Shown here: piece after piece, positions 1 to 64,000 of the stretch
Layout of the letters: each line of letters starts with the position of its first letter
Numbering within the stretch: position 1 is the stretch's first letter
Virus record (IMG/VR): IMGVR_UViG_3300049048_000052
Coordinates: 186,001 to 250,000 of that record
Reading direction: 5' to 3' (one strand)
DNA length: 64,000 nt
The notes under the pieces: model-generated
Databases searched by the model: none
Seen by the model: the letters and a program-made list of their open reading frames with translations, nothing else
What the model was told of the DNA's origin: nothing
Made by a program: the position numbers and the translations under genes

Positions 1-1
1 T

Positions 2-97
2 CCCCTATACTACTTTGCTACGCAGTCATCTGTACGTATGGATGTAGTAGAGAGTGTGTATCCAGGATGTACGGAAGTCATAACTAGGAATAAATAA
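2..97 (+). CDS. 3' end of a hypothetical protein entering from the left edge (PLYYFATQ...EVITRNK*)
   Basis: Open frame 2 from the window edge to TAA at 95-97, one base before the tmk ATG, matching the tight gene packing of this arm. Confidence 0.6.
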   Translation, partial: PLYYFATQSSVRMDVVESVYPGCTEVITRNK

Positions 98-98
98 T

Positions 99-725
99 AT
101 GAATGTGAGAAGTAACCTAATTGCCATAGAGGGCATAGATGGATGTGGTAAGTCTATACAGACGGACCTACTAGTCCAGTGGCTTATAAGTAAGGATATA
201 AAAGTTAGAAAGACAGCACAGTCTGGCGGTACCGCTATAGGTAGTCTTATAAGAAGATTAACCTTTGATACAGACAAACATGAGGGTGAGACCTTAGGGC
301 CGCTGGCTACCCAACTACTATTTATGGCAGATAGGGTACATCATCAGGAAGAGGTTATTATACCTGCCCTTAATGCTGGACATATTGTTGTTAGTGATAG
401 ATATATACAATCTGGCTTTGCATATGGTCAAGCACATGGGCTAACTGAGAATCAATGTAAGTCTATGTTTGAGGCCTGTACCTTTGTCAAACCCGCTGTA
501 ACTATATGGTTGGATCTACCCGTACAATTAGCCCTATCAAGGGTAAGAGTACAACAAAGCTTTGAGAAGTTAGGTAGACCTTTCTATGTAAAGCTAAGGG
601 AACATTATTGGAACCTCTTTATAGATGACCATAGTATGGAACGTATAGAGATAACTGAACATGACGATGTTGTATCCGTACAGGATCAAATAAGGGATAT
701 TGTAAAGGAATACTTGAGGATCTAA
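99..725 (+). CDS. tmk: thymidylate kinase
   Basis: P-loop IAIEGIDGCGKSIQ, LLFMADRVHH, DRYIQSGFAYG, TIWLDLP. Confidence 0.93.
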   Translation: MNVRSNLIAIEGIDGCGKSIQTDLLVQWLISKDIKVRKTAQSGGTAIGSLIRRLTFDTDKHEGETLGPLATQLLFMADRVHHQEEVIIPALNAGHIVVSDRYIQSGFAYGQAHGLTENQCKSMFEACTFVKPAVTIWLDLPVQLALSRVRVQQSFEKLGRPFYVKLREHYWNLFIDDHSMERIEITEHDDVVSVQDQIRDIVKEYLRI

Positions 726-1354
726 TGATTACAACCTATGGCCCTATTCCTAGGGAAGTAGGTCTAGCATTATCAGGTGGATGTGACTCAATGGCTGTAC
801 TGGACTATCTACTATTAAGTAGAAGAAAGGTTACAGCCATTCATGTTGATCATGGGGATGAATACTCAGCTGAATGTGTAGACCTGGTAACTAAATATTG
901 TAAATATAGAGATGTACCATTATACGTCTCTGAGCCTATTGGACCTAAACCAATGGGAATGTCTGAAGAAATGTGGTGGAGACAGGAACGCTATGAGTTC
1001 CTCCGGCATATACAATCTATTATTGATTTACCTATTATTACTGCCCATAACCTTGATGATCAGGTAGAGACCTGGTTAATGAGTATGATTAAGGGCACCC
1101 CCAAGTTAATCCCAAGCTATAGGGATAACCCTAATATTATTAGGCCCTTTCTACTTACAAGGAAAGAGAGTCTGAGAGACTGGTGTATACAAAAAGCTGT
1201 GCCCTTCCTAGATGACCCCGAGAATGATAATTGGGAACATGAGAGATGTTATACAAGACATCACCTGGTGTCTGCAGTAACCGATATTAATCCTGGCATT
1301 CATCGTAAGGTAGCTAAGTTAGTGAGAGACAAATATGGAGAATTATCCAGGTGA
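725..1354 (+). CDS. tilS: tRNA(Ile2)-lysidine synthetase, minimal (PP-loop catalytic domain only, 209 aa)
   Basis: ALSGGCDS, HVDHG, RQERYEFL, TAHNLDDQVETWLM, IIRPFL, DPEN and RHHL motifs in TilS order; a CAU tRNA lies about 1 kb downstream. Confidence 0.88.
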   Translation: MITTYGPIPREVGLALSGGCDSMAVLDYLLLSRRKVTAIHVDHGDEYSAECVDLVTKYCKYRDVPLYVSEPIGPKPMGMSEEMWWRQERYEFLRHIQSIIDLPIITAHNLDDQVETWLMSMIKGTPKLIPSYRDNPNIIRPFLLTRKESLRDWCIQKAVPFLDDPENDNWEHERCYTRHHLVSAVTDINPGIHRKVAKLVRDKYGELSR

Positions 1355-1799
1355 GTGGAACCCTTATGATATATACTGGGCCAACCTAATAGTTGTGAAG
1401 TCACACCTTTGGATGCCCTATAGGCTGTCCAAAGATATGATAGGAATGGTAGTAAAGGTTGATGATGATACAGCCCAAAGACTCTATGGTCGTTACTATA
1501 ATTGGTTGACACTTCACTACCTAGTAAAAGTAGAGAGTGATCCTAAGGACAGAAGTAAACGGAGGGCTACCTGGGAGAGACCAGGAGACTATAAGGCTCA
1601 GATATATAGTGTTGATGATGCTAGCTATGGAGCTTGGTTGCTACCCCGTAAACTACATGAAATAGATTACATGTGGCATCAGATAGAATGTTTCCTGATG
1701 AACAAACAGGACAACTGGCTTGAGAAGGGGCTGAATGGGCAGAAGTTCTTAGACTTCTGTAATGACAACTTCACAGCAACTAGTTTTGATTACAATTGA
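1335..1799 (+). CDS. hypothetical protein
   Basis: 154 aa ORF overlapping the tilS end, in the packed + strand gene run; no motif recognised. Confidence 0.75.
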   Translation: MENYPGEWNPYDIYWANLIVVKSHLWMPYRLSKDMIGMVVKVDDDTAQRLYGRYYNWLTLHYLVKVESDPKDRSKRRATWERPGDYKAQIYSVDDASYGAWLLPRKLHEIDYMWHQIECFLMNKQDNWLEKGLNGQKFLDFCNDNFTATSFDYN

Positions 1800-1805
1800 G
1801 GAGAA

Positions 1806-2057
1806 ATGAGAATGTTGTACTATGCAATAGTCTACAATAAGGTTAGCCTTAAAAGTTCCCTAGTAAGCGCGGGCAGCCCTGGGGCTAGATTTACCGATCC
1901 TCAGGTTGCCGAGACTAGACTAAGGAATGCAATCAAATCAGAAACAGAGTTTGGCTGTGTTTATGGAGGTCTGGGTTATACAAACGCGCTTAGGCATCCT
2001 CCCATAATATGGGTGAATGCTAGTGGCGAGGATAAGTCAAGATTGGTGGCAGGCTAA
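1806..2057 (+). CDS. small hypothetical protein
   Basis: GAGGAG Shine-Dalgarno before the ATG; stop overlaps the next start (TAATG). Confidence 0.75.
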   Translation: MRMLYYAIVYNKVSLKSSLVSAGSPGARFTDPQVAETRLRNAIKSETEFGCVYGGLGYTNALRHPPIIWVNASGEDKSRLVAG

Positions 2058-2302
2058 TGATCCTGGCAATCGCAATAAGTAGGGAAACAGGGGAATCAAA
2101 TAAGATTCCTACTAGGGAGGGTAAGTACAATTGGGATTCAAGGGAAGGTGCTGAGCAGATGCTTCAGACCGCCTTAACCTCAGACCAATATGGAGTTGTA
2201 GTGGAGGTTAATAATCCCTTCTTCCTACACCTGGGTCAAGTGCTTACATTCGTAGGTACTACAAAGGCTGACGAACAAAATTGGAGATCAGTAGTCCAAT
2301 AG
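2057..2302 (+). CDS. small hypothetical protein, possibly a distant paralog of 1806..2057
   Basis: TAATG coupling; same size and a weakly shared AE..L..A..S...G.V pattern. Confidence 0.7.
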   Translation: MILAIAISRETGESNKIPTREGKYNWDSREGAEQMLQTALTSDQYGVVVEVNNPFFLHLGQVLTFVGTTKADEQNWRSVVQ

Positions 2303-2341
2303 GTTATGATATACATAGGAGTCCATCAACTCCTATCACAC

Positions 2342-2415
2342 GCGCCTGTAGCTCAGTTGGTTAGAGCGCCGAACTCATAATTCGGATGTCCCTGGTTCGA
2401 ATCCAGGCTGGCGCA
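2342..2415 (+). tRNA. tRNA with CAU anticodon, most likely tRNA-Ile2 (lysidine substrate); no encoded CCA
   Basis: Full cloverleaf: acceptor GCGCCTG/CTGGCGC plus A73, D arm GCTC/GAGC, anticodon arm CCGAA-CTCATAA-TTCGG (CAT at 2376-2378), T arm CCTGG-TTCGAAT-CCAGG. G1:C72 is paired and there is no GGG/CCC anticodon stem, so it is not an initiator. It has C4:G69 and C5:G68, as in Ile2. Elongator Met is not excluded. Confidence 0.93.
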
Positions 2416-2416
2416 T

Positions 2417-2456
2417 TGAGTCTCCGCTAAGGCTCATGGGGACCTTAGGTCCCCAT
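2417..2456 (+). promoter_or_regulatory. two tandem stem-loops between the tRNA and the RNA ligase RBS
   Basis: TGAGTCT-ccgcta-AGGCTCA (2417-2436) and the perfect ATGGGGACC-tta-GGTCCCCAT (2436-2456), followed by TTAATAATT-AAGGAGG. Confidence 0.6.
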
Positions 2457-2476
2457 TAATAATTAAGGAGGTAACT

Positions 2477-3112
2477 ATGGTTGATCTCAAGTTCCCTAGG
2501 ACTAAACATCTGCCCTTCTCTCCTGGTAGAGGTAGTGATGATAAGGTTCACCCAGATCTTAGCTTTGTGCTAGATGGTAAGCGTCTACTGCTGACCACAA
2601 AGATGGACGGAGAGAACCAAAGGTGGACCCGTAGCAGCTTTAATCTAAGGAGTCTATCATCTACCTCGGGTGGAGAATTGAGATCTAGAGCCAAGGCTAA
2701 ATGGGGCGAAGTCTGCTACTTAATAGATGAGGGATTGTCTGTTTTTGTAGAGGACACTACAGTAGTCCACTCTATACAATATGGACCCAGACTGACCAAT
2801 CTATTCGTTATTGCGGTTAGAGATGATAAGACAGGTCACTTCATGTCCTGGTTTGATACTGAACAGTATGCTAGGAAATTGAACATGAAGACAGTGCCAG
2901 TACTATGGCACATGCAAGGCAGTGAATTTATCCGTGTTACTCTGGAGTCTTTAATAAAGGAGAGACATAGAAGTAACCATGAGGGTATTGTTTTAAGACC
3001 TGAGGACGAGATAACTAATTGGACTGCTCAGACAGCTAAATGGGTTAGGGCTAATCATGTTCAAACAGATGAGCATTGGGAGCGTACCGCCCTGAAGAAC
3101 CTGAGGAAGTAA
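2477..3112 (+). CDS. ATP-dependent RNA ligase family protein (Rnl2-like nucleotidyltransferase)
   Basis: KFPRTKHLPFSPG..DD, motif I TTKMDGEN, HSIQY, TVPVLW, HEGIVLR, AKWVRANHVQTDEHW; strong AAGGAGG RBS. Confidence 0.85.
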   Translation: MVDLKFPRTKHLPFSPGRGSDDKVHPDLSFVLDGKRLLLTTKMDGENQRWTRSSFNLRSLSSTSGGELRSRAKAKWGEVCYLIDEGLSVFVEDTTVVHSIQYGPRLTNLFVIAVRDDKTGHFMSWFDTEQYARKLNMKTVPVLWHMQGSEFIRVTLESLIKERHRSNHEGIVLRPEDEITNWTAQTAKWVRANHVQTDEHWERTALKNLRK

Positions 3113-3151
3113 TAGGAAAGCACGTGTGGTCCTTACTGCACGTGTATACCC

Positions 3152-3619
3152 TTGAGGTGGGATATGAATGAACAGGATAAACAAGAGTATCTAGAGGATC
3201 TAGAGTATGACGATACTCCCTTGACTGAGCTAGACTATAAGATCCTCTGTCGACTAAAAGATATGGCCGACGATATTATCAGTGAGAAGTGCAATACCTA
3301 CCTTGCATCTGTAGGTAGAAGTTGTAATGGATCCTTATACTCAATAGAGTATGATGGAGGTCATATCAATGTGCGTTACGTTGATCGTAGGCATTGTGGT
3401 TGTTGTAGTGACGACTATTACTCCGAGGTTATACCTGCTGCCCTGCTATGGGATGACTCTATCCTGGCTAAGGCCAAAGAGGAGTTTCTAGAGAAGCAGA
3501 GACAGAAGGCTATTGAGAAACAGGAGCATGCCAAAAGACTAGCGGCTCAACAGGCTATGGCCCAAGAGAAAAGGGATGCTGCTGAGTATGAAAGGCTAAG
3601 GGCTAAGTATGAGCAATGA
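3152..3619 (+). CDS. hypothetical protein with C-terminal coiled coil; paralog of 3609..4013; true start probably ATG 3164
   Basis: GAGGTG RBS before 3164; shares DY.IL..L...A..I.SE, PA.LLW and EYERL.AKYE with the next ORF. Confidence 0.8.
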   Translation: MRWDMNEQDKQEYLEDLEYDDTPLTELDYKILCRLKDMADDIISEKCNTYLASVGRSCNGSLYSIEYDGGHINVRYVDRRHCGCCSDDYYSEVIPAALLWDDSILAKAKEEFLEKQRQKAIEKQEHAKRLAAQQAMAQEKRDAAEYERLRAKYEQ

Positions 3620-4013
3620 GGTAGCATCTACTTACCTCAATATGTTGAGAGGTAAGGGTACTATAACTGAGACAGATTATGAGATACTCTATCAGCTATC
3701 TAGTATAGCAGTAGGCATACTAAGTGAGCGGGGTAGGGAGTATCTCAGGGCCCATGATCTAGAGGTGGTATGTTCCAGCATTGTTTCCTTAGACTTCTGG
3801 ATGAGGGAGATATGTATATGCTTCGAGATAGAGTATGAGGATGATACGTTTGCCTGGCGCCAGGTCCCAGCAGAGCTTCTATGGAATGGTGACCTAGTGG
3901 AGCAGGTTAAGAATAAGCTTAGAGAGAAGGCTGCAGCAGCTGAGGTCTCTAAGGAAGAAGCTGAATTGATTGAATATGAACGATTAAAGGCTAAATATGA
4001 AAAGCATTATTAA
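3609..4013 (+). CDS. hypothetical protein, paralog of 3152..3619
   Basis: Shared motifs as above; overlaps the previous stop. Confidence 0.8.
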   Translation: MSNEVASTYLNMLRGKGTITETDYEILYQLSSIAVGILSERGREYLRAHDLEVVCSSIVSLDFWMREICICFEIEYEDDTFAWRQVPAELLWNGDLVEQVKNKLREKAAAAEVSKEEAELIEYERLKAKYEKHY

Positions 4014-4170
4014 TAAGAAAGATAAGTTCCATCCGATGGCGGATATGTATATTACCAACTACTACGACAAAGGTATTAGACGCTTCATGGTTGATTATTG
4101 TAACCGCAATAAACCCTTAGGCTTCGCTAAAGTTAAGACTGAGGAACCTAAGGATGAAAGTAGGGGATAA
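3997..4170 (+). CDS. small ORF missing from the track (57 aa, MKSIINKKDKFHPMADMYITNYYDKGIRRFMVDYCNRNKPLGFAKVKTEEPKDESRG)
   Basis: Fills the otherwise empty 4014-4153 gap and overlaps both neighbours by 17 nt; AAGG upstream. An alternative start is ATG 4036. Confidence 0.55.
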   Translation: MKSIINKKDKFHPMADMYITNYYDKGIRRFMVDYCNRNKPLGFAKVKTEEPKDESRG

Positions 4171-4864
4171 GGTCTGGTTAGTCAGGGAGGTGGGATCCCG
4201 TAGAGAGGCTCATATAGTAGATGAGTATGCTCTAATGAGCAATCCACCTATATATGTATGGAAGGTGGCCTGCCCATCTCTGGATAGTACTGGTCTTATC
4301 TTTAGACAAGATACTAAGAAGTGTTTTAACTATGGTAACAACGCATATTGGATTGAACCTATGGATAGAGAGTTAAACCTAGAAGAGAAGGCTACTAACT
4401 TTGAGACCTATGAGCACATCAATAAGGTGATGCTCTATATGGAACAGATGAAGTTAGCCCTCGCTAAGAGACAGTTCTCACATGATAGGTCCAAATTAGA
4501 GGATCCTGAGGTAGAGATGTTCACTAGGCTTACCCATAAACTCAAAGGTATTACCTATGGTAGTCAAGAGTATAAGGACTGTCTAGCTGAGATGGGCCCT
4601 GCTTTGGAGCATCACTATTCCGAGAATGCTCATCATCCTGAGCATCACAACTTAGGGGTTGATAGCATGACTCTCATAGATGTCCTAGAGATGCTCTGTG
4701 ACTGGTATGCCTCATGTCAGCGCCATGCTGATGGGAATATTTATAAGTCTATTGATATTAATACTGAGCGCTTTGGTCTCTCAGATCAACTAGCCAATAT
4801 ATTAAGGAATACAGTGAAGCTCTTTAATGATGACTTCACTCAGACTACTCAGAAAGGTCTATAA
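4154..4864 (+). CDS. HD-superfamily phosphohydrolase-like phage protein (DUF5662-like) with an N-terminal extension
   Basis: HDRSKL, YGSQEY, ALEHHYSENAHHPEHH, MTLIDVLEMLCDW, N.ERF...QL..IL.NT. Confidence 0.75.
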   Translation: MKVGDKVWLVREVGSRREAHIVDEYALMSNPPIYVWKVACPSLDSTGLIFRQDTKKCFNYGNNAYWIEPMDRELNLEEKATNFETYEHINKVMLYMEQMKLALAKRQFSHDRSKLEDPEVEMFTRLTHKLKGITYGSQEYKDCLAEMGPALEHHYSENAHHPEHHNLGVDSMTLIDVLEMLCDWYASCQRHADGNIYKSIDINTERFGLSDQLANILRNTVKLFNDDFTQTTQKGL

Positions 4865-4869
4865 ATGAT

Positions 4870-4898
4870 GGGGGACCATAGGGCCCCCCTTTAATTTA
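4870..4898 (+). terminator. GC-rich stem-loop followed by a T-rich tract (possible intrinsic terminator or processing site)
   Basis: GGGGGACC-ata-GGGCCCCC then CTTTAATTT, directly before the next RBS. Confidence 0.45.
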
Positions 4899-4907
4899 GG
4901 GGGGTTT

Positions 4908-5579
4908 ATGAGAGACTTAGCAAGACAGATGCTATTGACTGCTCAGAAGTATGTCAATGTAGGTAAGAAGCCTCCTGGGTTTCATAGCTTTACCAATAAG
5001 TACTTAGAAGAGTATGAGAAAATCTTTAGGAATTGGAGAGAACGCACCTTCTTTCCTATGACGTTAGAGGATGTCCAGGCAGACCTACTGGCTTCATATG
5101 CTAGGGACTTTTTTGTCTATAGCTTCTCTTGGGCTATACCTTCTGATGAGGCTATAGACTTAATTGCTAGCTATGACAACATAATAGATGCTGGCGCCGG
5201 TACAGGTTACTGGGCTGGCCTATTAAGACAGCAGGGTTGTAAGGTGGAGGCTTGGGATAAGCAGCCTTATTTCAATGGCTACTGTAACACTTCTTGGTCT
5301 TATGTAGAGAGGGTAGCTCCTGCGGAGGTCTTATATAGGTTAAGTAGTAGGTGCAATCACACCTTATTACTTGTATGGCCCCCAGTGAATTCTTTTGCAT
5401 ATAAAGCCGTTAAGGCCTTTAGTGGTAATAGGGTTATATATGTGGGGGAATGGTATGGCTGTACAGGGGATGCTGATTTTCATAATTATCTTGAGGACTA
5501 CTTTGAGGTAGTTAATGTCTTAGAGATACCCCGTTGGCCCTGCATATTAGATCGTTTATACGTCTTGGAGAGAAAATAG
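4908..5579 (+). CDS. class I SAM-dependent methyltransferase-like protein
   Basis: FSWAIP, IIDAGAGTGYWAGLL (motif I), VEAWD, LLLVWPP, VIYVGE; substrate unknown. Confidence 0.75.
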   Translation: MRDLARQMLLTAQKYVNVGKKPPGFHSFTNKYLEEYEKIFRNWRERTFFPMTLEDVQADLLASYARDFFVYSFSWAIPSDEAIDLIASYDNIIDAGAGTGYWAGLLRQQGCKVEAWDKQPYFNGYCNTSWSYVERVAPAEVLYRLSSRCNHTLLLVWPPVNSFAYKAVKAFSGNRVIYVGEWYGCTGDADFHNYLEDYFEVVNVLEIPRWPCILDRLYVLERK

Positions 5580-5929
5580 CATTGGAACAATTACTATGCC
5601 ATCTAGTTGGCGATTATTTATTGCAAAACGACTGGATGGCTAGTAATAAGACTAAGGACATGTCAGTGGCTGCCATACACGGGGCCACTTACTTCCTACC
5701 TTTCTTCCTCATTACTAACTCCTTTTGGGCCCTAATAGTTATACTGATTACTCATATAATTATTGATCATTACTCCCTAGCTAGGGAGTTCAATAAGTTA
5801 AAGAATGATTGTTGGACCTTTAATGGATTCCCCCTGGATAGACCTATATGGCTCACTACGTGGGTGATCATTATTATGGATAACACTATGCACCTACTAA
5901 TTAATTACTTTGCATTGAGGTATCTATGA
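5534..5929 (+). CDS. DUF3307-like membrane protein; true start probably TTG 5582
   Basis: LL.HLVGDYLLQNDWMASNK, H...Y, TH.IIDH, DNTMH; hydrophobic helices; GGAGAG RBS upstream of 5582. Confidence 0.8.
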   Translation: MALHIRSFIRLGEKIALEQLLCHLVGDYLLQNDWMASNKTKDMSVAAIHGATYFLPFFLITNSFWALIVILITHIIIDHYSLAREFNKLKNDCWTFNGFPLDRPIWLTTWVIIIMDNTMHLLINYFALRYL

Positions 5930-6306
5930 GGGTATATCATGGTACAGATCAAGAGCTAACCCATATAAAGAAGGGTAGCTATGTAACCCCCTTTCTACAT
6001 GCAGCTAGACTATGGGGAGTTAAATGGAGCTATGAGCAGTTAATCTCAATAGATCCTAACAAAGTAGGAGAAACATTAAGATTCCGTGCGCAGGCTATAG
6101 AATCCAGTCCCCTATTTGTGTATGTCAATGAGTTAGATGAGACTCAATTAGAGAAGACTACAACTAATCAGGATGTCCTCTATCCTTACATATATAAGAC
6201 CAGGTTAGACCTATGGTTCAAAGAGGAAGAAAGATGGAGTGACTGGAAACTAGTTATTCCTTATTATGAGCGTCAGGATAGATATGGATACACACAATAC
6301 CAATAG
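5926..6306 (+). CDS. putative ADP-ribosyltransferase-fold protein (Arr-like)
   Basis: N-terminal VYHGT, then YVT...HAARLWG, resembling the YHGT...YFT..LDAA.WG pattern of rifampin ADP-ribosyltransferases. Confidence 0.5.
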   Translation: MRVYHGTDQELTHIKKGSYVTPFLHAARLWGVKWSYEQLISIDPNKVGETLRFRAQAIESSPLFVYVNELDETQLEKTTTNQDVLYPYIYKTRLDLWFKEEERWSDWKLVIPYYERQDRYGYTQYQ

Positions 6307-6997
6307 GACTAGAAACATATTCTATGACACTGAGTTCATAGAAAGGGGCCCTGATTACCCCCTAACCCTTATCAGCATAGGTATGGTAGATGATGATGGT
6401 AGAACCTTCTATAGGGTCTCCTCTGAGTTTAGGGAGGAGGACTGTAATGATTGGGTTAAGGCTAACGTACTACCTTACCTGGGTCCTACTCACCCTTGTA
6501 GTAGAGCTGAGATAGCTCATGATCTAATGGAGTTCATAGGGGCTGATAAGCCTAGGTGGTATGGTTATTACTCTGCCTATGACCATGTGCTCCTATGCCA
6601 ACTCTTTGGTACTATGATAGAGCTTCCCAAGGGGTGGCCTATGTATACTAGGGACATTAAGCAAATGTTGGATTCCATCGGCAATCCAGAGGTGCCTAAG
6701 GACTTCAATGGAGTACTCCATAACGCTCTTGAGGATGCTCTATGGAATAAGAAGGTATACGAATGGCTATTAGGTCTAGGCTGTATAGAATCTAATGCTA
6801 GTCATAGGGATCGTATGGAACGCCTGTTATATGATATGAAGCTGGACTATAATAACCCCGAGCTAGTCCAATATTCCGGGTATGAAAATACGGATAATAT
6901 AATCCTCTTAGGTAATGGAAGAGGCTACAGAGGTTTTACTGCAGAGTTCTTCTTTAATCCAGATGGATCCTTCGACCATCATGGAATATGGGAATAG
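6266..6997 (+). CDS. 3'-5' exoribonuclease, DEDDh Rv2179c/DUF5051-like, with a C-terminal extension
   Basis: IFYDTEF, LISIGMV, NDWVKANVLP, YYSAYDHV, HNALEDA. Confidence 0.88.
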   Translation: MSVRIDMDTHNTNRTRNIFYDTEFIERGPDYPLTLISIGMVDDDGRTFYRVSSEFREEDCNDWVKANVLPYLGPTHPCSRAEIAHDLMEFIGADKPRWYGYYSAYDHVLLCQLFGTMIELPKGWPMYTRDIKQMLDSIGNPEVPKDFNGVLHNALEDALWNKKVYEWLLGLGCIESNASHRDRMERLLYDMKLDYNNPELVQYSGYENTDNIILLGNGRGYRGFTAEFFFNPDGSFDHHGIWE

Positions 6998-7018
6998 GTT
7001 AATTGATTATATAAAATA

Positions 7019-7058
7019 CCCCGGCCTGGTATAGGGAGTTCGATTCTCCTACCGGGGA
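7019..7058 (+). ncRNA. tRNA-like minihelix (acceptor stem plus T arm, no D or anticodon arm)
   Basis: CCCCGG (7019-24) pairs with CCGGGG (7052-57), then discriminator A; T arm GGGAG-TTCGATT-CTCCT; only 8 nt lie where the D and anticodon arms would be. Confidence 0.45.
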
Positions 7059-7109
7059 CTTTGGGAGTCCCATCTCCCTCCTATTGATTTCATAGATAAT
7101 AAGGATACT

Positions 7110-8297
7110 ATGCTATCAAACAGATTTATGACCGAACCACTATTTATAAGTATACTGGGCCCTGCGGGGGTCGGTAAGTCGTTTACGGTTAATGAGAAGC
7201 TTAAAGAGGATCCATCCTACTGTATGAGGACCAGTACCACTGGTATATCAGCAGTGAACCTAGGAGGGGGTGCCATGACTATTAACTCAGCCCTCAAATA
7301 TTTTAATACTAAGCAGCTACTAATGAAGGTAGCCAATAAAGAAATAGATAGTATTCTGAAGAAGATCAGTGAGAGATTCAGGTACATAGTTATAGATGAG
7401 TGCTCTATGTTAGATGCCGCTCAGGTGGACCTTATATATACTGCTATATGTAGATTTAATGCTCAGAATAGAAAGAGGAAGTTAGGACTATATCTAACTG
7501 GTGATAGTGGTCAGTTGCCTGCTGTAAGTGGTAAGCCCTTCTTTGAGGCTAGATACTGGAATGCCTTTCATGTCTCATATCTAACTGAGGTAAAGAGACA
7601 GAGTGATAAGGACTTTATTAAGGCATTACAACTAGTGAGAGCAGGTAGGCCCGAGGAGGCTGTAGACTGGTTTGAGGAGAACATAGGATTCCATAGTTCT
7701 ATTGATGAGGACTTTGAGGGCTCCACTTTCTTCTCTATGAATGCTGAGGTGGATACCTATAACTTTAGGAAGCTCACTGAGTTAGAGGGCGTATCCAAGA
7801 AGTATGTAGCCCTAATAGAGGGTACACCTATGGCTGTGTGGAAGGACATACCTAAGTATGTTGAACTAAAGAAGGGCGCCCTCATTACTATCCTTATCAA
7901 TAACATTGAGCAGGGTTATGCCAATGGTGATATGGCCATCGTCCAGGAGACCTTTGACACCTGTATCCTAGTTAAGCTACTGAGAACTAAGAGGCAGGTA
8001 TACATCCATTATCATGGTGTAAATAATGTGCCCCTAGGTCAATATAAACCTGTAGGTTCTATCAGTTACTTACCAGTTAGATTATCGTGGGCCAGCACTA
8101 TTCATAAGAGTCAGTCTCTGAGTCTAGATGCAGTACAGATTAAGTTAGGTGGTGAGTTCCTAGAGAGATTAAGTGGTGGTTTATATACTGCTCTATCTAG
8201 AGTAAGGACAAAGGAAGGCCTACGCATAGTAGGTAATAGAGAATCGTTTATACAAAGTTGTTACGTTGATCCTAGATACATTCCATATATTAAATAG
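7110..8297 (+). CDS. SF1B DNA helicase (Pif1/RecD/Dda-like)
   Basis: GPAGVGKS, IVIDECSM, GDSGQLPAV, LTEVKRQ, NGD, WASTIHKSQ, YTALSR. Confidence 0.92.
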   Translation: MLSNRFMTEPLFISILGPAGVGKSFTVNEKLKEDPSYCMRTSTTGISAVNLGGGAMTINSALKYFNTKQLLMKVANKEIDSILKKISERFRYIVIDECSMLDAAQVDLIYTAICRFNAQNRKRKLGLYLTGDSGQLPAVSGKPFFEARYWNAFHVSYLTEVKRQSDKDFIKALQLVRAGRPEEAVDWFEENIGFHSSIDEDFEGSTFFSMNAEVDTYNFRKLTELEGVSKKYVALIEGTPMAVWKDIPKYVELKKGALITILINNIEQGYANGDMAIVQETFDTCILVKLLRTKRQVYIHYHGVNNVPLGQYKPVGSISYLPVRLSWASTIHKSQSLSLDAVQIKLGGEFLERLSGGLYTALSRVRTKEGLRIVGNRESFIQSCYVDPRYIPYIK

Positions 8298-8307
8298 GTA
8301 TAGATAA

Positions 8308-9057
8308 ATGAGTAACTTACAGGACCTCTACAGGGAAATGGATAATAAAGTGAAGAATATGAATGAGCTCAAAACAGAGTTCTCTGAGCTTATGTTCTTT
8401 GTTGATTACCCAGAGATAGATACGGTTCACTTCTATTGTGAATATGAATACAACGATCAGGGTGGTACTTATCCTGTGTTTAGGATAAACACAGTAGAAA
8501 TACATGATGAGCAAAGAAGGGCTCAGTTCCTCAACCGTATGGGTTATCCAGATACTGATATGGAGGAATGGTTAGAGGAGGAAGGCAGCTATGAGTTTGG
8601 TTATATATTAGGTAGATATATTGAAAGCCATGCGGATGAATATGGCGAGGGCTCCTTACATAATGATAGGGAAACTCTAGGAGAGCGTTGTCTAAGTCTG
8701 GCTCAGAGAATGAGTGAAGCTATAGGCTCATCCAATATCCCTATCGTATATATAGTAGAAGAAGTCATAGTTAACTATGATGATTCCTACTATAGATTAG
8801 CAGAGGGTCATCAGGCTGACTCTGTATTCCTAGATAAGAAAGCAGCAGAGAAGAAAGCAGAGCAATGTGCCCTCTATATCCTTAAGGAATATGGTGATGA
8901 CATAGAGTACATTGAGGATCATATCACCTGGCCTAGTGACTATATGTACCTAGGAGCTGATAAGCTTGTACAGGATATATTAGATGGTACTTTAGGTATT
9001 GATAGAGTGGGATATAGCTCCCTTGCTAAAGTGAGGGAAATAAAAATAGAAGGTTAA
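8308..9057 (+). CDS. acidic hypothetical protein; N-terminal domain related to the 9763-11034 paralogs
   Basis: FFVDYPEIDTVHF..EYNDQGG matches FF.KYP....V.V..S..YND.GG of the paralogs. Confidence 0.8.
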   Translation: MSNLQDLYREMDNKVKNMNELKTEFSELMFFVDYPEIDTVHFYCEYEYNDQGGTYPVFRINTVEIHDEQRRAQFLNRMGYPDTDMEEWLEEEGSYEFGYILGRYIESHADEYGEGSLHNDRETLGERCLSLAQRMSEAIGSSNIPIVYIVEEVIVNYDDSYYRLAEGHQADSVFLDKKAAEKKAEQCALYILKEYGDDIEYIEDHITWPSDYMYLGADKLVQDILDGTLGIDRVGYSSLAKVREIKIEG

Positions 9058-9058
9058 T

Positions 9059-9766
9059 ATGAAAGGTTTATCTATTACAGCCATCGGTCGGCGTCCCATA
9101 GAGGAATGTGTAAATATCTACTATGAGTTGATCGATAAGCTAGGAGTAGAGTACCTTCAGTTAGCAGTTGGGTCTAAGTGTAATGTGGAGTATTTAGATG
9201 GCCTAGATACTCCCTTTACTCTGCATGATAGCTGTCTATACGAGGGGGACTCTAGGTTATTCATTAATCCGTTAGAAGATACTAACTATGATAGGTATAA
9301 GGACTTCATAGAGAAGCACCAGGTTAGTTATATGGGTATACATCCTCCATTAAAGAAGGACTGTACTCAGCGTGAGTTAAGAGAAGGCCTTCAGTATATG
9401 TCTAAGTACTTAGGTATACCTGTGGCCCTAGAGATAATGCCTAGTCCTGAGTACTGGATGTCTGAGGATAATATGGTACCTGGTGTCCCTATCCTCCTGG
9501 ATATTAGTCATATAAATCTATGGACTGAGGGTAATCTTAGTAGGGCCGAGAATGTCTCCTTATCCCTATTAGAGAGATACCAAGTACTAGAGATACATCT
9601 CTCACATAACAGAGGCAGGGCTGATTCTCATGATATGATTCCGAGGTCCATCTGGTTTAACCAATACTTAGAACAGTGGGACGATGAGTATCGTCTTGTA
9701 ACCTATGAGTCTGTACCTATTGATTATAAGGAATACGAAAGGTTAGATAAGAGGAGAAATAAATGA
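9059..9766 (+). CDS. TIM-barrel metalloenzyme (xylose isomerase/AP-endonuclease-2-like superfamily)
   Basis: Metal-ligand motifs GIHP, ALEIMP, LLDISH, EIHLSHN.G..DSH and YE in barrel order. Confidence 0.75.
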   Translation: MKGLSITAIGRRPIEECVNIYYELIDKLGVEYLQLAVGSKCNVEYLDGLDTPFTLHDSCLYEGDSRLFINPLEDTNYDRYKDFIEKHQVSYMGIHPPLKKDCTQRELREGLQYMSKYLGIPVALEIMPSPEYWMSEDNMVPGVPILLDISHINLWTEGNLSRAENVSLSLLERYQVLEIHLSHNRGRADSHDMIPRSIWFNQYLEQWDDEYRLVTYESVPIDYKEYERLDKRRNK

Positions 9767-10170
9767 CATTAAACATAGATGACTTAGTCCTTAAACTTAA
9801 GAGGACCCATAATCTGCTGACCACTTATAAATTGTTTCAGAAGTACCCTGAGATTAAACAGGTTAAAGTAAGGTTCTCTAACCAATATAACGATTGGGGT
9901 GGTTATGATGAGGTTATTGAACTAAAAGGTGTGGGACTCTTTGAGGATAAAGCAGAAGAGTTCACAGCCTCTATGAAGAGGTTTGCTAGCCCAGACCTTA
10001 ATTTAGAAGAGATCATAGAATGTGGTTCAGGATACCCGCAGCAACTTCATTATATTGAGGATGAGGAAGTCACTTATACTAATCCAGGCCCCGAGGTTAT
10101 AGAGAGTAATCTACTCAGTATTGAGGCTATGCTCTGGGGCATCAATAAGTTAAATGAAGTACAGGAATGA
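9763..10170 (+). CDS. acidic hypothetical protein, tandem paralog 1 of 3
   Basis: LK.THNLL.T, KYP, SNQYNDWGG, GYP, YTNPGP; ATGA coupling. Confidence 0.85.
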   Translation: MTLNIDDLVLKLKRTHNLLTTYKLFQKYPEIKQVKVRFSNQYNDWGGYDEVIELKGVGLFEDKAEEFTASMKRFASPDLNLEEIIECGSGYPQQLHYIEDEEVTYTNPGPEVIESNLLSIEAMLWGINKLNEVQE

Positions 10171-10604
10171 GTAGCGCTAATATAGGTGTTCTAGTAGAAA
10201 AACTAAAGATAACCCATAACTTGCTAGAGACCCTAAAGTTCTTTCATAAATATCCTCAACTTGATTATGTGGTGGTTAAACACTCTAATAACTATAACGA
10301 TGAGGGTGGGTTCTATGACTCCGTGTCGCTGTATGACTTTGAGATATTAGAGGGACAGGAGCAATTCCTATTGGAAGCCTTTAACTTCAATGTATGTAAC
10401 CCTGATCATATATGTGCCTTTGATATAGAGGATACCACTGGATATCCCAACACACTATGGTTTACCTATGATGGGGATGAGGTTACCTACCACAACCCTG
10501 GACCTGATAAGGCAGCCGCTTACATTGATCATACAGAGACTACTATTAAGGGCATCAATGCCTTATTTGAACTAAACGATATGTGTAAGGGTAAGTATGA
10601 GTGA
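10167..10604 (+). CDS. acidic hypothetical protein, tandem paralog 2 of 3
   Basis: LKITHNLLET, KYP, SNNYNDEGG, GYP, YHNPGP. Confidence 0.85.
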   Translation: MSSANIGVLVEKLKITHNLLETLKFFHKYPQLDYVVVKHSNNYNDEGGFYDSVSLYDFEILEGQEQFLLEAFNFNVCNPDHICAFDIEDTTGYPNTLWFTYDGDEVTYHNPGPDKAAAYIDHTETTIKGINALFELNDMCKGKYE

Positions 10605-11034
10605 AAGTCTGGCAACCGGCATTATAAAAGAGCTGAAAAAGTTACACAATGCATTGAGAACTCTAGAGTTCTTTAAGGAATACCCTCAAGTAGAGAGCCT
10701 TCAGGTTGAGTGCTGTAGGAGCTATGATGACCATGAGTATTATGATGATATGCAACTGGTCAAGATAGAACTTATAGAGGGTAGAGAGGAAGAGTTCTGT
10801 GACCTAATACAGGTAGATAGGACCTACTGGAAGGAGGAGGGCTTTGGGTTTGAAGTAGAACCCCAAACTAACTACCCTCATGAGTATCTCATGTATATGC
10901 ACGATGGTTATATAGTCGATTATGTTAATCCAGGGCCTGCCTTAATAGATTGTAATATAAGATCTATTGAGGGAAGACTTAGGGCGATAGCAGGTTTATT
11001 ACATATGGACTTAGAGGAATATGACTATAATTAA
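10597..11034 (+). CDS. acidic hypothetical protein, tandem paralog 3 of 3
   Basis: LKKLHNALRT, EYP, RSYDDHE, NYP, YVNPGP. Confidence 0.85.
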   Translation: MSESLATGIIKELKKLHNALRTLEFFKEYPQVESLQVECCRSYDDHEYYDDMQLVKIELIEGREEEFCDLIQVDRTYWKEEGFGFEVEPQTNYPHEYLMYMHDGYIVDYVNPGPALIDCNIRSIEGRLRAIAGLLHMDLEEYDYN

Positions 11035-12151
11035 AGAAAGTCCTACATACATCAGTAAAGCTAAGAAAGGTAATGATAAGTTCTGGAGGATAGCTGTACT
11101 TGAGAAAGGCACATCTTATTACACCAGACAGGAATACTGGCAGACCACTAATGATGGCACGGATAGTGTCCATCAGTTTAGTGAACCTAAGCTCATTACA
11201 CCTAAGAACGTAGGTAAGAAGAACGAGACTAGCCCCCTAGCACAAGCCCTATCTGAGATGGAGTCAACTATACTCCGATATAAGGATAAGGGTTATCATC
11301 TAGAGGGTGAAGACGCGGCTACCCTCATACTACCTATGCTTGCTATGGAATATAGTAAACGTAAGGCAGTCAATAAGGTTACATGGCCTATGTATGGTCA
11401 ACCCAAGTTAGACGGGGCCCGTTGCTTATACAGTAATAAGACTGGATTCTATAGTAGGATGGGTAAACCTTTCCTAGCTGAGGTTACAGCTCATATTCAC
11501 AGACCAAGTATCAAGGATAGCTACATACTAGATGGAGAGCTTATACTACTTAGGCCCTATACTTTCCAGGATACAATGAAGGCCATCAAGAAGTTTAGGG
11601 AGGACCTAAGTCCTCAGCTAGTATATGTAACCTACGATGTTATAGATACTGAGAATCTAGATATGCCCTTCATTGAGAGGCTAGACTTATTAGATCATAT
11701 CCATTCTATCTTTCTATCTAGAAGTATGGTGACCTGTAAGACTGAGACTCTAGTCGACGAGGAGGATATGCTTAAGTATCATACAGAGATTATCCGATTA
11801 GGCTTCGAGGGCACAATGCTTAGGGATCCTAACTCTACCTATAGTATTAATCATAGGAGCGCTGGGCTACTCAAGTATAAGGACTTCCTTGATGATGACT
11901 TTGAGATCACTAATGTAGTCTCAGGTGTGGCTAAGTTCAAGGACTGCGGCATATTCGAATGTAGAACCAAGGATGGTCAGATCTTCTCTGTAACACCTCA
12001 GGGCACCCTTGAGGAGAAGCAGGAGTACCTCAAGAAGTCCAAGGAGTTAATTGGTCAGTTACTTAAAGTTAAATATCAGAATTTATCAGAGGATGGTATA
12101 CCTAGATTCCCAGTGGGTATAGGTATACGAGATAAAAATGTAGAGGGCTAA
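11021..12151 (+). CDS. ATP-dependent DNA ligase with an N-terminal WGR-like domain
   Basis: QPKLDGAR (motif I), LDGEL, FEGTMLR, LLKYK, KVKYQ, PRFPV. Confidence 0.93.
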   Translation: MTIIKESPTYISKAKKGNDKFWRIAVLEKGTSYYTRQEYWQTTNDGTDSVHQFSEPKLITPKNVGKKNETSPLAQALSEMESTILRYKDKGYHLEGEDAATLILPMLAMEYSKRKAVNKVTWPMYGQPKLDGARCLYSNKTGFYSRMGKPFLAEVTAHIHRPSIKDSYILDGELILLRPYTFQDTMKAIKKFREDLSPQLVYVTYDVIDTENLDMPFIERLDLLDHIHSIFLSRSMVTCKTETLVDEEDMLKYHTEIIRLGFEGTMLRDPNSTYSINHRSAGLLKYKDFLDDDFEITNVVSGVAKFKDCGIFECRTKDGQIFSVTPQGTLEEKQEYLKKSKELIGQLLKVKYQNLSEDGIPRFPVGIGIRDKNVEG

Positions 12152-13444
12152 ATGTTAGATGATATTACTATTCAAAGGCTAGAGAGATTAAAGAACCACA
12201 TAGGCCTGTCTAGTATACATCCTGACTTCAATACTAGAGGGGCGTCTAATTGCCCCTTTTGTAATAAGAAGGGTAAGGGTTATATAGTAGATGACCAGTT
12301 CTTCAAGTGCTATAGCAGTAGGTGTGCTACCCAAGGCGACCTCGTATCTATCTATAGGAAACTACACGGACTAGAGGGTAAAGGATCATTCTTTACAGCC
12401 ATATCTGAGTTAGAGAAGCTAGCAGGACTATCTGATCTTACTGAGACTAATGATGAGAGATCTGAACTCTTAGGGGAGGTAGTTGACACCTATGCCTCTA
12501 TCCTATGGACATCCGAGGGTAGAGAAGCACTCAAGTATCTAAAGAGTAGAGGCTTTGATGATATTAGCCTTAATATGTACCAAGTAGGATATGCACCACA
12601 AGGTTCAACCCTACTCAAGTATGGCTTTGATATTAATAAGCTAAGTCAGCATCAATTATATGATAGGCGCCATGAGAAGGAATACTTCTCTAATCGTATT
12701 ACCTTCCCCATTAGGGATATGCAAGGTAAGTATGTTCATATAGTTGGTCGTTGGTTAGGTGATGTACCCAAGGATGAGAATGGGGATGATAAATGGCTAA
12801 GGTATAAGGACAGTAAGGGTCCAATTACTAGTAAGAACTACTTCGCCTTTGAGCATCTAATCCCTGCTTTTAGTCTTAGGAACAAACCATACCTTGTATT
12901 AACTGAAGGGTTCCCTGATGCACTAACCTTAAATCAGGCAGGCATTCCTGCTATAGCTATCCTAGGACTTGAAGGCCTTCTTAAACAGTATCAAAAGTTT
13001 AAGGATCTAGAGGAACTAATAGTCGTAGCTGATAATGATTACTTTGCTGAGGATCATCCATTATATCCGCTTGAATATAAGAGTTGGAGAAGGTTGATAC
13101 CACAACTAGTAGAGCTGCAGATCATGCTACCTCAGGTCAAGATCAGTTGGCTTATGGTACCTGAGGGCGGCACCACTAGTAGAGGTATTAGCTATAGCTG
13201 TAAAGATGTTAATGATTGGTATAACAGATCTGGTATGAGCAGTAGAGATCTACAGGCTCATATCATAGCTAATAAACAAGAGTTAGTACCTACCCTCATA
13301 GAGAAGTGGGGCCCAGATCTTAGTAGACACTTATCCTTAATTAGGTTAATAACTGCTACGGGCTCTGATGTTAGGCAACTAGAGAGATATATACCTGTGG
13401 GCTGGAGTCCTATAACGTACGCATCTCAAGTCTTCTCTTCATGA
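12152..13444 (+). CDS. dnaG: DnaG-type DNA primase
   Basis: Zn finger CPFC...FKCYSSRC, ALKYLKSRG, FSNRITFPI, TOPRIM LTEGFPDAL and ADND, KDVNDW. Confidence 0.9.
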   Translation: MLDDITIQRLERLKNHIGLSSIHPDFNTRGASNCPFCNKKGKGYIVDDQFFKCYSSRCATQGDLVSIYRKLHGLEGKGSFFTAISELEKLAGLSDLTETNDERSELLGEVVDTYASILWTSEGREALKYLKSRGFDDISLNMYQVGYAPQGSTLLKYGFDINKLSQHQLYDRRHEKEYFSNRITFPIRDMQGKYVHIVGRWLGDVPKDENGDDKWLRYKDSKGPITSKNYFAFEHLIPAFSLRNKPYLVLTEGFPDALTLNQAGIPAIAILGLEGLLKQYQKFKDLEELIVVADNDYFAEDHPLYPLEYKSWRRLIPQLVELQIMLPQVKISWLMVPEGGTTSRGISYSCKDVNDWYNRSGMSSRDLQAHIIANKQELVPTLIEKWGPDLSRHLSLIRLITATGSDVRQLERYIPVGWSPITYASQVFSS

Positions 13445-13483
13445 TTTAATTGATCCATTGATTGGTACTTAAACTTAAGAACC

Positions 13484-14047
13484 ATGTCGATAACTAATAT
13501 AATTAATGTCTATGATCAAGCTACCCAAGCTGATGTACTAAAGGGTAGCCAGTGGTATTCTAATGCCCGTCTAATAGCAGAGCATATGAGTAGAGAGTAT
13601 GATGTTCCAATAGAACAATGTGTTGCAGTCATGTCAGCCCTCTCACCTAGAAATAGATGGGAGAATAACATAGAGGATGCAAGAACTGTACTAAGGGCAT
13701 TCAAGGAAGGTAAAGGTGAGGGGGATGTTAAGGTACATACCTTCAATAAGAATAAGACAAAGGCCTTTGAGGTATTAAGGCAGGGCAATCCTGGACTTGT
13801 AACTACCTCTAATAAGACTAGGGCCTTCTTTGATAATATAGTTAATCCTTATAGTGACAAGGTGACCGTGGATGTACATGCTTATAGTGTATATAACGGA
13901 GAACGCCTAAGTAAACCAAGTATAAGTAATAGTAAATATAAAGAAGTTAGTGATAGTTATAAGGAGGCCGCAACTCAGATAGGGGTAAAACCTTATGAGT
14001 TACAGGCTATAACCTGGGTAACTTGGAAGCGTATAAATAAGATATAA
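13484..14047 (+). CDS. conserved phage protein of unknown function (DUF7178-like; possible HhH DNA-glycosylase-related fold)
   Basis: G.QWY..A, VMSALSPRN.W..N, KT.AF..NI, VTVDVHA, LQAITWVTWKR. Confidence 0.6.
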   Translation: MSITNIINVYDQATQADVLKGSQWYSNARLIAEHMSREYDVPIEQCVAVMSALSPRNRWENNIEDARTVLRAFKEGKGEGDVKVHTFNKNKTKAFEVLRQGNPGLVTTSNKTRAFFDNIVNPYSDKVTVDVHAYSVYNGERLSKPSISNSKYKEVSDSYKEAATQIGVKPYELQAITWVTWKRINKI

Positions 14048-14065
14048 GAACAAACTATAAATATT

Positions 14066-14740
14066 ATGCAGAGTGCTATACATATAGAAACTGGAGGCTC
14101 AGACAATGTAGTTGGACCTATAGTAGGAGTGGGTATAGCAATAGATGATCATGAAGTAGCTGCCTTAAGGGGATTGCTTCATATAGCTATATCCCCTAAT
14201 AGATTACGTGATATAAACTATAAATCCCTTTATGAGATCTTAGAGGTCCTAGATAAGGTCAATGGTAATAGGGAATCGCAGGGTCAACCTAGACTCATGA
14301 GAGGGGATCTGATAATAAGGAAGGCCGACTGGCTAGATTACTATGGTAAAGAGTCCTCCATATTAGGTATGATCCGCAGCTTAAAGCTCAGAATGAGAGC
14401 AGAGTATGGGGTCAATACAAAGGATATAAGCTGTACTGAGTTAGATCTAGGTGGTCCTGATATAGGCAGTGTTACTTCCTTATTAGCTTATATACACTCC
14501 CGTGCAATTAGGGAGTCCTATATTATTAATTATGATCTACACTTCCCTGGATTAGGTCTTATTAATCATAGAGGTAAGTTAAACAAAGAGCATATAAGGC
14601 GCCTAATGAAAATGAGAGTTAGGCCCGACTTCTATATATCACATTTATTAGTAGAGCTATCAAAGGAATTAGATGATGTTACTACAGAAAGTAATAGATA
14701 CGTGTCTGGATTACCAAGCGCAGAAGGGAATCAAACTTAA
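14066..14740 (+). CDS. degenerate RNase HII-like protein
   Basis: HIETGGSDNVVGPIVGVGI resembles GVDEAGRGxxAGPVVAA; the C-terminal SL.A...RA.R....YD..FPG.GL..H.G....H...L.K pattern matches RNase HII. The first catalytic Asp is replaced. Confidence 0.6.
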   Translation: MQSAIHIETGGSDNVVGPIVGVGIAIDDHEVAALRGLLHIAISPNRLRDINYKSLYEILEVLDKVNGNRESQGQPRLMRGDLIIRKADWLDYYGKESSILGMIRSLKLRMRAEYGVNTKDISCTELDLGGPDIGSVTSLLAYIHSRAIRESYIINYDLHFPGLGLINHRGKLNKEHIRRLMKMRVRPDFYISHLLVELSKELDDVTTESNRYVSGLPSAEGNQT

Positions 14741-15014
14741 TGAGTTTCTGTTAGATCTGGATAGCCATGTGTGTCAGGCGGACTTCTTGGTAGGGGATGA
14801 CGTACTGAATGCCTATGTAGACTTTATGTCTCACATAACTACATTAGGTAAAGCACTTGGTATGTATGGAGAGGAGAAAGTCTTTGATCCTGCTGCTATA
14901 GAATCATTGAGGGATCCTGCATTTGCATCTAAGTATCTTCAGGTATTTAGAGGTAAGAGATTGGATGCCCTATCAAAGATCAAGGAAAGCAGGACTTCAC
15001 AAGTGCTAGAATAG
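14673..15014 (+). CDS. hypothetical protein
   Basis: 113 aa, AAGGA RBS, in the operon direction. Confidence 0.65.
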   Translation: MMLLQKVIDTCLDYQAQKGIKLNEFLLDLDSHVCQADFLVGDDVLNAYVDFMSHITTLGKALGMYGEEKVFDPAAIESLRDPAFASKYLQVFRGKRLDALSKIKESRTSQVLE

Positions 15015-15045
15015 AGTCTGAAAAAGACTATATTTATATTGATTT

Positions 15046-15582
15046 ATGGTTAAGAAGATATGTGTTGTAGGGATAGATCCAGGAATAAGAGGTGGTCTAT
15101 CCTTACTTATAGGAACTAAGAATAAGATAGAGTATTGTGTAGCTAAGGCTGCCCCTACTATTAGTGTTGAGATCAAGAAGAATAAGTTTAGGGATAGAGT
15201 AGATGAGCTATCTATAGTTCCACTTCTATCAGGTTGGAATGTGTCTTATAAGATTGATGGTGTCTTCATCGAAAGGCAACATGTTATAAGCAAACAGGGC
15301 CTGGTTAGTAGTGGTGTGACTATGGAGGGTTATGGTCTGTATAAAGGTATATGTGCTGGACTTGGTCTAAAGTACTTTATACTAGAGGCCAAGGAATGGC
15401 AGGCAGATTATGACTTTAGTAGTAACGATGATACTAAGGATGGAAGTATTAGTTGGGCTAAGAGACTATTTCCTAATGTAGATCTATTTAGGAACTCTAG
15501 GTGTAGAACAGAGAGTGACGGTATGTCAGACTCTCTACTCATAGCTCATTTTGGTTTAAGTCATTGGGATGATATTAATTAA
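15046..15582 (+). CDS. ruvC: RuvC-like Holliday junction resolvase
   Basis: VVGIDPG, VFIERQ, G..YG...G, W, K..S...A..LFP, D..SDSLLIA. Confidence 0.82.
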   Translation: MVKKICVVGIDPGIRGGLSLLIGTKNKIEYCVAKAAPTISVEIKKNKFRDRVDELSIVPLLSGWNVSYKIDGVFIERQHVISKQGLVSSGVTMEGYGLYKGICAGLGLKYFILEAKEWQADYDFSSNDDTKDGSISWAKRLFPNVDLFRNSRCRTESDGMSDSLLIAHFGLSHWDDIN

Positions 15583-16707
15583 TTGATTATGCATAAGATA
15601 AATGAAAGTAAGGTATTAAAGAGTAAACCCAAGACTTACTCTGTCTCTAGGCTAAAGACCTTTGAGAGATGTAGTTATGAGTACTACCATAAATATGTAT
15701 TGGAAACTCCTATGGAGAGGAAACATACACTTAGTACTCTACTCGGGGGCCTTATACATGAATCCCTAGAGTTCCTCCATACTACTGATAGGGAGGATAT
15801 TATTAAGCTTATAGATGCTTTCCATGTCATAGTACTTGATTACCTCATAAAGAATAAGGTAATGGGGAATGTAAGTAGGGAGGAGGCTGAGGGTGTCGTA
15901 TCTCTATTAGAGTCCTATAGTAAGGATATAGCTCTCCTTTATGAGAGAGCCTCTGAGAACTATAGAGGGGCTGATGCTATTAGAGTAAAGGGTGGCGGCA
16001 TTGCATCCAACCCCACGATGACCACCGGCTGGAAGAATGCTGAGATAGAACTTGATCTACCTAATAGAAGAACCATCATAGAGAACTTCTTAGCTGATAA
16101 AGGGTCCGATGAGTATTCACATTTAGTACCTCAGCTATATGCTGACGCATATACTATGTGTACTGCATATAAGACCCCTACTGAAATTAGAGAGATAGTA
16201 GCATTAGAAATGCCCATCTCACACTGGTCTAAAGAAGAGATGAAGCTTATCAATCCTGTTAAGATGCCAGCTACCTATGGGGGTAAGAAGAGCATATACC
16301 TTAATGGTTATGTGGATCTTATCGCTAAGGTAGAGGTAGACGGTCACACGGGTATAGCTATCATAGACTATAAGACTGATAAGGCGGCCTACACTCAGGA
16401 TGAGGTCTCCTGCAATCGTCAGCTTATGACATATGTATATGCCTATGAGATACTCACAGAACAGCAGGTTGACTATATCGGTATTAATAATATTAGAAAT
16501 AATAAGCTCGTACTATCTAAGATTGATAGGGAGAAGATGGAGGTGGCCCTTGGGTCTCTCTTCTCGGCACACCTATTAATTGATAAGGGTCACTTCATTA
16601 AGAAGACACCTGATAGTGCTTATTCGCCATGTAAGGACTGCTATGGAAAGGCATGTCCCTTCCTAGAGTTCTGCTGGCCTCATACTTATGAAATATTAAA
16701 CAGTTAG
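15583..16707 (+). CDS. PD-(D/E)XK nuclease, RecB/AddB C-terminal-like; true start probably ATG 15589
   Basis: YSVSRLKTFERC, G.LIHE.LE, LNGYVDLI, IIDYKT, QL..Y and a C-terminal C..C...C.FLEFC cluster. Confidence 0.85.
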   Translation: MIMHKINESKVLKSKPKTYSVSRLKTFERCSYEYYHKYVLETPMERKHTLSTLLGGLIHESLEFLHTTDREDIIKLIDAFHVIVLDYLIKNKVMGNVSREEAEGVVSLLESYSKDIALLYERASENYRGADAIRVKGGGIASNPTMTTGWKNAEIELDLPNRRTIIENFLADKGSDEYSHLVPQLYADAYTMCTAYKTPTEIREIVALEMPISHWSKEEMKLINPVKMPATYGGKKSIYLNGYVDLIAKVEVDGHTGIAIIDYKTDKAAYTQDEVSCNRQLMTYVYAYEILTEQQVDYIGINNIRNNKLVLSKIDREKMEVALGSLFSAHLLIDKGHFIKKTPDSAYSPCKDCYGKACPFLEFCWPHTYEILNS

Positions 16708-16716
16708 GAGAATGAC

Positions 16717-16887
16717 ATGGGCGAGCTAATAGTTTGGCTGGTTGCAGCTTTAGTAACTATGTGGACCTACAATGACTTAGCCACACATCTATGGCAAATA
16801 CCAACAGTTAATTATTGGCAAGCCCTAGAAATGACCCTGCTTTTAGGAATAACAAGGCTGTTAGCGCTTGTGGATAGTCTAGAGTAG
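16717..16887 (+). CDS. small membrane protein missing from the track (56 aa, MGELIVWLVAALVTMWTYNDLATHLWQIPTVNYWQALEMTLLLGITRLLALVDSLE)
   Basis: AGGAG RBS at 16706-16710; hydrophobic; shares YN..A..LW.....Y.......G with the next ORF. Confidence 0.75.
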   Translation: MGELIVWLVAALVTMWTYNDLATHLWQIPTVNYWQALEMTLLLGITRLLALVDSLE

Positions 16888-16923
16888 TTTTATTGATTGA
16901 CCTTATAAGTTAGGTTAATAATA

Positions 16924-17151
16924 ATGTTGAAGGATAAATCACTAGTAGAGTTCCTAGTCCTAGCCGCTATATTTATAGCTTTAAGGGTTGCCCTAATAGC
17001 ATTTTCAGCTTGGGTAGCCCTTATTCTTTATAATAGCTTTGCCCCAGGACTATGGAGTGTTAGGGAAGCTACTTATAATGGGATGATACAACTCTTAGTT
17101 TTCTATGGAGTACTCTACGGTACTTGGGCATCTAGTACTAGTAAAGACTAA
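16924..17151 (+). CDS. small membrane protein, paralog of 16717..16887
   Basis: Two hydrophobic stretches and the shared motif. Confidence 0.75.
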   Translation: MLKDKSLVEFLVLAAIFIALRVALIAFSAWVALILYNSFAPGLWSVREATYNGMIQLLVFYGVLYGTWASSTSKD

Positions 17152-17223
17152 CTATAAGCCCGCTTGCACTTGCTAATTACATACTTCTGTACTAATCTAT
17201 ATGTGTATACGTATAATATAGGC

Positions 17224-17246
17224 TACTTAGGAATAAGTCCTAAGTA
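17224..17246 (+). promoter_or_regulatory. perfect 9-bp inverted repeat, a candidate operator or RNA hairpin just before the regulator RBS
   Basis: TACTTAGGA-ataag-TCCTAAGTA, followed by GGAGGT and the TTG start; an AT-rich promoter-like region (TTGCTA, TATAAT) lies upstream. Confidence 0.55.
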
Positions 17247-17258
17247 TGGAGGTACAAT

Positions 17259-17612
17259 TTGGCACGTGCGCATAGTGGGCTTGATAGCCTAACAAAGTAT
17301 CTAAAGACTAGGTTCCCCTGGAAGGAAGAATGGTATTGTGAAAGGCTAGAGGCAACCTTCACATATGAGGAAGTAAAGGAAGCCCTTAAGAGACTTAAGA
17401 AGACTGACCCTAAGTTGCATAGACTCTTAGAGTACCGTTGGCTAAGTCATAGGAGTAGATCGGCTATCGCTAACTCCCTATATATGGACAGTTCTACATT
17501 GAAGAGGTCCTGGGATAAGGCTATGAACACCATAGTTAATTGGTTGAATCATGGTATCCGTGAGGACCTAGTAGAAGAACTAGATGCTATAGATCTATTG
17601 CAATATGACTAA
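17259..17612 (+). CDS. RinA/ArpU-like or sigma region-4-like HTH transcription regulator
   Basis: LHRLLEYRWL..RSRSAIANSLYMDSSTLKRSWDKAM is a region-4-type HTH; TTG start with GGAGGT RBS. Confidence 0.65.
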   Translation: MARAHSGLDSLTKYLKTRFPWKEEWYCERLEATFTYEEVKEALKRLKKTDPKLHRLLEYRWLSHRSRSAIANSLYMDSSTLKRSWDKAMNTIVNWLNHGIREDLVEELDAIDLLQYD

Positions 17613-18306
17613 TACAGAAACTCTTATTAATAGTCTATTGTCCTTTAGGGATAGGTTCTCAGAACAACTGCTTAAGTCTAAGTTAGCAGGTGTTGATGTA
17701 TGGTCCGGACTCATGGAGGAGTTGGATGGTCTTATAGATGTATTTGATAAGCCTATAGAAATTGATCCTGCATATCTTAAGAAGTCCTCCATTATCGATA
17801 GGTTAGGCCTGGGCTTCCAGGTTATAAAGCTATATGAAGAGGACTATAAGGAGATACAGATAGGTGAGATTCTTACTAATCAGACAGGCTTAACTATCAC
17901 TACTGCTGAGGTTAAGAAGTGGCTTGAGATTAATAAGAATGATCTAACTATTAGTAAACCTGTGGCCCTTAAAGGTTCAGTCTTTGATACTCAGGCTAGG
18001 ATGCAAGAGATCTTTGAGGATTTATATATCCGTATAGATACTATTAGAGCTAAGAGTGAGGATGCCTATAAGGGTAATAAAGTAAGTAAGGATGAGGTTG
18101 AACTAGAGTATTTAAAAGAAGTAAGACAATTAGTTAAGGACGCCGCTAATATAGTATCAGCAGTGTCCACCATGAATAGGGTTAATGACTTCCAAAAGTT
18201 AGTCATAGAAGTAATAGGTCAAGTAAGTCCGGCCGCCCAACAACAACTATTAAGAAAGCTGAATGAGCATAGAGTAATTATGGGGAGTTTAATACCTCCT
18301 AGTTAG
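17605..18306 (+). CDS. helical protein, possible small terminase subunit (Mu gp27/DUF3486-like)
   Basis: KKSSIIDRL...I.E.L....G..IT...VKKW resembles the DUF3486 HTH and is followed by long helices; lies downstream of a RinA-like gene. Confidence 0.4.
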   Translation: MTNTETLINSLLSFRDRFSEQLLKSKLAGVDVWSGLMEELDGLIDVFDKPIEIDPAYLKKSSIIDRLGLGFQVIKLYEEDYKEIQIGEILTNQTGLTITTAEVKKWLEINKNDLTISKPVALKGSVFDTQARMQEIFEDLYIRIDTIRAKSEDAYKGNKVSKDEVELEYLKEVRQLVKDAANIVSAVSTMNRVNDFQKLVIEVIGQVSPAAQQQLLRKLNEHRVIMGSLIPPS

Positions 18307-21300
18307 TTCATCATTAGATGGGCCGTAGAAGGATCAAAAGCCTTATTAATTAAGTATTGTTTAGCTGTTGACTCTAAATCATTGTCAACAGCTTTTTGTT
18401 TGCCTACACTCACGTCCTCTTCCTTCTTATTGACTTTTAGACCCTGTTTAATGATGGGTTTATTACCAGTTTGTACCTGAGCATTAAAGTTAGTGCTATC
18501 TTCAGATCTAGATGTAACTGATTGTTTGGGTATACTTATACTAAACTCTTGATTCCTTCTAGCGGTTGTGGATGTTATTAAGGCATTAACCTCAGCTAAA
18601 TTACTAATGATACCGGCATCCTCAAGTTGCCTCATAGACTTAACATCCTTAACTAATATCTTGATATTAATATCGGATGTATTCTTAAGAACCTGAACAG
18701 CCTGGGCTGCTAGGGTCTCCTCGAATCTCCTCTCAGAGGCCTGTATATCCTTATAGTTATTAGCAGACTTAGCCATAGTACGCCACATATAACGACCTAC
18801 TATGGATTGGTTATAGTACTGAGCCCTTATCTCAAATTCCCTGGATATAGTACTATCAGCCATAAAGTTCATAGGTCTGATGTTACCAAGGTTACGTGAC
18901 CATAGATCCTTATATGGGCTGTCACTAACTGCTTGACCGTATAAACTTGGACTAGTAAATAAAGCAGCAGTTTGTTTCCCAGTAGGATCTGCAGCTCCTT
19001 GCAACAATGTCTTATACTCTGCATCTATAACCTGCTGTGCTGTCCCTATCATAAAGGGTGAACCTGGATGGGAGAAGCCATATCTAGGTTGCTCGGTTAT
19101 GCTATTAGGGGAGGAGGCTATCATTGCACCAATAGGCACACTACCTATCTTCCATGCGCTAACTACTCTACTAATGGTAGTGGCAACATTAGCTATTGCA
19201 TCTGGGAACATTAGGCCCAAGACTCCACCTACTCCAGCAGCAGCAAGACCTATAATACCCACCGCAGCCCAACCACCTACAGCACCAAAAGCTAATAGTC
19301 CAACTCCAAATGCAGCCCCCGCTAGTCCGGTACCTACCGCCATAGTGGCCCCTGCCTTACCCCTATCTCCTGCTATCATATGACTGACTGAGGGTAAGGC
19401 CTCACCAAAGAGGTAACCTACTCCATCGCTTACAGCATAGTAGCTATCACCTATAAACTTAGTGAAGCTCTTATAACCTGACGTGTTGCTAGCCTTATCC
19501 ATAGCAGGCGCTACAAACTTCTTCCATAGTGCTATACCCCCCGCTGTAATAGCTGCTGCGCCTAGTAATCCGAGTATTACTAATCCCACAGGAGGAATTG
19601 TTACACCCGTGGCAGCTGCTGTAGCACCGGTACCCGCTGCAGCACCACCTATAGTCAAACCCCCCGCCGCAAGTATGCCTGCCCACCAGGTACTTATTGC
19701 GGTCATAGCCTTACCTATTCCTAATGTAGCTAGGTAGCCCAGACCTATAGATGCAGTTACATTAGTAACCGTACTACCTGCTTCGTTTCTTATCAAAGCT
19801 AATTGGGATCTACTAATGTTAGGGTTATCTTGGGCGGCAGCTAAACGGCTAAAGCTTGAGAATATATCAAAGGCTTGGAACGTATCGGTTATCAAACCTA
19901 TTACGTTGACCAGTTCAAATAGGCCACCACCCCAACCAGCCTTAGCCTTTATAGACTTACTAAGTGTTCCTCCCCTAACTATCTCAGCAGGATCAGATAC
20001 TTTTACTGTTGTTGAGGTAGATATGGTACCTTTATTAGCCTTAGGTCTAACTGTAGATGACATAACGTTACCTGCAAATTTGATAACGTTCTCTATCTCC
20101 CCTTGTAGTGCTTGAGAATAATCAATGGAAACTACTCTACCCAGACCTCCTATATTATTTATTAGGTTACCAAAGGCAGGGGACTTAGTTACTTCCTGTA
20201 AGACCTTCTCCGTAAGTACTTTTATACTTGTGGTCTGGTCAGCATTCATAGAGTGGATGAGTTGTTGCTCTATCCTGTCAGACCAACCAAAGAAGCCCCC
20301 TCCTCTTACTTCCCTTTGGAGTACATCCTCTACAGTCTTTTCTAGAGACTTCTTAAGTTCCTCCTTAGCACCAACTAACTGAGGCATAGCCTTCTCTAGA
20401 TCCTGTGGGGTATCTAATCTAAGATTAGGATCACTAAGATCTAGGTCAGGATTAAGTAGGGCTACTAATCTTACTTTCTTACCATTTATATCTACTTGGA
20501 TATCTGTAATAGCCTCAAAGTAATTATCTACTAACTTGTTAAGTTGTTCTCTATACTCTACTCTAAGCTTATCTATATATTCAGATCTAGAGTCTCCTAT
20601 AGAGGGTGCCTGCTCAGCTAACTTCTGATTAACCGTAGTCCTCATATTATCCAGGAAGCTCTTATCCGCATCAGCACCATACATCTTACCCATATAAGAG
20701 TTCTGTATGGCTACCTCCATCTGAGCCATAGCATCATTGATAGCCTTAATATTAGATAGATCCCTTGTTGACCGACCAGTCAGTAAGGTGTTATTCATCT
20801 GGAAGTATCTGGAACCCTTATGCACAATTAGCTTTGGTCTACCACCTTCCTCCATAACAGATCCATATAAACCTCTCTGTTGTCTAACTGTAAAGGAGTA
20901 GGGTGAGTCTGGGGCTCCTCTTGTGCCTCCCTTGGTATACCAAGGCTCATTCAGTAGTCTGTCAACTTCCTGTTGAAGTTGATTAAATTGCCTCCTGGCA
21001 TTCATAGTGGTTAACATAGACATTCCCATAGTACCAACAGCGGCACCTAGGAATACGTAGAGTGGATACTGTAGGGGTCCTATACTAGAGGCTACCATAG
21101 AGAGTCCATAGGCGAATCCTGAAGGTATAAAGGATCCTTGACCGTTATCATCGCTAGGGACAAATGGACTATACATATCAGCCCATTGGCTAGGATCTGA
21201 TACATAGGTAGGCAGGCCTCTTAATCTACCTGTCTTAGCATCCTTCTCAAAGAACTTAGCGCTAACAATCTTAATGTCTCTAGTAACATTACCAAAACTA

Positions 21301-24300
21301 TCATTAAATATCTTATATAGATTCTCTCTATTACCATTCATCATATCCATAATGATGCCGACGGCGTCCTTATGGTTCATAGCCCTTATTAGCATGTCAC
21401 TTACCAAGGACTGACTAGGCTGGAAACTCATATGGGCCGTCATCTTACTTCTGTAATCTATAGCCCCGGCCACTAAGTCGTCACCACCTATAAGACCTAA
21501 TACAGACTCATCTACCTTACTAATCTTCCTTCTCTCCTTGAGAGGCTGAAGATGAGCGGTAACGCTCATAAGATTAACGGCTGCCTTCCTAAGATCCTTC
21601 TCAGCTAACTTGGATAGACCGCTCTCAGAGTTGGCAGCATTAGATACTGCCTTTAGGGCTTTTATAGTATTGATAGCTAGATCATTATTACCCGCGAATG
21701 ATTCCTTGAATAGGAAAGCAGCAGACATAGAATAGACTGCGGTAGATATATCCTGACCGGCGGATTGCATCTGAATATACATACTATTTCTAGTACCATA
21801 CTCACCAGTCCTGAATGTCACACCAAATAGGTTGTAGAAGTTAAGGAAGGCATTGGGTTCGTCTAGGATAAATAAACTACTTATATCCTTCCATATCTTG
21901 TTGGCACCTGAGTTTCTATCAGGTCCCTTAACTAGTTTCCTGTACTTAACTGGAGAAGCAGATAGACCGAATGAGCTGCCAGGTACCATAGGGGTGGGTA
22001 AGGGGCCCATACGTTCTATACTTCTATCCTGACCGGTTACTAATCTGAATGTGTCTGCTAATATAGAACCTAGATATTGTAAGGGTTTAATACCCGTATT
22101 GAAGCCAGTCTCTAGACCATCGAATATATTATTTATGGCCTCCCTATTCTGACCGCCACCAGTTAATAGGGCTGCAGTGGTTGCCGTGCCTAATCCTAAC
22201 CAAGCTAGACTCCTAATGGCCCTCCTACTTAGTAATGTAGGTCTTACCCTTCTGTTAACAGCGCCAGCCTTTCTAGCTAATGAGGATAGACCCTCTCCCA
22301 CATTAGGATCGTTATGATCACCCCTTATAATCTTTATGAGGGCATCCTTATCTCCATCAGTGGCAAGATTAAATACTTGCTCTCCACTGTCTACCTTCAT
22401 GGCATTGGTCTTAGCCATCTGTTGAGATATCCTATGGATATCCGCATCAGCCTTGGCATCAGGACTATTGGCGACCTCATGCATTCTAGATGCCATATCT
22501 ATAATATATGCACTATCCTGAGCCAGTGCTCTTTCATGTAGCTTCAACCACCAATGTCTAAGAGCCTGGACTCCTTTTGGTCCCGCAGGGGTATTCTTAG
22601 TCTTCTCTAGTATATTGGCATATGCATCTAGGGTATCTGCATTTGACATACCCATCTTACCCATGCCATAGGTGATGGATGTCATAGTGGCAGCATACAT
22701 ACTCATGACGCTGAGTCTATAAACTATATCCTCCCTACCATCATACTTGTCCATATCCCTAGAATAGCCAAAGTTAGGATCTGTAATGGCATAGGCTATA
22801 CCGGCAAATAGACCAAAGACCTTGGCTCTACCACTATGTCTCAAGTTATATATAGGCTTACCCATTCTGTTCCAGAGAAAGCTACCAGTAGATGCTACGG
22901 TCCTCTGTAAATGAGTGGGCATCCTGTTGTACATACCTCTAGCAGATAGACGGGCTAGTCTAGCTGCACTAGGTATAAGATTCTTAGATAGTTCGAATAC
23001 TTCTGGGCCTAATATGGTCAGGGCTGGTCCTACAGTAAAGGTTCCTAATAGGCCGCCCATAGTTATGTCAGCAGGATCCTTACGACCTAATAAGGCTGCG
23101 CCAGTACTTCCTAGTATGGAACCTACGTACATGCCCACCATACCTTTGAGGGCCAAAGACTTAAATAACTGGGCCTGTGTTGGGGCTTTAAAGACGGGAA
23201 GGCTCTTATTCATAGCATTAGCTATACCTCCGTAAACCCCCAGGTCAGCAACCGCCATACCCCTAACTATACGATAGGCTGTTGCCGGTATAGCCTCAGC
23301 AGCCCTAGTCCCATACCTTATAATCCTATTGGCTGTCTCATAGGATTTAGTAATGGAAGTCATGCTTATCATGCCAGGTTTGTAGCTACCAGATGGTCCT
23401 AGCTTGCTGTCTATAAGATTACTCAACATCTGGCCCACCGCTACAGTTAGGGTAGCAGTGCCTGTCAGTAGACCTACACTCTGTATGAAATCTATGGTGT
23501 TTGACTGTTCATTATATGCAACACCTAAGCCAAACATACCCCCACCCCTATATATCTTTATAGGTAGTTGGGTACTAATGGACACACCAAATATAGGGGC
23601 GGATTGGATACCTACAGAATAATAACTAGTTCCACCTTTGCTATTATCAGGCGCTCCATTAGGTAAAGTAGGACGACCCTTAATAGTCTCTGCTAAGAAG
23701 AACTGTATAAATGGTAGGGGTGACTGTTTAGCTATAACTTGTACAGTTGGGCCCATTCTATCTTGGTCTAATGCAGGTAGTACCTTTGATAGTTCACCGC
23801 CGTAGAATGCCGCCATTAACTCCAGGTTAGAGGGTCTTTGACCACTATCTAGTCTCTCCTTAACTAACCTCTTGAAGTTAGCTATCTGGCTAATGGCGCT
23901 AGCCATAGCAGGATCTACCCTATGCATTCCAGTACCAACATCGGTCAATCTAATACCGATTGCATTGGTTATAAATCCTAAGGCCCCTCCAGCTAGAGCA
24001 CCTAGTATTATACCTCTACCACTCTTGGTTAGAGACCCTAGACCTGCAGCCCCTGCTGCACCAAATATAAGAGGATCAAGACTACCCCTGCCACCCTCCT
24101 GGAAGAGACTACTGCTAGTAGATGTCCAGTTCCTAGAGAGCTGCAATAAACCTGCAGTAGCACTACGAGCCCCTTGGGTGGCTAACATACCTACACCAAA
24201 GACAATAGCAGTATTCCTGTTGATATCACCCATCATACGTATGACAGGTTTCTCATAGGTTATAGCCCCGTTAATAGCTACCTTACGGAATAACTGGAAA

Positions 24301-27188
24301 CTCCTAGTTACCTTATCTCCGTCCATCATGGCTAAATGGAATACGCCTGCTACACCTTTGGCGGCACCTTGCATATCCTCATCACTTATCAGCTTAAAGC
24401 CTATATTACCTTTAGTAACCTTAAGCAGGGCCTCGACAGCCTCACCCTTAATAGAATAGGGAACAGTCACTGGTCTCCTCATACCATGGGCAACATGTCT
24501 AGCCAGCATGAGCATACCCCCAGCATAGGCAGAGCTAACTAAAACGTTAGATGCCATCTCACTAGGAAATATGCTTATAGTCGGTAAGAAACGACCTGCC
24601 GTGAACTCAGGTGCTAGTCCATACTGACCTGTTGTGACTGAGGCTGCTATCTGGGTAAATATAGAGGCTCCACCTGATGACTGGAATAGCTCATTACCTA
24701 CTATGGCTATATCTAGAGCGAGGATGGCATACATAGCTATCTTGGCCTTTGATCTGGATAGACTAGGTTCGGAACCTATTCCAGGCCTTAGCAGATCCCC
24801 TGCAGTACTTGCGGTCATCTGCATTATCTTAGACTCTGCTATCCTTTCAGATAACTTAGATACAGTGTCTACCTCATAGCCATGTCCCTTAAGGAAATCC
24901 TCATATTCAATCATGGCATCGAATAGTTGGGTAGGTAATGCATCTAGCTTGAACGCTTTAACTACTCTAACGTCTCCGTTGTCACTCCATTCTAGGTTAG
25001 TGGCCCCTCCACTTATTAGGGATTCCTCTGCAGCTCTAAATGCAGATGTTACCCTATTAAGTTTCTTAGCGACTGCAGCCTGAGTATTAACCCTAGCAGT
25101 TCCCTCTACAGCCGCCATTTGAATGGCCCTAAATAGACCTTTAGCTTTTCTATGTATAGCAGAGCCTACATTATCGCTACCTGTGCCCGGCATGACCTCA
25201 GTCTTAGAGAACATACCACCTAATCCATTGGCACCCAAGAACACCTTCTGCATGTAGTCAGTTGCCTGGGCAAAAGATAGTATGTTGCCAACCATTAAAG
25301 GCTTAGCCCCTGATTCGTCTATACCTCCAAATATCCTCCAATTAAGGGGATTAAGTGGTACTGCATCAAGGACACCCTGTAATGCTCTAGCTACATTCTG
25401 CTGTCTCTCAGCACCTACGTTAGTAAGCATGATGACAGCCTCATCCTTACCTATAGTCTTAGCTAGCTTGGGATCCTGCAGAGCATCGTATAAGTCCTGA
25501 AGATTACCGAACTTATTGTTATGTACCTGTAGACCTACAGGTCTACCAACCTCTGCTATAAGTTTATCTATAGCATCAACAAATGTTCTGGAATCCTCAC
25601 TACCTGCCCTATAAGGATTTATGTGCTCTACTAGGAACGGTTTGACTATGGTACTGAGTAATATCTCAGCCCTCTTTCTAAAGAAGGCTGAGTTAGCATG
25701 ATAGGGAGTTAAACTAAATGAACTTATATCATAGAATTCTTTATTACTACCTTGAAGGTCTATTAGTCTTTTAACTACAGAGGCCTTGAGGGATGTACCA
25801 TCCTTTTCACCCCAATGTTCTAGACCTAACCCCAGGTTAGCTGCGGCCCTTCTTCTAAGTGCTTCTGGCATAGTAGGACCATCACTAGCAAATGCCAGGT
25901 CAAGAAGATCCTGTGTCTGGTTCTTGAAGCTCTCCCCTAATATAAGGTTTAAGGGTTCCCCCACTGCCAGGTAGAGGGATACTGCTGCTGCAGAGCTTAA
26001 TGCTAAGTTAGTACTAAAGCCTAATAAGCTCTCAAAGAATCCAGCCTTAGGTTCTTTATATGAAGCACCCCTAGACATATCCTCTGATAACTTAGCAGAG
26101 TCACTCCTAGGATCTGTGTAATAAAGATAGGTCTTATCTAGTACTCTACCTATAGCGCCTGTGAGGGATGGTAGGAATCCTAGTTCATCTTTATACAATC
26201 TACCTAAGCCCACAGGCATAAACCAGTGTTCATTAAGCCACATACCCAGGCCGGGTGTTGTAAGCTCAACGTCAAACCTACGAACAGCGTAGGGTGTTTG
26301 TTGTTGGACTAGATCTGTCTTCCTAGCAATAGCTATTCTATATAGGGCGCCTAGGACTGCAGTATTATCATTATTAATAATCTCAGTAGGCATACCCCCC
26401 TGTCTCATCATATTGTTATGAAGAGCTACAGCATAGAAGTAAGAAGGGCCCATCTGTGAAGGGACTGATAGACCCCCTGTTACATTGGTGTCATCAAATA
26501 AGGTTACTAATTGAGGGTTATCTACGCCGTACTTCTGGGCTAGGTGAGTAGCATTGTAATAGGCTACCTGCCTCAGGTCTTCTCTACGAGATGTACCTAA
26601 TAACTGTAGAACACCGTTCTTATATTTAACAGGATTAACATAGTTACGATTTGAGTATATGCCCACACCGTTGACTATATTGGAGACGGCAATACCTTCC
26701 ATCTCCTCTGTCATTACAGTAGGATCATAGAAAGGATCTCCCTTAAAATAAGGATGAGCATAACCTCTCTTAAGTAGTTCCTGGGATAGATCTCTACCAT
26801 CCTCAGTCATTACCTTGGCAATAGGACGGCCATTGTTATCTAACCCTCTAATATAGAGGGTTACTTCCTTGCCCTCTACAAGAGACTGAGTATAATCTGT
26901 TGCTGCGGTCCCGTATGGTTGGGATCTTAGCTTATTAATCCTGCTTAATAGGTTACCATTATTCCAGAATTGAGAACCGTGAGCCGTCTCAGGTGTGTCT
27001 GCACCTGAGAGTCTAACGACTCCCTTAATATCAGGATCAGCAACGCTGAAGGTGTCGCCGTCTATTACTCTAGTAACCCTTGTTTTAACAATACGAGAAG
27101 TTCCAGTGGTGAATGAATAATTACCATTACCACTGGAACTGTCATTATTTAACAGGTTATCAAACTGTGAAGATATAACTTGAGGCAT
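18303..27188 (-). CDS. giant tape-measure-like virion protein (2961 aa) with an N-terminal thermonuclease (SNase) domain
   Basis: N-terminus RVIDGDTF, VRLSGADTPET, LD.NGRPIA, SQELLKRGYA; the rest is Ala/Gly-rich and helical with many glycine-zipper hydrophobic segments; located in the tail module. Confidence 0.75.
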   Translation of the reverse strand: MPQVISSQFDNLLNNDSSSGNGNYSFTTGTSRIVKTRVTRVIDGDTFSVADPDIKGVVRLSGADTPETAHGSQFWNNGNLLSRINKLRSQPYGTAATDYTQSLVEGKEVTLYIRGLDNNGRPIAKVMTEDGRDLSQELLKRGYAHPYFKGDPFYDPTVMTEEMEGIAVSNIVNGVGIYSNRNYVNPVKYKNGVLQLLGTSRREDLRQVAYYNATHLAQKYGVDNPQLVTLFDDTNVTGGLSVPSQMGPSYFYAVALHNNMMRQGGMPTEIINNDNTAVLGALYRIAIARKTDLVQQQTPYAVRRFDVELTTPGLGMWLNEHWFMPVGLGRLYKDELGFLPSLTGAIGRVLDKTYLYYTDPRSDSAKLSEDMSRGASYKEPKAGFFESLLGFSTNLALSSAAAVSLYLAVGEPLNLILGESFKNQTQDLLDLAFASDGPTMPEALRRRAAANLGLGLEHWGEKDGTSLKASVVKRLIDLQGSNKEFYDISSFSLTPYHANSAFFRKRAEILLSTIVKPFLVEHINPYRAGSEDSRTFVDAIDKLIAEVGRPVGLQVHNNKFGNLQDLYDALQDPKLAKTIGKDEAVIMLTNVGAERQQNVARALQGVLDAVPLNPLNWRIFGGIDESGAKPLMVGNILSFAQATDYMQKVFLGANGLGGMFSKTEVMPGTGSDNVGSAIHRKAKGLFRAIQMAAVEGTARVNTQAAVAKKLNRVTSAFRAAEESLISGGATNLEWSDNGDVRVVKAFKLDALPTQLFDAMIEYEDFLKGHGYEVDTVSKLSERIAESKIMQMTASTAGDLLRPGIGSEPSLSRSKAKIAMYAILALDIAIVGNELFQSSGGASIFTQIAASVTTGQYGLAPEFTAGRFLPTISIFPSEMASNVLVSSAYAGGMLMLARHVAHGMRRPVTVPYSIKGEAVEALLKVTKGNIGFKLISDEDMQGAAKGVAGVFHLAMMDGDKVTRSFQLFRKVAINGAITYEKPVIRMMGDINRNTAIVFGVGMLATQGARSATAGLLQLSRNWTSTSSSLFQEGGRGSLDPLIFGAAGAAGLGSLTKSGRGIILGALAGGALGFITNAIGIRLTDVGTGMHRVDPAMASAISQIANFKRLVKERLDSGQRPSNLELMAAFYGGELSKVLPALDQDRMGPTVQVIAKQSPLPFIQFFLAETIKGRPTLPNGAPDNSKGGTSYYSVGIQSAPIFGVSISTQLPIKIYRGGGMFGLGVAYNEQSNTIDFIQSVGLLTGTATLTVAVGQMLSNLIDSKLGPSGSYKPGMISMTSITKSYETANRIIRYGTRAAEAIPATAYRIVRGMAVADLGVYGGIANAMNKSLPVFKAPTQAQLFKSLALKGMVGMYVGSILGSTGAALLGRKDPADITMGGLLGTFTVGPALTILGPEVFELSKNLIPSAARLARLSARGMYNRMPTHLQRTVASTGSFLWNRMGKPIYNLRHSGRAKVFGLFAGIAYAITDPNFGYSRDMDKYDGREDIVYRLSVMSMYAATMTSITYGMGKMGMSNADTLDAYANILEKTKNTPAGPKGVQALRHWWLKLHERALAQDSAYIIDMASRMHEVANSPDAKADADIHRISQQMAKTNAMKVDSGEQVFNLATDGDKDALIKIIRGDHNDPNVGEGLSSLARKAGAVNRRVRPTLLSRRAIRSLAWLGLGTATTAALLTGGGQNREAINNIFDGLETGFNTGIKPLQYLGSILADTFRLVTGQDRSIERMGPLPTPMVPGSSFGLSASPVKYRKLVKGPDRNSGANKIWKDISSLFILDEPNAFLNFYNLFGVTFRTGEYGTRNSMYIQMQSAGQDISTAVYSMSAAFLFKESFAGNNDLAINTIKALKAVSNAANSESGLSKLAEKDLRKAAVNLMSVTAHLQPLKERRKISKVDESVLGLIGGDDLVAGAIDYRSKMTAHMSFQPSQSLVSDMLIRAMNHKDAVGIIMDMMNGNRENLYKIFNDSFGNVTRDIKIVSAKFFEKDAKTGRLRGLPTYVSDPSQWADMYSPFVPSDDNGQGSFIPSGFAYGLSMVASSIGPLQYPLYVFLGAAVGTMGMSMLTTMNARRQFNQLQQEVDRLLNEPWYTKGGTRGAPDSPYSFTVRQQRGLYGSVMEEGGRPKLIVHKGSRYFQMNNTLLTGRSTRDLSNIKAINDAMAQMEVAIQNSYMGKMYGADADKSFLDNMRTTVNQKLAEQAPSIGDSRSEYIDKLRVEYREQLNKLVDNYFEAITDIQVDINGKKVRLVALLNPDLDLSDPNLRLDTPQDLEKAMPQLVGAKEELKKSLEKTVEDVLQREVRGGGFFGWSDRIEQQLIHSMNADQTTSIKVLTEKVLQEVTKSPAFGNLINNIGGLGRVVSIDYSQALQGEIENVIKFAGNVMSSTVRPKANKGTISTSTTVKVSDPAEIVRGGTLSKSIKAKAGWGGGLFELVNVIGLITDTFQAFDIFSSFSRLAAAQDNPNISRSQLALIRNEAGSTVTNVTASIGLGYLATLGIGKAMTAISTWWAGILAAGGLTIGGAAAGTGATAAATGVTIPPVGLVILGLLGAAAITAGGIALWKKFVAPAMDKASNTSGYKSFTKFIGDSYYAVSDGVGYLFGEALPSVSHMIAGDRGKAGATMAVGTGLAGAAFGVGLLAFGAVGGWAAVGIIGLAAAGVGGVLGLMFPDAIANVATTISRVVSAWKIGSVPIGAMIASSPNSITEQPRYGFSHPGSPFMIGTAQQVIDAEYKTLLQGAADPTGKQTAALFTSPSLYGQAVSDSPYKDLWSRNLGNIRPMNFMADSTISREFEIRAQYYNQSIVGRYMWRTMAKSANNYKDIQASERRFEETLAAQAVQVLKNTSDINIKILVKDVKSMRQLEDAGIISNLAEVNALITSTTARRNQEFSISIPKQSVTSRSEDSTNFNAQVQTGNKPIIKQGLKVNKKEEDVSVGKQKAVDNDLESTAKQYLINKAFDPSTAHLMMN

Positions 27189-27248
27189 GTGTCGCTACTA
27201 TCCCTAATAGAAGTAAGTTAAGATGCTTACTCCCATATGTTGTAGGCG

Positions 27249-28073
27249 CTATGCTCTAGGATCAAATACACCAGGGTAATAGCTCTGGCTGTATAGGTTA
27301 TAGCTGGAGGCTTGATCTAAGAAGATTATATCCCTGAATAATGGAGGCTTAACATAGTTGATAGTATATACCTCATTTAATAGAGGGGCCGCACCATTAA
27401 ACCTAATGCCTAATTCGGTATAGACTTCCTCATTTATAGACTGAGTAATAAGGTTATCTACAACTTCCTTATACACTGTAAAGTCTTGATATATGGTGCC
27501 GTCTGAGCCTACTACTGAAACAATATCAATTATATCCAGGGGTATAGCATCATAAGTTCCGGAGCCTCTACTTATATCGATACTACCTAACTTAGGTGAT
27601 TTATGTGCATAAGAGAACCATTCTTTATAGTTGAGAGCAGCATACCCATTGCAAGAGGGGACTAGCCAATTCTCTGTCTTAATTAGCTTCTTCCTAGGTA
27701 TGGTCTTATTAACATATGATGAACCCTTAACTATGGGGTACCATATCCAATATTCAACAATATAACAAGAGTTAATACCCCAACCAATAGAAGGTGTTAG
27801 GGATAGTCTTATTAGATAGCGGTTACCTGAAGATGTTGCAACCTTGTCTATAGGGTAAACCCTATCATTGTCATGTAACATACCTAGGGAGTTGTATGTT
27901 TGAGGCGCCTTTATTCTTAAGTAGAAACGGGGTGCCATAGTAAGAATCTTAGCCCCTAACTCATTAAGAAAGAGGGGTAGATTGGTTTGTATGGTGGTGC
28001 TAAATTCCTTAGGGTCAGATGCCTCATTAGGCACTATTAAATCTGTTATGTCTGTATATATAGGGGTCTTCAT
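27249..28073 (-). CDS. hypothetical protein, probably virion-associated
   Basis: 274 aa, coupled to the terL stop (TAATG); no motif recognised. Confidence 0.75.
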   Translation of the reverse strand: MKTPIYTDITDLIVPNEASDPKEFSTTIQTNLPLFLNELGAKILTMAPRFYLRIKAPQTYNSLGMLHDNDRVYPIDKVATSSGNRYLIRLSLTPSIGWGINSCYIVEYWIWYPIVKGSSYVNKTIPRKKLIKTENWLVPSCNGYAALNYKEWFSYAHKSPKLGSIDISRGSGTYDAIPLDIIDIVSVVGSDGTIYQDFTVYKEVVDNLITQSINEEVYTELGIRFNGAAPLLNEVYTINYVKPPLFRDIIFLDQASSYNLYSQSYYPGVFDPRA

Positions 28074-29827
28074 TATAAGCCTTTCCTAACCTTACCTATT
28101 GCATTACCCATCTTTAGCACACGTTTGAGGTCATTGGGTGTTTGAAGTTTACGGGTATTACTATTTGATACCTTGGTAACAGAACCCATAACCCCAGATA
28201 CTATACCCGATTGCACCTGATAGTTATAACAGTTATATACTGCAAGGCAGATAGCATCAGCTATATCCTTGCCAGCATAAGGGTGGACTATCTGCTTATT
28301 GGGCTTAAGAACTAGTTCAGAGAGCTCAGCCTTAATATCCCCTGTCCAGGTACTATCCTTAGGGAATATGAGAAGGTTCTGATTAAGCAAATCTCTAAGT
28401 AAGGTGTAGTATAACAATTGCTTCTCTCTACTTGAAGATATCTCTGCGGTAGGTATACCCTGCATATGTAGCTTCTGTATAAGGGATGCTGAGTTAAAGC
28501 TGTCAAAGGTTACCTTCTTAACGCCCCTTGATCTACATAAGAGTAAGAGTTTATCCTCTATATCAGTAAATGAGACCACTCTCTTAATGCCCTTCTGGTC
28601 AGTCCTAGGTTGCCACTTAAGGACTCCGTCTATTTGTATACCCCATCTACCATCCTCTAATTTAACAGAGCGGGATATAGCAAGGGCAGCACTATCTTTC
28701 TTAAGTGCAGGGTCTACATGTATAAAGGAATGCAGACTAACATCACTAAAGAGACGATCTATCTGTATACCAACATATTCCCTCCTGTCTCCATTAACCT
28801 CTAGATCTAGATCAACACCCCTAGCATCAAATGCAGAGGGACCTGTGCATGCTTTCTCTACATTGGTGCGAGATAGAAAAGTATTATGTTTACTACTTCT
28901 AATACCCTCATATTCAAGACGGGCACTAATATAATCCTTAGCGTAATCGGAGACAATAACTTGTGTACGGTCCTTACTCATTGTAGGATTAAGCTGAAAA
29001 GTACTTAACCTAAAACCTAGACTATTAGCATCAGTCTGACTAGCTAAGTAGAGACGCTCTATAGGATCTCCTATCTCCCATGCTGATGAGATAGCTACCT
29101 TACGTCCATGTGATTGGAAGGCAGAGGTACCTTTACCTACGTTGTCCCACATCAGGTCCGCCCCATTGGTACCAGTTTCCTTACTAGTCTCAAAACGTGC
29201 GGCTTCATCCAGGATCATACACTTAAGTGAGTACCCAACCAGTGCTCTAGAGTTAGTATGCTTAGCATATATACCTATATTCTTAGCAGGACATCTAACC
29301 TCCTCAGATAGGATCTCTATTATGCCAGAGTCCTGCAAACCCTTAAAGTACATAGAACCTTCAGCATAACCCTTGATCTTAGCAAAGATAGTCTCTTTAG
29401 CTTGATCTTGTGACTGAGATATAACGAAGATAGCTATAGGATCATTAGGTAGAATACCATAGGTCTTAGCAGGACTCTCAAGTGTAATCAGATCATAGAA
29501 CTCTTTAAGGGCTATGATAGAGGCAATGGTAGACTTAGAACCTCTTCTTCCTGCTTCAAGGACTAGGTTGATATAATGTCTGCCCTCTACCCAGGTAGTC
29601 CTATCTAAACCTAGCCATTCAGAGAGTATAGTCTTATCACTCTCGGTCAACTCTTCATTGTAGAAGGCTCTAAGTATAGCTCTCTGTTGAGGATAGAGAG
29701 TATACTGGCCATTGAATAAGACATCCTCAGCAAACTCAACGATACCCATATCATTGTTACCTCGGATGCTCATGCTAATCATGGAGAGCATCCGGTTAAA
29801 CAAGTCGTCCTGGTTTATATCCTTCAT
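28073..29827 (-). CDS. terL: terminase large subunit
   Basis: LYPQQ (adenine-binding motif), Walker A AGRRGSKS, Walker B ILDEAARF, ISSAW; nuclease HVDPA..KD, TFDSFNS, KDIADA. Confidence 0.9.
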   Translation of the reverse strand: MKDINQDDLFNRMLSMISMSIRGNNDMGIVEFAEDVLFNGQYTLYPQQRAILRAFYNEELTESDKTILSEWLGLDRTTWVEGRHYINLVLEAGRRGSKSTIASIIALKEFYDLITLESPAKTYGILPNDPIAIFVISQSQDQAKETIFAKIKGYAEGSMYFKGLQDSGIIEILSEEVRCPAKNIGIYAKHTNSRALVGYSLKCMILDEAARFETSKETGTNGADLMWDNVGKGTSAFQSHGRKVAISSAWEIGDPIERLYLASQTDANSLGFRLSTFQLNPTMSKDRTQVIVSDYAKDYISARLEYEGIRSSKHNTFLSRTNVEKACTGPSAFDARGVDLDLEVNGDRREYVGIQIDRLFSDVSLHSFIHVDPALKKDSAALAISRSVKLEDGRWGIQIDGVLKWQPRTDQKGIKRVVSFTDIEDKLLLLCRSRGVKKVTFDSFNSASLIQKLHMQGIPTAEISSSREKQLLYYTLLRDLLNQNLLIFPKDSTWTGDIKAELSELVLKPNKQIVHPYAGKDIADAICLAVYNCYNYQVQSGIVSGVMGSVTKVSNSNTRKLQTPNDLKRVLKMGNAIGKVRKGL

Positions 29828-30798
29828 GGTATTAGTAATGTGCCCTTAATGTTTAGGACCTTCTGTGTTCCTGGTATAGGAGGTAATATAGATACTAGAC
29901 CTAAGGATTGTCTAATAAGGTTAATGTCTGTATCTGAGGAGCCTGCCATATAATATATGTTAGGAGCACCAGGCATGAAGTATTTAGCTGATGGACTATC
30001 TACTACATTAACCTTAAGGGGCATAGTACCTGTGTCAGTTATTTGTGTGAACATGATCCAGGCTGACTTATCTATATGTATATTAAGTAGGGTATCTACA
30101 TCCATTGGATAATCCAGGGTACTAGTATAGGATGATAACATCTCTCCCATAGTGGGTACATTAGCCGTGGTTCCCTCTAGGAGGAATACCTTTATAGGAT
30201 ATAAGGGCGTACTTAACCTATTCGGGTCTCTGTAGATAGAACTAGCATCTAAACTAATCTGATTGGCCTGATATGTATCAGTCTTATTAGTCTTTGATTT
30301 AAAGTAATTGTTACTTATAGGGGAGGTGGTTGATACTCTATTAATAAGAAGTATCAGTATTCTATTACTGCCTTTATAAGTAGGGAACTGTAGATAATAG
30401 GTGGCCCCTGATTTGGACTCCATTACCAGAGCCTTATCTAATATAGAGTTACCAAATACACCTAGGTGGTCACTAACACTATATAGCAGCCTACCCTCAG
30501 TATCTAAGATGCTATAAGGTTCATCTAATATACAAGATCTCTCTGAATAACTACCGTTGAATTCATCCTTCTCATACATAATGAACCTAAAACTCCAGGG
30601 GGACAGCATAACAATACTGTCGGTATGATAAAGGAGTCTTGCAATCTGCAGGTTTAATAAAAGATTATTATGATTACTGGAATAGTCTATATCATTAGCA
30701 TCAGCTATGGCAGACACCAAAGGACCTGGGCCCCCAAAGTTAGAGCTGGGTATAACTAATCTTTTAGATATAAATGACAGGACCTCGGTGGCGCTCAT
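29824..30798 (-). CDS. hypothetical protein (structural module)
   Basis: 324 aa ORF with ATGA coupling to terL. Confidence 0.75.
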   Translation of the reverse strand: MSATEVLSFISKRLVIPSSNFGGPGPLVSAIADANDIDYSSNHNNLLLNLQIARLLYHTDSIVMLSPWSFRFIMYEKDEFNGSYSERSCILDEPYSILDTEGRLLYSVSDHLGVFGNSILDKALVMESKSGATYYLQFPTYKGSNRILILLINRVSTTSPISNNYFKSKTNKTDTYQANQISLDASSIYRDPNRLSTPLYPIKVFLLEGTTANVPTMGEMLSSYTSTLDYPMDVDTLLNIHIDKSAWIMFTQITDTGTMPLKVNVVDSPSAKYFMPGAPNIYYMAGSSDTDINLIRQSLGLVSILPPIPGTQKVLNIKGTLLIP

Positions 30799-30800
30799 GG

Positions 30801-31295
30801 TTATGGGGTTGTACTGATTCTAAGGTTGGCAGTATGAGTAAAGACAGTGGGGAATGTCAGGGATATAGGGGCAGCTATTAAGGGTTCTACAAGAACAACT
30901 AGGCCCTGTATGTTACCTCTATTATTACCATTGGCTGTTGATATACCTGTTAGGTTAGCCCCTCTAACATAAACTATGTGAGTCGCAGTATCTAGGGTTT
31001 GACCTGGGTCTGCCTGGAAAGTAGCCTGTGCTGTATTAGTGCTAAGGTTAGGATCCCCATTGACCGTAGTGCCTAATGTAACTACACTTCTCTTGTAGCC
31101 CTTGAGGGATGTAGCACCTATTTCTTTGGAGATGACATACGCCATAGTTAATGCCCTCCTAGCTGATAGTTGGGTACTATTAGGTGCATCTGTAAGACCA
31201 AGGGTCTCATCATTTATAAGGAGTGCTACTAAATTGTACGAGATATAAGTATCTATAAAAGACTTTCTTATTTCATCAGAGTATGTAGGTATCAT
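30801..31295 (-). CDS. hypothetical virion protein
   Basis: 164 aa, beta-rich and Thr/Ala-rich, in the operon. Confidence 0.7.
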   Translation of the reverse strand: MIPTYSDEIRKSFIDTYISYNLVALLINDETLGLTDAPNSTQLSARRALTMAYVISKEIGATSLKGYKRSVVTLGTTVNGDPNLSTNTAQATFQADPGQTLDTATHIVYVRGANLTGISTANGNNRGNIQGLVVLVEPLIAAPISLTFPTVFTHTANLRISTTP

Positions 31296-31305
31296 ATGAT
31301 CTTAT

Positions 31306-31746
31306 TTATATAGTGAACCAGGCTGTGCCATTGCTGTATATGTGAACCTTAGTGTTTACCACATAGGTAGAGGTTCCCTCTATTTGATTTGAGCCAAAGG
31401 GATCCAAGCTTATAGGATAGGTATCACCCTGGTTAGATTCGTCTCTGATTATATAGACCTTACCAGGAGATACTAAGGTGACGTTAGGTAAATTAAGCGT
31501 AATAGCGGTTGTTCTCTGTCCTATGCCGATAATATAATCAGAGGCGCTGAGGGTGATAGGGGTTTGATTATAGTTAGCATAACTAACAATGCCGCCGGAT
31601 ACTTGATTAAGTTCATCCTCAACAGCTGATATAAACTGGTTAATCCTAAATACCACAGCGGTCCCGTTAGAGCCTTCTACGGGATCTTCTATAAGTTGTA
31701 TGTTAGCACTACCTTGTACTAACTTATTATCCTGAAAGTCTGCCAT
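31306..31746 (-). CDS. tail-fibre-type domain protein
   Basis: YII.......ITLNLP......GKVYIIRDE.....PI.L.P.G...IEG.......IYSNG..WF is a module common at fibre C-termini. Confidence 0.6.
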   Translation of the reverse strand: MADFQDNKLVQGSANIQLIEDPVEGSNGTAVVFRINQFISAVEDELNQVSGGIVSYANYNQTPITLSASDYIIGIGQRTTAITLNLPNVTLVSPGKVYIIRDESNQGDTYPISLDPFGSNQIEGTSTYVVNTKVHIYSNGTAWFTI

Positions 31747-32832
31747 TTAGTCTCCTATATTAATTGATGCTAGGTCTGATGACTGTGTAATGTCATAAGC
31801 CTGGTTTGTACTTAAAATACTTATATTAATGCCAGGATTAGTAGGATCATCAATAGCCTTAGCTAATTCATAGAACTGTAAAGCATATGGATTAGTCTCC
31901 TCAGTCTCCTCTAATTTAAGGAAGGAGGTACCATCCTCTCTCTCATATAGTATGTAGCTATTAAGAGGATCATACTTTGAGGTAGTCCTATAACCAGTGC
32001 TAAGACCGTACATATTTAAGTAAGAGTTGTTAGGTGGTATACCTACGATTAGGCAAGGATCTAAGACAATTTCATCACTAGTTGTATTACCTAATGGATA
32101 ATCTAAGTTGATAGGCCTCAGGGTTGATATGTATAAATCATCCTTTATACCATAGAGACCTAAGGAGTCAAAGTACTCAAAGAGTAAGGAACCATTAGAC
32201 TGCTGGGCTACCTTACCAGTGAAATAGAAGTAGGGTTGATATGGATGATAAAAGTCATCTGCTATATCTAAGCTATAATATGACTCAAAACTAGAGGCTG
32301 CTCTATTGTATAGGTACTCCTCCCTCGGGTATACCTTATTGGCTGTTAGAGCTGATGTATTATAGTAAGTAACGTGGGGTAGTTTGTCCTTAAGTAAGGC
32401 CCTAGAGTTAGCAGAGACGGGAGCATACAAATACTTCCAGGTGGACATAGGTAAGTCCTTATCCCCTAATACGAATTCATAGTATAGGTTGGTAGTCCTA
32501 TAGGGCCGCCCGTCATAACCTATAAGAAAGAAGCTATTAATCATAGCTGCATCATTAAACATATTAGTATCAAAGTAACTAGGGTAGATACCCTCTCTTA
32601 CATTGATGGTCCCTGTATACTCATAACCCTCATTGAGTACCTCGGTTATAGCTAGGGATACTGGCTTATCTGGAGTTAATGGTAGGGTTATAGGGTTAAA
32701 CAGCTTGGGGTGCTTAGGATGCCTTGCTCTCTGTTCTCTAAGTTGTGAGACATAAGTGGCAAAGTCCACTACATTACCGGCCGCTATTCTATCTAGTCTT
32801 TCTTGTAACCTTGTCATTATCTCTTCCTCCAT
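31747..32832 (-). CDS. hypothetical virion protein
   Basis: 361 aa, Tyr-rich, in the operon. Confidence 0.75.
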   Translation of the reverse strand: MEEEIMTRLQERLDRIAAGNVVDFATYVSQLREQRARHPKHPKLFNPITLPLTPDKPVSLAITEVLNEGYEYTGTINVREGIYPSYFDTNMFNDAAMINSFFLIGYDGRPYRTTNLYYEFVLGDKDLPMSTWKYLYAPVSANSRALLKDKLPHVTYYNTSALTANKVYPREEYLYNRAASSFESYYSLDIADDFYHPYQPYFYFTGKVAQQSNGSLLFEYFDSLGLYGIKDDLYISTLRPINLDYPLGNTTSDEIVLDPCLIVGIPPNNSYLNMYGLSTGYRTTSKYDPLNSYILYEREDGTSFLKLEETEETNPYALQFYELAKAIDDPTNPGINISILSTNQAYDITQSSDLASINIGD

Positions 32833-35234
32833 AGCTCTAACGTACCTTGAGTTATAGAATAAACTAGGTCAGCAGGCTTTGACTGTTTTACTCCTGATAT
32901 ATCTATCCAGTAGACGTAGTCAGTCTTAAGGCCGGGTACGATTGAATTGGTAGATTGTATACCTAACCAACGGGAGACAAAGGAGCTGTTACCCGATACG
33001 TCAGTTATACGGACTGTATTAACTGGGAGTGGACCATTAGGTTTTACAACATCCCCAAGATATAACTGCTTACCATCTGGGCCTTTACCAATCGGTCCTT
33101 TAGAGGTATTGCTAGAAGCAGGAGATGAGGGCCTAGTCTCTGTGTTGCTGGCAGTAGAAGGTATACTTTTAGCGTCTATACATACCTGCACGTTAGTGCT
33201 AACGTTAATCCATCTCTCTAGGTCCTGTATAGTATAGAAGTTTAGACCCCCTTCAGCAAGGCCCCCCATTATTAAACGGTAAGCTTCTGATGGCATTACC
33301 TCAAAGGTATTGCTAGGACCTACTACACTAAAGTTCCTTCTAATAATCCTACCGCTGCTTATTATGTATAAGTCAAAGTCAAAGTTTCCTATTATCTTAG
33401 TGGCTCCCAAGCTTTCTAATTTAGCATCAGGATTGTAAGGAGGGGTAGCAGGGTTATAAGTTATACGTCTGCCCTTCTGCAGTAAGTCTTCTAAGGCTCT
33501 CTTATACTCCGAGCCACCCCATAGGCGATCAGGGGAGACTCCGTAGGTTTTAGCTCTTTGTATAAGGGAGTTTATAGCCTCCTTACCTCTATATAGCTTG
33601 CCGTCATCAGGCTCACAGATAAATTCACCTGTGGAATCTACTTTCCTCAAATACACTAGTTCACAGGTGGAAACGTTATAGGCTAGGAACCTACGAGAAG
33701 ATCTACCTGTATCCTTCTCCCCAAATATAGGATTACCTTGTATATCCCTTGTAACCCAACCACCAGATTTTATAGAGGTTAATACCGCGTCGTTACATCT
33801 ACTACTGAGTTTCTTAGTAGATGGATCGGGAACGCTAGCATCTACAGCCCCATCAACCTCATTAGTAAGGTTAACCGGCTCATCAGATCTATTGCCGTGA
33901 TCAATCACCTCAAGGTCCATGGTATACCAGGTCCTATCAGATCTAGTATGGAAGGCCTCTATCTTACGTACGAAGGCCTTGAACTTAGGATTACCCGTAG
34001 CAGGATCCCTTAACTGAGTACTTAGCTCAGGGGATGGATCTGACTTCTGAGTAATATCATTATTACGGGCCATGTTGATCTCTACTACTAACTCATTAGA
34101 GTCTAGGACTGATATCCTATAGAACTCATTGAAGCTATTATAAGAGTCAAATGTAGACTTAATGAACTTAAGGTTACCATAAGGTCTTTGATCCGCTGGA
34201 CCTTTATAAGAGGGATCGGGACTATCAGGACTATTAAGTAAGTTCTTAGCACCTAGGAAGTGATTATAGTTCCTAATGGATTCACCATCAGCCCCAGTGA
34301 ACGCACCTACTATAGTAACCATAACAGTATCAACTCCAAGATGCTGATAGGCAGGTTGGAATCCTGGTATCCTATGTTTAATAACGTTAGGTACCACCTT
34401 GATAGAGAGACCGGGTTGGGCCCCTGGTACGTCCATAGAACCCTGCATAGGTATGACAGACTTCATAGCAGGTAGTAAGGACATATACCATTCCTTTTCT
34501 ATCTTATTTTGGAACTCTGGTTTTATCCTTTGACCTAAAGTAGAACCGCTGACGAAGTTACCTATTGTGCTTCCTCCAGAAGTACCATCCCTACTACCGC
34601 CTAATACCCCGCCTAAGCTCTCCAGGCTAGAGCTGGCTGAGATACCTGTAGAAGTATTACTTGAACCCGCACCAGGTAAAGGCTCTAAACCTAAATAGGT
34701 AAACTTAATACCCCAGGAAGCAGCGCTCATAGGGCTGCTATCATTAGTGGTATCTGGCTTAGCAGTGGGATCCAATCCGCCCCCTGCTTTCATGGTTTTG
34801 TCCTCAGTTGAAGCATTACCCTTGGACTTCTTTATTTCATCCTGTAGATATTTGATAGCAGAGTTGAGAGATGCTAACTGTATTTTCTGGAAGGAGGCAA
34901 TATTATTATCTACTTCTATACAACGGGTTCTCTCAGTGGGAGGTATGGTAGTGCTCTTACAGAAGGCGGTAGCGTATTTATAAGACTCGTATATGGGCTT
35001 TGATAGACGGCCAAAGTCTGTCGACTTACCTGTGGCTATAAGGTCCAGCTCATCATAACTATACCTTAGAAGAACATCGAGAGTATCTAACTTAGCACCT
35101 AGATATTTATAGTTATCAGGCAGGGCCCTTGCACCTACAAAGGTATCGAGGGTACTTTCTATTACTTTACCTAGGACGGGTAGGCTCTCAGTCGCCACTA
35201 ATATTAGGTTCTCTTTTGCTTGTTCTACTGTCAT
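32817..35234 (-). CDS. large hypothetical tail-associated protein
   Basis: 805 aa with low-complexity Ser/Gly linkers between folded blocks (KHRIPGFQPAYQHLG). Confidence 0.75.
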   Translation of the reverse strand: MTVEQAKENLILVATESLPVLGKVIESTLDTFVGARALPDNYKYLGAKLDTLDVLLRYSYDELDLIATGKSTDFGRLSKPIYESYKYATAFCKSTTIPPTERTRCIEVDNNIASFQKIQLASLNSAIKYLQDEIKKSKGNASTEDKTMKAGGGLDPTAKPDTTNDSSPMSAASWGIKFTYLGLEPLPGAGSSNTSTGISASSSLESLGGVLGGSRDGTSGGSTIGNFVSGSTLGQRIKPEFQNKIEKEWYMSLLPAMKSVIPMQGSMDVPGAQPGLSIKVVPNVIKHRIPGFQPAYQHLGVDTVMVTIVGAFTGADGESIRNYNHFLGAKNLLNSPDSPDPSYKGPADQRPYGNLKFIKSTFDSYNSFNEFYRISVLDSNELVVEINMARNNDITQKSDPSPELSTQLRDPATGNPKFKAFVRKIEAFHTRSDRTWYTMDLEVIDHGNRSDEPVNLTNEVDGAVDASVPDPSTKKLSSRCNDAVLTSIKSGGWVTRDIQGNPIFGEKDTGRSSRRFLAYNVSTCELVYLRKVDSTGEFICEPDDGKLYRGKEAINSLIQRAKTYGVSPDRLWGGSEYKRALEDLLQKGRRITYNPATPPYNPDAKLESLGATKIIGNFDFDLYIISSGRIIRRNFSVVGPSNTFEVMPSEAYRLIMGGLAEGGLNFYTIQDLERWINVSTNVQVCIDAKSIPSTASNTETRPSSPASSNTSKGPIGKGPDGKQLYLGDVVKPNGPLPVNTVRITDVSGNSSFVSRWLGIQSTNSIVPGLKTDYVYWIDISGVKQSKPADLVYSITQGTLELWRKR

Positions 35235-35644
35235 GGCTTGTATGTATGCATAAGGTTATATAGGACCTCCGATGGTCTATCTAAGCCCTGAAGGGATGTA
35301 GTATCTGTGTCGCTAACATCATAATAGATACGCATACTACCAGTATCAAATAGAGGGGCCTTAAAGGGGCTGACTACGTTGCGGTCTACATAAGGTGGAT
35401 TAATAACCTCTATAGAACTAAGGTTAAACTTAGATACCTCTACTAGTTCCTCATCTGTAAAGAGAGTAATGTCATAACCCTGCAATAGTATAGCCATAAG
35501 TATAAGTTTAGCCTCCCCAATTAGGGGAAGCCTCTTAATAAGTATCTGGAATATATGAGTGACTGATTCCCTACTAGGATTAACCTTACTGTTTAGTTCT
35601 AAGGTAGTCAGCTTATTAAACAGGCTCTGAAGCTGGGAGTTCAT
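35231..35644 (-). CDS. hypothetical protein
   Basis: 137 aa, ATGA coupling to the downstream gene. Confidence 0.7.
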   Translation of the reverse strand: MNSQLQSLFNKLTTLELNSKVNPSRESVTHIFQILIKRLPLIGEAKLILMAILLQGYDITLFTDEELVEVSKFNLSSIEVINPPYVDRNVVSPFKAPLFDTGSMRIYYDVSDTDTTSLQGLDRPSEVLYNLMHTYKP

Positions 35645-35804
35645 TAGATTTATTCCTAATTAGTTCGTTAACTAGTTGTTCTAGTTGTATCACTCTCTCC
35701 CTTAGTTCCTGTATCTCAGCATCCTTAGGGGACTTTCTTATTATGATGGCACCACTCTCGTCATAGTAGGCATTTATAGGTAGGTGGTGATTATTATTAT
35801 TCAT
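35616..35804 (-). CDS. small coiled-coil protein (62 aa, MNNNNHHL...); start revised from 35843
   Basis: ATG at 35804 follows the upstream stop (35806-35808); EIQELRERVIQLEQLVNEL heptads. Confidence 0.65.
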   Translation of the reverse strand: MNNNNHHLPINAYYDESGAIIIRKSPKDAEIQELRERVIQLEQLVNELIRNKSNELPASEPV

Positions 35805-35805
35805 A

Positions 35806-38757
35806 TTAGGTTCCGTATGTAATAGAGGATAGTCTTCTAGCAAAGGGTATAACGGAGCTATCAGCAGTCTTGAAGTCTAATCTTATTGTTAGTTTCCTTC
35901 TGAGGGTACTTATGGAGGCCCCTGATGGGCTGATATTAGATATAGCATCTGATAAGGATAATGCCTTATAAGTATAACCATATAAGGGTATATTACCATC
36001 AAGTAGGAAGGTAGCAGCTGAATCCATGTCCATAGTCTCCCAGCTAATACCAGCATTAGAACTAAATAGAACATCGATAGACGTACCCTTTGGTATGTAT
36101 GCCTCAAAGGTAGTTTCTATATTATTATAGGCCGCCTCAAACTCTACAGTCTTACTGATCCAGGTAGAACTACGTCTATTAGCTATAGTGGTGAATGTAC
36201 TAGCATCTAGTTCTAATAAAGGAGACATTTGGTTAGTGTTGTTAAGTACAACCTTTAATTCAGAGGTGCTTGCAGGTTGTTGTAAGGTGTATTCATAGCC
36301 TCTAACCAAAGCCCAAGTACCATTCTCTTTAACGTAGGTTTGTATATTAGTACCAGCAGGTAATATAACAGGCATGTTAAATCTAACAGAGTTGTAGGGC
36401 TCTACATTCTCTATGTTAACTAATAGCTCAGACTTAGTATTAGCCATGACAGCCTTATTAAGTCTAAAGCTGAGATCCATATCATTATGAGGCTGCCAGC
36501 TACCCTCTTTCCTGGATAGGAGGATACCATTGAGTAGGGCTTGTGTAGTGGTTATTGTACCGTCAAGCAGCGAACGGGCCCCTATTGTAGAAACATATAA
36601 TTCTAGGCCAGGTAAGTTGGGACTAATAACTAATGCATATTGACCCCTGTTGCTTATAAAGGCAGGTTTGTCTAATACAACCTCTGTCCACTTACTACCG
36701 TTACTACTTAGTTGTATATCAGACAAACTTAAGTCTCCTATAGCTAGACATTCTGGAGTGGGTAGGCCACCATTAGCTGAGACTATAGATACCCTTGCTG
36801 CTATGATTGTGTTGTCCGTTTGTAGATTAGGAGCACTTCTTATCTTTAACCATATCGAGGTAATGCTAACAGGTTCCTCAATAAGGAATGTTTGGGCCCA
36901 ACCCTCAGTGCTTGATGCATAAGTAGTATTTAGAGGTAATACACCAGAGGCTGAATCTAGATCAGTTGTTATGGGCACTATGGCATCGTTTATAGATCTG
37001 TACACCGCTGAGGCAGTCGATCTAGGACCTGATAGTGTTACAACATAAGTATCAAGAGCTAGATTACTTGGTATGAAGAACTTAAGGAAAGCCATACCAT
37101 CAGCCCTAGCCTTTATGGAGTTAGTGGAAGAACCCGCCAAGGTGCCATTTAATAATGTGAACTGACTTATAGCTACATTACCAAAAGAGAGTGTAAGATT
37201 ATCCTCGTTAGGTTGGAAACCCGTACATTGGACGGTTATCTCCCTAACTAATAGGTTGAGGTTCAGGCTCACCCTACTATCATTATTAAGTGATAATGCT
37301 TTTAATATATTATCTTTAAGTGTTGGTAGAGATGATGGGGCCACCGCGCTATAAGGTATAGTAGCGGAGTCTGCTGGACCACTACTGGGACTTATATTCA
37401 TATGAGCTATAGTTCGGGTGTTGACTCCTAGGTTGACCCATGATGTACACTTAGCCTGTTCTATGTATGACTCTTCAGAGAATGAGCACATAGCGTAATT
37501 AGGTGTCCCATTACGGGCTACTATGTCTAAGGCAGTGGGAGTTAAGCCCACATTGACTATATCCTTAATACTAGTACTAAAGCCTGGCCTCAGTGCCCTA
37601 ATAGAGGGCATGAAGGAAGCATTGTAAAGAGGATGGTATGTATCGCTCCTGCTAAGGTCTATTAGAGCATCTGTAAATACGCCACTCAAATCAAATAGGT
37701 TATTATCTCCTATATCTAAAGCCTGCTTATCTAATAATAATTGGGTCATCTCCCTCTCATTACGATAGTTCTCCTCTGAGAGCAGTATAAGATCTGCATT
37801 AGTTAGGGATCTCTTCTTGGACAAAACAAGGGATATGTCCCTCTTGAATTGCCCTCCTATTAAAGTTCTATTAGTAATTTCTAGAGTAGCTAGATCTATA
37901 GTTGAGTGGGGTAAGCCGGGTACATATGTAGTAGGATCCTGCTCAGAATAATATTCTATAGTTCCTTGTTGGTTGAGCAGTATGATGTACCTAAATATTG
38001 TATTAGGTGTAGACGGAAAACTAGGTAAGTATAGGTAGGAGCCATAGGGTAAATAAACCCTGACTCCCTCTATATAAGCAACACCTGCATTAATTGTTAG
38101 CTTACGTGTTTCTTGATCCAGGCTAACCTCCATACCGTTAGCTATGAAGTCCCCGTTCTCTTCATACCAACGCTGACTAACCCTAGAGGATATAGCCTGG
38201 CCTATTATATTAGGGTCATATACCTTGGTAAGCTTACCGGGTCTATAGTGAAGTACATCCGGGGCCCCACCTGAAGGTCTATTATCAATTACTGCTATAG
38301 GATAACTATCCTCATTAAGAGTAAGTCTATATCTTACAACCAATCTATGAGCCCCGTAATCCCCCTTAATGAATAAGGGGTCTCTTAGAAGCTCAGAGTT
38401 ATCATCTATAAGAAAGTCTATCCTAAAGCCTAAGGATACTCTACCCTGTTTGGATACAGGTATCCGGTCGGCGGGTGCTATGTCTATGTAGAGGCCTCCG
38501 TGGGGAGTCTCTACATATATCTGACCCTGAGATAAGTGTAATATGTTGTACTTATCATTTATCTCAATGACACTAACCTTAAGGCCCCAAGTTGGAGAGT
38601 ATATACCGTAGACATAGGACGATAACCTTTGGTATTGGTAATTAAGTACAGATTGGAGTTCATGTAGCTCAGCTATTTGCAAAGGCCTATCAGGTCTGGC
38701 TAGCACCTTTACCCAACCAGACTCAGGGGTCCACCTATTAGAATATTTATTTTCCAT
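35806..38757 (-). CDS. DUF4815-like tail/baseplate protein, paralog of 38764..43182
   Basis: N-terminal RW....WVKVL..P...LQ.AE..E.Q; NAGVAYIEGVRV; FTDAL.D; AQTF; D.DLSF.LNKA; C-terminal WISKTV.F. Confidence 0.75.
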   Translation of the reverse strand: MENKYSNRWTPESGWVKVLARPDRPLQIAELHELQSVLNYQYQRLSSYVYGIYSPTWGLKVSVIEINDKYNILHLSQGQIYVETPHGGLYIDIAPADRIPVSKQGRVSLGFRIDFLIDDNSELLRDPLFIKGDYGAHRLVVRYRLTLNEDSYPIAVIDNRPSGGAPDVLHYRPGKLTKVYDPNIIGQAISSRVSQRWYEENGDFIANGMEVSLDQETRKLTINAGVAYIEGVRVYLPYGSYLYLPSFPSTPNTIFRYIILLNQQGTIEYYSEQDPTTYVPGLPHSTIDLATLEITNRTLIGGQFKRDISLVLSKKRSLTNADLILLSEENYRNEREMTQLLLDKQALDIGDNNLFDLSGVFTDALIDLSRSDTYHPLYNASFMPSIRALRPGFSTSIKDIVNVGLTPTALDIVARNGTPNYAMCSFSEESYIEQAKCTSWVNLGVNTRTIAHMNISPSSGPADSATIPYSAVAPSSLPTLKDNILKALSLNNDSRVSLNLNLLVREITVQCTGFQPNEDNLTLSFGNVAISQFTLLNGTLAGSSTNSIKARADGMAFLKFFIPSNLALDTYVVTLSGPRSTASAVYRSINDAIVPITTDLDSASGVLPLNTTYASSTEGWAQTFLIEEPVSITSIWLKIRSAPNLQTDNTIIAARVSIVSANGGLPTPECLAIGDLSLSDIQLSSNGSKWTEVVLDKPAFISNRGQYALVISPNLPGLELYVSTIGARSLLDGTITTTQALLNGILLSRKEGSWQPHNDMDLSFRLNKAVMANTKSELLVNIENVEPYNSVRFNMPVILPAGTNIQTYVKENGTWALVRGYEYTLQQPASTSELKVVLNNTNQMSPLLELDASTFTTIANRRSSTWISKTVEFEAAYNNIETTFEAYIPKGTSIDVLFSSNAGISWETMDMDSAATFLLDGNIPLYGYTYKALSLSDAISNISPSGASISTLRRKLTIRLDFKTADSSVIPFARRLSSITYGT

Positions 38758-38763
38758 CTTGTT

Positions 38764-41700
38764 TTAGTACACGTATGTCATAACGTTCTTTATAACAGCC
38801 TGCTTGGCTCTATCGGTGGTACTGATCTCTATCCTATACCTAAACTTCTTCCTGAGCTCAGTAAGTGCATAGATAGTAGATGGCTCTACCTTAAAGTATC
38901 TAGCCTCATATAGCTGAGTACCACTGTCCACAAGAGAGACGGAGGTGTTATCTAGGGTTAACTCATACCACTCCTGGCCTTCCCATGCAAAGCCGCTAGT
39001 AGGACTGTAGAATACCTTAATATTAGCTTCAACTGGTTTCACATATCTAACTATGACATCTATCTTTTTATAGGCATCCGGATAGGTGACCATCTTACTT
39101 ACTATTTGAGAGGCAGCATTAGCAGAATAAAAAGATATAGAGTTACCCTCTAGTGATATAGCAGGGCTAATAGTATCTGAGAATGTAGATAATGTAGCCC
39201 TAACTCTTAGAGAGTTCTTCTTAAAGGGTAAACATACTGTGACGTTAGGTTGGAATTTAACCCATACACTAGGAGTACTCTCGTATTCATAGGTAAGCTC
39301 TGTACCCTTTGGTACTATGTCTCTTGTATTGAGGCAGAAATAAGTTATATCAGTTACGGCATCTGATATGCCATAGGTACCTAAGTCTACAATTACAGGA
39401 CTAGTACTAAACTTAGCCCGGTCAATCTCATATGTAAGATCCTCCCGGTCTAATTCGCTAAGTATATTACCGTCCTTAGTTGTATATAGGGAGCCTTGTA
39501 GATACAGTTGGTCTCCTAAGGTTGAACCATTAATAAGATCTGGCTCTCCTAGTTGAGAAGTAAATATATTAAAGGATCCCGAGGTACTTTCTAGACCTAA
39601 CGAGTAGTTTTGGTTCCTATTTATAAGGATAGGCTTAGGAAACTGGAATGTAGTCTGTAGGGCAGAATTGGTACTGTATTGATACGTATCTGCTTGGGCC
39701 CTAGTGTAAGTTATCTTACCCGGCATATCATTAGCAGACCTTAGGTATACATTAAGATCTCCATCGGATGGACCTGACTTTAATCTTAGTTTAACCCCAG
39801 TAACATAGTAATTACCGAAGGATTCAAAGGTCTGATTAATAGGACTGAATCTAATAGGATACTCCTGAGCTTTCTCTAGCTGTAGGGTACTACTATTACC
39901 AATAGCCCCTGGATCTATATTAGATACGCCTAGCCTTAGGAGATCCTCACTAATATAGTCGTTATACTCTACGGGTAATGCAGAGTTACTGGTTACGCTT
40001 ATGGGTAAGGCGCCCCAACTCTTCATAGCACCTATAACTATCTGATTAAACAAATTGTTATATAGACTAATCCTAGACTTAGCATAGCCATCATTACCTA
40101 CCAGCTCTATAGCTAGAACTCCGGGGGCCAAGTCAGCAGGTAAGGTTATTCTAACTGTTATAGTTCCATCAGCTTTAGCCTTAATAGCCCCTGGGTATGC
40201 AAGACTACCCGGAGTATTATTCTGTAGGACAAAGGTAGTTACAGGCTTACCCGATATCATAATTCTATAATTATCAGAGCCCGGTATTAGGCCTTCTGCC
40301 ATAAGGATTAAGCCAATATTAGCCTCTATAGTAACCTGGGAGAATAAGGCAGCCAGGAAACTATTAGTTCTAGCATCTACGCTGTTAATAGCATCACCTG
40401 ATAATATAGAGTCGGAGGCCTTTTCAGCTGCCGAGGAGAAGAGACTATTAACTGAAGATACAATACTATCCACATAAGGAGAACGTGCTCCCTGTCTAAG
40501 TAATGTGCTTGTTATAGCCGTAAGGTAATCACAAGGTGTTAAACCCTTAAAGGTCTTATTATTAAATAATGTGGCACTGGAAATATATAACTTACCTCTC
40601 CTCTTAACACTATTGGAGTAAGGAGATAGCGCCATAGATCTAGTGGCCCTTGACTGAGAGATAAGGGGAACATTGGTATAGGGTAAGGTTACTACCGAAT
40701 TAATACCTGTCTCATTCTTTGATACTAATCCACCTGATGTATACCTAATAGGTACATCCTTATGAATATAACCCGCGCTAATAGACTGTATAGCAGGAAC
40801 TACAGAAGCACTCCAGAGAGTGGACGAAGTATCCAACTTAGATAAGTCTTGCACTGGTTCATTGAATAGGCCTATAGGGGCGCTACCTACCGCTAAACTA
40901 GATCTCCTATATGCTTCTAGGTCTAACTTGATTATCTCTAGATTCTGAGTGTTTTGCCGTACCCTGTCTGATAATACCTGTTGATCTTGGACTGTAAGTC
41001 TACGACACTTAAGAGGTGCAATAGTAATCCTATCTGCAAACATCTTAAAGGATGATACTGCTAATAGATTATCTGGTACTGAAGGTAGTAATGGGTCCTG
41101 ACTAGCCGCAGATAATATATAACCAAAGTTACCATCCTTGTCTAGAGTTATTACACCAGCCTTAGCTAGATAATAGGTATAGCTGACAGTAAATGTACCA
41201 TTATAAACATTAATGCCTTGGGCCGTCTGGGTATAGACTACTGCAGGCGTTCTACCAATAAAGATTATAGAGTCTGTACTGGAATCCAGGGTGAAATCAT
41301 CGTTTATTGCTAAGGGCTGGGTATATAAAAAGGACACATAATAGGTGGTGCCGGGGGCAGGTTCAACCCCTGACAGAGACCAATCAATCTTAGACTGATC
41401 TACTAAACGGAAGTCTATGCCCTCCGTATATGTAGTAGTACCTTGTATAACCTTGATGATTCTGAATATAGAATCATCTCCTAATAGATCTGTAGTACCA
41501 GGGGTGGTACCTCTGACTAGAGGTTTTAAGTCCTCCTGCATCTCAGCAACTAGGCTAAGTATTTCAGCAACGGGTCTAAATCCTAGTTGGAAGGCAGTTG
41601 TAGTGCCTCCGCCACCTAGATTAGCACTAGGGATATCAGATATGATACGGCCTGCACCGGAGGCTTGATTGCTACTGTTCCTCTTAATAGATTCTATCGA

Positions 41701-43182
41701 TACCCCTATCTGGTTAGCTCTTTCGTTTAAGGAAGTGCTGGTTATCTCTAATGAAGTACCAGAGGCCCCTGCCTTATTAATAACTAGATTGTTCTTTATA
41801 ATAGCTCTAACCTCTATAGAACTTAAGGCGCTATTAGGACTAATGTAAGTTATATAAGCGTTTAGAGTATTATCTACACTATTAACTTGTTGTTCTATAA
41901 ATAGTAGTAATGAGGGTATATCTGTTAGGGCAGTATTGGCAGCAGCACAACTAACCTCAATAGATGCGGTAATTGAATTACCTTGATATAGAAGATTAGT
42001 GAAGGTTACTCTTAGTAGAGTATTATCAGCAACTATATTAGCAAATGTGGATCCATCAGTTAACAGCAGTTGTCTAATAGCTTTAGCAGGGGTGCCTGCA
42101 TATGTAAACTTAACTGAGTCTACTGCGGTAGTAGGTAAGTCCTTAGGTACCGATATTATAGAGGGATCTGCTTTACATACCCGGAAGCCTTCAACGTATG
42201 CCACACCTGCGGTAATGCTAAAGAGTTCCTTATCTACTAATAGGTTGGATGCCTTATCAAGACTAGTACTGCTATTCTGGTATAAGGTCTGTTTAGTCAC
42301 TACGAGGTTAGCCAGACCATTATAGTCAGACTGTGCCTGAGCCACACGCTGTAGTAGATCGGCCCTAAGTGCTAGGTTACCACTAGTGGGACTGGCATTA
42401 GCTTGTAGATTAGACTGGTTTAATTGAGATTGTAGATTCTCTAGATTAGCCTTAGCTGCCTGAGCGTCTGATAGCGATTGTTGTAACTCTGAATTAGCAA
42501 TATCTACTGCATTCTGTAAGCTAGTGTATTTATTCTTATCGGCTACCGCCCTACTACTATTACCTACAGAAGTGGTCTCATAACCACTAACACAGAAATG
42601 TCCTGATCTTTCATATGTATACTGACTAAGAACTGTCTCAACCCTATAAAAAGGATTAAGTTGAGATTGGTTAACTACTCCATCAATAACCTTACCTATA
42701 GTAAAGGCATTGGGATCATCTATAAGAACAGAGGTAGTCCATATAAGTCTAGCTGCACCTGCTGGACCATACAATTCACCGCCTTTAAGTGGGTCTCTAA
42801 GAGAAGCATCCTCTTTCTCAGTTATGATGGACTCTTCTAGAAGTATTCCCACAGAGTAAGAACCTGATGTAGGTACAACAATATTAGTAGATGGTATATC
42901 AACTATTAAACCCTCTACATAAAACTGCCCTGCACTAATAGATATAGTTACTTCCTCTTCAGACCTAGCGCTAACCCCCATCCTCAAACCAGATATAGAG
43001 GTGCCATTTTTAAATAAGGTATTAAAACCCTGCTTAAGATTATCCTGAATTATGGTTTGTATCTCAGTCACCTCAGCAGTCTGCAGTGCTTGGCCTGGTA
43101 CAGGAAGTACCTTAACCCAGTTCTTGTTTCTCTTATACCTATCGGGATACAGGGGATCTCTAGAGTAGTCAAATAATGCCAT
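38764..43182 (-). CDS. DUF4815-like large tail/baseplate protein with an internal coiled coil
   Basis: Y.DRY...KNWVKVLPVPG.ALQTAE.TE.Q; AGVAYVEGFRV; NQTF; EDLTYEI.RAKF. Confidence 0.78.
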   Translation of the reverse strand: MALFDYSRDPLYPDRYKRNKNWVKVLPVPGQALQTAEVTEIQTIIQDNLKQGFNTLFKNGTSISGLRMGVSARSEEEVTISISAGQFYVEGLIVDIPSTNIVVPTSGSYSVGILLEESIITEKEDASLRDPLKGGELYGPAGAARLIWTTSVLIDDPNAFTIGKVIDGVVNQSQLNPFYRVETVLSQYTYERSGHFCVSGYETTSVGNSSRAVADKNKYTSLQNAVDIANSELQQSLSDAQAAKANLENLQSQLNQSNLQANASPTSGNLALRADLLQRVAQAQSDYNGLANLVVTKQTLYQNSSTSLDKASNLLVDKELFSITAGVAYVEGFRVCKADPSIISVPKDLPTTAVDSVKFTYAGTPAKAIRQLLLTDGSTFANIVADNTLLRVTFTNLLYQGNSITASIEVSCAAANTALTDIPSLLLFIEQQVNSVDNTLNAYITYISPNSALSSIEVRAIIKNNLVINKAGASGTSLEITSTSLNERANQIGVSIESIKRNSSNQASGAGRIISDIPSANLGGGGTTTAFQLGFRPVAEILSLVAEMQEDLKPLVRGTTPGTTDLLGDDSIFRIIKVIQGTTTYTEGIDFRLVDQSKIDWSLSGVEPAPGTTYYVSFLYTQPLAINDDFTLDSSTDSIIFIGRTPAVVYTQTAQGINVYNGTFTVSYTYYLAKAGVITLDKDGNFGYILSAASQDPLLPSVPDNLLAVSSFKMFADRITIAPLKCRRLTVQDQQVLSDRVRQNTQNLEIIKLDLEAYRRSSLAVGSAPIGLFNEPVQDLSKLDTSSTLWSASVVPAIQSISAGYIHKDVPIRYTSGGLVSKNETGINSVVTLPYTNVPLISQSRATRSMALSPYSNSVKRRGKLYISSATLFNNKTFKGLTPCDYLTAITSTLLRQGARSPYVDSIVSSVNSLFSSAAEKASDSILSGDAINSVDARTNSFLAALFSQVTIEANIGLILMAEGLIPGSDNYRIMISGKPVTTFVLQNNTPGSLAYPGAIKAKADGTITVRITLPADLAPGVLAIELVGNDGYAKSRISLYNNLFNQIVIGAMKSWGALPISVTSNSALPVEYNDYISEDLLRLGVSNIDPGAIGNSSTLQLEKAQEYPIRFSPINQTFESFGNYYVTGVKLRLKSGPSDGDLNVYLRSANDMPGKITYTRAQADTYQYSTNSALQTTFQFPKPILINRNQNYSLGLESTSGSFNIFTSQLGEPDLINGSTLGDQLYLQGSLYTTKDGNILSELDREDLTYEIDRAKFSTSPVIVDLGTYGISDAVTDITYFCLNTRDIVPKGTELTYEYESTPSVWVKFQPNVTVCLPFKKNSLRVRATLSTFSDTISPAISLEGNSISFYSANAASQIVSKMVTYPDAYKKIDVIVRYVKPVEANIKVFYSPTSGFAWEGQEWYELTLDNTSVSLVDSGTQLYEARYFKVEPSTIYALTELRKKFRYRIEISTTDRAKQAVIKNVMTYVY

Positions 43183-43192
43183 GTTCTCGTCT

Positions 43193-43744
43193 CTACAGTT
43201 TTATTATTGTTTGTATGGAGTGACTCTTGTTGGTAATTCTTGCTATAGGAGTACTATAAGCAACCCAATGGAGGAGGCCCGTGCTCTTAATCTCACTGGG
43301 TAGGTATTCCTGCTTATTAGTGGGTATACCTGAGTTAAACGTCACGTTGGTGTGTAGACCTGTAACCCTATAAGCAGGCTCTGTATAATCAGTACTTTTG
43401 ATTACAGTAGCTAAGTACAGGTGTGTAGGATATATCTCAAAGTACGTGCCGTCTATAAGCAAATCATCAAGATCATATAACCTATACCAAACATTATCAC
43501 ACAGTATATCCTTAGAGGTTGGACAATCTGTGATCCTAGCAGCCTTGAAGGTAAGAACTCTCTTAATTAGTATAGGTTCGGGTACTCCCCTTAGATCTAC
43601 TGGAGGTAGTGGTGGTTGTGTGTCATCGGGCCAGGCCGTTGGCTTTGCTATGGAGAAAAAGAAGTTATTATTGCCATTAACAAAGTCATATATTCTATGG
43701 GCCTTCCCTTGGAGGGTTATACTCTGGTTGATTATGTTAGTCAT
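43193..43744 (-). CDS. baseplate wedge protein (T4 gp8-like N-terminal motif)
   Basis: FFSIAKPTAWPDDTQPPLPP resembles the GR..PW.D...PP.P motif; baseplate context. Confidence 0.5.
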   Translation of the reverse strand: MTNIINQSITLQGKAHRIYDFVNGNNNFFFSIAKPTAWPDDTQPPLPPVDLRGVPEPILIKRVLTFKAARITDCPTSKDILCDNVWYRLYDLDDLLIDGTYFEIYPTHLYLATVIKSTDYTEPAYRVTGLHTNVTFNSGIPTNKQEYLPSEIKSTGLLHWVAYSTPIARITNKSHSIQTIIKL

Positions 43745-44853
43745 ACGTTAAGAATACTATCTATTATTTCTTTTGAGGTTAGGCCTGCGGATATAAAGGA
43801 GCCTTGTCTAGGGCCGTCATATGGTATAGCTAGAACACCTGTGACATGAATGTTAGGTATGGTTGTCCTGAAGCCTTGGCTAAGTTTAGGGAAGTTAGGC
43901 ATAAAGCTATAGGATTCTATAGGGTCCTTAGTAGGTATAAGCTTATAGTCTGGATCCAAGCCCGTCATGACTATTATATAGTCTATATCATCTAATACCT
44001 CTTGAAAGTCTGAGGTGTTATTACCTGTAAGACTAACTATATTAGATGAGACCCTCTGTAGTCTCCTATGTATGTAGGGAGTTATAGAGGGTTGCCATGC
44101 TTTAATATCCTGTAAGTATTTAAGTCTGAGGGGCCAATCCTGGATTCTTCTATAGAATCCACCAAGGCCTGTCTTAGGACCCCATTCTGTCCAGGTAGGT
44201 AAGGGGTAATTAGTTACCTTAGGATCGGCCTTAGTAATCCAGTAGACAGTGTTCTCATGGGCGAATCTCTCAGTTACCTCAGCGGCACCCTGTCCACTAC
44301 CTATTACACATATCCTCTTGTTAGTAGGAGACTCTGATAATAAGAAGCTAAGTTTAACCTCCTTCTGTTTCAGCTCTGTCTTAGCTATCCACTTGGGTAG
44401 TGTGCCAAGATTACAGCCTCCAAATGCTACGACGATGTTCTTGGCCTCTATTGTTTGGAATGTTGTCCTAATCTTATTACCATCAATAAGGTTGACCCTC
44501 TCTCTAATTAGGGCGGCCCCCTGTAAAGTTAACTGGAATATATGTTTAAGGTAACCCTCGAATGTTGCCCTATCTACTTTGGAACCTTGTGTCTCCACAG
44601 CATACTGACTAGCACTATAAGGCAGATTCAACTCCATATACTCGTTAAGTGAGTACTCATACATGTCAGGCAGATATGTAAATAGATCAAAGGTAGAAGG
44701 ACTCCTCATCTCAAGGTCTGGTATTATATTTGGGGCCCTCCAACTTGCCAGAGGCTGATCATCAATCATAACTACACTAAGCCCTCTCTCGATGGCATAC
44801 TTAGCTACTGATAATCCCCTGGGACCTACACCTAATACTGCTAGATCAAACAT
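43741..44853 (-). CDS. FAD/NAD(P)H-dependent monooxygenase, lysine N6/ornithine N5-hydroxylase (IucD/SidA/PvdA)-like
   Basis: FAD motif DLAVLGVGPRG, W.....P...MRSP, NADPH motif VIGSGQGAAE, IIVMTG, HVTG.LA....GP. Confidence 0.72.
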   Translation of the reverse strand: MFDLAVLGVGPRGLSVAKYAIERGLSVVMIDDQPLASWRAPNIIPDLEMRSPSTFDLFTYLPDMYEYSLNEYMELNLPYSASQYAVETQGSKVDRATFEGYLKHIFQLTLQGAALIRERVNLIDGNKIRTTFQTIEAKNIVVAFGGCNLGTLPKWIAKTELKQKEVKLSFLLSESPTNKRICVIGSGQGAAEVTERFAHENTVYWITKADPKVTNYPLPTWTEWGPKTGLGGFYRRIQDWPLRLKYLQDIKAWQPSITPYIHRRLQRVSSNIVSLTGNNTSDFQEVLDDIDYIIVMTGLDPDYKLIPTKDPIESYSFMPNFPKLSQGFRTTIPNIHVTGVLAIPYDGPRQGSFISAGLTSKEIIDSILNV

Positions 44854-44912
44854 ATTAATACTTATATAGCTAAATCATCATGTTCCCTAAGGGTTGTGTG
44901 ATGGTGCGCAAT

Positions 44913-44943
44913 AAAAAACAGTAGGACTTTCATCCTACTGTTT
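44913..44943 (-). terminator. rho-independent terminator after the large fibre gene
   Basis: On the - strand: AAACAGTAGGA-tgaaag-TCCTACTG followed by TTTTTT. Confidence 0.8.
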
Positions 44944-44961
44944 GTCTGTTAAGAAAACCAA

Positions 44962-47900
44962 TTAGTATGTTGTTAAGGCATACTTAGATTTCAAGGATTG
45001 CTCTATAGCCGCTGCCTCAGGTAAGGTCAGGGCTGTGTCCATAACATAGAGAGCGGCAATGTCGGCGGCTAGGGCTGGGTTACCGTTACCATCACCACAT
45101 ATATGACATCTAGTCCTATTCATGTGCCTATAGTTATATAGGATACTATCGTTTGTAGTATTAGAGGTAACAGTAGTAACTCCATTTACCCTAATATAAC
45201 GTGCCATATCTGGGAAGTGACTAACGACGATAACGTTCCAGCTATCCTGCACTGTATTACCAGTAGACGCCTCGTCAAAGGCCATGCCGTTGAAGCCCAT
45301 AAGATATCTAGTAGCCCCGTTAGCCCCATTCTTAATAACGACGATGCCTTGGTTGTTATAGCTGGTTGTAAGGTTAAATAGAAGACCAGTTCCTACGTTG
45401 CCCTGTCTAATAACACAGATAAAAGTGAAACCTCTTTGGAAGTCCCTGAAATGTGTACCAGGTAAGTCTAATAGCTTACTACCATTGAAGGCCAAGTAGG
45501 GTAAACCGTTGGGACCTCCCGATGTCAGGATAGGTGCACTAGCCTCTGGTCTAGTAGCCGTAATACCTGCACCAGATATATCAGCCCAGGCGGTGACCGC
45601 ATTGCCTGCCCCTACAGTAGTACCTACATCAGATTCATAACCTGCTAATAGACCTGGAGTACCAAAGAGAGTTCTAGTAGCATGAGGATACTCCTGAATA
45701 CCTGTAACGTAACTATAAGTACCAGTTAAGGTCTTGCCTGCATCCGCAGCATTAAAGATAAAGGAACCATTAGACATATTAACTATGGCTTCGTTGGGAC
45801 CTGGTACAGAGTTAAAGGTACCATATAAGGTTGCCAGGGGATTGCCACCATAACCAGATAGACTCAGACTGTGGTTATAGGTTTGGTCATTATCCAAACC
45901 TACAAATCTAGTATCTGGGCTACCCCCAAACATGGACTTAGGTACGATCACCCTATAAGGTGCTGTATTGGGTACAGTAACGCTTATGGCTTGATCTATC
46001 TTAAGGGGTTTAGCGTAGAAGGCAAACTCATGGTTTAGAGTGTTACTAACATCCTTGAATATACCCCTACAGACGTACTGGGTGTAGTAGTTATTAGCTA
46101 CAAAGTGAGGTGAGGATGTACCTGTTGCCCAGGCTATTGTTAAACCAAATGGCATAGCATCTGTAGATGTATGAGTAGTCTTGGCCCCAATAGCAGGCTC
46201 CTGTAACCAGGTATTAGTAATAGTACTCCAAACCCAAGGTCTAATAACCCAGGCGCTGCCATTCCATTCATAGTAATCCCAACCTAATGGGTTATCTCTA
46301 ATAGTAGTACCGCTCGTACCATTGACCATATTGCTCTGATTGAATATATGGAATTGGTAGTTACCAAAGTGAGCTATACCTTTGCCCATGTAGACAAAGC
46401 GGTAGCCCATGTCTATAGCTCGGTGATCGGCTGCCACCTTAGTACCGTTAATATCCCATATAGAGGTTCTACCAATTAGACAGTTCTTCTCAAAGAAGAT
46501 TTGGTTATATGGGGCTGAGTATACGGTACTGTTCCCCAGAATCGTAAAAGCGTCTTGCTGAGTAGTACCCCATGCCATCTTAGCAAGAATATGATTACTA
46601 CCATTAAACAGTTGTATAGCCCAGAAGCTACCACTGTCAGATACGTTAAAGAAGTTGTTATGGTTTATCCAATTAAGCGTATTAACAGTTGAGGTATATA
46701 AGAAATGACCGGTGGTAGCACCTGCTGCCTGACTCCACCAAACAACTCTCCTATTACTGTTATAAGTATTAGCATTAGTGCTCTGATCCCACAAAGCAAT
46801 GCCAAGGCGATCATCCACATGCTCAGGATCAACCTTTAAGAGTACTGCACATGCCCAATTACTATCTGTTAGACCAGCATAAGTAATAGGTAAGGCAACA
46901 CTAAAGTCATCACTATTAGCTAGTCTACCCTCTAGAACAGCATACACTCTACCGTTTCTACCTACGTCAACCCCATAACAAGCATCAGTTGTCATTCTGG
47001 TAACTGTAGCAGCTAGAAATGTAGGATTGAGACCTCCGGTTAGAGAGATCTTCCACAAGCCAGTAGCCCTACAGCCAGCCCATATCTCACCATTGGCAGG
47101 ATTAACCTCCACTTGATTAAGGGCAGTAACAGGTAGTGCAGGGGTAGTGGTAGCATCTAGGGCTATATAAGCACCGGTCATTATATCTACGACGTTAAGA
47201 CCTGTTGCATCCCATTGGATGATAGTACTCTCATTAAATCTAATAGCCTTAAGGGAGCCCATACCATGTTCTTTAACACGTATAGCTCTGTCAGGGTGGA
47301 AGAAGGGGTTAGTAGTGATCCTATCAGCCCAGGTGTTTCCGTTCTGACCTAAGAAGTGCTTAACGTTGATCCTATAGGTGGCCGTACCTACATTACCCCC
47401 AGTTACAACATCTAGGTTGTATATCTGAGGATACTTACCAGTCCAGGTGCTAGTCGTACCTGTAACAGTAAAAATACCAGACCCAGTAGCTAGGTTTTGA
47501 TCATCCTGCATTGGTAGAGTGGCTGCGGCTGAGTGACTATACTTAGCCTGTACAACATTAGTATTGGGAGTAGCATTCTCCATAGACCAGGCAGTAGCCG
47601 ATTTTAGTATAGGACTAGCCTGTGTCCAGTTAAAGGCGGGATCCAGAATACCATAGGTTATACCATTAACTACACGACCTATCTCTTGAGTCGTGTTGAC
47701 TGTATAGGTATGCTTAACCTTATATAAGGCCCTCTTAACTCCAATAGTATAACCCCTAGGTGGGGTATAGGCAGTACCCCTATTTGCTACAAAGCCTGCC
47801 TCCTGATTAGTCTCAGTATAGTAATCTATGTAAGGGAAAGTAGTAGAATTCTTAGTGACAGGAGTAAAGCTTAAAAATCCAGGCAGGAAAGCACCTCTAG

Positions 47901-48528
47901 AGTTATCATCCGAATAGGAGATGTTGGGTGCGGTGAAACCCGCCACAGCTCTATAGCATTCAATAGCGGCCTTAGGACTTATTCTTACATGTTGGTCTAC
48001 ATCTACAAACTGTATTCTATAGAATATATCTATAATGTCAGAGGGCCCCTGAGTACAAGGGACATCTAATACTAACCAAGCACTAACTGCCACATCGTTA
48101 ATTGGGCTAGCATGTGCATTACTTGAGGGTAGGGATGTGGTAAGGCATACCGTATTAAATGATCTAGATGAACCTATAAAACTAATCCTGTTCTGTACCT
48201 GATAATAGGGAGGACTGACATCCTCTGTTAGGGTAGGAGATGTTACACCAGAGGCGACGAAGCCAGTGGCTATAATACCATCTATATACCATCTACCCAT
48301 ATTTGGGGTCTCAGACTGATTACCTATAGATATGAAATTACCTCTCAAATAGTTCCTATGAGGGTTAGGATTACCAAAGTTGTTACCACCCTCTAACAGA
48401 CCTATATAAAGCCAGTTACAGACTACGTTATCCTTCTTGATAACCTGCTTGACCTCACCAGTATTAGAATCTATAACTCTAATCTCGGCAGATCCTTTTA
48501 GTGTTGGTCCTTGAAATTGCATGTTCAT
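44962..48528 (-). CDS. tail fibre / receptor-binding protein (1188 aa) with a probable beta-propeller and a C-terminal LamG/concanavalin-like domain
   Basis: Propeller-like repeats (LNQVEVNP.NGEIWAG...GLWK; YGVDV..NGRVY); C-terminal AWADISG.G..AT...APIL...G.NG.P.LAFNG. Confidence 0.7.
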   Translation of the reverse strand: MNMQFQGPTLKGSAEIRVIDSNTGEVKQVIKKDNVVCNWLYIGLLEGGNNFGNPNPHRNYLRGNFISIGNQSETPNMGRWYIDGIIATGFVASGVTSPTLTEDVSPPYYQVQNRISFIGSSRSFNTVCLTTSLPSSNAHASPINDVAVSAWLVLDVPCTQGPSDIIDIFYRIQFVDVDQHVRISPKAAIECYRAVAGFTAPNISYSDDNSRGAFLPGFLSFTPVTKNSTTFPYIDYYTETNQEAGFVANRGTAYTPPRGYTIGVKRALYKVKHTYTVNTTQEIGRVVNGITYGILDPAFNWTQASPILKSATAWSMENATPNTNVVQAKYSHSAAATLPMQDDQNLATGSGIFTVTGTTSTWTGKYPQIYNLDVVTGGNVGTATYRINVKHFLGQNGNTWADRITTNPFFHPDRAIRVKEHGMGSLKAIRFNESTIIQWDATGLNVVDIMTGAYIALDATTTPALPVTALNQVEVNPANGEIWAGCRATGLWKISLTGGLNPTFLAATVTRMTTDACYGVDVGRNGRVYAVLEGRLANSDDFSVALPITYAGLTDSNWACAVLLKVDPEHVDDRLGIALWDQSTNANTYNSNRRVVWWSQAAGATTGHFLYTSTVNTLNWINHNNFFNVSDSGSFWAIQLFNGSNHILAKMAWGTTQQDAFTILGNSTVYSAPYNQIFFEKNCLIGRTSIWDINGTKVAADHRAIDMGYRFVYMGKGIAHFGNYQFHIFNQSNMVNGTSGTTIRDNPLGWDYYEWNGSAWVIRPWVWSTITNTWLQEPAIGAKTTHTSTDAMPFGLTIAWATGTSSPHFVANNYYTQYVCRGIFKDVSNTLNHEFAFYAKPLKIDQAISVTVPNTAPYRVIVPKSMFGGSPDTRFVGLDNDQTYNHSLSLSGYGGNPLATLYGTFNSVPGPNEAIVNMSNGSFIFNAADAGKTLTGTYSYVTGIQEYPHATRTLFGTPGLLAGYESDVGTTVGAGNAVTAWADISGAGITATRPEASAPILTSGGPNGLPYLAFNGSKLLDLPGTHFRDFQRGFTFICVIRQGNVGTGLLFNLTTSYNNQGIVVIKNGANGATRYLMGFNGMAFDEASTGNTVQDSWNVIVVSHFPDMARYIRVNGVTTVTSNTTNDSILYNYRHMNRTRCHICGDGNGNPALAADIAALYVMDTALTLPEAAAIEQSLKSKYALTTY

Positions 48529-48544
48529 GTTCCTTTTATAATGT

Positions 48545-49528
48545 TTAACCTAATACTAGACCACCTGAGTTCCAGGTATAAGGCGTGTTTGTCTTAGTAG
48601 TCTGGGTTAGAGAGTAACCAGGACTCAATGGGGCTGCCTCTGCAGTGGGCTCCAGATTAACCAGTAGGCTATAGAAGGGCAGAGGAGTATTTATAAGTAT
48701 AGTGGTATTAGCACTATAGGCTGGAGCTAAGACACCGGGATCTACATACTCTTGGTTAGTAAAGGCAGTGGAAAAGGTTAAGTTAGTTGGCGTTACTGTA
48801 GTACTAGCTAACCCGTAGCCTGGTGAGAGAGACCCACTATCATCCGCAATAGGTAGAGTAGGTATACTAGAGTAGTATAGAACATCTGAGTCTCTATGTC
48901 TTAATACTCCATTAGTTACATAGTTAAACCTAATCTTAAACCAGCTGGGTGCTTCATCTAATAGACCCCTAGGAACCGAGGCTGCAGGGAATGTCTCTAC
49001 AGGGTCATATGTTCCCGTGGTTGGGGACAGCTTAAGCCACGTACTACTATGCCAATATAGGGTATCAGCGGGTGCAGGCCAAGTTATTAGTGCGGTAGTC
49101 GCAACGTAAGCCTTGGATAAATATAAGGGGGCTGCGGCTGTTGTAGAGGTAACAGAGGTTTGTCTGTTATCAATTTCTATACTCCTAGTATTGCTGTAGG
49201 CTGGGCCTACATTTGCTGGAGATTGGGGTACCGTACTTATCTTTACATCAAACGTTGTATCAACTAGTGGTCCAGGTATTGTGGCCCTTACTACAATAGG
49301 ATTAATGTCTAGTACGTTATTTGCTAGACCACAGAAGGTAGGGGCTAAGGTATTCCCATTAGTAATAGTTAGCGGTCTACCACTTATTTGACTCCAAGTA
49401 ACGGGGGCATCAGGTGGACTACTGGCCATACCTGCAAACGTTAGACAATCAATACATATAACGTTGTAGGCCTCAGGACCTGTTATAGTGGCTAAGTTTA
49501 GAGCAGGAAAGAATAGAAATCTTCTCAT
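48545..49528 (-). CDS. virion protein with PKD/Ig-like domain
   Basis: VTWSQISG.PLTITN.NT.APTF is a PKD-like pattern; Thr/Pro-rich. Confidence 0.6.
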   Translation of the reverse strand: MRRFLFFPALNLATITGPEAYNVICIDCLTFAGMASSPPDAPVTWSQISGRPLTITNGNTLAPTFCGLANNVLDINPIVVRATIPGPLVDTTFDVKISTVPQSPANVGPAYSNTRSIEIDNRQTSVTSTTAAAPLYLSKAYVATTALITWPAPADTLYWHSSTWLKLSPTTGTYDPVETFPAASVPRGLLDEAPSWFKIRFNYVTNGVLRHRDSDVLYYSSIPTLPIADDSGSLSPGYGLASTTVTPTNLTFSTAFTNQEYVDPGVLAPAYSANTTILINTPLPFYSLLVNLEPTAEAAPLSPGYSLTQTTKTNTPYTWNSGGLVLG

Positions 49529-50133
49529 TACTTTGTTACCCTCAGTGTGAATGCTAAATTAGAGGGTGTTACTACACTAATCACTTCAAGTTCTACTAAA
49601 CTATTAATTGTCACAGCACCGCTATTTGCTGTAAATGTGGTAACACTAGTACTAGCAGAGACTGCGGTAATACCACTAACGGCTACCCCATTAACCTTAA
49701 GGGTTACTACAGCAGAGCCTGCCGTTAACCTAAGGGCTAATGAATTAATAGTATAAGCAAAGGCAGCACTTACATCTAATATATATGACTTAACTACAGG
49801 AGTCTCTATATGACCCGTCAAGGCATCCATATTAGCCGTAGGTATATATTTACCTAAGGTACCGTTATAACGGAGTACATCTCCATTAACAGGGGGATTA
49901 CTATCAACAGGCACACCCTGTATACCTGAGACAATAGGTAAGTTGGCAGTACCTGATAGATCCTTAGTAAGTCTAAGTCTACCCTTAACTAGAGATGAGG
50001 CATCCACTAGTATCTGGGATACAGTTATCTTCTCATTAGTAGGAGTGCTATTAGCGGACCTAACTAAGGGTAGTAAGTCCTCGTCCGCTACGGCAGTGGC
50101 TGCTAATAATTCAGTTATCTTCTTACCAGCCAT
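49528..50133 (-). CDS. short tail-fibre-like protein, paralog of 50136..50795
   Basis: KKITELLAAT...D.L.LV N-terminus; DASSLVKGRLRLTKDLSGTA..P; shared C-terminal domain. Confidence 0.7.
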   Translation of the reverse strand: MAGKKITELLAATAVADEDLLPLVRSANSTPTNEKITVSQILVDASSLVKGRLRLTKDLSGTANLPIVSGIQGVPVDSNPPVNGDVLRYNGTLGKYIPTANMDALTGHIETPVVKSYILDVSAAFAYTINSLALRLTAGSAVVTLKVNGVAVSGITAVSASTSVTTFTANSGAVTINSLVELEVISVVTPSNLAFTLRVTK

Positions 50134-50135
50134 TC

Positions 50136-50795
50136 TTAACCTACCCTGCTAATCTCTATTGTAAATGAGAGGTCTGTTACTGTACCTGATGGCACAACCT
50201 GCATAGATACGGTAGCCCCGATAGGAACTAATATACCCTGAGGGGCTACGGTTCTCTGTGAACCAGTATTAGCCGTCAGGTTACTTAAGCCTGATACAGG
50301 ATTACCATCTACTCTAAGAGTAACCGATGCAGTACCACTTACGGTCTGCATAGTTATACCCTCTAGGTAGTAAGCATATACGGCCCTCTGCTCTAAAATG
50401 TATGCTTTATTAAGTGGCAGCTCTATCTGCCCACTAATACTGTCTATAGGTTCAAACTTAGCAACCCTTACCCAGTTGGATGTGTCTGAGTAGTATATAG
50501 CACCAGTCTGACTAACATATGCTAATTGAATGTCTGAGGGAGCGGGAGGTAGGGATGCTACGGTTGTGTATATAGGTATAACAAGGGCGCCCCCATCGGA
50601 ACCCCCAGTGCCGTTGCTAATACTAACAATACGTCCTTTAGCATCAACGGTTACATTAGCATTGTTGTAAAGACCTGCTACGACCCCAGTACTAGATAGT
50701 TGGGGAGATTCAGCAGTTCCCGCTAAGTCCCCTGTGAGTCTGATCTTACCCTTAATAGTCTGGGTAGCATCAGGTGTATATAAATTAAGTCCCAT
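50136..50795 (-). CDS. short tail-fibre-like protein, paralog of 49528..50133
   Basis: DATQTIKGKIRLTGDLAGTA..P; AG.YNNANVTVDAKGRIVSISNG repeat; shared C-terminal domain. Confidence 0.7.
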   Translation of the reverse strand: MGLNLYTPDATQTIKGKIRLTGDLAGTAESPQLSSTGVVAGLYNNANVTVDAKGRIVSISNGTGGSDGGALVIPIYTTVASLPPAPSDIQLAYVSQTGAIYYSDTSNWVRVAKFEPIDSISGQIELPLNKAYILEQRAVYAYYLEGITMQTVSGTASVTLRVDGNPVSGLSNLTANTGSQRTVAPQGILVPIGATVSMQVVPSGTVTDLSFTIEISRVG

Positions 50796-50808
50796 TTGAT
50801 ATCAGCCT

Positions 50809-53292
50809 CTAAGGATAAGGTGTGAATAATTCGAGGTATATAGGATCACCATTATCTTCTAATAGCGTATCTGTACCGTCTTCTAGTAGGAGAATTAAAG
50901 GCTCCACGGGTATCTCATCTAGATATGTGTGATCGTAACATAGAGGACCTATATCGTTGAGGTCAAAATCCTGGAGTATACCTTCCAAGTAGAGAAGTTT
51001 AATACCTGCAGCTCTAATACGCTCAGTTTCAAGGATAACGTCCTCATCCAATATTTGCTTCACTCTAAGTTCAATAACATTAACGGAGGCATAATCATTA
51101 CCTGATATCAGACTATTGCTTATATCCTTGTTACCTGTATAAGTCTTAGGGGAATCAAATGTTAATACATCCTTCCAAGGTTCATATATCTCTATAGGAT
51201 TTATCTCTATAAGCTCAAGACAGGTTTTAAATGAGGACTCTGTATTGGCGCCACCTATAATCTTATGTATCAACCTATTGGTATACTTGTAATCCTCTTC
51301 TCTAAATCTCCTGGATAGCTTAAGATCCTTACCTGTTCTATTTAGATTAGAGCCTCTAGAGGTGGTAATATTGCTGGACTTTCTTACTCTTAGTAGTGTA
51401 GTGGGGATATTAGCAAGTGCCCTACTAACAGATAACAATATAGAACCTAGGACGTTCTTAGGAGACTTGGATAGTTCACTTACCCAAGTGAAATTAATAG
51501 GCCAGGAGTCTCTAACTCTATTAAGGTTTTGGGATCTATGGAACTCTAGAGTATAGAGGTCCTCTATAGAGAATATAGAGGAGAACTCATAGGACCATAG
51601 GGCATTGGGTAGTAGACACTCTGATACAAATGATATGCTCAGGGTATTCCTGTCTGATGCTTGATAGTCTGTAAGGTTACTATATACCTGATCTAGTTGA
51701 CCAATATAGTCTACTAGGTAGTTTGAGTTAAATGCTGATTGGATATTGCTATATAGTAAAGTGTTTATTCTAAGTACTTGATTAGTAGTGTAAGAATCAC
51801 TAATAGATATTACATTAAATATAGATAGGTTATTAGGGTTGCTGATGTCTATGTTAATTAGTTGATCAGGCGCCTTTAGCTTGCTAGATAAGAAGGCTAT
51901 GAGAGACTCTGTTATATCTGCCCTACCCTGTAGCCAGGAGAATGTAAGGCCATATGCAGTTGATTCTAGAGTTATATTAAGGTCACTATAGGATTGTACA
52001 AACTGATTAGAGCTTGTATCAAATAGTAGCCTGTAAACAGAATTAGATATTTCCAAGGAATACTCTAATAATGATTGTTGTTTGGTTACATCATAGGCTT
52101 TGAGAAGGGCTAATGAAGTAATAATAGAGGTACTAGTGTTATATACCTCTATAGGTACAGAGAGACCATATACATCATTATGTGTATGACCTTCCCTCAA
52201 TAGAGAGGTCTCAACATTAATCTGAGATAGCAGATAGGTGGCTATAAGATTAATAGTAGGTTCATACCTACTATCGTTATAACTTAATTGGTATACACAG
52301 TAGGCATACAGTAACCATGCAAGGGCCCTTGTGTTTACCTCTCTAGATATAAGAGTTTCATCAATGCCGACTTTAACACAATCATTCTCTAAACAACCCT
52401 CTTCTATGTAACGTACCTCATTATTCTGATACTTGTTATCAGCATTAGGCCCGTATATATCTGAAGGCTCAGTATAGGTGGCAGGATACCTAGGAATAGA
52501 GCCATATCGCTTGGAAGAGATATCACGATCTACTAACCTAGATAATCTGGCTAGATTATCCTCTATTACCTGTTTTATATGAGGGTCTCTATAAGAGTCA
52601 TCTCTATATAAAGTTTGGCCCTTAATAGGTCTATAGTAATTAGTAAGTAGTAGAGGTAATAATGAGAATGCTATATCCTCTAGGTCCGTCTTCTGATCTA
52701 CGTAGTTGTAACCTAATATATAACCTGTTTGATAACGTGTTAGGTTATCCGGATTACTATAGGTGCCCATATGGTTAAGTACAGGAGTAACTGTAGTAGG
52801 ACTTACCCTCTTAAGCTGCACAAACTTAATGGATTGAGGTAATAAGGAGTAAGAACGGAAGGTCATATTATTAAATAGACTTACATTCTCATCTCTAATA
52901 GCGATATCCCCACAAGCCAAATATACATAACCTATATCCACTACATAAGTATCGCCATTTTCATCTAGGGGACCCCTTACCCAATATTGGGTGGTGCCCC
53001 CTATTGTCCTGCTGATATCGGTCTTAATGGCTGTGGTCCATATACCAGTTTCTTCTAAACAGCCATACTCAATGCAGTCCTTCTCTACTATGGTACCGCC
53101 ATAGTCTAAAGCAAGGTATCTTACTATACCCTCTACTATACCCCTATCGTAGTAGCCGCCATTCTTGGTTAACTCTATATGTACTAAGGGTCTATTCGGG
53201 TCTGTAGTAATATTACTCTTTATAAGAGATTCCCCTCCGGTTCTATGGAGACTCTCTAGATGGGAAGTACAGAGTTCTTCTCTTGTTATCAC
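50809..53292 (-). CDS. baseplate wedge-like protein with a central alpha/alpha-toroid-like region
   Basis: C-terminal R...E.D.KY..R......NT....IEIYEPW...DY..VNVIEL....IRAAGIK is wedge-like; centre has helical hairpin repeats (ALAWLLYAY, TSLALLKAY, ESTAYGL); tail LLLEDG..LLEDNG..I.LE. Confidence 0.55.
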   Translation of the reverse strand: MITREELCTSHLESLHRTGGESLIKSNITTDPNRPLVHIELTKNGGYYDRGIVEGIVRYLALDYGGTIVEKDCIEYGCLEETGIWTTAIKTDISRTIGGTTQYWVRGPLDENGDTYVVDIGYVYLACGDIAIRDENVSLFNNMTFRSYSLLPQSIKFVQLKRVSPTTVTPVLNHMGTYSNPDNLTRYQTGYILGYNYVDQKTDLEDIAFSLLPLLLTNYYRPIKGQTLYRDDSYRDPHIKQVIEDNLARLSRLVDRDISSKRYGSIPRYPATYTEPSDIYGPNADNKYQNNEVRYIEEGCLENDCVKVGIDETLISREVNTRALAWLLYAYCVYQLSYNDSRYEPTINLIATYLLSQINVETSLLREGHTHNDVYGLSVPIEVYNTSTSIITSLALLKAYDVTKQQSLLEYSLEISNSVYRLLFDTSSNQFVQSYSDLNITLESTAYGLTFSWLQGRADITESLIAFLSSKLKAPDQLINIDISNPNNLSIFNVISISDSYTTNQVLRINTLLYSNIQSAFNSNYLVDYIGQLDQVYSNLTDYQASDRNTLSISFVSECLLPNALWSYEFSSIFSIEDLYTLEFHRSQNLNRVRDSWPINFTWVSELSKSPKNVLGSILLSVSRALANIPTTLLRVRKSSNITTSRGSNLNRTGKDLKLSRRFREEDYKYTNRLIHKIIGGANTESSFKTCLELIEINPIEIYEPWKDVLTFDSPKTYTGNKDISNSLISGNDYASVNVIELRVKQILDEDVILETERIRAAGIKLLYLEGILQDFDLNDIGPLCYDHTYLDEIPVEPLILLLEDGTDTLLEDNGDPIYLELFTPYP

Positions 53293-54350
53293 TATACTAT
53301 CCTCAAGTCTATAACTAGGGAGTCTATACCTATGGCACTCTCAGCCTCTACGCTAATATCCTCAGTAGGTGTTATAACCTGACAGTTAGTTATGCCGGGT
53401 ACAGCTAGAGCTATAGCTGCTATAGAACTAAGGGACATTGTGCCGCCTAGTGGTATAGACTCGCCGTAAGAGGTGATCCTGGCTTTTACTTCGGATAATG
53501 TGGCCTGGTATATATCAGGCCTATCAGTGTTTAATAGGAGTGATACTGATGTCCTATAAACCTGCAATGGCTTAACTATATAAGATACACCGGAGGCCTT
53601 ATTCTGATCTATGAGAGCCCTTACAGAGGCTTGAACTCTTGCATCTTGACTGTCTATATATACAGTTATGAAACCCGTAGCAGGTGTGTGTTCCTTAATA
53701 TATATTCTGCCCGGCACATAGGATAATATGGCCGTATATATAGCCTCTCTAGTACCCCTAGCTAAACTAGTAATATAAGAGGATATCCTAGATCTCAGCT
53801 GCCTATCTGACTCAGAGGACTTACCTCCTACAAGCGATACCTGAGGTTCTTTAGTAGTTGGGTCCCTATACTTACCTACTACAAATGTAACCTGAGGATA
53901 TCTAGCAGAGAATAGTCTGATACCTGCATCCAGATTGGCATCGCTAGTGTTATCTACTGAGGTAATAGGTATGGGATTCTCAGTATAGATAAATACGTCA
54001 GCGGTAGTAGTAAACTGTAGGGTCTGCTGTGCGTTGGTTAGTACTGTGCCAGAGGGTATTTCTATCTGACTAGCAGAGGCTAGAACAAAGCCGCTGGCGG
54101 GTAGACCTAACTGTCTGGCCAGACCTACATCAGATGCCTTGCGATCTAGCTCTTCTGCTTTAGCAGTGTCTAGATAAAAGGAGTTCTCTATATTAGATAA
54201 GAGTAGATCTTGTTCAGCCGCTATTATGGCACTGCTCCTTAGCAGTGCATATATATTACTAAAGGGGGAGAAGTTAGCCAAGGGTGAGGATAGAGACTGT
54301 AAGCCCCTTCTCATGGTTTGCATAACCTCGTTTACTGATCTGGGTATCAT
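53292..54350 (-). CDS. baseplate J-like protein
   Basis: LDTA....LDRKA.D.GL.R..G..ASG, IPSGT, F.TT, GGK..ESD.QLR.RI...I.SL..GT..AI, VPG..NCQV.TP. Confidence 0.85.
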   Translation of the reverse strand: MIPRSVNEVMQTMRRGLQSLSSPLANFSPFSNIYALLRSSAIIAAEQDLLLSNIENSFYLDTAKAEELDRKASDVGLARQLGLPASGFVLASASQIEIPSGTVLTNAQQTLQFTTTADVFIYTENPIPITSVDNTSDANLDAGIRLFSARYPQVTFVVGKYRDPTTKEPQVSLVGGKSSESDRQLRSRISSYITSLARGTREAIYTAILSYVPGRIYIKEHTPATGFITVYIDSQDARVQASVRALIDQNKASGVSYIVKPLQVYRTSVSLLLNTDRPDIYQATLSEVKARITSYGESIPLGGTMSLSSIAAIALAVPGITNCQVITPTEDISVEAESAIGIDSLVIDLRIV

Positions 54351-54772
54351 AGACTTAATGTGGTAACAATAGTTTGGACGGGTTGTCCTAGTAGGGAATA
54401 CTCAACCTTAACGTCAATAGTATCGAAGCTGACAACGTTAACTCTTACTGACTCAAGATTAATCTCAGAGGACACAAAGGATATAGCACTCTCTATATCC
54501 TGTTTAATCTGGGAGACAAGATTAACTGTAAGGCCCTCAGATAGACGACTATATATAGCATCCCCAAAACCCCCATCCAGATTAGATATACCATTAGTAT
54601 CTATAACATAGCGACCTATATAACCTAAGGGCGTCTCAACGGCCCTTCTTACTAAGTGTCTAATGGCAGTCACTTCATCCTCTACCTCTATGTCATAGTA
54701 GGTAATACTATCGTCGGCGCCATCAAACTCTCTAATAGAAAAGTCCTGATTTACTAGTTTTATGTCTATCAT
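54347..54772 (-). CDS. gp25/W-like baseplate wedge protein
   Basis: AI...V.R...TPLG....FG..I...L.E; I...I........V.V....I.V.VEY; directly upstream of J. Confidence 0.7.
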   Translation of the reverse strand: MIDIKLVNQDFSIREFDGADDSITYYDIEVEDEVTAIRHLVRRAVETPLGYIGRYVIDTNGISNLDGGFGDAIYSRLSEGLTVNLVSQIKQDIESAISFVSSEINLESVRVNVVSFDTIDVKVEYSLLGQPVQTIVTTLSL

Positions 54773-55146
54773 GATAGGGGTATAGGTGGGAATGTAGAGA
54801 AGGGCATACCTACTATTAACTTGGCTTTATCCCTAGTAATTCCTACTACTATTTGGCCGGATACACTGGTATTACCATTCTTGTAAACAGTTATCTTAAT
54901 AGTATAGAAACCTAGGTTCAGATTGTTACTCTTTTTGTATAAGAAGAGTACCCCATTAGCAGAGTAATTGACTATCTCTTCCCATAGCTTCATTTGGGTA
55001 GGACCACAGTTAAGCCAGTTAAAGTTAGGATTCTCAGATGAGTAATGTATTTCACACTTAGTGGCCACAGCATCTGCTACATCTAAGGCAGGCACAAATA
55101 CGGCTATACCCTTATTAATTACGGGAGGTGGTGCAATTGGTTTCAT
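54769..55146 (-). CDS. hypothetical baseplate-region protein
   Basis: 125 aa, ATGA coupling on both sides. Confidence 0.7.
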   Translation of the reverse strand: MKPIAPPPVINKGIAVFVPALDVADAVATKCEIHYSSENPNFNWLNCGPTQMKLWEEIVNYSANGVLFLYKKSNNLNLGFYTIKITVYKNGNTSVSGQIVVGITRDKAKLIVGMPFSTFPPIPLS

Positions 55147-58100
55147 ATAACTATATACGCATCGCTTATAAGTGGGATTAATCTATTACCAATATCATCT
55201 ATATCATATTCATATATGAGACCTTGGGGATCCTGCAACTGTATAACTGGGACAGCCCTACTTATAATAGCTATACCTATATTGTTGGCCAGTTGGTAGT
55301 CAGTTATTTGGTAGCTGTATACAGTGGGAGTATACTGCCCTGGGCCTATGTAAGGCTTTAGCTCAGTAAGATCCCTGGCCCTTACAAATGTATTAATCTT
55401 AAGTTGTAGGACGTCACCAGCAGAGGGAATCTTTCCACCTAGGATATTGGCTTTAGGATTAGCAAGACCAAATAGTATCCTAGCATTGTAGGTTTCTTTT
55501 ATTTCTACAGTGCCTTGGATATAGGTGGTAGTCGGTACTCTAAAGCAACCATCTAAGGGAATATCTAAGGAGAGCTGTTTGATGCTATCTACTACTTTAG
55601 GGTCTATAGTATCTAAGAAGTTTTCAGGTGTGTCCTTAATAGTATTAAAGGCCTGTATTAATCTTGGTAGATCCTCGGTGGCCCCCACTGCATCATTGGG
55701 ATTTCCGCCCTTAAATAGATTAGATACCTTACCGAGTAGGCTATTTATCTTACCTAGTAGGTCTAGACAATTCAATATAGTATTTACCTGATCTAGGAAC
55801 CCTATATTGTACTTATTCATAAGGTTTACCAGTTCAGGAACTTTACTAAGGGCCTCAATGGTACCATATAAAGTCTCCGCAACGTCTATAGCATCTCGTA
55901 CTGTTCCTGCATTCTCAGGTCCAGCTATAAAGTCAAGCAGACTATTAAAGGAGCCTCCCTTAATAACCGTCATAACGTCCCCAGTATTTATATCTTTTAT
56001 AAGACCTTGAACGTTTCTATATAGGCCCACCGCAGTACCTATCTCGCTGACCCCAGTAATCTTCTGTAATACAGAGGCGATGCTGTCTATCAATCTATCG
56101 CTGTCTATTGGTTGGCCATTAGTATTATCGATTATGATGCGGGTTATATCAGGTATAGCTGAGGCATATCTATCATCTAGGAAATTGGATAGTACTTGGG
56201 AAACTGAATCTACTAATCCCCTATCTACTAGTTGACGGAAGTCTGCCTCTGGATTCTTAAGTAGAATATCCCCTATATTAATTAGAGGAGTTAGGCTGGA
56301 ATCAAACTTAGAGACAAAGTAGTTAAGTCCTGAGAGGTCATTCTGGCATATACCTTCTAAAGCACTAAGACCGTCACTTACACTGACTATAATAGGAAGA
56401 CCTATACCAATAGCACTACTAATTTCTGTGCCATTGTTATTGAGTACATCAATAACACCCCCAAAGTAACCTACAGCAGCTATATAACTACCAATGTCCT
56501 GCGTCCTCTTAACTAACTGAGGACCTCCTTCCATATCAAGTATATAAGGAGGTACATCCTGTATAAGAACCTTATCCAAATTCTTTATTACTTCCTTAGT
56601 GGTCAGGTCTGGTATCTTAAATTGTTTAGCTGCCTCAGTAACCGCTGAAGGCACTGCCTTTAGTAATGGGGGTAGTAAGTCTGGTCCCTTTTCATCCTTA
56701 GGGGATTCTTGTTTATTAGGTAATTGGCGAGAATATCTACTAGGGTATATATGGAGACCGCCCTTTATAAACTCCGAACCTCTTATAGCAGAGGTACTCT
56801 CCACTTGAGAGGTCTCTTGTTTGTTAGGACTATTAGAGGAGGCTAAGGCTCTAGGAGGACTAAACTTGTCGGCGGTACTGGTCTTATTTATATGAGCGGG
56901 TTGTCTAAGTGTCGGGTTACCATCACTAGTTCTACCTATAGAACTAGTAGACGTACCAGTTGCTGCATAGATATGATTCTCTCTGTTTGGTTGAATAGGG
57001 GGTTTATACATATGGCCTTCCCTATTAGTCTCAGGAGGTAGGTCATCTTGACTCATACCCTCTGCAGACTTCTTACCTAACTCTATACCTTTCTTAATGT
57101 TGTCCTGAGCTGAAGGTTTCTTGACCTTGAATCTATCAGGTATACAAGCCTCAAGACTGGATAGAGCTCCACTAGGAAGAGTTGGTAACTCAGGTATCTG
57201 TACGATCTTACCTGGAGTTACGGATTCTATATCAAAGGGCACTATAGGTATAGGCATTCTACCCAGAAACGTTAGACCTCCATATATAAATAGGCCACCC
57301 CTATTAGTGGCCGCAGTGAGGGTCTGACCACCAGAGATAGTCATAGTGCGAGTGGCAGAGAAAAGGCTATTCTTGGTAGCGCTAATAGCAGCCTCAGTAG
57401 CTACATTAATAATGCTTTGACTAATGGCGGCAGTTATCTCACCAGCATTAGTAACAAAGTTACCACTACTAGTAACCGAGATATTACCAGTATTACCGCC
57501 CTTACCATTACTAATCAGTTTGATATAACCATTAGAACCTGTTAGAGGATCTAAGGGATTACTACCTGCAGCATTAACAGATGCGACATCCTCTGTAGAG
57601 GCAGATGCAGTGATAGTAAGATCACCGGATTGAAGGGATGTGGCATTACGAGAGCTAATACGCATAGTAGAGGCAGATGCCTGCTCTAAGTGATCATCAG
57701 CATATATATTGGTATTCTGACCTTGTATCTCGTTGAGGCCTGTAGCAACTGACTGGGCTTCCTTAGAGAAACTCCTATTACTCTCAGTTGCTACAGTTTG
57801 TATATAAGTAGCTGTCTTTTGGTCTACTGCTAATTCTGTATATCTATTCTTACCTATATTAAACTGTTCATCTGATATAGTAGCTATTTGGTTGGCGTGT
57901 ATCTGCTGTAGCTTAGTATTCATACTAAATACAGGAGACATGATATTAGTTACTGCATCAGAACCAATATGTAATGTGTTGGCACCTATTCGCAGGTCGG
58001 TACCTGCTGATATGATAATGCCCCCGTTAGACTTAGATGCACTACGGGATACAGATTCGGCAGCACTGGATAATGTCTTACCTGCCTTCTCTGTACCTTT

Positions 58101-58481
58101 CTTAATCGGATCACTTGCCTTCTTACCATCCTTAGTTAGAGAGGCCACTCTTTGAGAGGACTCCGAGGCAGGTTGTAAATATGACTCGGTAGTAGATTGA
58201 GAGGTACCCATAAACGAGTTAACTGGGTAGGTGCCACTAATAGCAGCCAAAGGCTCTGCTAGTATCTGATGAGATATGTTAAGAGGTTTATCCGTATTAT
58301 CAGACTTAGCAGAGGTGGATGATAGTAAATCTATACCTGTTGTAAAGGAATACTTAGTAGCCTGCAGGTTAGTATTAATAGAGTCCTTCTGAACATCATA
58401 AGCCTTCAGGTTATAACCCTTACCTGAGTAAGTAGATAATTTGGGGCTATCTAATAGCTCCTTGATACTAGTAGTTGTCAT
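55143..58481 (-). CDS. large baseplate/spike-associated protein (1112 aa)
   Basis: A beta-strand-repeat segment (IIISAGTDLRIGANTLHIGS...) like a gp5/VgrG needle, a Pro/Ser-rich linker, then an amphipathic helical region. Confidence 0.55.
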   Translation of the reverse strand: MTTTSIKELLDSPKLSTYSGKGYNLKAYDVQKDSINTNLQATKYSFTTGIDLLSSTSAKSDNTDKPLNISHQILAEPLAAISGTYPVNSFMGTSQSTTESYLQPASESSQRVASLTKDGKKASDPIKKGTEKAGKTLSSAAESVSRSASKSNGGIIISAGTDLRIGANTLHIGSDAVTNIMSPVFSMNTKLQQIHANQIATISDEQFNIGKNRYTELAVDQKTATYIQTVATESNRSFSKEAQSVATGLNEIQGQNTNIYADDHLEQASASTMRISSRNATSLQSGDLTITASASTEDVASVNAAGSNPLDPLTGSNGYIKLISNGKGGNTGNISVTSSGNFVTNAGEITAAISQSIINVATEAAISATKNSLFSATRTMTISGGQTLTAATNRGGLFIYGGLTFLGRMPIPIVPFDIESVTPGKIVQIPELPTLPSGALSSLEACIPDRFKVKKPSAQDNIKKGIELGKKSAEGMSQDDLPPETNREGHMYKPPIQPNRENHIYAATGTSTSSIGRTSDGNPTLRQPAHINKTSTADKFSPPRALASSNSPNKQETSQVESTSAIRGSEFIKGGLHIYPSRYSRQLPNKQESPKDEKGPDLLPPLLKAVPSAVTEAAKQFKIPDLTTKEVIKNLDKVLIQDVPPYILDMEGGPQLVKRTQDIGSYIAAVGYFGGVIDVLNNNGTEISSAIGIGLPIIVSVSDGLSALEGICQNDLSGLNYFVSKFDSSLTPLINIGDILLKNPEADFRQLVDRGLVDSVSQVLSNFLDDRYASAIPDITRIIIDNTNGQPIDSDRLIDSIASVLQKITGVSEIGTAVGLYRNVQGLIKDINTGDVMTVIKGGSFNSLLDFIAGPENAGTVRDAIDVAETLYGTIEALSKVPELVNLMNKYNIGFLDQVNTILNCLDLLGKINSLLGKVSNLFKGGNPNDAVGATEDLPRLIQAFNTIKDTPENFLDTIDPKVVDSIKQLSLDIPLDGCFRVPTTTYIQGTVEIKETYNARILFGLANPKANILGGKIPSAGDVLQLKINTFVRARDLTELKPYIGPGQYTPTVYSYQITDYQLANNIGIAIISRAVPVIQLQDPQGLIYEYDIDDIGNRLIPLISDAYIVI

Positions 58482-59811
58482 TTATAGGATCATCCTTAAA
58501 GTCTTTTCTTCCATCTTCTATTCCAGATAGAAGAGCTAAATTATCAGCCGTATTAATCATGTGTTCTAGGTTAGATTTCTTTAGTAGCCTAGAGGCTAAA
58601 TATATTAGTCTGAAGATGCGGCCTAATTCATCTGTGGGTACTAATGTTTGATCTGTTGATCTGTTATTACTTATGTGAGTATGTACAAGTATATAAGCCC
58701 TATTAAGTAATGAGGCCGCAGATATAAGTAATGCCATGTTAAGTCCTGAGGGATTAGGGTATGTTTCTAATAACAACTGTGAGGCCTCCCTAAGGAGTCC
58801 CGCCCTATCATTAAGACTTATATTAAGCACTAACTCCTCTAGGAGTATATCTATAGAACCTGAGGGCGCCCCAGCAATATAACTTGTCCTCTTCCTAATA
58901 TCCACTAACTCCTCCTCTACCTTATAAAGGATAGGACATATACTCTGGTGTATAAAATCCCAACCTAGATTAACTAGAGAGTCATGATCTATACCGTTAG
59001 ACAAACATAAACAAGCAATGTCCTTCAGGGTATCGTAAGCATACCTGCTATTCTCTGTCTCGGGGACTAAGGGTAATATGGGTAGATCTGTCTCACTATA
59101 AGGTTGAAGGTACCAAGATATTACCTTGGGCAACCAAGACTGTAAGAATTGAAGCCTCTTGTATGAGGTCCTAATAATATTGACCCTAGAGACTAAATCA
59201 CTATGGAATCTATATATTGCGGTGTCACTCTCTATTGAGTCCTTAGTAGTATGCTCTATAAACTGGTCATAGATATTGACTATCTGTTGGGTATCCTCTC
59301 TTTCCCTAAGAGGTTGGACAGTTAGATCGATAAGACTTCTAATATTTACATCTATAAGTTGAGAAGTGGATTGATATTCCTCTAAGGTTTCTTTGAATAC
59401 CTGATAATAAGATAGAGTTCCGTATGTTCCCACCCAAGTCTTAAAGTTGGAGAACATTAGCTCGTTAACATAGTCATCCGTGGGTAGTATCTTAAGTGAG
59501 CTAACACCTATCTTCCTCCTACAATAATGAGGGCTAAGCTTCCTTCTATCCATAGAACCAATCGTGGGTATGGTTAAGAGGGTAACCATATAGCTTTCTA
59601 GGGAGAGTAAGAGGGAATATAGACTAGCCTCGTCTTGGGCATCTATCTCCCTACTCTGCAATTCTTGGAGTTCTGAGAATCTACTTATAGTGTTAATGCA
59701 GTTAAAGCTCAAATTAAGATAGCCCTTAAAAAGAAGGGCATTGCTAGTATTGTCCTGGTTATATATGTATGTATCCTCTATAGGAAGTTCGTCTAAATAC
59801 TGTATATCCAT
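58468..59811 (-). CDS. hypothetical helical protein
   Basis: 447 aa, in the operon, overlapping both neighbours. Confidence 0.75.
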   Translation of the reverse strand: MDIQYLDELPIEDTYIYNQDNTSNALLFKGYLNLSFNCINTISRFSELQELQSREIDAQDEASLYSLLLSLESYMVTLLTIPTIGSMDRRKLSPHYCRRKIGVSSLKILPTDDYVNELMFSNFKTWVGTYGTLSYYQVFKETLEEYQSTSQLIDVNIRSLIDLTVQPLREREDTQQIVNIYDQFIEHTTKDSIESDTAIYRFHSDLVSRVNIIRTSYKRLQFLQSWLPKVISWYLQPYSETDLPILPLVPETENSRYAYDTLKDIACLCLSNGIDHDSLVNLGWDFIHQSICPILYKVEEELVDIRKRTSYIAGAPSGSIDILLEELVLNISLNDRAGLLREASQLLLETYPNPSGLNMALLISAASLLNRAYILVHTHISNNRSTDQTLVPTDELGRIFRLIYLASRLLKKSNLEHMINTADNLALLSGIEDGRKDFKDDPINDNY

Positions 59812-60473
59812 CTCTCTATTACCTGAGCTACTGATTGTACTGTTCTCTCGGAGAAGCCTAAACCACGACTAGCCATGACGCCTGCCTTTACCCTATCACC
59901 ATTAACTACTATAGACTGGAAGGCATCCATGCCTATGACCTGATAGTCACAACAGTTAAATATCCTATCTAGTTTGTCATAGAGGGATAGATCGTCCTTA
60001 CTTATAAACTCTATAGTTGAGTCCATACCTATAACATGTGTTATGGCTGAGGTCTCTTCTCTATCTAAAGATGCCTTAATAGTATTACTGAAGTTCACCG
60101 AGGTGACTGATTCAGATAACCTAAGAAGACTTACTGAACTAGGTATATTACTTATGATCTTCTGTTTGAAGTCAGATCCCTCTTGTTCAGTGTAGTACTT
60201 AAGAGTATCAGCATCCTCCTTACTAAATAAATAGGCAAGGAGCACCTGTACCTTAGGTGGAAATAAGAATAGGTTAACCTGACCCGCTCTAGTATCAAAC
60301 ATCCTAAGCTTAGGTCCCTCTTCAGGTATAGCAGTTATAGAGGATTGTATAAGGTGAGATAGTAGCTCATACTGAGCTTCACTACCACCATCATCTGCTA
60401 TAGCAGACTTAAGTAGATATTCATGTTCCCTGCCAATGTAGTAGGGGTAATTGGATGATAGTGTTGCTGCCAT
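59793..60473 (-). CDS. hypothetical protein
   Basis: 226 aa, TAATG coupling. Confidence 0.75.
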   Translation of the reverse strand: MAATLSSNYPYYIGREHEYLLKSAIADDGGSEAQYELLSHLIQSSITAIPEEGPKLRMFDTRAGQVNLFLFPPKVQVLLAYLFSKEDADTLKYYTEQEGSDFKQKIISNIPSSVSLLRLSESVTSVNFSNTIKASLDREETSAITHVIGMDSTIEFISKDDLSLYDKLDRIFNCCDYQVIGMDAFQSIVVNGDRVKAGVMASRGLGFSERTVQSVAQVIERWIYSI

Positions 60474-61609
60474 TATATTTTCACATATAGTACTGGATTA
60501 AGAGGTTTGCCATAGCTGCCTCCTCTTCTAACTTCAAAATGTAAGTGGGGACCAGTAGAGAAACCAGTACTACCCATAAGACCTATAACAATACCTTGCT
60601 TAACATCCTGACCTGTCCTAGCTATTATCTTGCTGAGGTGTGCATATCTAGTAGTTAGACCGTTGGCATGTTGTATATCCACAATATTACCGTAGCCACC
60701 TGCGGGGCCTGTATATATAACCTTGCCATCGCCTGAGGCTAATATGGGTGTGCCTGTATTGTTAGCTATGTCAACTCCGTTATGCATTCTACCCCAGCGC
60801 CAACCAAAGGGTGAGTTAAATATGCCTTTGCAGGGGCGTATAAAACCGCCAGGGATAGGTGTGAAATTAACAGGAGGTGCTCCTATGCCAGCAGGTGCCC
60901 CAGTACCAAGTACACCCATACCTGGAGCGGGATAAGGATAACCTGTACCTCCTGGCCTAGCTGTAGCTATCTTAGTAGCACAGCCTGTATATATAATACG
61001 ATCCGCCACCGTATAAGGAGGTGGGTCACAATTAGATCCTGTTAACATTATAGATAATGCTCCTTCGCCTGATGGTAATTGAGGGGCTGTACCTGCTACT
61101 GGGCTATTAGTAGGGCTATTAGGATTGATAGTATCACCTAAGGCTACTGCACCGTCCCCTAATCTTTTACCCTTGAAGGCTGCAAACTTCTTCTTAACAT
61201 CACTAAGTGTACAGACACCTTGTTTACTATACCTCCAGGGAGGTAGTGATGCCCACTCGTGGGATAGCTTATTCATAGCGGCCTCTATATTACCACTAAG
61301 GACCTCCTTAAGAGCAAACTGCTTTCTATGTATAAGGACTATAGCAACTAGATCTTGATTATGAGGTGAGAAGTCTGTGGCCCCCGCAAACCTCTTATAA
61401 CTATCCCAGGTTGTACTAATAAACTGATAGCGGCCTGCTGCATCAGAATTCACACTTCTCTGATATTGTCTAGGATGGTCGGCATAAGAATATAGCTTCT
61501 TATAAGTAACGATGGTGTTATAGGTGGCGCCCTCACAACTGGCTATCACATTAAGCATGGCCCTAATGTTATCGTTCTTTAGCAGATTCTCATAATAGTC
61601 TCTAGACAT
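60473..61609 (-). CDS. lambda-R-type (GH104) muramidase/lytic transglycosylase fused to an M23 peptidase
   Basis: AMLNVIASCEG..YN, YADHPR, SDAAGRYQF..TW, DFSP.NQD, EWASLP; M23 HNGVD, YAHL, GSTG.STGPHLHFEVR. Confidence 0.92.
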   Translation of the reverse strand: MSRDYYENLLKNDNIRAMLNVIASCEGATYNTIVTYKKLYSYADHPRQYQRSVNSDAAGRYQFISTTWDSYKRFAGATDFSPHNQDLVAIVLIHRKQFALKEVLSGNIEAAMNKLSHEWASLPPWRYSKQGVCTLSDVKKKFAAFKGKRLGDGAVALGDTINPNSPTNSPVAGTAPQLPSGEGALSIMLTGSNCDPPPYTVADRIIYTGCATKIATARPGGTGYPYPAPGMGVLGTGAPAGIGAPPVNFTPIPGGFIRPCKGIFNSPFGWRWGRMHNGVDIANNTGTPILASGDGKVIYTGPAGGYGNIVDIQHANGLTTRYAHLSKIIARTGQDVKQGIVIGLMGSTGFSTGPHLHFEVRRGGSYGKPLNPVLYVKI

Positions 61610-62063
61610 CCTCTACTCCTAAATCTATTTGTTTAGTACGGGTAAATCTGTTTAGATATCTGTATAACTTAGACTTATCAAAGTTAATGGGGTCCTCATA
61701 ATAACCAGTAGTATCTATCTCTGTATGAGTGGTAATACGATCATCCTCTATACCCGTCGCAGCTACAACCATAGCTAAACTCATATATTGCTCCTCTGTG
61801 TACCCCTGATGAGGATCCAACACCTCTGGTGACTCTAATGCAATCTGATATGCGAAGTCGTCTACTGAGTTGTTAATGGACTCTCCATTAAATTCAGTAT
61901 TAGCAGCGGCAAATGCTTTCATATTGGAGGCCACCCCATAAAGGATAATACCATCCCTGGTTATCAGGACATGGTAACTGACGCCGGAGGATGCAGATTG
62001 TAACTCCCTTAGGGCCTGTTGTATTGGTACCCCAGTCTCATGTATAACTACTATTGGTTTCAT
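61602..62063 (-). CDS. N-acetylmuramoyl-L-alanine amidase (Amidase_2), cyanobacterial style
   Basis: VVIHET, VSYH.LI.RDG, S..DFAY.I.LES, GYT..QY.SLA, RITTH, EDP..FD; Zn ligands intact. Confidence 0.88.
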   Translation of the reverse strand: MKPIVVIHETGVPIQQALRELQSASSGVSYHVLITRDGIILYGVASNMKAFAAANTEFNGESINNSVDDFAYQIALESPEVLDPHQGYTEEQYMSLAMVVAATGIEDDRITTHTEIDTTGYYEDPINFDKSKLYRYLNRFTRTKQIDLGVEDV

Positions 62064-62072
62064 GTTTTATCT

Positions 62073-63788
62073 TTATAGTAGAGTGTTCAATAGTTCTGTA
62101 AGTCTAGTATAAGCAGACCCAGTCAGGTGTATGCCGTCTGTAGTAAACTCTTTCTTGATAGATCCGTTACTAGAGACTATAGATGAGTAAGCATCAAAGT
62201 AACTATAACTAGTACCGCCGCTAGCCCTAAGCCTATCGTTTATCCACAGAATGTCCTTATTCTGGACGTTAGCAATCTTATCCTTATAATCCTTATTAAT
62301 AGCGGTGATCTCATCAGGAGCACTCTTAGGTAGGATAGACTGTATATATATCTTAGTGGTGGGAGAGGCTGTATTTATACGCTTAACTGTCTCCATTAAG
62401 TTTTTATATACATCCTCCCTATTTCTGCCTGCTAATAAATCATTAATACCTACGGCAAGTACTACTGTTTTGGGTTTGTTGCTGGCTATTTGGTTAGCTC
62501 GATTAAGAAGGCCAATAGAGCTCTCCCCCGATATACCTTGGTTCAATACCTTATTATTCAATAGAGTAGGAGGTATTCTCTGTACTATAGAGTCTCCTGC
62601 TATAATCGAGGCTCCAGAGGTAGATGACTCCTTCTCAAATAAAGACAACCAGTCTGAATACTTAGGGGATCCAGGAGGTGCCTCAGTCTTAAAGGCTGCT
62701 TTATATCTAGTCCTATAAATAGATTCACCTGATACCTGGGTAGTATTCCTTAGGGCCATATTAGCAGGATTCACTGCGGCGTTCCTTTGGTCTGCAGGCA
62801 TATAAGTAGCACCATCTACTGCCAGCTTAACCTCACTAGGTTTAGAGCCTGTCTCATTGCCATACTTAGTCTGTAGAATATCAGCCTGTGCCATAGTCGA
62901 GGCGGATTGAGTATTACAATCCTTAGCCCTATCTAAGGCTAACTTACTAAGCTCTTGGTTCTGCTCGGCTCTATATGTAGCAGGCAATGGCTCATTAAAA
63001 TCACTAAGTACTGGAGGAGTATCGCTGACTGGTACTAAGGGCTTAACCCCACTTGCAGTAGTAGCTAAGGAGCCTCCTATAGCCCTACCTATAAAATAAG
63101 CTATACGACTGTGAGTGGAGGCTAACCTAAGCATTTGGGTACATTTCTCCTCTGTAGTACCCCCACTAACAGTGATATTGTTACCGTCGGAGTAGTTGAT
63201 AATAGAGCCAAAGGTATAGGAGACTAACTCTGTACCATTCTTCATTATGATAGAACCAGTCTGTCCCCTAGAGGCGGCCTTGTCCTGTATCGTATCGTGG
63301 AACTCAGGGGAGTCATAGGCTGTGGCCATTACCTTAGAGCCTATAAATGAGAAGTCAGCCTCAGGCTGTGTAACCCTATTAGGATGGATACTTGTTTGAT
63401 TAGCTTCTGCTTGGCCGGTATCTGAGCCTATAAGCTCACCAGGCTTATTACCTTCACCCTTGTTGAGAAACTTATCCCATTCGCCATTAGTCCAGAAGGA
63501 TCTGATGATTACTGCATCCTCTAAGACCCCATTCTTACAAAGGATTATTACAGGATCCTCATTCTGTAAGGCCTTATATTCACCATTACCATTGTAGCTG
63601 GCATACTCCGACGCTCTCTTACATTGACGAAGGGTAACACCCCAATCCATTAGATTGACATCATAGGATTGAGTGAGGTCATTATGTCTCTGTTTATTAA
63701 CAATCTTACCCATGTACATATGGTTGGAACCATAACGATTCTCAAAGGCATGATTAGTAAGAAATATATTATTAGGATTATCGCTCAT
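62073..63788 (-). CDS. gp5/gpV-like baseplate spike (N-terminal OB-fold) fused to a C-terminal SGNH/GDSL hydrolase
   Basis: N-terminal GKIV....YDV.L..W......R...YA...G.G.Y..L...D.V.I....G....AVII; C-terminal GDS, NQGISGE, VGIND, DGIH blocks. Confidence 0.72.
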   Translation of the reverse strand: MSDNPNNIFLTNHAFENRYGSNHMYMGKIVNKQRHNDLTQSYDVNLMDWGVTLRQCKRASEYASYNGNGEYKALQNEDPVIILCKNGVLEDAVIIRSFWTNGEWDKFLNKGEGNKPGELIGSDTGQAEANQTSIHPNRVTQPEADFSFIGSKVMATAYDSPEFHDTIQDKAASRGQTGSIIMKNGTELVSYTFGSIINYSDGNNITVSGGTTEEKCTQMLRLASTHSRIAYFIGRAIGGSLATTASGVKPLVPVSDTPPVLSDFNEPLPATYRAEQNQELSKLALDRAKDCNTQSASTMAQADILQTKYGNETGSKPSEVKLAVDGATYMPADQRNAAVNPANMALRNTTQVSGESIYRTRYKAAFKTEAPPGSPKYSDWLSLFEKESSTSGASIIAGDSIVQRIPPTLLNNKVLNQGISGESSIGLLNRANQIASNKPKTVVLAVGINDLLAGRNREDVYKNLMETVKRINTASPTTKIYIQSILPKSAPDEITAINKDYKDKIANVQNKDILWINDRLRASGGTSYSYFDAYSSIVSSNGSIKKEFTTDGIHLTGSAYTRLTELLNTLL

Positions 63789-63796
63789 AGTTCTCC

Positions 63797-64000
63797 TTAG
63801 AAATCACTAACCATTGCAACTTCACTAGTGTAACCAGCGGATTTGCCTTGGGTAATAATCTTATGTTTTATACTTCTAACCTTGTATACAGGTAGGATAA
63901 GCTTATCCTTATTAGTCTCTATGGTTGAAGTGCGTATGGTACTCTGAGCAAGTTCACTTTGCTCAGTGATAGGTGATCCGCCTTTAGGTGTTCCAGGAGG
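63797..64000 (-). CDS. C-terminus of a probable baseplate hub (gp27/gpD-like) protein entering from the right edge
   Basis: Open frame ending ...VYKVRSIKHKIITQGKSAGYTSEVAMVSDF*; the Y.V..I.H......GY.S.V ending is hub-like; AGGAG RBS follows for the spike gene. Confidence 0.55.
   Translation of the reverse strand, partial: PPGTPKGGSPITEQSELAQSTIRTSTIETNKDKLILPVYKVRSIKHKIITQGKSAGYTSEVAMVSDF

Follow-up and report, generated by a model that had tools for sequence, protein, structure and literature searches.

The window analysed here, the whole 64,000-nt stretch at positions 186,001 to 250,000 of the IMG/VR record IMGVR_UViG_3300049048_000052, belongs to a soil jumbo phage genome of 251,780 bp, which was rated 100% complete by CheckV; the only sequencing runs holding the sequence are two DNA soil metagenomes. 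Near the start of the window a run of genes on the plus strand begins with tmk (99-725), encoding a dTMP kinase of 208 aa (TIGR00041, 122.3 bits against a cut-off of 83; PF02223, 111.8 bits). It is followed by tilS (725-1354), encoding a putative minimal tRNA(Ile)-lysidine synthetase of 209 aa, the start of which overlaps the stop of tmk by one base (TAATG). The third gene, orf154 (1335-1799, 154 aa), overlaps the 3' end of tilS by 20 nt, suggesting translational coupling. Two small ORFs of 83 aa (1806-2057) and 81 aa (2057-2302), for which no family hits and no homologues in related loci were found, separate orf154 from a tRNA gene with the anticodon CAU (2342-2415), located 987 nt after the tilS stop on the same strand. 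A promoter and terminator scan of positions 1-3300 gave counts at chance level.

The tRNA was identified by both ARAGORN and Rfam (RF00005, 72.3 bits) as a canonical cloverleaf with the anticodon loop CUCAUAA, including A37 and A38, and the anticodon stem CCGAA/UUCGG. The pairs read from the sequence are G1:C72, C2:G71, G3:C70, C4:G69, C5:G68, a U6xU67 mismatch, G7:C66 and G29:C41, followed by A73, and no CCA is encoded. In tmk, 14 of 19 Ile codons are ATA, 4 are ATT and 1 is ATC. Thus, every feature described in the original prediction proved to be present, including the short TilS without C-terminal domains, the tRNA pairs and the codon count in tmk.

A clade of catalytic-domain-only TilS proteins

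The 209-aa protein matched PF01171 (99.9 bits) and exceeded the curated cut-off of the NCBIfam model TIGR02432 (lysidine_TilS_N; 107.5 bits against 93.6), while other PP-loop families (TtcA, TtuA, QueC, PAPS reductase) scored below 21 bits. It carries the ATP-binding motif SGGxDS as S17-G18-G19-C20-D21-S22, invariant in 32 family members, and the TilS motifs beyond the PP-loop (E..R..RY, H..DD..ET, RP, D.SN....R..R). The other residues invariant in the phage family (E82, R89, H108, D112, E115, R140-P141, D164, N167, R174 and R178), as well as those of the PP-loop, align with residues shared by three TilS proteins of solved structure (1WY5, 3A2K and 1NI5). The family profile aligns to residues 25-228 of Aquifex aeolicus TilS (317 aa) and 20-224 of Geobacillus kaustophilus TilS (464 aa), covering the helical TilS-specific subdomain. 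An AlphaFold2 model (pLDDT 95.1) was predicted to fold like TilS catalytic domains: the top five Foldseek PDB hits were all TilS, with the TilS-tRNA complex 3a2k at rank 7, and TM-scores over these, including 1ni5 and 2e21, were 0.80-0.86 by the query. TtuA and NcsA were the next-best structural hits.

Compared with type I TilS (Escherichia coli MesJ/TilS, 1NI5; G. kaustophilus, 3A2K), the phage protein has the same catalytic PP-loop domain and motifs (26-28% identity, TM 0.80-0.81 by the query). Type I enzymes, however, are 430-465 aa long and carry CTD1, which reads the tRNA body and the anticodon stem, and CTD2, which reads the acceptor stem. The best sequence match among solved structures was the type II enzyme of A. 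aeolicus (1WY5, 2E21, 2E89; E = 6e-35), which, like that of Mycobacterium smegmatis, lacks CTD2 but keeps CTD1 (about 317 aa). The phage protein ends about 20 residues after the N-domain and belongs to neither type, as no hit to CTD1 (PF09179) was found in the protein or in a six-frame search of the genome at E <= 0.1, and none to CTD2 (PF11734) in the protein or in the genome. In the literature all known TilS enzymes are stated to keep at least CTD1, and deletion of CTD2 from a type I enzyme strongly lowers activity (PMC11947777), so an N-domain alone might be weak or need a partner. The product of orf154 was considered as a stand-in tRNA-binding domain, but it gave no Pfam, PHROG or NCBIfam hit, no fold and no informative Atlas match, and no homologue was present in 81 related IMG/VR loci; it was similar (48% identity over 42 aa) only to the ORF downstream of tilS in L001, the closest relative. 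It is therefore rejected as a general partner, although it may still be a lineage-specific accessory.

The loss of the C-terminal domains is general within the family. All 67 non-identical IMG/VR homologues are 196-227 aa long, and nearly all of the top 150 of 2609 clusters found at E <= 1e-30 are 181-230 aa. At least 514 IMG/VR contigs carry the short type, whereas only one contig was found among 185,579 GTDB species genomes. In a tree with 77 bacterial TilS proteins, 33 short sequences were placed on one side of a branch with SH-aLRT support of 99. Naturally shortened TilS proteins of reduced cellular genomes (Saccharibacteria, 275-309 aa; Elusimicrobiota, 243 aa) are longer than the phage type and fall among bacterial TilS in this tree.

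TilS has previously been annotated in the Pseudomonas jumbo phages PA5oct and MIJ3, in pelagimyophages (PMP-A) and in Ralstonia phage RsoM2USA, but these papers (PMC6892783, PMC7029224, PMC8504454) report the gene only as an annotation, with its function stated as unknown, and none notes the domain loss, the tRNA linkage or the codon avoidance described below. The PA5oct and MIJ3 proteins (203 aa, 38% identity) belong to the same short family and are encoded 7-10 kb downstream of three CAU tRNAs, two of which have an ileX-like anticodon arm; these phages are cultivable and infect P. aeruginosa, in which AUA is rare, offering an immediate experimental entry point. The RsoM2USA protein is 349 aa long and only 29% identical.

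Linkage to CAU tRNAs and avoidance of ATA

Among 46 related loci that have any tRNA, CAU is the nearest tRNA in 23, against a 15% share of all tRNAs (p = 3e-8). It lies within 200 nt of tilS in 15 loci, often within 40 nt, and always on the same strand. No other gene of the window is syntenic with tilS in these loci. The related loci are not phylogenetically independent, so the p-values given here overstate the evidence. Adjacency within 5-40 nt in many loci suggests co-transcription of an enzyme and its substrate. However, about half of the loci with tRNAs have no CAU tRNA within 3 kb of tilS. In this phage the tRNA sits about 1 kb away, and it belongs to a different lineage (G15:C48, no CCA) from most TilS-adjacent phage tRNAs (A15:U48, CCA encoded).

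The window tRNA is best read as tRNA-Ile2. It is not an initiator, since the 1:72 mismatch, A11:U24 and G12:C23, and the three G:C pairs at 29-31:39-41 are absent (G1:C72, C11 and U12 are present). According to a survey of 1070 tRNAs of 234 genomes (Silva et al. 2006, PMC1635315), the acceptor-stem discriminators against tRNA-Met are G3 or A3 with C70 or U70, G3:C70 excludes tRNA-Met and tRNA-fMet, and C4:G69 and C5:G68 are frequent in tRNA-Ile(CAU). In 24 further diverse bacterial genomes C70 with G69 was never seen in initiators or in metT-type arms. Of 27 TilS-linked tRNAs, 21 have G3 or A3. E. coli ileX has C4:G69, C5:G68 and C29:G41, while metT has C3:G70, U4:A69 and A5:U68. The window tRNA thus lacks C29:G41, the E. 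coli IleRS and TilS identity pair, but this element is known for E. coli only and is not decisive for a phage of unknown host. Whole-sequence identity does not separate the classes: it was 68% to ileX, 69% to metT, 58% to fMet and 74% to a PGAP-labelled prophage tRNA-Ile, all from E. coli rather than from the host's taxon. The closest tRNA in 5426 E. coli genomes is a lambdoid-prophage gene labelled tRNA-Ile by PGAP (81.7% identity), which shares G3:C70, C4:G69 and C5:G68. Lambdoid and Stx phages, with a tRNA-Ile downstream of Q, and T4 supply a CAU tRNA to read ATA while relying on the TilS of the host; here the predicted modifying enzyme is supplied as well.

ARAGORN found no UAU-anticodon tRNA in the genome. 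A second CAU tRNA confirmed by Rfam (genome 57971-58043, A3:U70) could be the real or an additional substrate of TilS. Two further CAU tRNAs (132233 and 134128) and a tmRNA (132310-132626) called by ARAGORN were not confirmed by Rfam at the gathering score.

ATA accounts for 877 of 1472 Ile codons in 50 long ORFs of the window (59.6%, 43.5 per 1000 codons) and for 2372 of 4872 in the whole genome (48.7%, 32.9 per 1000); the published bacterial range for AUA is 0.6 (Burkholderia cenocepacia), 4.9 (E. coli) and 39 (Borrelia burgdorferi) per 1000 (PMC12514573). This richness is one face of a genome-wide TpA excess (odds 1.29) and CpG depletion (0.38), with all NTA codons being favoured. Across 67 tilS-bearing loci ATA averages 27% of Ile codons, individual loci ranging from 5 to 67%, so that a match to extreme ATA usage, as originally predicted, holds for this phage only. 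Moreover, the capsid gene (1 of 29 Ile codons) and a 13-kb block with host-like codons (37.5-50.8 kb of the genome; 0 of 85 in its largest ORF) avoid ATA. AUA is therefore not simply advantageous, and the tilS-tRNA pair does not make it a fast codon.

The tilS genes specifically avoid ATA, which occurs at 57 of 861 Ile codons (6.6%) against 4431 of 16203 (27%) in the flanks, and is lower in tilS in 62 of 67 loci (Wilcoxon 2e-11). Nine controls (GTA, CTA, TTA, AGR, GGA, ACA, AAA, TCA and CCA) showed ratios of 0.92-1.05, none of them significant. In this phage tmk (14 of 19) and the coupled tilS (2 of 16) differ at Fisher p = 5e-4 with equal GC3. Recent horizontal transfer as the reason for the avoidance was rejected, since GC3 equals that of tmk, the other phage-preferred codons are used normally in tilS (AGR 13 of 16) and the avoidance recurs across a deep clade.

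A predicted AUA-decoding pair

Taken together, these data are best explained by a phage-borne AUA-decoding pair, with a probability of roughly 0.7. In this view the short TilS, using ATP and lysine, would convert C34 of the phage CAU tRNA to lysidine, which, as established for TilS generally, switches the tRNA from Met/AUG to Ile/AUA; host enzymes would add CCA and charge the tRNA with Ile; and the pair would raise AUA-decoding capacity during infection, the ATA richness of this phage probably being a by-product of its TpA-rich, CpG-poor sequence bias. Lysidine formation, charging with Ile and the gain in decoding are all inferred from sequence, predicted structure and comparative evidence alone. 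What the analysis shows directly is that tilS genes avoid ATA and that the arrangement is a conserved phage invention rather than a one-off, with one clade of short TilS, almost entirely from viral or metagenomic sequence, linked to CAU tRNAs in the proportion of loci given above. That the avoidance arises because the enzyme must be made before the decoding capacity exists is again an inference.

The original interpretation is thus only partly supported. Its core, that the phage brings its own TilS and tRNA-Ile2 for AUA decoding, is supported by the conserved adjacency, the tRNA discriminators and the codon avoidance. The claim of a complete module is too strong, since no IleRS, no CCA-adding enzyme and no t6A machinery were found in the genome and the tRNA lacks CCA, so that maturation and charging would depend on the host. 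The suggestion that the enzyme may recognise only the phage tRNA, marked by G29:C41, remains conjectural; TilS-linked tRNAs of related phages share no fixed 29:41, 4:69 or 5:68 pair. With both tRNA-recognition domains missing, discrimination against tRNA-Met would have to rest on the anticodon arm, on an unidentified partner or on co-expression with the cognate tRNA.

The absence of shared pairs also leaves room for an unlikely alternative, in which the short TilS acts mainly on the tRNA-Ile2 of the host, topping up its lysidinylation when AUA demand jumps, while the phage tRNA is modified by the full-length host TilS or by both enzymes, the two genes being linked only because both serve AUA decoding. 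An N-domain-only enzyme has no acceptor-stem reader and should accept any tRNA with a suitable anticodon arm, the C4:G69 and C5:G68 pairs of the window tRNA are E. coli-type determinants for a full-length host TilS, and CAU tRNAs are missing within 3 kb of tilS in about half of the loci with tRNAs. On the other hand, the close same-strand adjacency points to co-transcription, and a second enzyme would be most useful for a substrate that the host TilS handles poorly; many TilS-linked tRNAs have G4:C69 and G5:C68, or G1:U72, unlike ileX, the only bacterial reference compared.

It is improbable that the enzyme is promiscuous and also lysidinylates host elongator or initiator tRNA-Met, reprogramming or shutting down host translation as a takeover device, with the linked tRNA being incidental. 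tRNA-Met and tRNA-Ile2 share the CUCAUAA loop, and in type I TilS the appended domains reject tRNA-Met and removal of CTD2 relaxes specificity, but the enzyme without CTD2 still rejected tRNA-Met (PMC11947777). Phage genes need AUG decoding and initiation as much as host genes do, and the ATA avoidance and the link to an Ile2-type tRNA are predicted by an AUA-decoding role, not by shut-off.

Equally doubtful is a different chemistry, such as the attachment of another amine to C34 or the modification of a nucleotide or DNA base, with the tRNA being an ordinary elongator tRNA-Met. This might be suggested by the coupling of tmk and tilS here and in L001, the versatility of PP-loop enzymes and the equal identity of the tRNA to metT and ileX. 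However, tmk is absent next to tilS in all 81 IMG/VR loci, whereas CAU tRNAs are present, so tmk is regarded as context and not as part of the decoding module; the TilS-specific motifs are all kept and the curated model is passed; G3:C70 is reported never to occur in tRNA-Met; and the ATA avoidance has no explanation under this reading.

A large natural clade of catalytic-domain-only proteins, many with a candidate cognate tRNA encoded nearby, would represent a third TilS architecture and a minimal system for the question of how TilS, essential in most bacteria, tells tRNA-Ile2 from tRNA-Met. The avoidance of a codon by a gene needed to decode it might be used to find other decoding-capacity genes in viruses. 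It would also follow that large phages can carry both tRNAs and the modification enzyme that sets the identity of a tRNA, loosening their dependence on host codon preferences.

A more speculative and rather unlikely possibility is sense-codon gating of the infection programme. The 37.5-50.8 kb block, presumably of early genes, includes a 1613-aa protein that resembles two-barrel YonO/crAss-type RNA polymerases, and its codons are almost free of ATA, AGA/AGG, CTA and TTA. The rest of the genome would be read efficiently only once the tRNAs of the phage (Arg-UCU, Arg-CCU, Leu-UAA and Ile2-CAU) and its minimal TilS have accumulated, so that TilS and tRNA-Ile2 would act as a translational timer, a sense-codon analogue of stop-codon recoding in Lak and crAss-like phages. 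In addition, the N-domain-only TilS would show that tRNA-Ile2 can be told from tRNA-Met by the anticodon arm alone.

An exact 32-mer of the tRNA had no match in the 185,579 species genomes and gave no clue to the host. The phage has no close cultured relative, as a megablast search of 6 kb of the window against 50,697 phage records returned no match, and its baseplate proteins are only 25% identical to those of Microcystis phage Ma-LMM01.

A predicted minimal TilS in a soil jumbo phage and its relatives

The window covers bases 186001-250000 of a 251,780-bp virus record, a single contig (GC 42.6%) that CheckV rates as 100% complete; the record was assembled from a soil metagenome, so that its host is unknown. 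It represents a tailed jumbo phage encoding baseplate proteins, a large terminase, an HK97-type capsid gene, a primase, a ligase and a Dda-like helicase, and no close cultured relative was found. Four features lie on the + strand at the left end of the window: tmk (99-725), an ORF of 209 aa similar to TilS (725-1354), which overlaps the tmk stop by one base, orf154 (1335-1799), which overlaps the end of tilS by 20 nt and is followed by two small ORFs, and a tRNA with the anticodon CAU (2342-2415). An RNA ligase gene (2477-3112, + strand; PF09414 at 58 bits, PHROG 24030 'RNA ligase') starts 62 nt after the tRNA, behind a GGGGACC/GGTCCCC hairpin at 2438-2454, and may perform tRNA repair next to the tRNA. 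The observation underlying the original prediction was confirmed in every specific statement: the sizes, the tRNA pairs C4:G69, C5:G68 and G29:C41, the 14 ATA among 19 Ile codons of tmk, and the dominance of ATA across the window (59.6% of Ile codons). Its interpretation, that the phage supplies a complete AUA-decoding module giving a translational advantage or independence from the tRNA-Ile2 of the host, was only partly supported.

The 209-aa protein passes the curated NCBI model for the TilS N-terminal domain (107.5 bits against a cut-off of 93.6), while other PP-loop families score far lower. A profile of its family aligns to residues 25-228 of Aquifex aeolicus TilS (317 aa), 20-224 of Geobacillus kaustophilus TilS (464 aa) and 13-202 of Escherichia coli TilS (433 aa), which is the catalytic domain and nothing more, and all residues invariant in the family coincide with residues shared by these three solved enzymes. 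An AlphaFold model (pLDDT 95) matches TilS catalytic domains best, with TM of 0.80-0.86 by the query. Neither CTD1 (PF09179) nor CTD2 (PF11734) was found in the protein or in a six-frame search of the genome. Recent TilS papers state that all known enzymes have at least CTD1 (type II) or CTD1 plus CTD2 (type I) (PMC11947777, PMC12514573); this protein fits neither type.

The short protein belongs to a large family. A word-indexed search found 71 homologues of about 200 aa, many of them on contigs of 100-420 kb, and an exhaustive profile search found 2609 clusters at E <= 1e-30, nearly all of the best 150 of which are 181-230 aa long. IMG/VR holds at least 514 contigs encoding a relative, and in 67 non-identical loci the ORF is 196-227 aa. 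Among one genome for each of 185,579 prokaryotic species only one contig, in a Halobacteriovorax MAG, carries the short type, while the other 79 best hits are ordinary bacterial TilS with a median length of 443 aa. In a quick maximum-likelihood tree the 33 short sequences occupy one side of a branch with SH-aLRT 99, against 77 bacterial sequences that group by phylum; the tree is unrooted, and the term clade therefore assumes that the root lies among the bacteria. Cellular TilS proteins are also short in some reduced genomes (275-309 aa in Saccharibacteria and 243 aa in Elusimicrobiota), but these cluster with bacterial TilS and not with the phage clade. The only cultured carriers found are the Pseudomonas jumbo phages of the PA5oct/MIJ3 group (203 aa, 38% identity). 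PA5oct has two CAU tRNAs (267558-267631 and 268039-268112), both annotated as tRNA-Met, whose bodies are identical and whose anticodon arm matches that of E. coli ileX, although their acceptor stems differ completely (CCCUCGG against GGGACUU); a third one is initiator-like with C1xA72.

Linkage to CAU tRNAs and their identity

Of the 81 IMG/VR loci (10-kb flanks) together with the window and its closest relative (L001), 46 contain at least one tRNA, and a CAU tRNA is the one nearest to tilS in 23 of them, although CAU tRNAs make up only 15% of all tRNAs there (binomial p = 3e-8; the loci are not independent). The CAU tRNA lies within 200 nt of tilS in 15 loci and within 3 kb in 27, always on the same strand. 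The full records behind five long contigs with no CAU tRNA nearby were also searched; all five are incomplete (21-77%), three carry CAU tRNAs elsewhere, and the two without them are the 25% and 34% fragments. None of the other window genes (tmk, orf154, RNA ligase and others) recurs beside tilS, which removes the nucleotide-metabolism reading that the coupling with tmk might suggest.

The discriminators of tRNA-Ile2 were taken from a study of 1070 CAU tRNAs from 234 genomes (Silva et al. 2006, PMC1635315), in which G3, A3, C70 or U70 are reported to exclude tRNA-Met and tRNA-fMet, which usually have C3:G70, while C4:G69 and C5:G68 are frequent in tRNA-Ile(CAU), and A11:U24 with G12:C23 marks initiators. 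The window tRNA has G3:C70, C4:G69, C5:G68, C11 and U12. Of 27 distinct TilS-linked tRNAs, 21 have G3 or A3 and none has the initiator D-stem. As an independent comparison, the 3' halves of CAU tRNAs were collected from 24 bacterial genomes of many phyla. All initiators have G70, the five tRNAs with a metT-like anticodon arm have G70 or A70 and never G69 with G68, and C70 with G69 occurs only in the remaining class; in five of the seven genomes where two non-initiator kinds were caught, one kind had C70 and the other G70 or A70. The best match among 5426 E. coli genomes is a lambdoid-prophage tRNA downstream of Q, labelled tRNA-Ile by PGAP, which is 81.7% identical and shares the 3:70, 4:69 and 5:68 pairs. 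However, overall identity does not separate ileX (68%) from metT (69%), and the window tRNA has a U6xU67 mismatch and G29:C41. It also belongs to a different lineage (G15:C48, no CCA) from most TilS-adjacent phage tRNAs, which form a distinct lineage starting with an unusual G1:U72 wobble pair (13 of 27) or an A1:U72 pair (7 of 27), having A15:U48 and encoding CCA. A second CAU tRNA supported by Rfam lies at genome 57971-58043 and has A3:U70. In contrast, the tmRNA-like call of ARAGORN, two further CAU tRNAs (one initiator-like with A11:U24 and G12:C23) and a tRNA-Phe, at genome 132233-132626, 134128-134201 and 53358-53432, were not confirmed by Rfam at gathering score and may be degenerate tRNAs or false calls.

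Codon usage of tilS and of the genome

If the product of tilS is needed to read AUA, its own mRNA should avoid this codon, and it does. In 67 loci, tilS genes use ATA for 57 of 861 Ile codons (6.6%), against 4431 of 16203 (27.3%) in the flanking genes. ATA is lower in tilS in 62 of 67 loci (Wilcoxon p = 2e-11), and tilS is the lowest-ATA gene of its locus in 37 of them. The effect is specific, since nine control codons (GTA, CTA, TTA, AGA/AGG, GGA, ACA, AAA, TCA and CCA) have tilS-to-flank ratios of 0.92-1.05, none of them significant. In this phage the contrast is stark within one operon, with ATA at 14 of 19 Ile codons in tmk and 2 of 16 in tilS (Fisher p = 5e-4), although GC3 is equal and tilS uses the other phage-preferred codons fully (AGR 13 of 16). 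This avoidance, of which no mention was found in the literature searched, is regarded as the strongest in silico support for the inferred lysidine/AUA assignment, to which a different chemistry of the enzyme is a rival explanation.

Genome-wide, ATA makes up 48.7% of Ile codons (32.9 per 1000 codons, and 43.5 per 1000 in the window). Published bacterial values are 0.6 for Burkholderia cenocepacia, 4.9 for E. coli and 39 for Borrelia burgdorferi with its GC of 28% (PMC12514573); the usage is extreme for a genome of 42.6% GC. It is not an isolated preference: all NTA codons are favoured (GTA 41%, CTA 29%, TTA 24%), AGA/AGG make up 75% of Arg codons, and all NCG and CGN codons are rare. The dinucleotide odds are unusual, with CpG at 0.38, AA/TT at 0.77 and TpA, which is normally under-represented, at 1.29; DNA modification, restriction avoidance or mutational bias are possible causes. 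The ATA richness therefore looks like a consequence of a bias at the DNA level for which, by inference, the phage compensates. ARAGORN calls tRNAs for AGA, AGG and UUA, of which the AGA and UUA genes were confirmed by Rfam, whereas the AGG gene lies outside the stretches scanned; no UAU tRNA was found by ARAGORN. A tRNA with the anticodon CUA, which would read the amber codon, lies at genome 50858-50929 (called 'Pyl' by ARAGORN, 37.4 bits in Rfam), and TAG ends 93 of 271 long ORFs in an ORF call with the standard code. Two group I introns within the tRNA-rich region, at genome 120479-121155 and 130487-130728, pass the gathering score of Rfam (54 and 67 bits).

The usage of ATA is uneven along the genome. 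The major capsid gene (PF03864; genome 9158-10486, - strand) has only 1 ATA in 29 Ile codons but normal AGR use, and together with its neighbour it uses AGA/AGG for 27 of 32 Arg codons; the most highly expressed late gene thus avoids ATA specifically. A block at genome 37.5-50.8 kb (1500-14800 of the genome stretch L084; GC 47%) is nearly free of ATA and uses quite different, host-like codons: its largest ORF, of 1613 aa (L084:5819-10660, + strand), has ATA at 0 of 85, AGA/AGG at 2 of 85, CTA at 5 of 132 and TTA at 6 of 132, with GC 47-49%. The block still keeps the CpG and AA/TT depletion of the genome. The 1613-aa ORF matches PHROG 30979 (unknown function) and, in a language-model feature search of the ESM Atlas, resembles PF05183 'RdRP'-type two-barrel polymerases (score 0.94), which is a lead only. 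It is inferred that AUA remains a slow codon even with the module, since the capsid gene avoids it, and that the block may be an early, host-codon-adapted gene set, possibly including the phage RNA polymerase; such a set would also serve as a proxy for host preferences.

Probable mode of action and comparison with known phage TilS

The genome encodes no IleRS-family gene and no CCA-adding enzyme, and the window tRNA lacks an encoded CCA; describing the module as complete and host-independent was therefore too strong. The present analysis establishes the domain content of the enzyme, the size of its family and its mostly viral or metagenomic distribution, the linkage to CAU tRNAs, the Ile2-type discriminators and the avoidance of ATA in tilS, whereas the formation of lysidine on the phage tRNA, its charging by the host IleRS and the relief of an AUA bottleneck are inferred, although this is the most likely mode of action. 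As to how an enzyme without CTD1 and CTD2 would reject tRNA-Met, the TilS-linked tRNAs were found to share the CUCAUAA loop with tRNA-Met and to have no common 29:41, 4:69 or 5:68 pair, so that the suggestion made in the original prediction, of G29:C41 as a private determinant, has no comparative support. Action on the tRNA-Ile2 of the host and promiscuous action on tRNA-Met are further rival explanations.

Phage-encoded TilS has been noted as an annotation in MIJ3/PA5oct (2019, 'function unknown'), in pelagimyophages (2020) and in RsoM2USA (2021, a protein of 349 aa), and phage-borne tRNA-Ile(CAU) is long known. In open-access papers and bioRxiv, to which the search was confined and outside which a prior description cannot be excluded, no description was found of a single clade of catalytic-domain-only phage enzymes outside types I and II, of their physical coupling to Ile2-type CAU tRNAs, of the ATA-specific avoidance in the gene, or of the codon partition in this genome, and a comparative review of jumbo phages does not mention TilS at all. 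The finding is well supported computationally and is readily testable in the PA5oct/Pseudomonas aeruginosa system. The window also contains an ORF of 2962 aa (18303-27188, - strand), located next to the terminase and structural genes, in which ATA accounts for 118 of 180 Ile codons.

What the first reader, a model, noticed from the sequence alone, without database searches (positions are those of the whole stretch)
43741..44853. Siderophore-type lysine/ornithine N-hydroxylase embedded in the tail/baseplate operon
Seen: an intact two-dinucleotide flavoprotein monooxygenase placed after the fibre-gene terminator and coupled by an ATGA overlap to a baseplate wedge gene. Known: IucD/PvdA/SidA enzymes make N-hydroxy-Lys/Orn for hydroxamate siderophores; cyanobacteria import hydroxamates through TonB-dependent receptors; iron-carrying phage tails have been proposed (the Ferrojan horse hypothesis). 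Inferred: the enzyme may hydroxylate virion lysines or a small amine to create an iron-binding, siderophore-mimicking adsorption device, or act as a redox assembly factor. No acyltransferase partner is visible in the window, which weakens the siderophore reading.
Basis: partly seen in the sequence, partly recalled or inferred. Interest (0 to 1): 0.7.

Follow-up and report, generated by a model that had tools for sequence, protein, structure and literature searches.

The report
Flavoprotein gene fixed in cyanophage baseplate
An intact flavin-enzyme gene that looks like a siderophore hydroxylase holds the same slot in the baseplate genes of a whole lineage of cyanobacterial viruses, and some relatives keep it after losing both cofactor sites, so its lasting job is probably in building or decorating the tail rather than making siderophores.

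Summary
Window 43741..44853 (-) is an intact 370-aa ORF with both dinucleotide-binding motifs. A terminator-like hairpin lies upstream, and an ATGA overlap joins it to the next gene.

The fold is that of a class B flavoprotein monooxygenase, and siderophore N-hydroxylases are the best structural matches. It is not a member of the IucD/PvdA/SidA clade, for four reasons:
- It forms its own virus-only clade.
- It lacks the N-hydroxylase signature residues and is shorter at the C-terminus.
- Its nearest cellular relatives are uncharacterised ~380-aa flavoproteins.
- The 251-kb phage genome has no IucA/C or IucB partner.

It is not a moron. In about 30 related loci, down to 28% identity, it lies immediately upstream of the BW3TFN connector gene (T4 gp8 / A511 gp105 type), between the BW3-position gene and the DUF4815 "tripod" fibre genes. 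Staphylococcal Kayvirus phages have the same module without it.

A derived subclade lost both cofactor motifs but kept the gene, its size, its fold and its slot.

My best reading is a domesticated flavoprotein that serves as an accessory subunit or assembly factor of the baseplate arm. The window's copy probably still binds FAD and NAD(P)H. The function is untested, and the siderophore/iron reading is unsupported.

The parts
43741..44853 (-). Flavoprotein gene, 370 aa (P0001). Class B flavoprotein monooxygenase fold; member of PHROG 29209 / Ma-LMM01 gp106 family.
44812..44847 (-). Codons 3-14: first beta-strand plus the FAD-type GxGPRG motif (G8, G10, P11, R12 invariant in the 53-sequence alignment).
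44275..44313 (-). Codons 181-193: NAD(P)H-type motif V-I-G-S-G-Q-G-A-A-E (G185, Q188, E192 invariant).
43789..43818 (-). Codons 346-355: family signature D-G-P-R-Q-x-S-x-I-S. It corresponds to HGPAQRF in the nearest cellular group. It is the one signature motif largely retained in the cofactor-less subclade.
44916..44943 (-). Terminator-like hairpin with a T-run, between the 1188-aa gene and the flavoprotein gene.
   Evidence: It is a consensus match only, and the count in the region equals the chance expectation.
43193..43744 (-). BW3TFN connector gene, 183 aa (T4 gp8 / A511 gp105 type; Kayvirus 'tail fiber proximal part'). Its start overlaps the flavoprotein stop (ATGA).
   Evidence: E 5e-9 to the Kayvirus protein.
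38764..43182 (-). DUF4815 protein, 1472 aa, homologous to the Herelleviridae 'tail fiber tripod receptor-binding protein' / TmpG.
35806..38757 (-). Second DUF4815 protein, 983 aa.
44962..50795 (-). Variable insert of four genes (219 and 201 aa with DUF5907 repeats, 327 aa, 1188 aa orphan) between the BW3-position gene and the flavoprotein. This interval is 0-4 kb in relatives.
50809..53292 (-). 827-aa protein in the BW3 ('tail fibre scaffold') position. The assignment rests on gene order only.
   Evidence: conserved in relatives; no significant similarity to the Kayvirus scaffold.
53292..54350 (-). Baseplate_J / BW2 wedge protein, 352 aa.
54347..54772 (-). gp25-like protein, 141 aa (weak, sub-threshold Pfam match); BW1 / sheath-initiator position.
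   Evidence: E 2e-4, below the curated cut-off.

Best explanation
The gene encodes a class B flavoprotein (N-hydroxylase-like fold) that an ancestor of a cyanophage lineage (Ma-LMM01-like Microcystis phages, a Microcoleus phage, proviruses in Calothrix and Elainella) captured long ago. Since then it has been a fixed part of a Herelleviridae-type baseplate 'arm' module with the order BW2 - BW3 - [flavoprotein] - BW3TFN connector - DUF4815 tripod.

Shown:
- The fold, and the intact FAD and NAD(P)H motifs in this copy.
- An invariant gene slot with tight coupling to the BW3TFN gene.
- A separate virus-only clade.
- No siderophore partner genes in the genome.
- Derived relatives that lost both cofactor motifs yet keep the gene, its size, its fold and its slot.

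Inferred:
- The role common to the whole family is non-catalytic. The protein is made together with the connector and fibre-network proteins, and it acts as an accessory subunit of the baseplate periphery or as an assembly scaffold for the arm.
- In most lineages, this window included, it still binds FAD and NAD(P)H. That binding either stabilises the fold or provides an additional redox activity of unknown substrate in the infected cell, where NADPH and O2 are available.

It is not a siderophore-pathway enzyme.
For: Fold: the AF2 model has pLDDT 96. The best PDB matches are DfoA, PvdA, DesB, SidA and KtzI at TM 0.72-0.76 and about 15% identity; IucD is the top Swiss-Prot match.

Motifs: 105 of 117 family members keep both GxGxx[GA] motifs. 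The invariant residues include G8, G10, P11, R12, D31, R50, S51, P52, G185, Q188 and E192.

Synteny: the order BW2 - BW3-position - (0-4 kb variable) - flavoprotein - BW3TFN - DUF4815 - DUF4815 holds in Ma-LMM01, My-WqHQDG, Calothrix and about 25 IMG/VR loci, down to 28% identity. The flavoprotein-BW3TFN junction overlaps or has a gap of 14 nt or less in 19 of the 21 loci read; one has a 63-nt gap, and one has an apparent 43-nt overlap that may come from a mis-called start (coordinates).

Pseudoenzyme subclade: P0092 and P0094-P0098 have both motifs degenerate. They are full-length, nest inside the phage clade and keep the fold in a model built from degenerate sequences only (pLDDT 83). In 4 of 4 informative contigs they lie directly upstream of BW3TFN.

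Module identity: the DUF4815 protein matches the Herelleviridae tripod RBP/TmpG. BW3TFN matches the Kayvirus 'tail fiber proximal part' at E 5e-9. In that Kayvirus the connector gene follows the scaffold gene directly, with nothing between them.

Against a siderophore role.

Composition: GC of the gene (0.41) equals its flanks.
Against: There is no direct evidence that the protein is in virions or that it binds any baseplate protein. I found no virion proteome or baseplate structure for this lineage. The one complex prediction gave no verdict.

About 90% of family members, this one included, keep both cofactor motifs and the active-site R-S-P motif over deep divergence. That argues that cofactor binding, and perhaps catalysis, matters in most lineages; the cofactor-less subclade may be an exception and not the rule.

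Gene position alone cannot separate a structural subunit from a non-virion assembly factor or a modifying enzyme. The BW3 assignment of the 827-aa neighbour rests on position only.
Confidence: 0.5

Rival explanations
1. It is first of all an active monooxygenase. During assembly in the NADPH- and O2-rich cyanobacterial cytoplasm it oxygenates a nucleophile (amine or thiol) on a tail-fibre-network protein, or on a small ligand the tail needs. It sits in the operon so that it is made in step with its substrate.
For: Both dinucleotide motifs and the R50-S51-P52 loop are conserved in about 90% of members. The nearest cellular flavoproteins, presumably active, share the R-S motif. The subclade that lost the cofactor motifs also lost this loop. 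The gene is tightly coupled to the structural genes.
Against: Cofactor-less descendants keep the gene in the same slot, so a non-catalytic function must exist. No candidate substrate residue co-varies with motif state: the Ma-LMM01 connector has no Cys although its flavoprotein is intact, while connectors next to degenerate copies keep their Cys. Protein-lysine N-hydroxylation has no precedent that I know of (own knowledge).
Confidence: 0.25
2. One reading: a siderophore-type Lys/Orn (or diamine) N-hydroxylase makes hydroxamate or iron-binding groups on the virion or on a small amine, giving a siderophore-mimicking ('Ferrojan horse') adsorption device.
For: The best structural matches are siderophore N-hydroxylases. 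The profile-profile match to an IucD-type alignment has E 1e-27 over residues 4-270.
Against: The family lies outside the IucD-type clade. It lacks the N-hydroxylase Gln, Lys, Asn and WHPG signatures and the C-terminal third does not align. It is closer to non-siderophore cellular flavoproteins. A hydroxamate needs an acyltransferase, and neither that nor an IucA/C synthetase is present in the 251-kb genome. Cofactor-less relatives keep the slot. The PF13434 model is unspecific, firing in 12 of 14 control genomes.
Confidence: 0.04
3. It is a free-standing auxiliary metabolic gene or moron that only happens to lie in the tail operon.
For: A terminator-like hairpin precedes it. The interval upstream of it is variable among relatives.
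Against: The gene always lies directly before the BW3TFN gene in all loci, down to 28% identity. Its composition matches its flanks. The family is found almost only in this phage module: 93 hits among 1.84 billion representatives and 3 of 185,579 species genomes.
Confidence: 0.05

Closest known systems
SidA / IucD / PvdA / DfoA N-hydroxylating flavoprotein monooxygenases (class B)
   Same: The three-dimensional fold (TM 0.72-0.76). FAD and NADPH Rossmann motifs, including G-x-G-Q-x-A-A-E. The shared motifs D-L-V-T, R-x-x-F-x-x-Y-L and a T-G motif. Significant profile-profile homology over the first 270 residues.
   Different: About 15% identity and 55-100 residues shorter, and the C-terminal third does not align. 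The N-hydroxylase invariants Asn (GPxNL), WH(PG), Gln and Lys (LQxSFLKDL) are Gly13, W-x, Arg50 and Phe55 here. It forms a separate clade. It has no siderophore gene neighbours or partners. It is encoded in a baseplate module.
Ma-LMM01 gp106 / MaMV-DC homologue / PHROG 29209 (annotated 'putative lysine/ornithine N-monooxygenase', function unknown)
   Same: The same family (E 6e-60 to the PHROG; about 36% identity to gp106) and the same gene slot before the 'virion structural protein' gp107, which is BW3TFN. It is the only close structural match among viral models.
   Different: The window's protein is 370 aa against 337 aa and comes from a 251-kb soil-metagenome phage. Four extra genes lie between the BW3-position gene and the flavoprotein.
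Uncharacterised ~370-400-aa cellular flavoproteins (P0100, P0107-P0109, P0115 and others; Pyr_redox_3 / ArsO-like at sub-threshold scores)
   Same: The best full-length profile match (E 3e-41, residues 2-371). Shared motifs are GAGP-x-G, L/M-R-S, G-S-G-Q-S-A-A-E, T-I-T-P and H/D-G-P-x-Q.
   Different: They are cellular stand-alone genes in unrelated contexts. They form a separate clade and their function is also unknown.
Herelleviridae baseplate arm (Kayvirus 'tail fiber scaffold' - 'proximal part' - 'tripod RBP'; A511 gp104-gp105-gp106)
   Same: The same gene order, with homologous BW3TFN and DUF4815/tripod proteins. The role of BW3TFN as a connector between BW3 and the fibre network is described in PMC10811340.
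   Different: The Kayvirus locus examined has no gene between the scaffold (BW3) and the connector. The flavoprotein is therefore an addition specific to the cyanophage lineage.
Flavo- or nucleotide-enzyme folds reported as virion parts: mimivirus GMC-type oxidoreductases in fibrils and the genomic fibre; the old, contested reports of dihydrofolate reductase in the T4 baseplate (both from my own knowledge, not checked here)
   Same: The idea of an oxidoreductase fold, with or without its cofactor, serving as a building block of a virus particle.
   Different: The folds and viruses are unrelated. For the present protein, presence in the virion has not been shown.

Membership tests
SidA/IucD/PvdA N-hydroxylating monooxygenases | Two Rossmann dinucleotide-binding motifs (FAD GxGxxG; NADPH GxGxxA followed by AE) | tested here: met
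   G8-V-G10-P-R-G13 and G185-S-G187-Q-G-A190-A-E192.
SidA/IucD/PvdA N-hydroxylating monooxygenases | Three-dimensional fold of the family | tested here: met
   Foldseek top matches are DfoA, PvdA, DesB, SidA and KtzI at TM 0.72-0.76; IucD is the top Swiss-Prot match. CzcO/FMO-type class B enzymes score nearly as well (TM 0.68-0.73).
SidA/IucD/PvdA N-hydroxylating monooxygenases | Signature residues: Asn of GPxNL, WHPG, and Gln and Lys of LQxSFLKDL (flavin- and substrate-facing) | tested here: not met
   Invariant N16, W42-H43 and Q54 of the IucD-type alignment align to G13, W38-x and R50; the Lys aligns to the invariant F55.
SidA/IucD/PvdA N-hydroxylating monooxygenases | Full-length match, including the C-terminal third | tested here: not met
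   The PF13434 match covers profile positions 2-214 of 339. hhalign aligns only residues 4-270. The protein is 370 aa against 414-450 aa for the three named N-hydroxylases in alignment A3 and 425-462 aa for its four library members.
SidA/IucD/PvdA N-hydroxylating monooxygenases | Phylogenetic placement inside the clade | tested here: not met
   Quick ML tree: the IucD-type clade (support 100) and the phage clade (support 99) are separate. The tree is a quick search and is unrooted.
SidA/IucD/PvdA N-hydroxylating monooxygenases | Genomic partnership with siderophore assembly genes (IucA/C synthetase, IucB-type acyltransferase, NRPS) | tested here: not met
   No PF04183 or PF13523 match in the 251,780-bp genome. 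The neighbours are baseplate genes in all loci.
SidA/IucD/PvdA N-hydroxylating monooxygenases | NADPH- and O2-dependent N-hydroxylation of Lys, Orn or a diamine | not testable with these tools
   Needs an enzyme assay.
PHROG 29209 / Ma-LMM01 gp106 family | Full-length sequence match to the family profile | tested here: met
   E 6.2e-60, residues 5-368 against profile positions 4-331 of 337; tblastn to Ma-LMM01, MaMV and My-WqHQDG at 35-36% identity and 98% coverage.
PHROG 29209 / Ma-LMM01 gp106 family | Gene slot immediately upstream of the BW3TFN connector gene in the baseplate module | tested here: met
Virion baseplate structural proteins (Herelleviridae-type arm) | Encoded inside the BW2-BW3-BW3TFN-tripod gene block | tested here: met
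Virion baseplate structural proteins (Herelleviridae-type arm) | Counterpart in the gene block of a phage type whose baseplate has been solved | tested here: not met
   The Kayvirus locus has no gene between the scaffold and the connector. No phage structural protein appears among the PDB sequence or fold matches.
Virion baseplate structural proteins (Herelleviridae-type arm) | Physical presence in purified virions, or binding to a baseplate protein | not testable with these tools
   I found no proteome or structure for this lineage. The complex prediction gave no verdict.

The most novel reading that the evidence does not exclude
The flavoprotein is a true subunit of the baseplate periphery, and its bound flavin and NAD(P)H site makes the tail a redox- or light-responsive device. 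This would be a cofactor-gated switch controlling fibre deployment or adsorption in viruses of oxygenic phototrophs, where light-dependent adsorption has long been reported but not explained (own knowledge). The cofactor-less subclade would be lineages that gave up the gating but kept the subunit.
Probability: 0.06. Interest if true: 0.9.

Novelty: new variant of a known kind. Interest (0 to 1): 0.55.

Why it matters
Phage baseplates are known to carry hydrolases that work without cofactors. A conserved FAD/NAD(P)H-type enzyme fold wired into the baseplate arm genes is unusual.

The data here replace an 18-year-old database label ('putative lysine/ornithine N-monooxygenase' in Ma-LMM01) with a sharper, testable picture:
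- A virus-only clade of class B flavoproteins.
- A fixed slot between the arm scaffold and its connector.
- Natural pseudoenzyme variants that separate a non-catalytic role from cofactor chemistry.

Ma-LMM01 and the MaMV phages are cultured, so the question can be answered directly: is a flavoprotein part of a virus tail, and what does the flavin do there? The result also removes support for an attractive but unsupported siderophore-mimicry story.

Tried and rejected
- **Complex prediction.** Flavoprotein plus BW3TFN connector gave no verdict (score 0.00). It is evidence neither for nor against binding.
- **Disulfide-forming (FMO-type thiol oxidase) idea.** I looked for Cys in the connector that co-varies with the cofactor-motif state and found none. 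The family has no invariant Cys. The idea was dropped as unsupported.
- **Fusion ('Rosetta stone') search.** The longer hits P0101 and P0106 are ordinary flavoproteins with no baseplate domain.
- **Transcript evidence.** Only one DNA run, from a soil metagenome, holds the region, and no RNA run does.
- **Literature.** I found no virion proteome or baseplate structure for Ma-LMM01-like phages. The original Ma-LMM01 genome paper is not in the library.
- **Source names of homologues.** They gave no host information.
- **Kayvirus scaffold.** BLASTP of the 827-aa neighbour against it was not significant, so its BW3 label rests on position.
- **Tree.** The careful maximum-likelihood search did not finish in time, so only the quick tree is reported.
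Full report
**1. Observation**

The ORF at 43741..44853 on the minus strand is intact: 370 aa, ATG start, kept as P0001. It carries an N-terminal G-x-G-P-R-G motif (residues 8-13) and a second G-S-G-Q-G-A-A-E motif (residues 185-192).

Its TGA overlaps the ATG of the next gene, 43193..43744 on the minus strand. The plus strand reads 'tcat' at 43741-43744, which is ATGA on the coding strand.

A hairpin with a 12-bp stem and a T-run lies at 44943..44916 on the minus strand, between the upstream 1188-aa gene and the flavoprotein start. Sites of this kind are no more frequent in the region than in shuffled sequence, so the hairpin is suggestive only.

The window is bases 186001-250000 of a 251,780-bp virus record. 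The only sequencing run that holds the region is a soil-metagenome DNA run.

**2. What the protein is**

- **Pfam.** PF13434 (Lys_Orn_oxgnase) matches at E 6e-14, but only for residues 1-204 against profile positions 2-214 of 339. The same model fires above its cut-off in 12 of 14 control genomes, including organisms with no hydroxamate siderophores. The Pfam name is therefore not diagnostic.
- **Structure.** An AlphaFold2 model from a 53-sequence alignment is very confident, with pLDDT 96 and pTM 0.93. Its best PDB neighbours are the siderophore N-hydroxylases DfoA, PvdA, DesB, SidA, KtzI and putrescine N-hydroxylase, at TM 0.72-0.76 by query and 14-17% identity. FMO-type class B enzymes follow. 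In Swiss-Prot models IucD is first and CzcO-type oxidoreductases are close behind. The fold-level description 'class B two-dinucleotide flavoprotein monooxygenase, nearest to N-hydroxylases' is sound.

**3. Not a member of the IucD/PvdA/SidA clade**

- **Library searches.** An exhaustive HMMER search of 1.84 billion representatives returned only 93 proteins at E <= 0.001. About 50 of these form a tight ~370-aa family (E < 1e-30). Ordinary N-hydroxylases of 425-468 aa appear only near E 1e-5.
- **Profile against N-hydroxylases.** I built a reference alignment from a plasmid IucD, two annotated family members and four library hits. The profile-profile comparison gives E 1.3e-27 but covers only residues 4-270.
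- **Profile against cellular flavoproteins.** The comparison with a group of uncharacterised ~370-400-aa cellular flavoproteins gives E 3.4e-41 over the full length. Those cellular genes lie in unrelated, non-siderophore contexts.
- **Signature residues.** In the alignment to N-hydroxylases, their invariant Asn (GPxNL), the His of the WHPG motif, and the Gln and Lys of LQxSFLKDL correspond to Gly13, a variable position after Trp38, Arg50 and Phe55.
- **Tree.** A quick maximum-likelihood tree puts all phage sequences in one clade (SH-aLRT 99), apart from the IucD-type clade (100) and the cellular groups. The careful search did not finish and the tree is unrooted.
- **Partner genes.** The whole phage genome has no IucA/IucC synthetase and no IucB-type acyltransferase.

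**4. Genomic setting**

The downstream 183-aa gene is a PF25691 'baseplate wedge 3 - tail fibre network connector' (BW3TFN) at E 1.8e-17. This fold is described for T4 gp8 and A511 gp105 as the link between the BW3 wedge protein and the receptor-binding fibre network (PMC10811340).

Next come two DUF4815 proteins of 1472 and 983 aa. The first is homologous to the Herelleviridae 'tail fiber tripod receptor-binding protein' / TmpG.

Upstream lie, in order:
- a gp25-like protein (a weak match),
- Baseplate_J (BW2),
- an 827-aa protein in the BW3 position,
- four variable genes, two of them with DUF5907 repeats.

In a Kayvirus the annotated order is sheath initiator - wedge - 'tail fiber scaffold' - 'tail fiber proximal part' - 'tripod RBP'. 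The window's connector matches that 'proximal part' at E 5e-9. The Kayvirus has nothing between scaffold and connector. The flavoprotein is therefore an addition to an otherwise recognisable baseplate arm module.

**5. The position is fixed**

The same order appears in:
- Ma-LMM01 (gp106 before gp107) and the Microcoleus phage My-WqHQDG,
- a Calothrix provirus and another NCBI contig,
- 27 IMG/VR loci, analysed together by BLASTP of all ORFs against the window's tail proteins.

The order is always BW2 - BW3-position - (0-4 kb variable) - flavoprotein - BW3TFN - DUF4815 - DUF4815, down to 28% identity of the flavoprotein.

The flavoprotein and connector genes overlap or lie within 14 nt in 19 of the 21 loci I read. 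One locus has a 63-nt gap, and one has an apparent 43-nt overlap that may reflect a mis-called start.

The gene's GC content equals that of its flanks. Only 3 of 185,579 species genomes carry the family; one is the cyanobacterium Elainella saxicola and the other two are metagenome bins. Among predicted viral structures only the MaMV-DC homologue matches.

**6. Natural pseudoenzymes**

Among the more distant family members, six representative clusters (P0092 and P0094-P0098) have both dinucleotide motifs degenerate. Examples are G-x-N-P-H-S in place of G-x-G-P-R-G, and G-S/T-x-E/D in place of G-S-G-Q. The M-R-S-P loop is also changed. They keep full length and, in most of them, motifs such as W-G-x-K-S-A, W-Q-P-S-I and D-G-x-R-Q.

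By a simple motif test, 105 of 117 family sequences keep both motifs and 6 have lost both.

In the tree these sequences nest inside the phage clade as derived branches, implying one or two losses. A model built only from the seven degenerate or partly degenerate sequences (P0102 included) still gives the same fold (pLDDT 83; best matches DesB, putrescine N-hydroxylase and KtzI at TM 0.66-0.70).

In all four contigs long enough to tell, the gene again sits directly before a BW3TFN gene. Where the contig is long enough it also follows a large BW3-position gene and precedes DUF4815.

The family therefore has a function that needs neither FAD nor NAD(P)H and that is tied to this slot.

**7. Interpretation**

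The role common to the family is most simply a non-catalytic one in the baseplate arm. That means an accessory subunit of the baseplate periphery, or a scaffold or chaperone for assembling BW3, the connector and the tripod.

The window's copy, like about 90% of the family, keeps both cofactor motifs and the R-S-P loop shared with the cellular relatives. It very probably still binds FAD and NAD(P)H and may have an added redox activity in the infected cell.

I could not identify a substrate. A check for cysteines in the connector that co-vary with motif state was negative. I could not show binding either: the single complex prediction gave no verdict. I found no virion proteome or baseplate structure for this lineage.

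My probabilities are:

| Reading | Probability |
|---|---|
| Baseplate-arm accessory subunit or assembly role | about 0.5 |
| Catalysis-first modifying enzyme | about 0.25 |
| Incidental metabolic gene | about 0.05 |
| Siderophore/iron device | about 0.04 |
| Cofactor-gated (light or redox) baseplate switch | about 0.06 |

The remainder is unassigned.

**8. Novelty and verdict**

The gene family has carried a homology-based label in Ma-LMM01 since its genome was published, and PHROGs lists it as of unknown function. Its presence in a phage is therefore not new.

I found none of the following in the papers I could search:
- its exact place in a Herelleviridae-type arm module,
- its separation from true siderophore hydroxylases,
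- the existence of cofactor-less descendants in the same slot.

I rate it a new variant of a known kind and moderately interesting (0.55). The question is directly testable in cultured Microcystis phages.

Noticed in passing
window 18303..27188 (-): A giant 2961-aa ORF at the end of the tail block. Its only family match is a staphylococcal-nuclease (SNase) domain near the N-terminus, residues 58-152.
   Followed up: partly
window 62073..63788 (-): A 571-aa protein that combines a PHROG 'baseplate protein' N-terminal part with a C-terminal GDSL esterase/lipase domain. It is a likely tail-borne esterase.
   Followed up: partly
window 60473..62063 (-): An M23 metallopeptidase (378 aa) and an Amidase_2 N-acetylmuramoyl-L-alanine amidase (153 aa) lie inside the tail module, upstream of the baseplate genes.
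   Followed up: partly
window 44962..48528 (-): A 1188-aa orphan just upstream of the hairpin, with no Pfam, PHROG or PDB sequence match. It belongs to a variable cassette between the BW3-position gene and the flavoprotein. That cassette is 0-4 kb in relatives and often holds DUF5907-repeat proteins.
   Followed up: partly
L004 / L024 (Calothrix sp. FACHB-1219 contig, also an IMG/VR provirus) and L048 (Elainella saxicola): The same baseplate block, including the flavoprotein, occurs inside cyanobacterial genome assemblies. This suggests temperate relatives or phage-tail-like elements in filamentous cyanobacteria.
   Followed up: no
P0060, P0063 (family members): Two related members have G-S-A-Q in place of G-S-G-Q in the NAD(P)H motif while the FAD motif is intact. 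They may be intermediates in the loss of the cofactor site.
   Followed up: no
window 99..18306 (+): A block of about 27 plus-strand ORFs lies opposite in orientation to the tail module. I did not annotate it.
   Followed up: no
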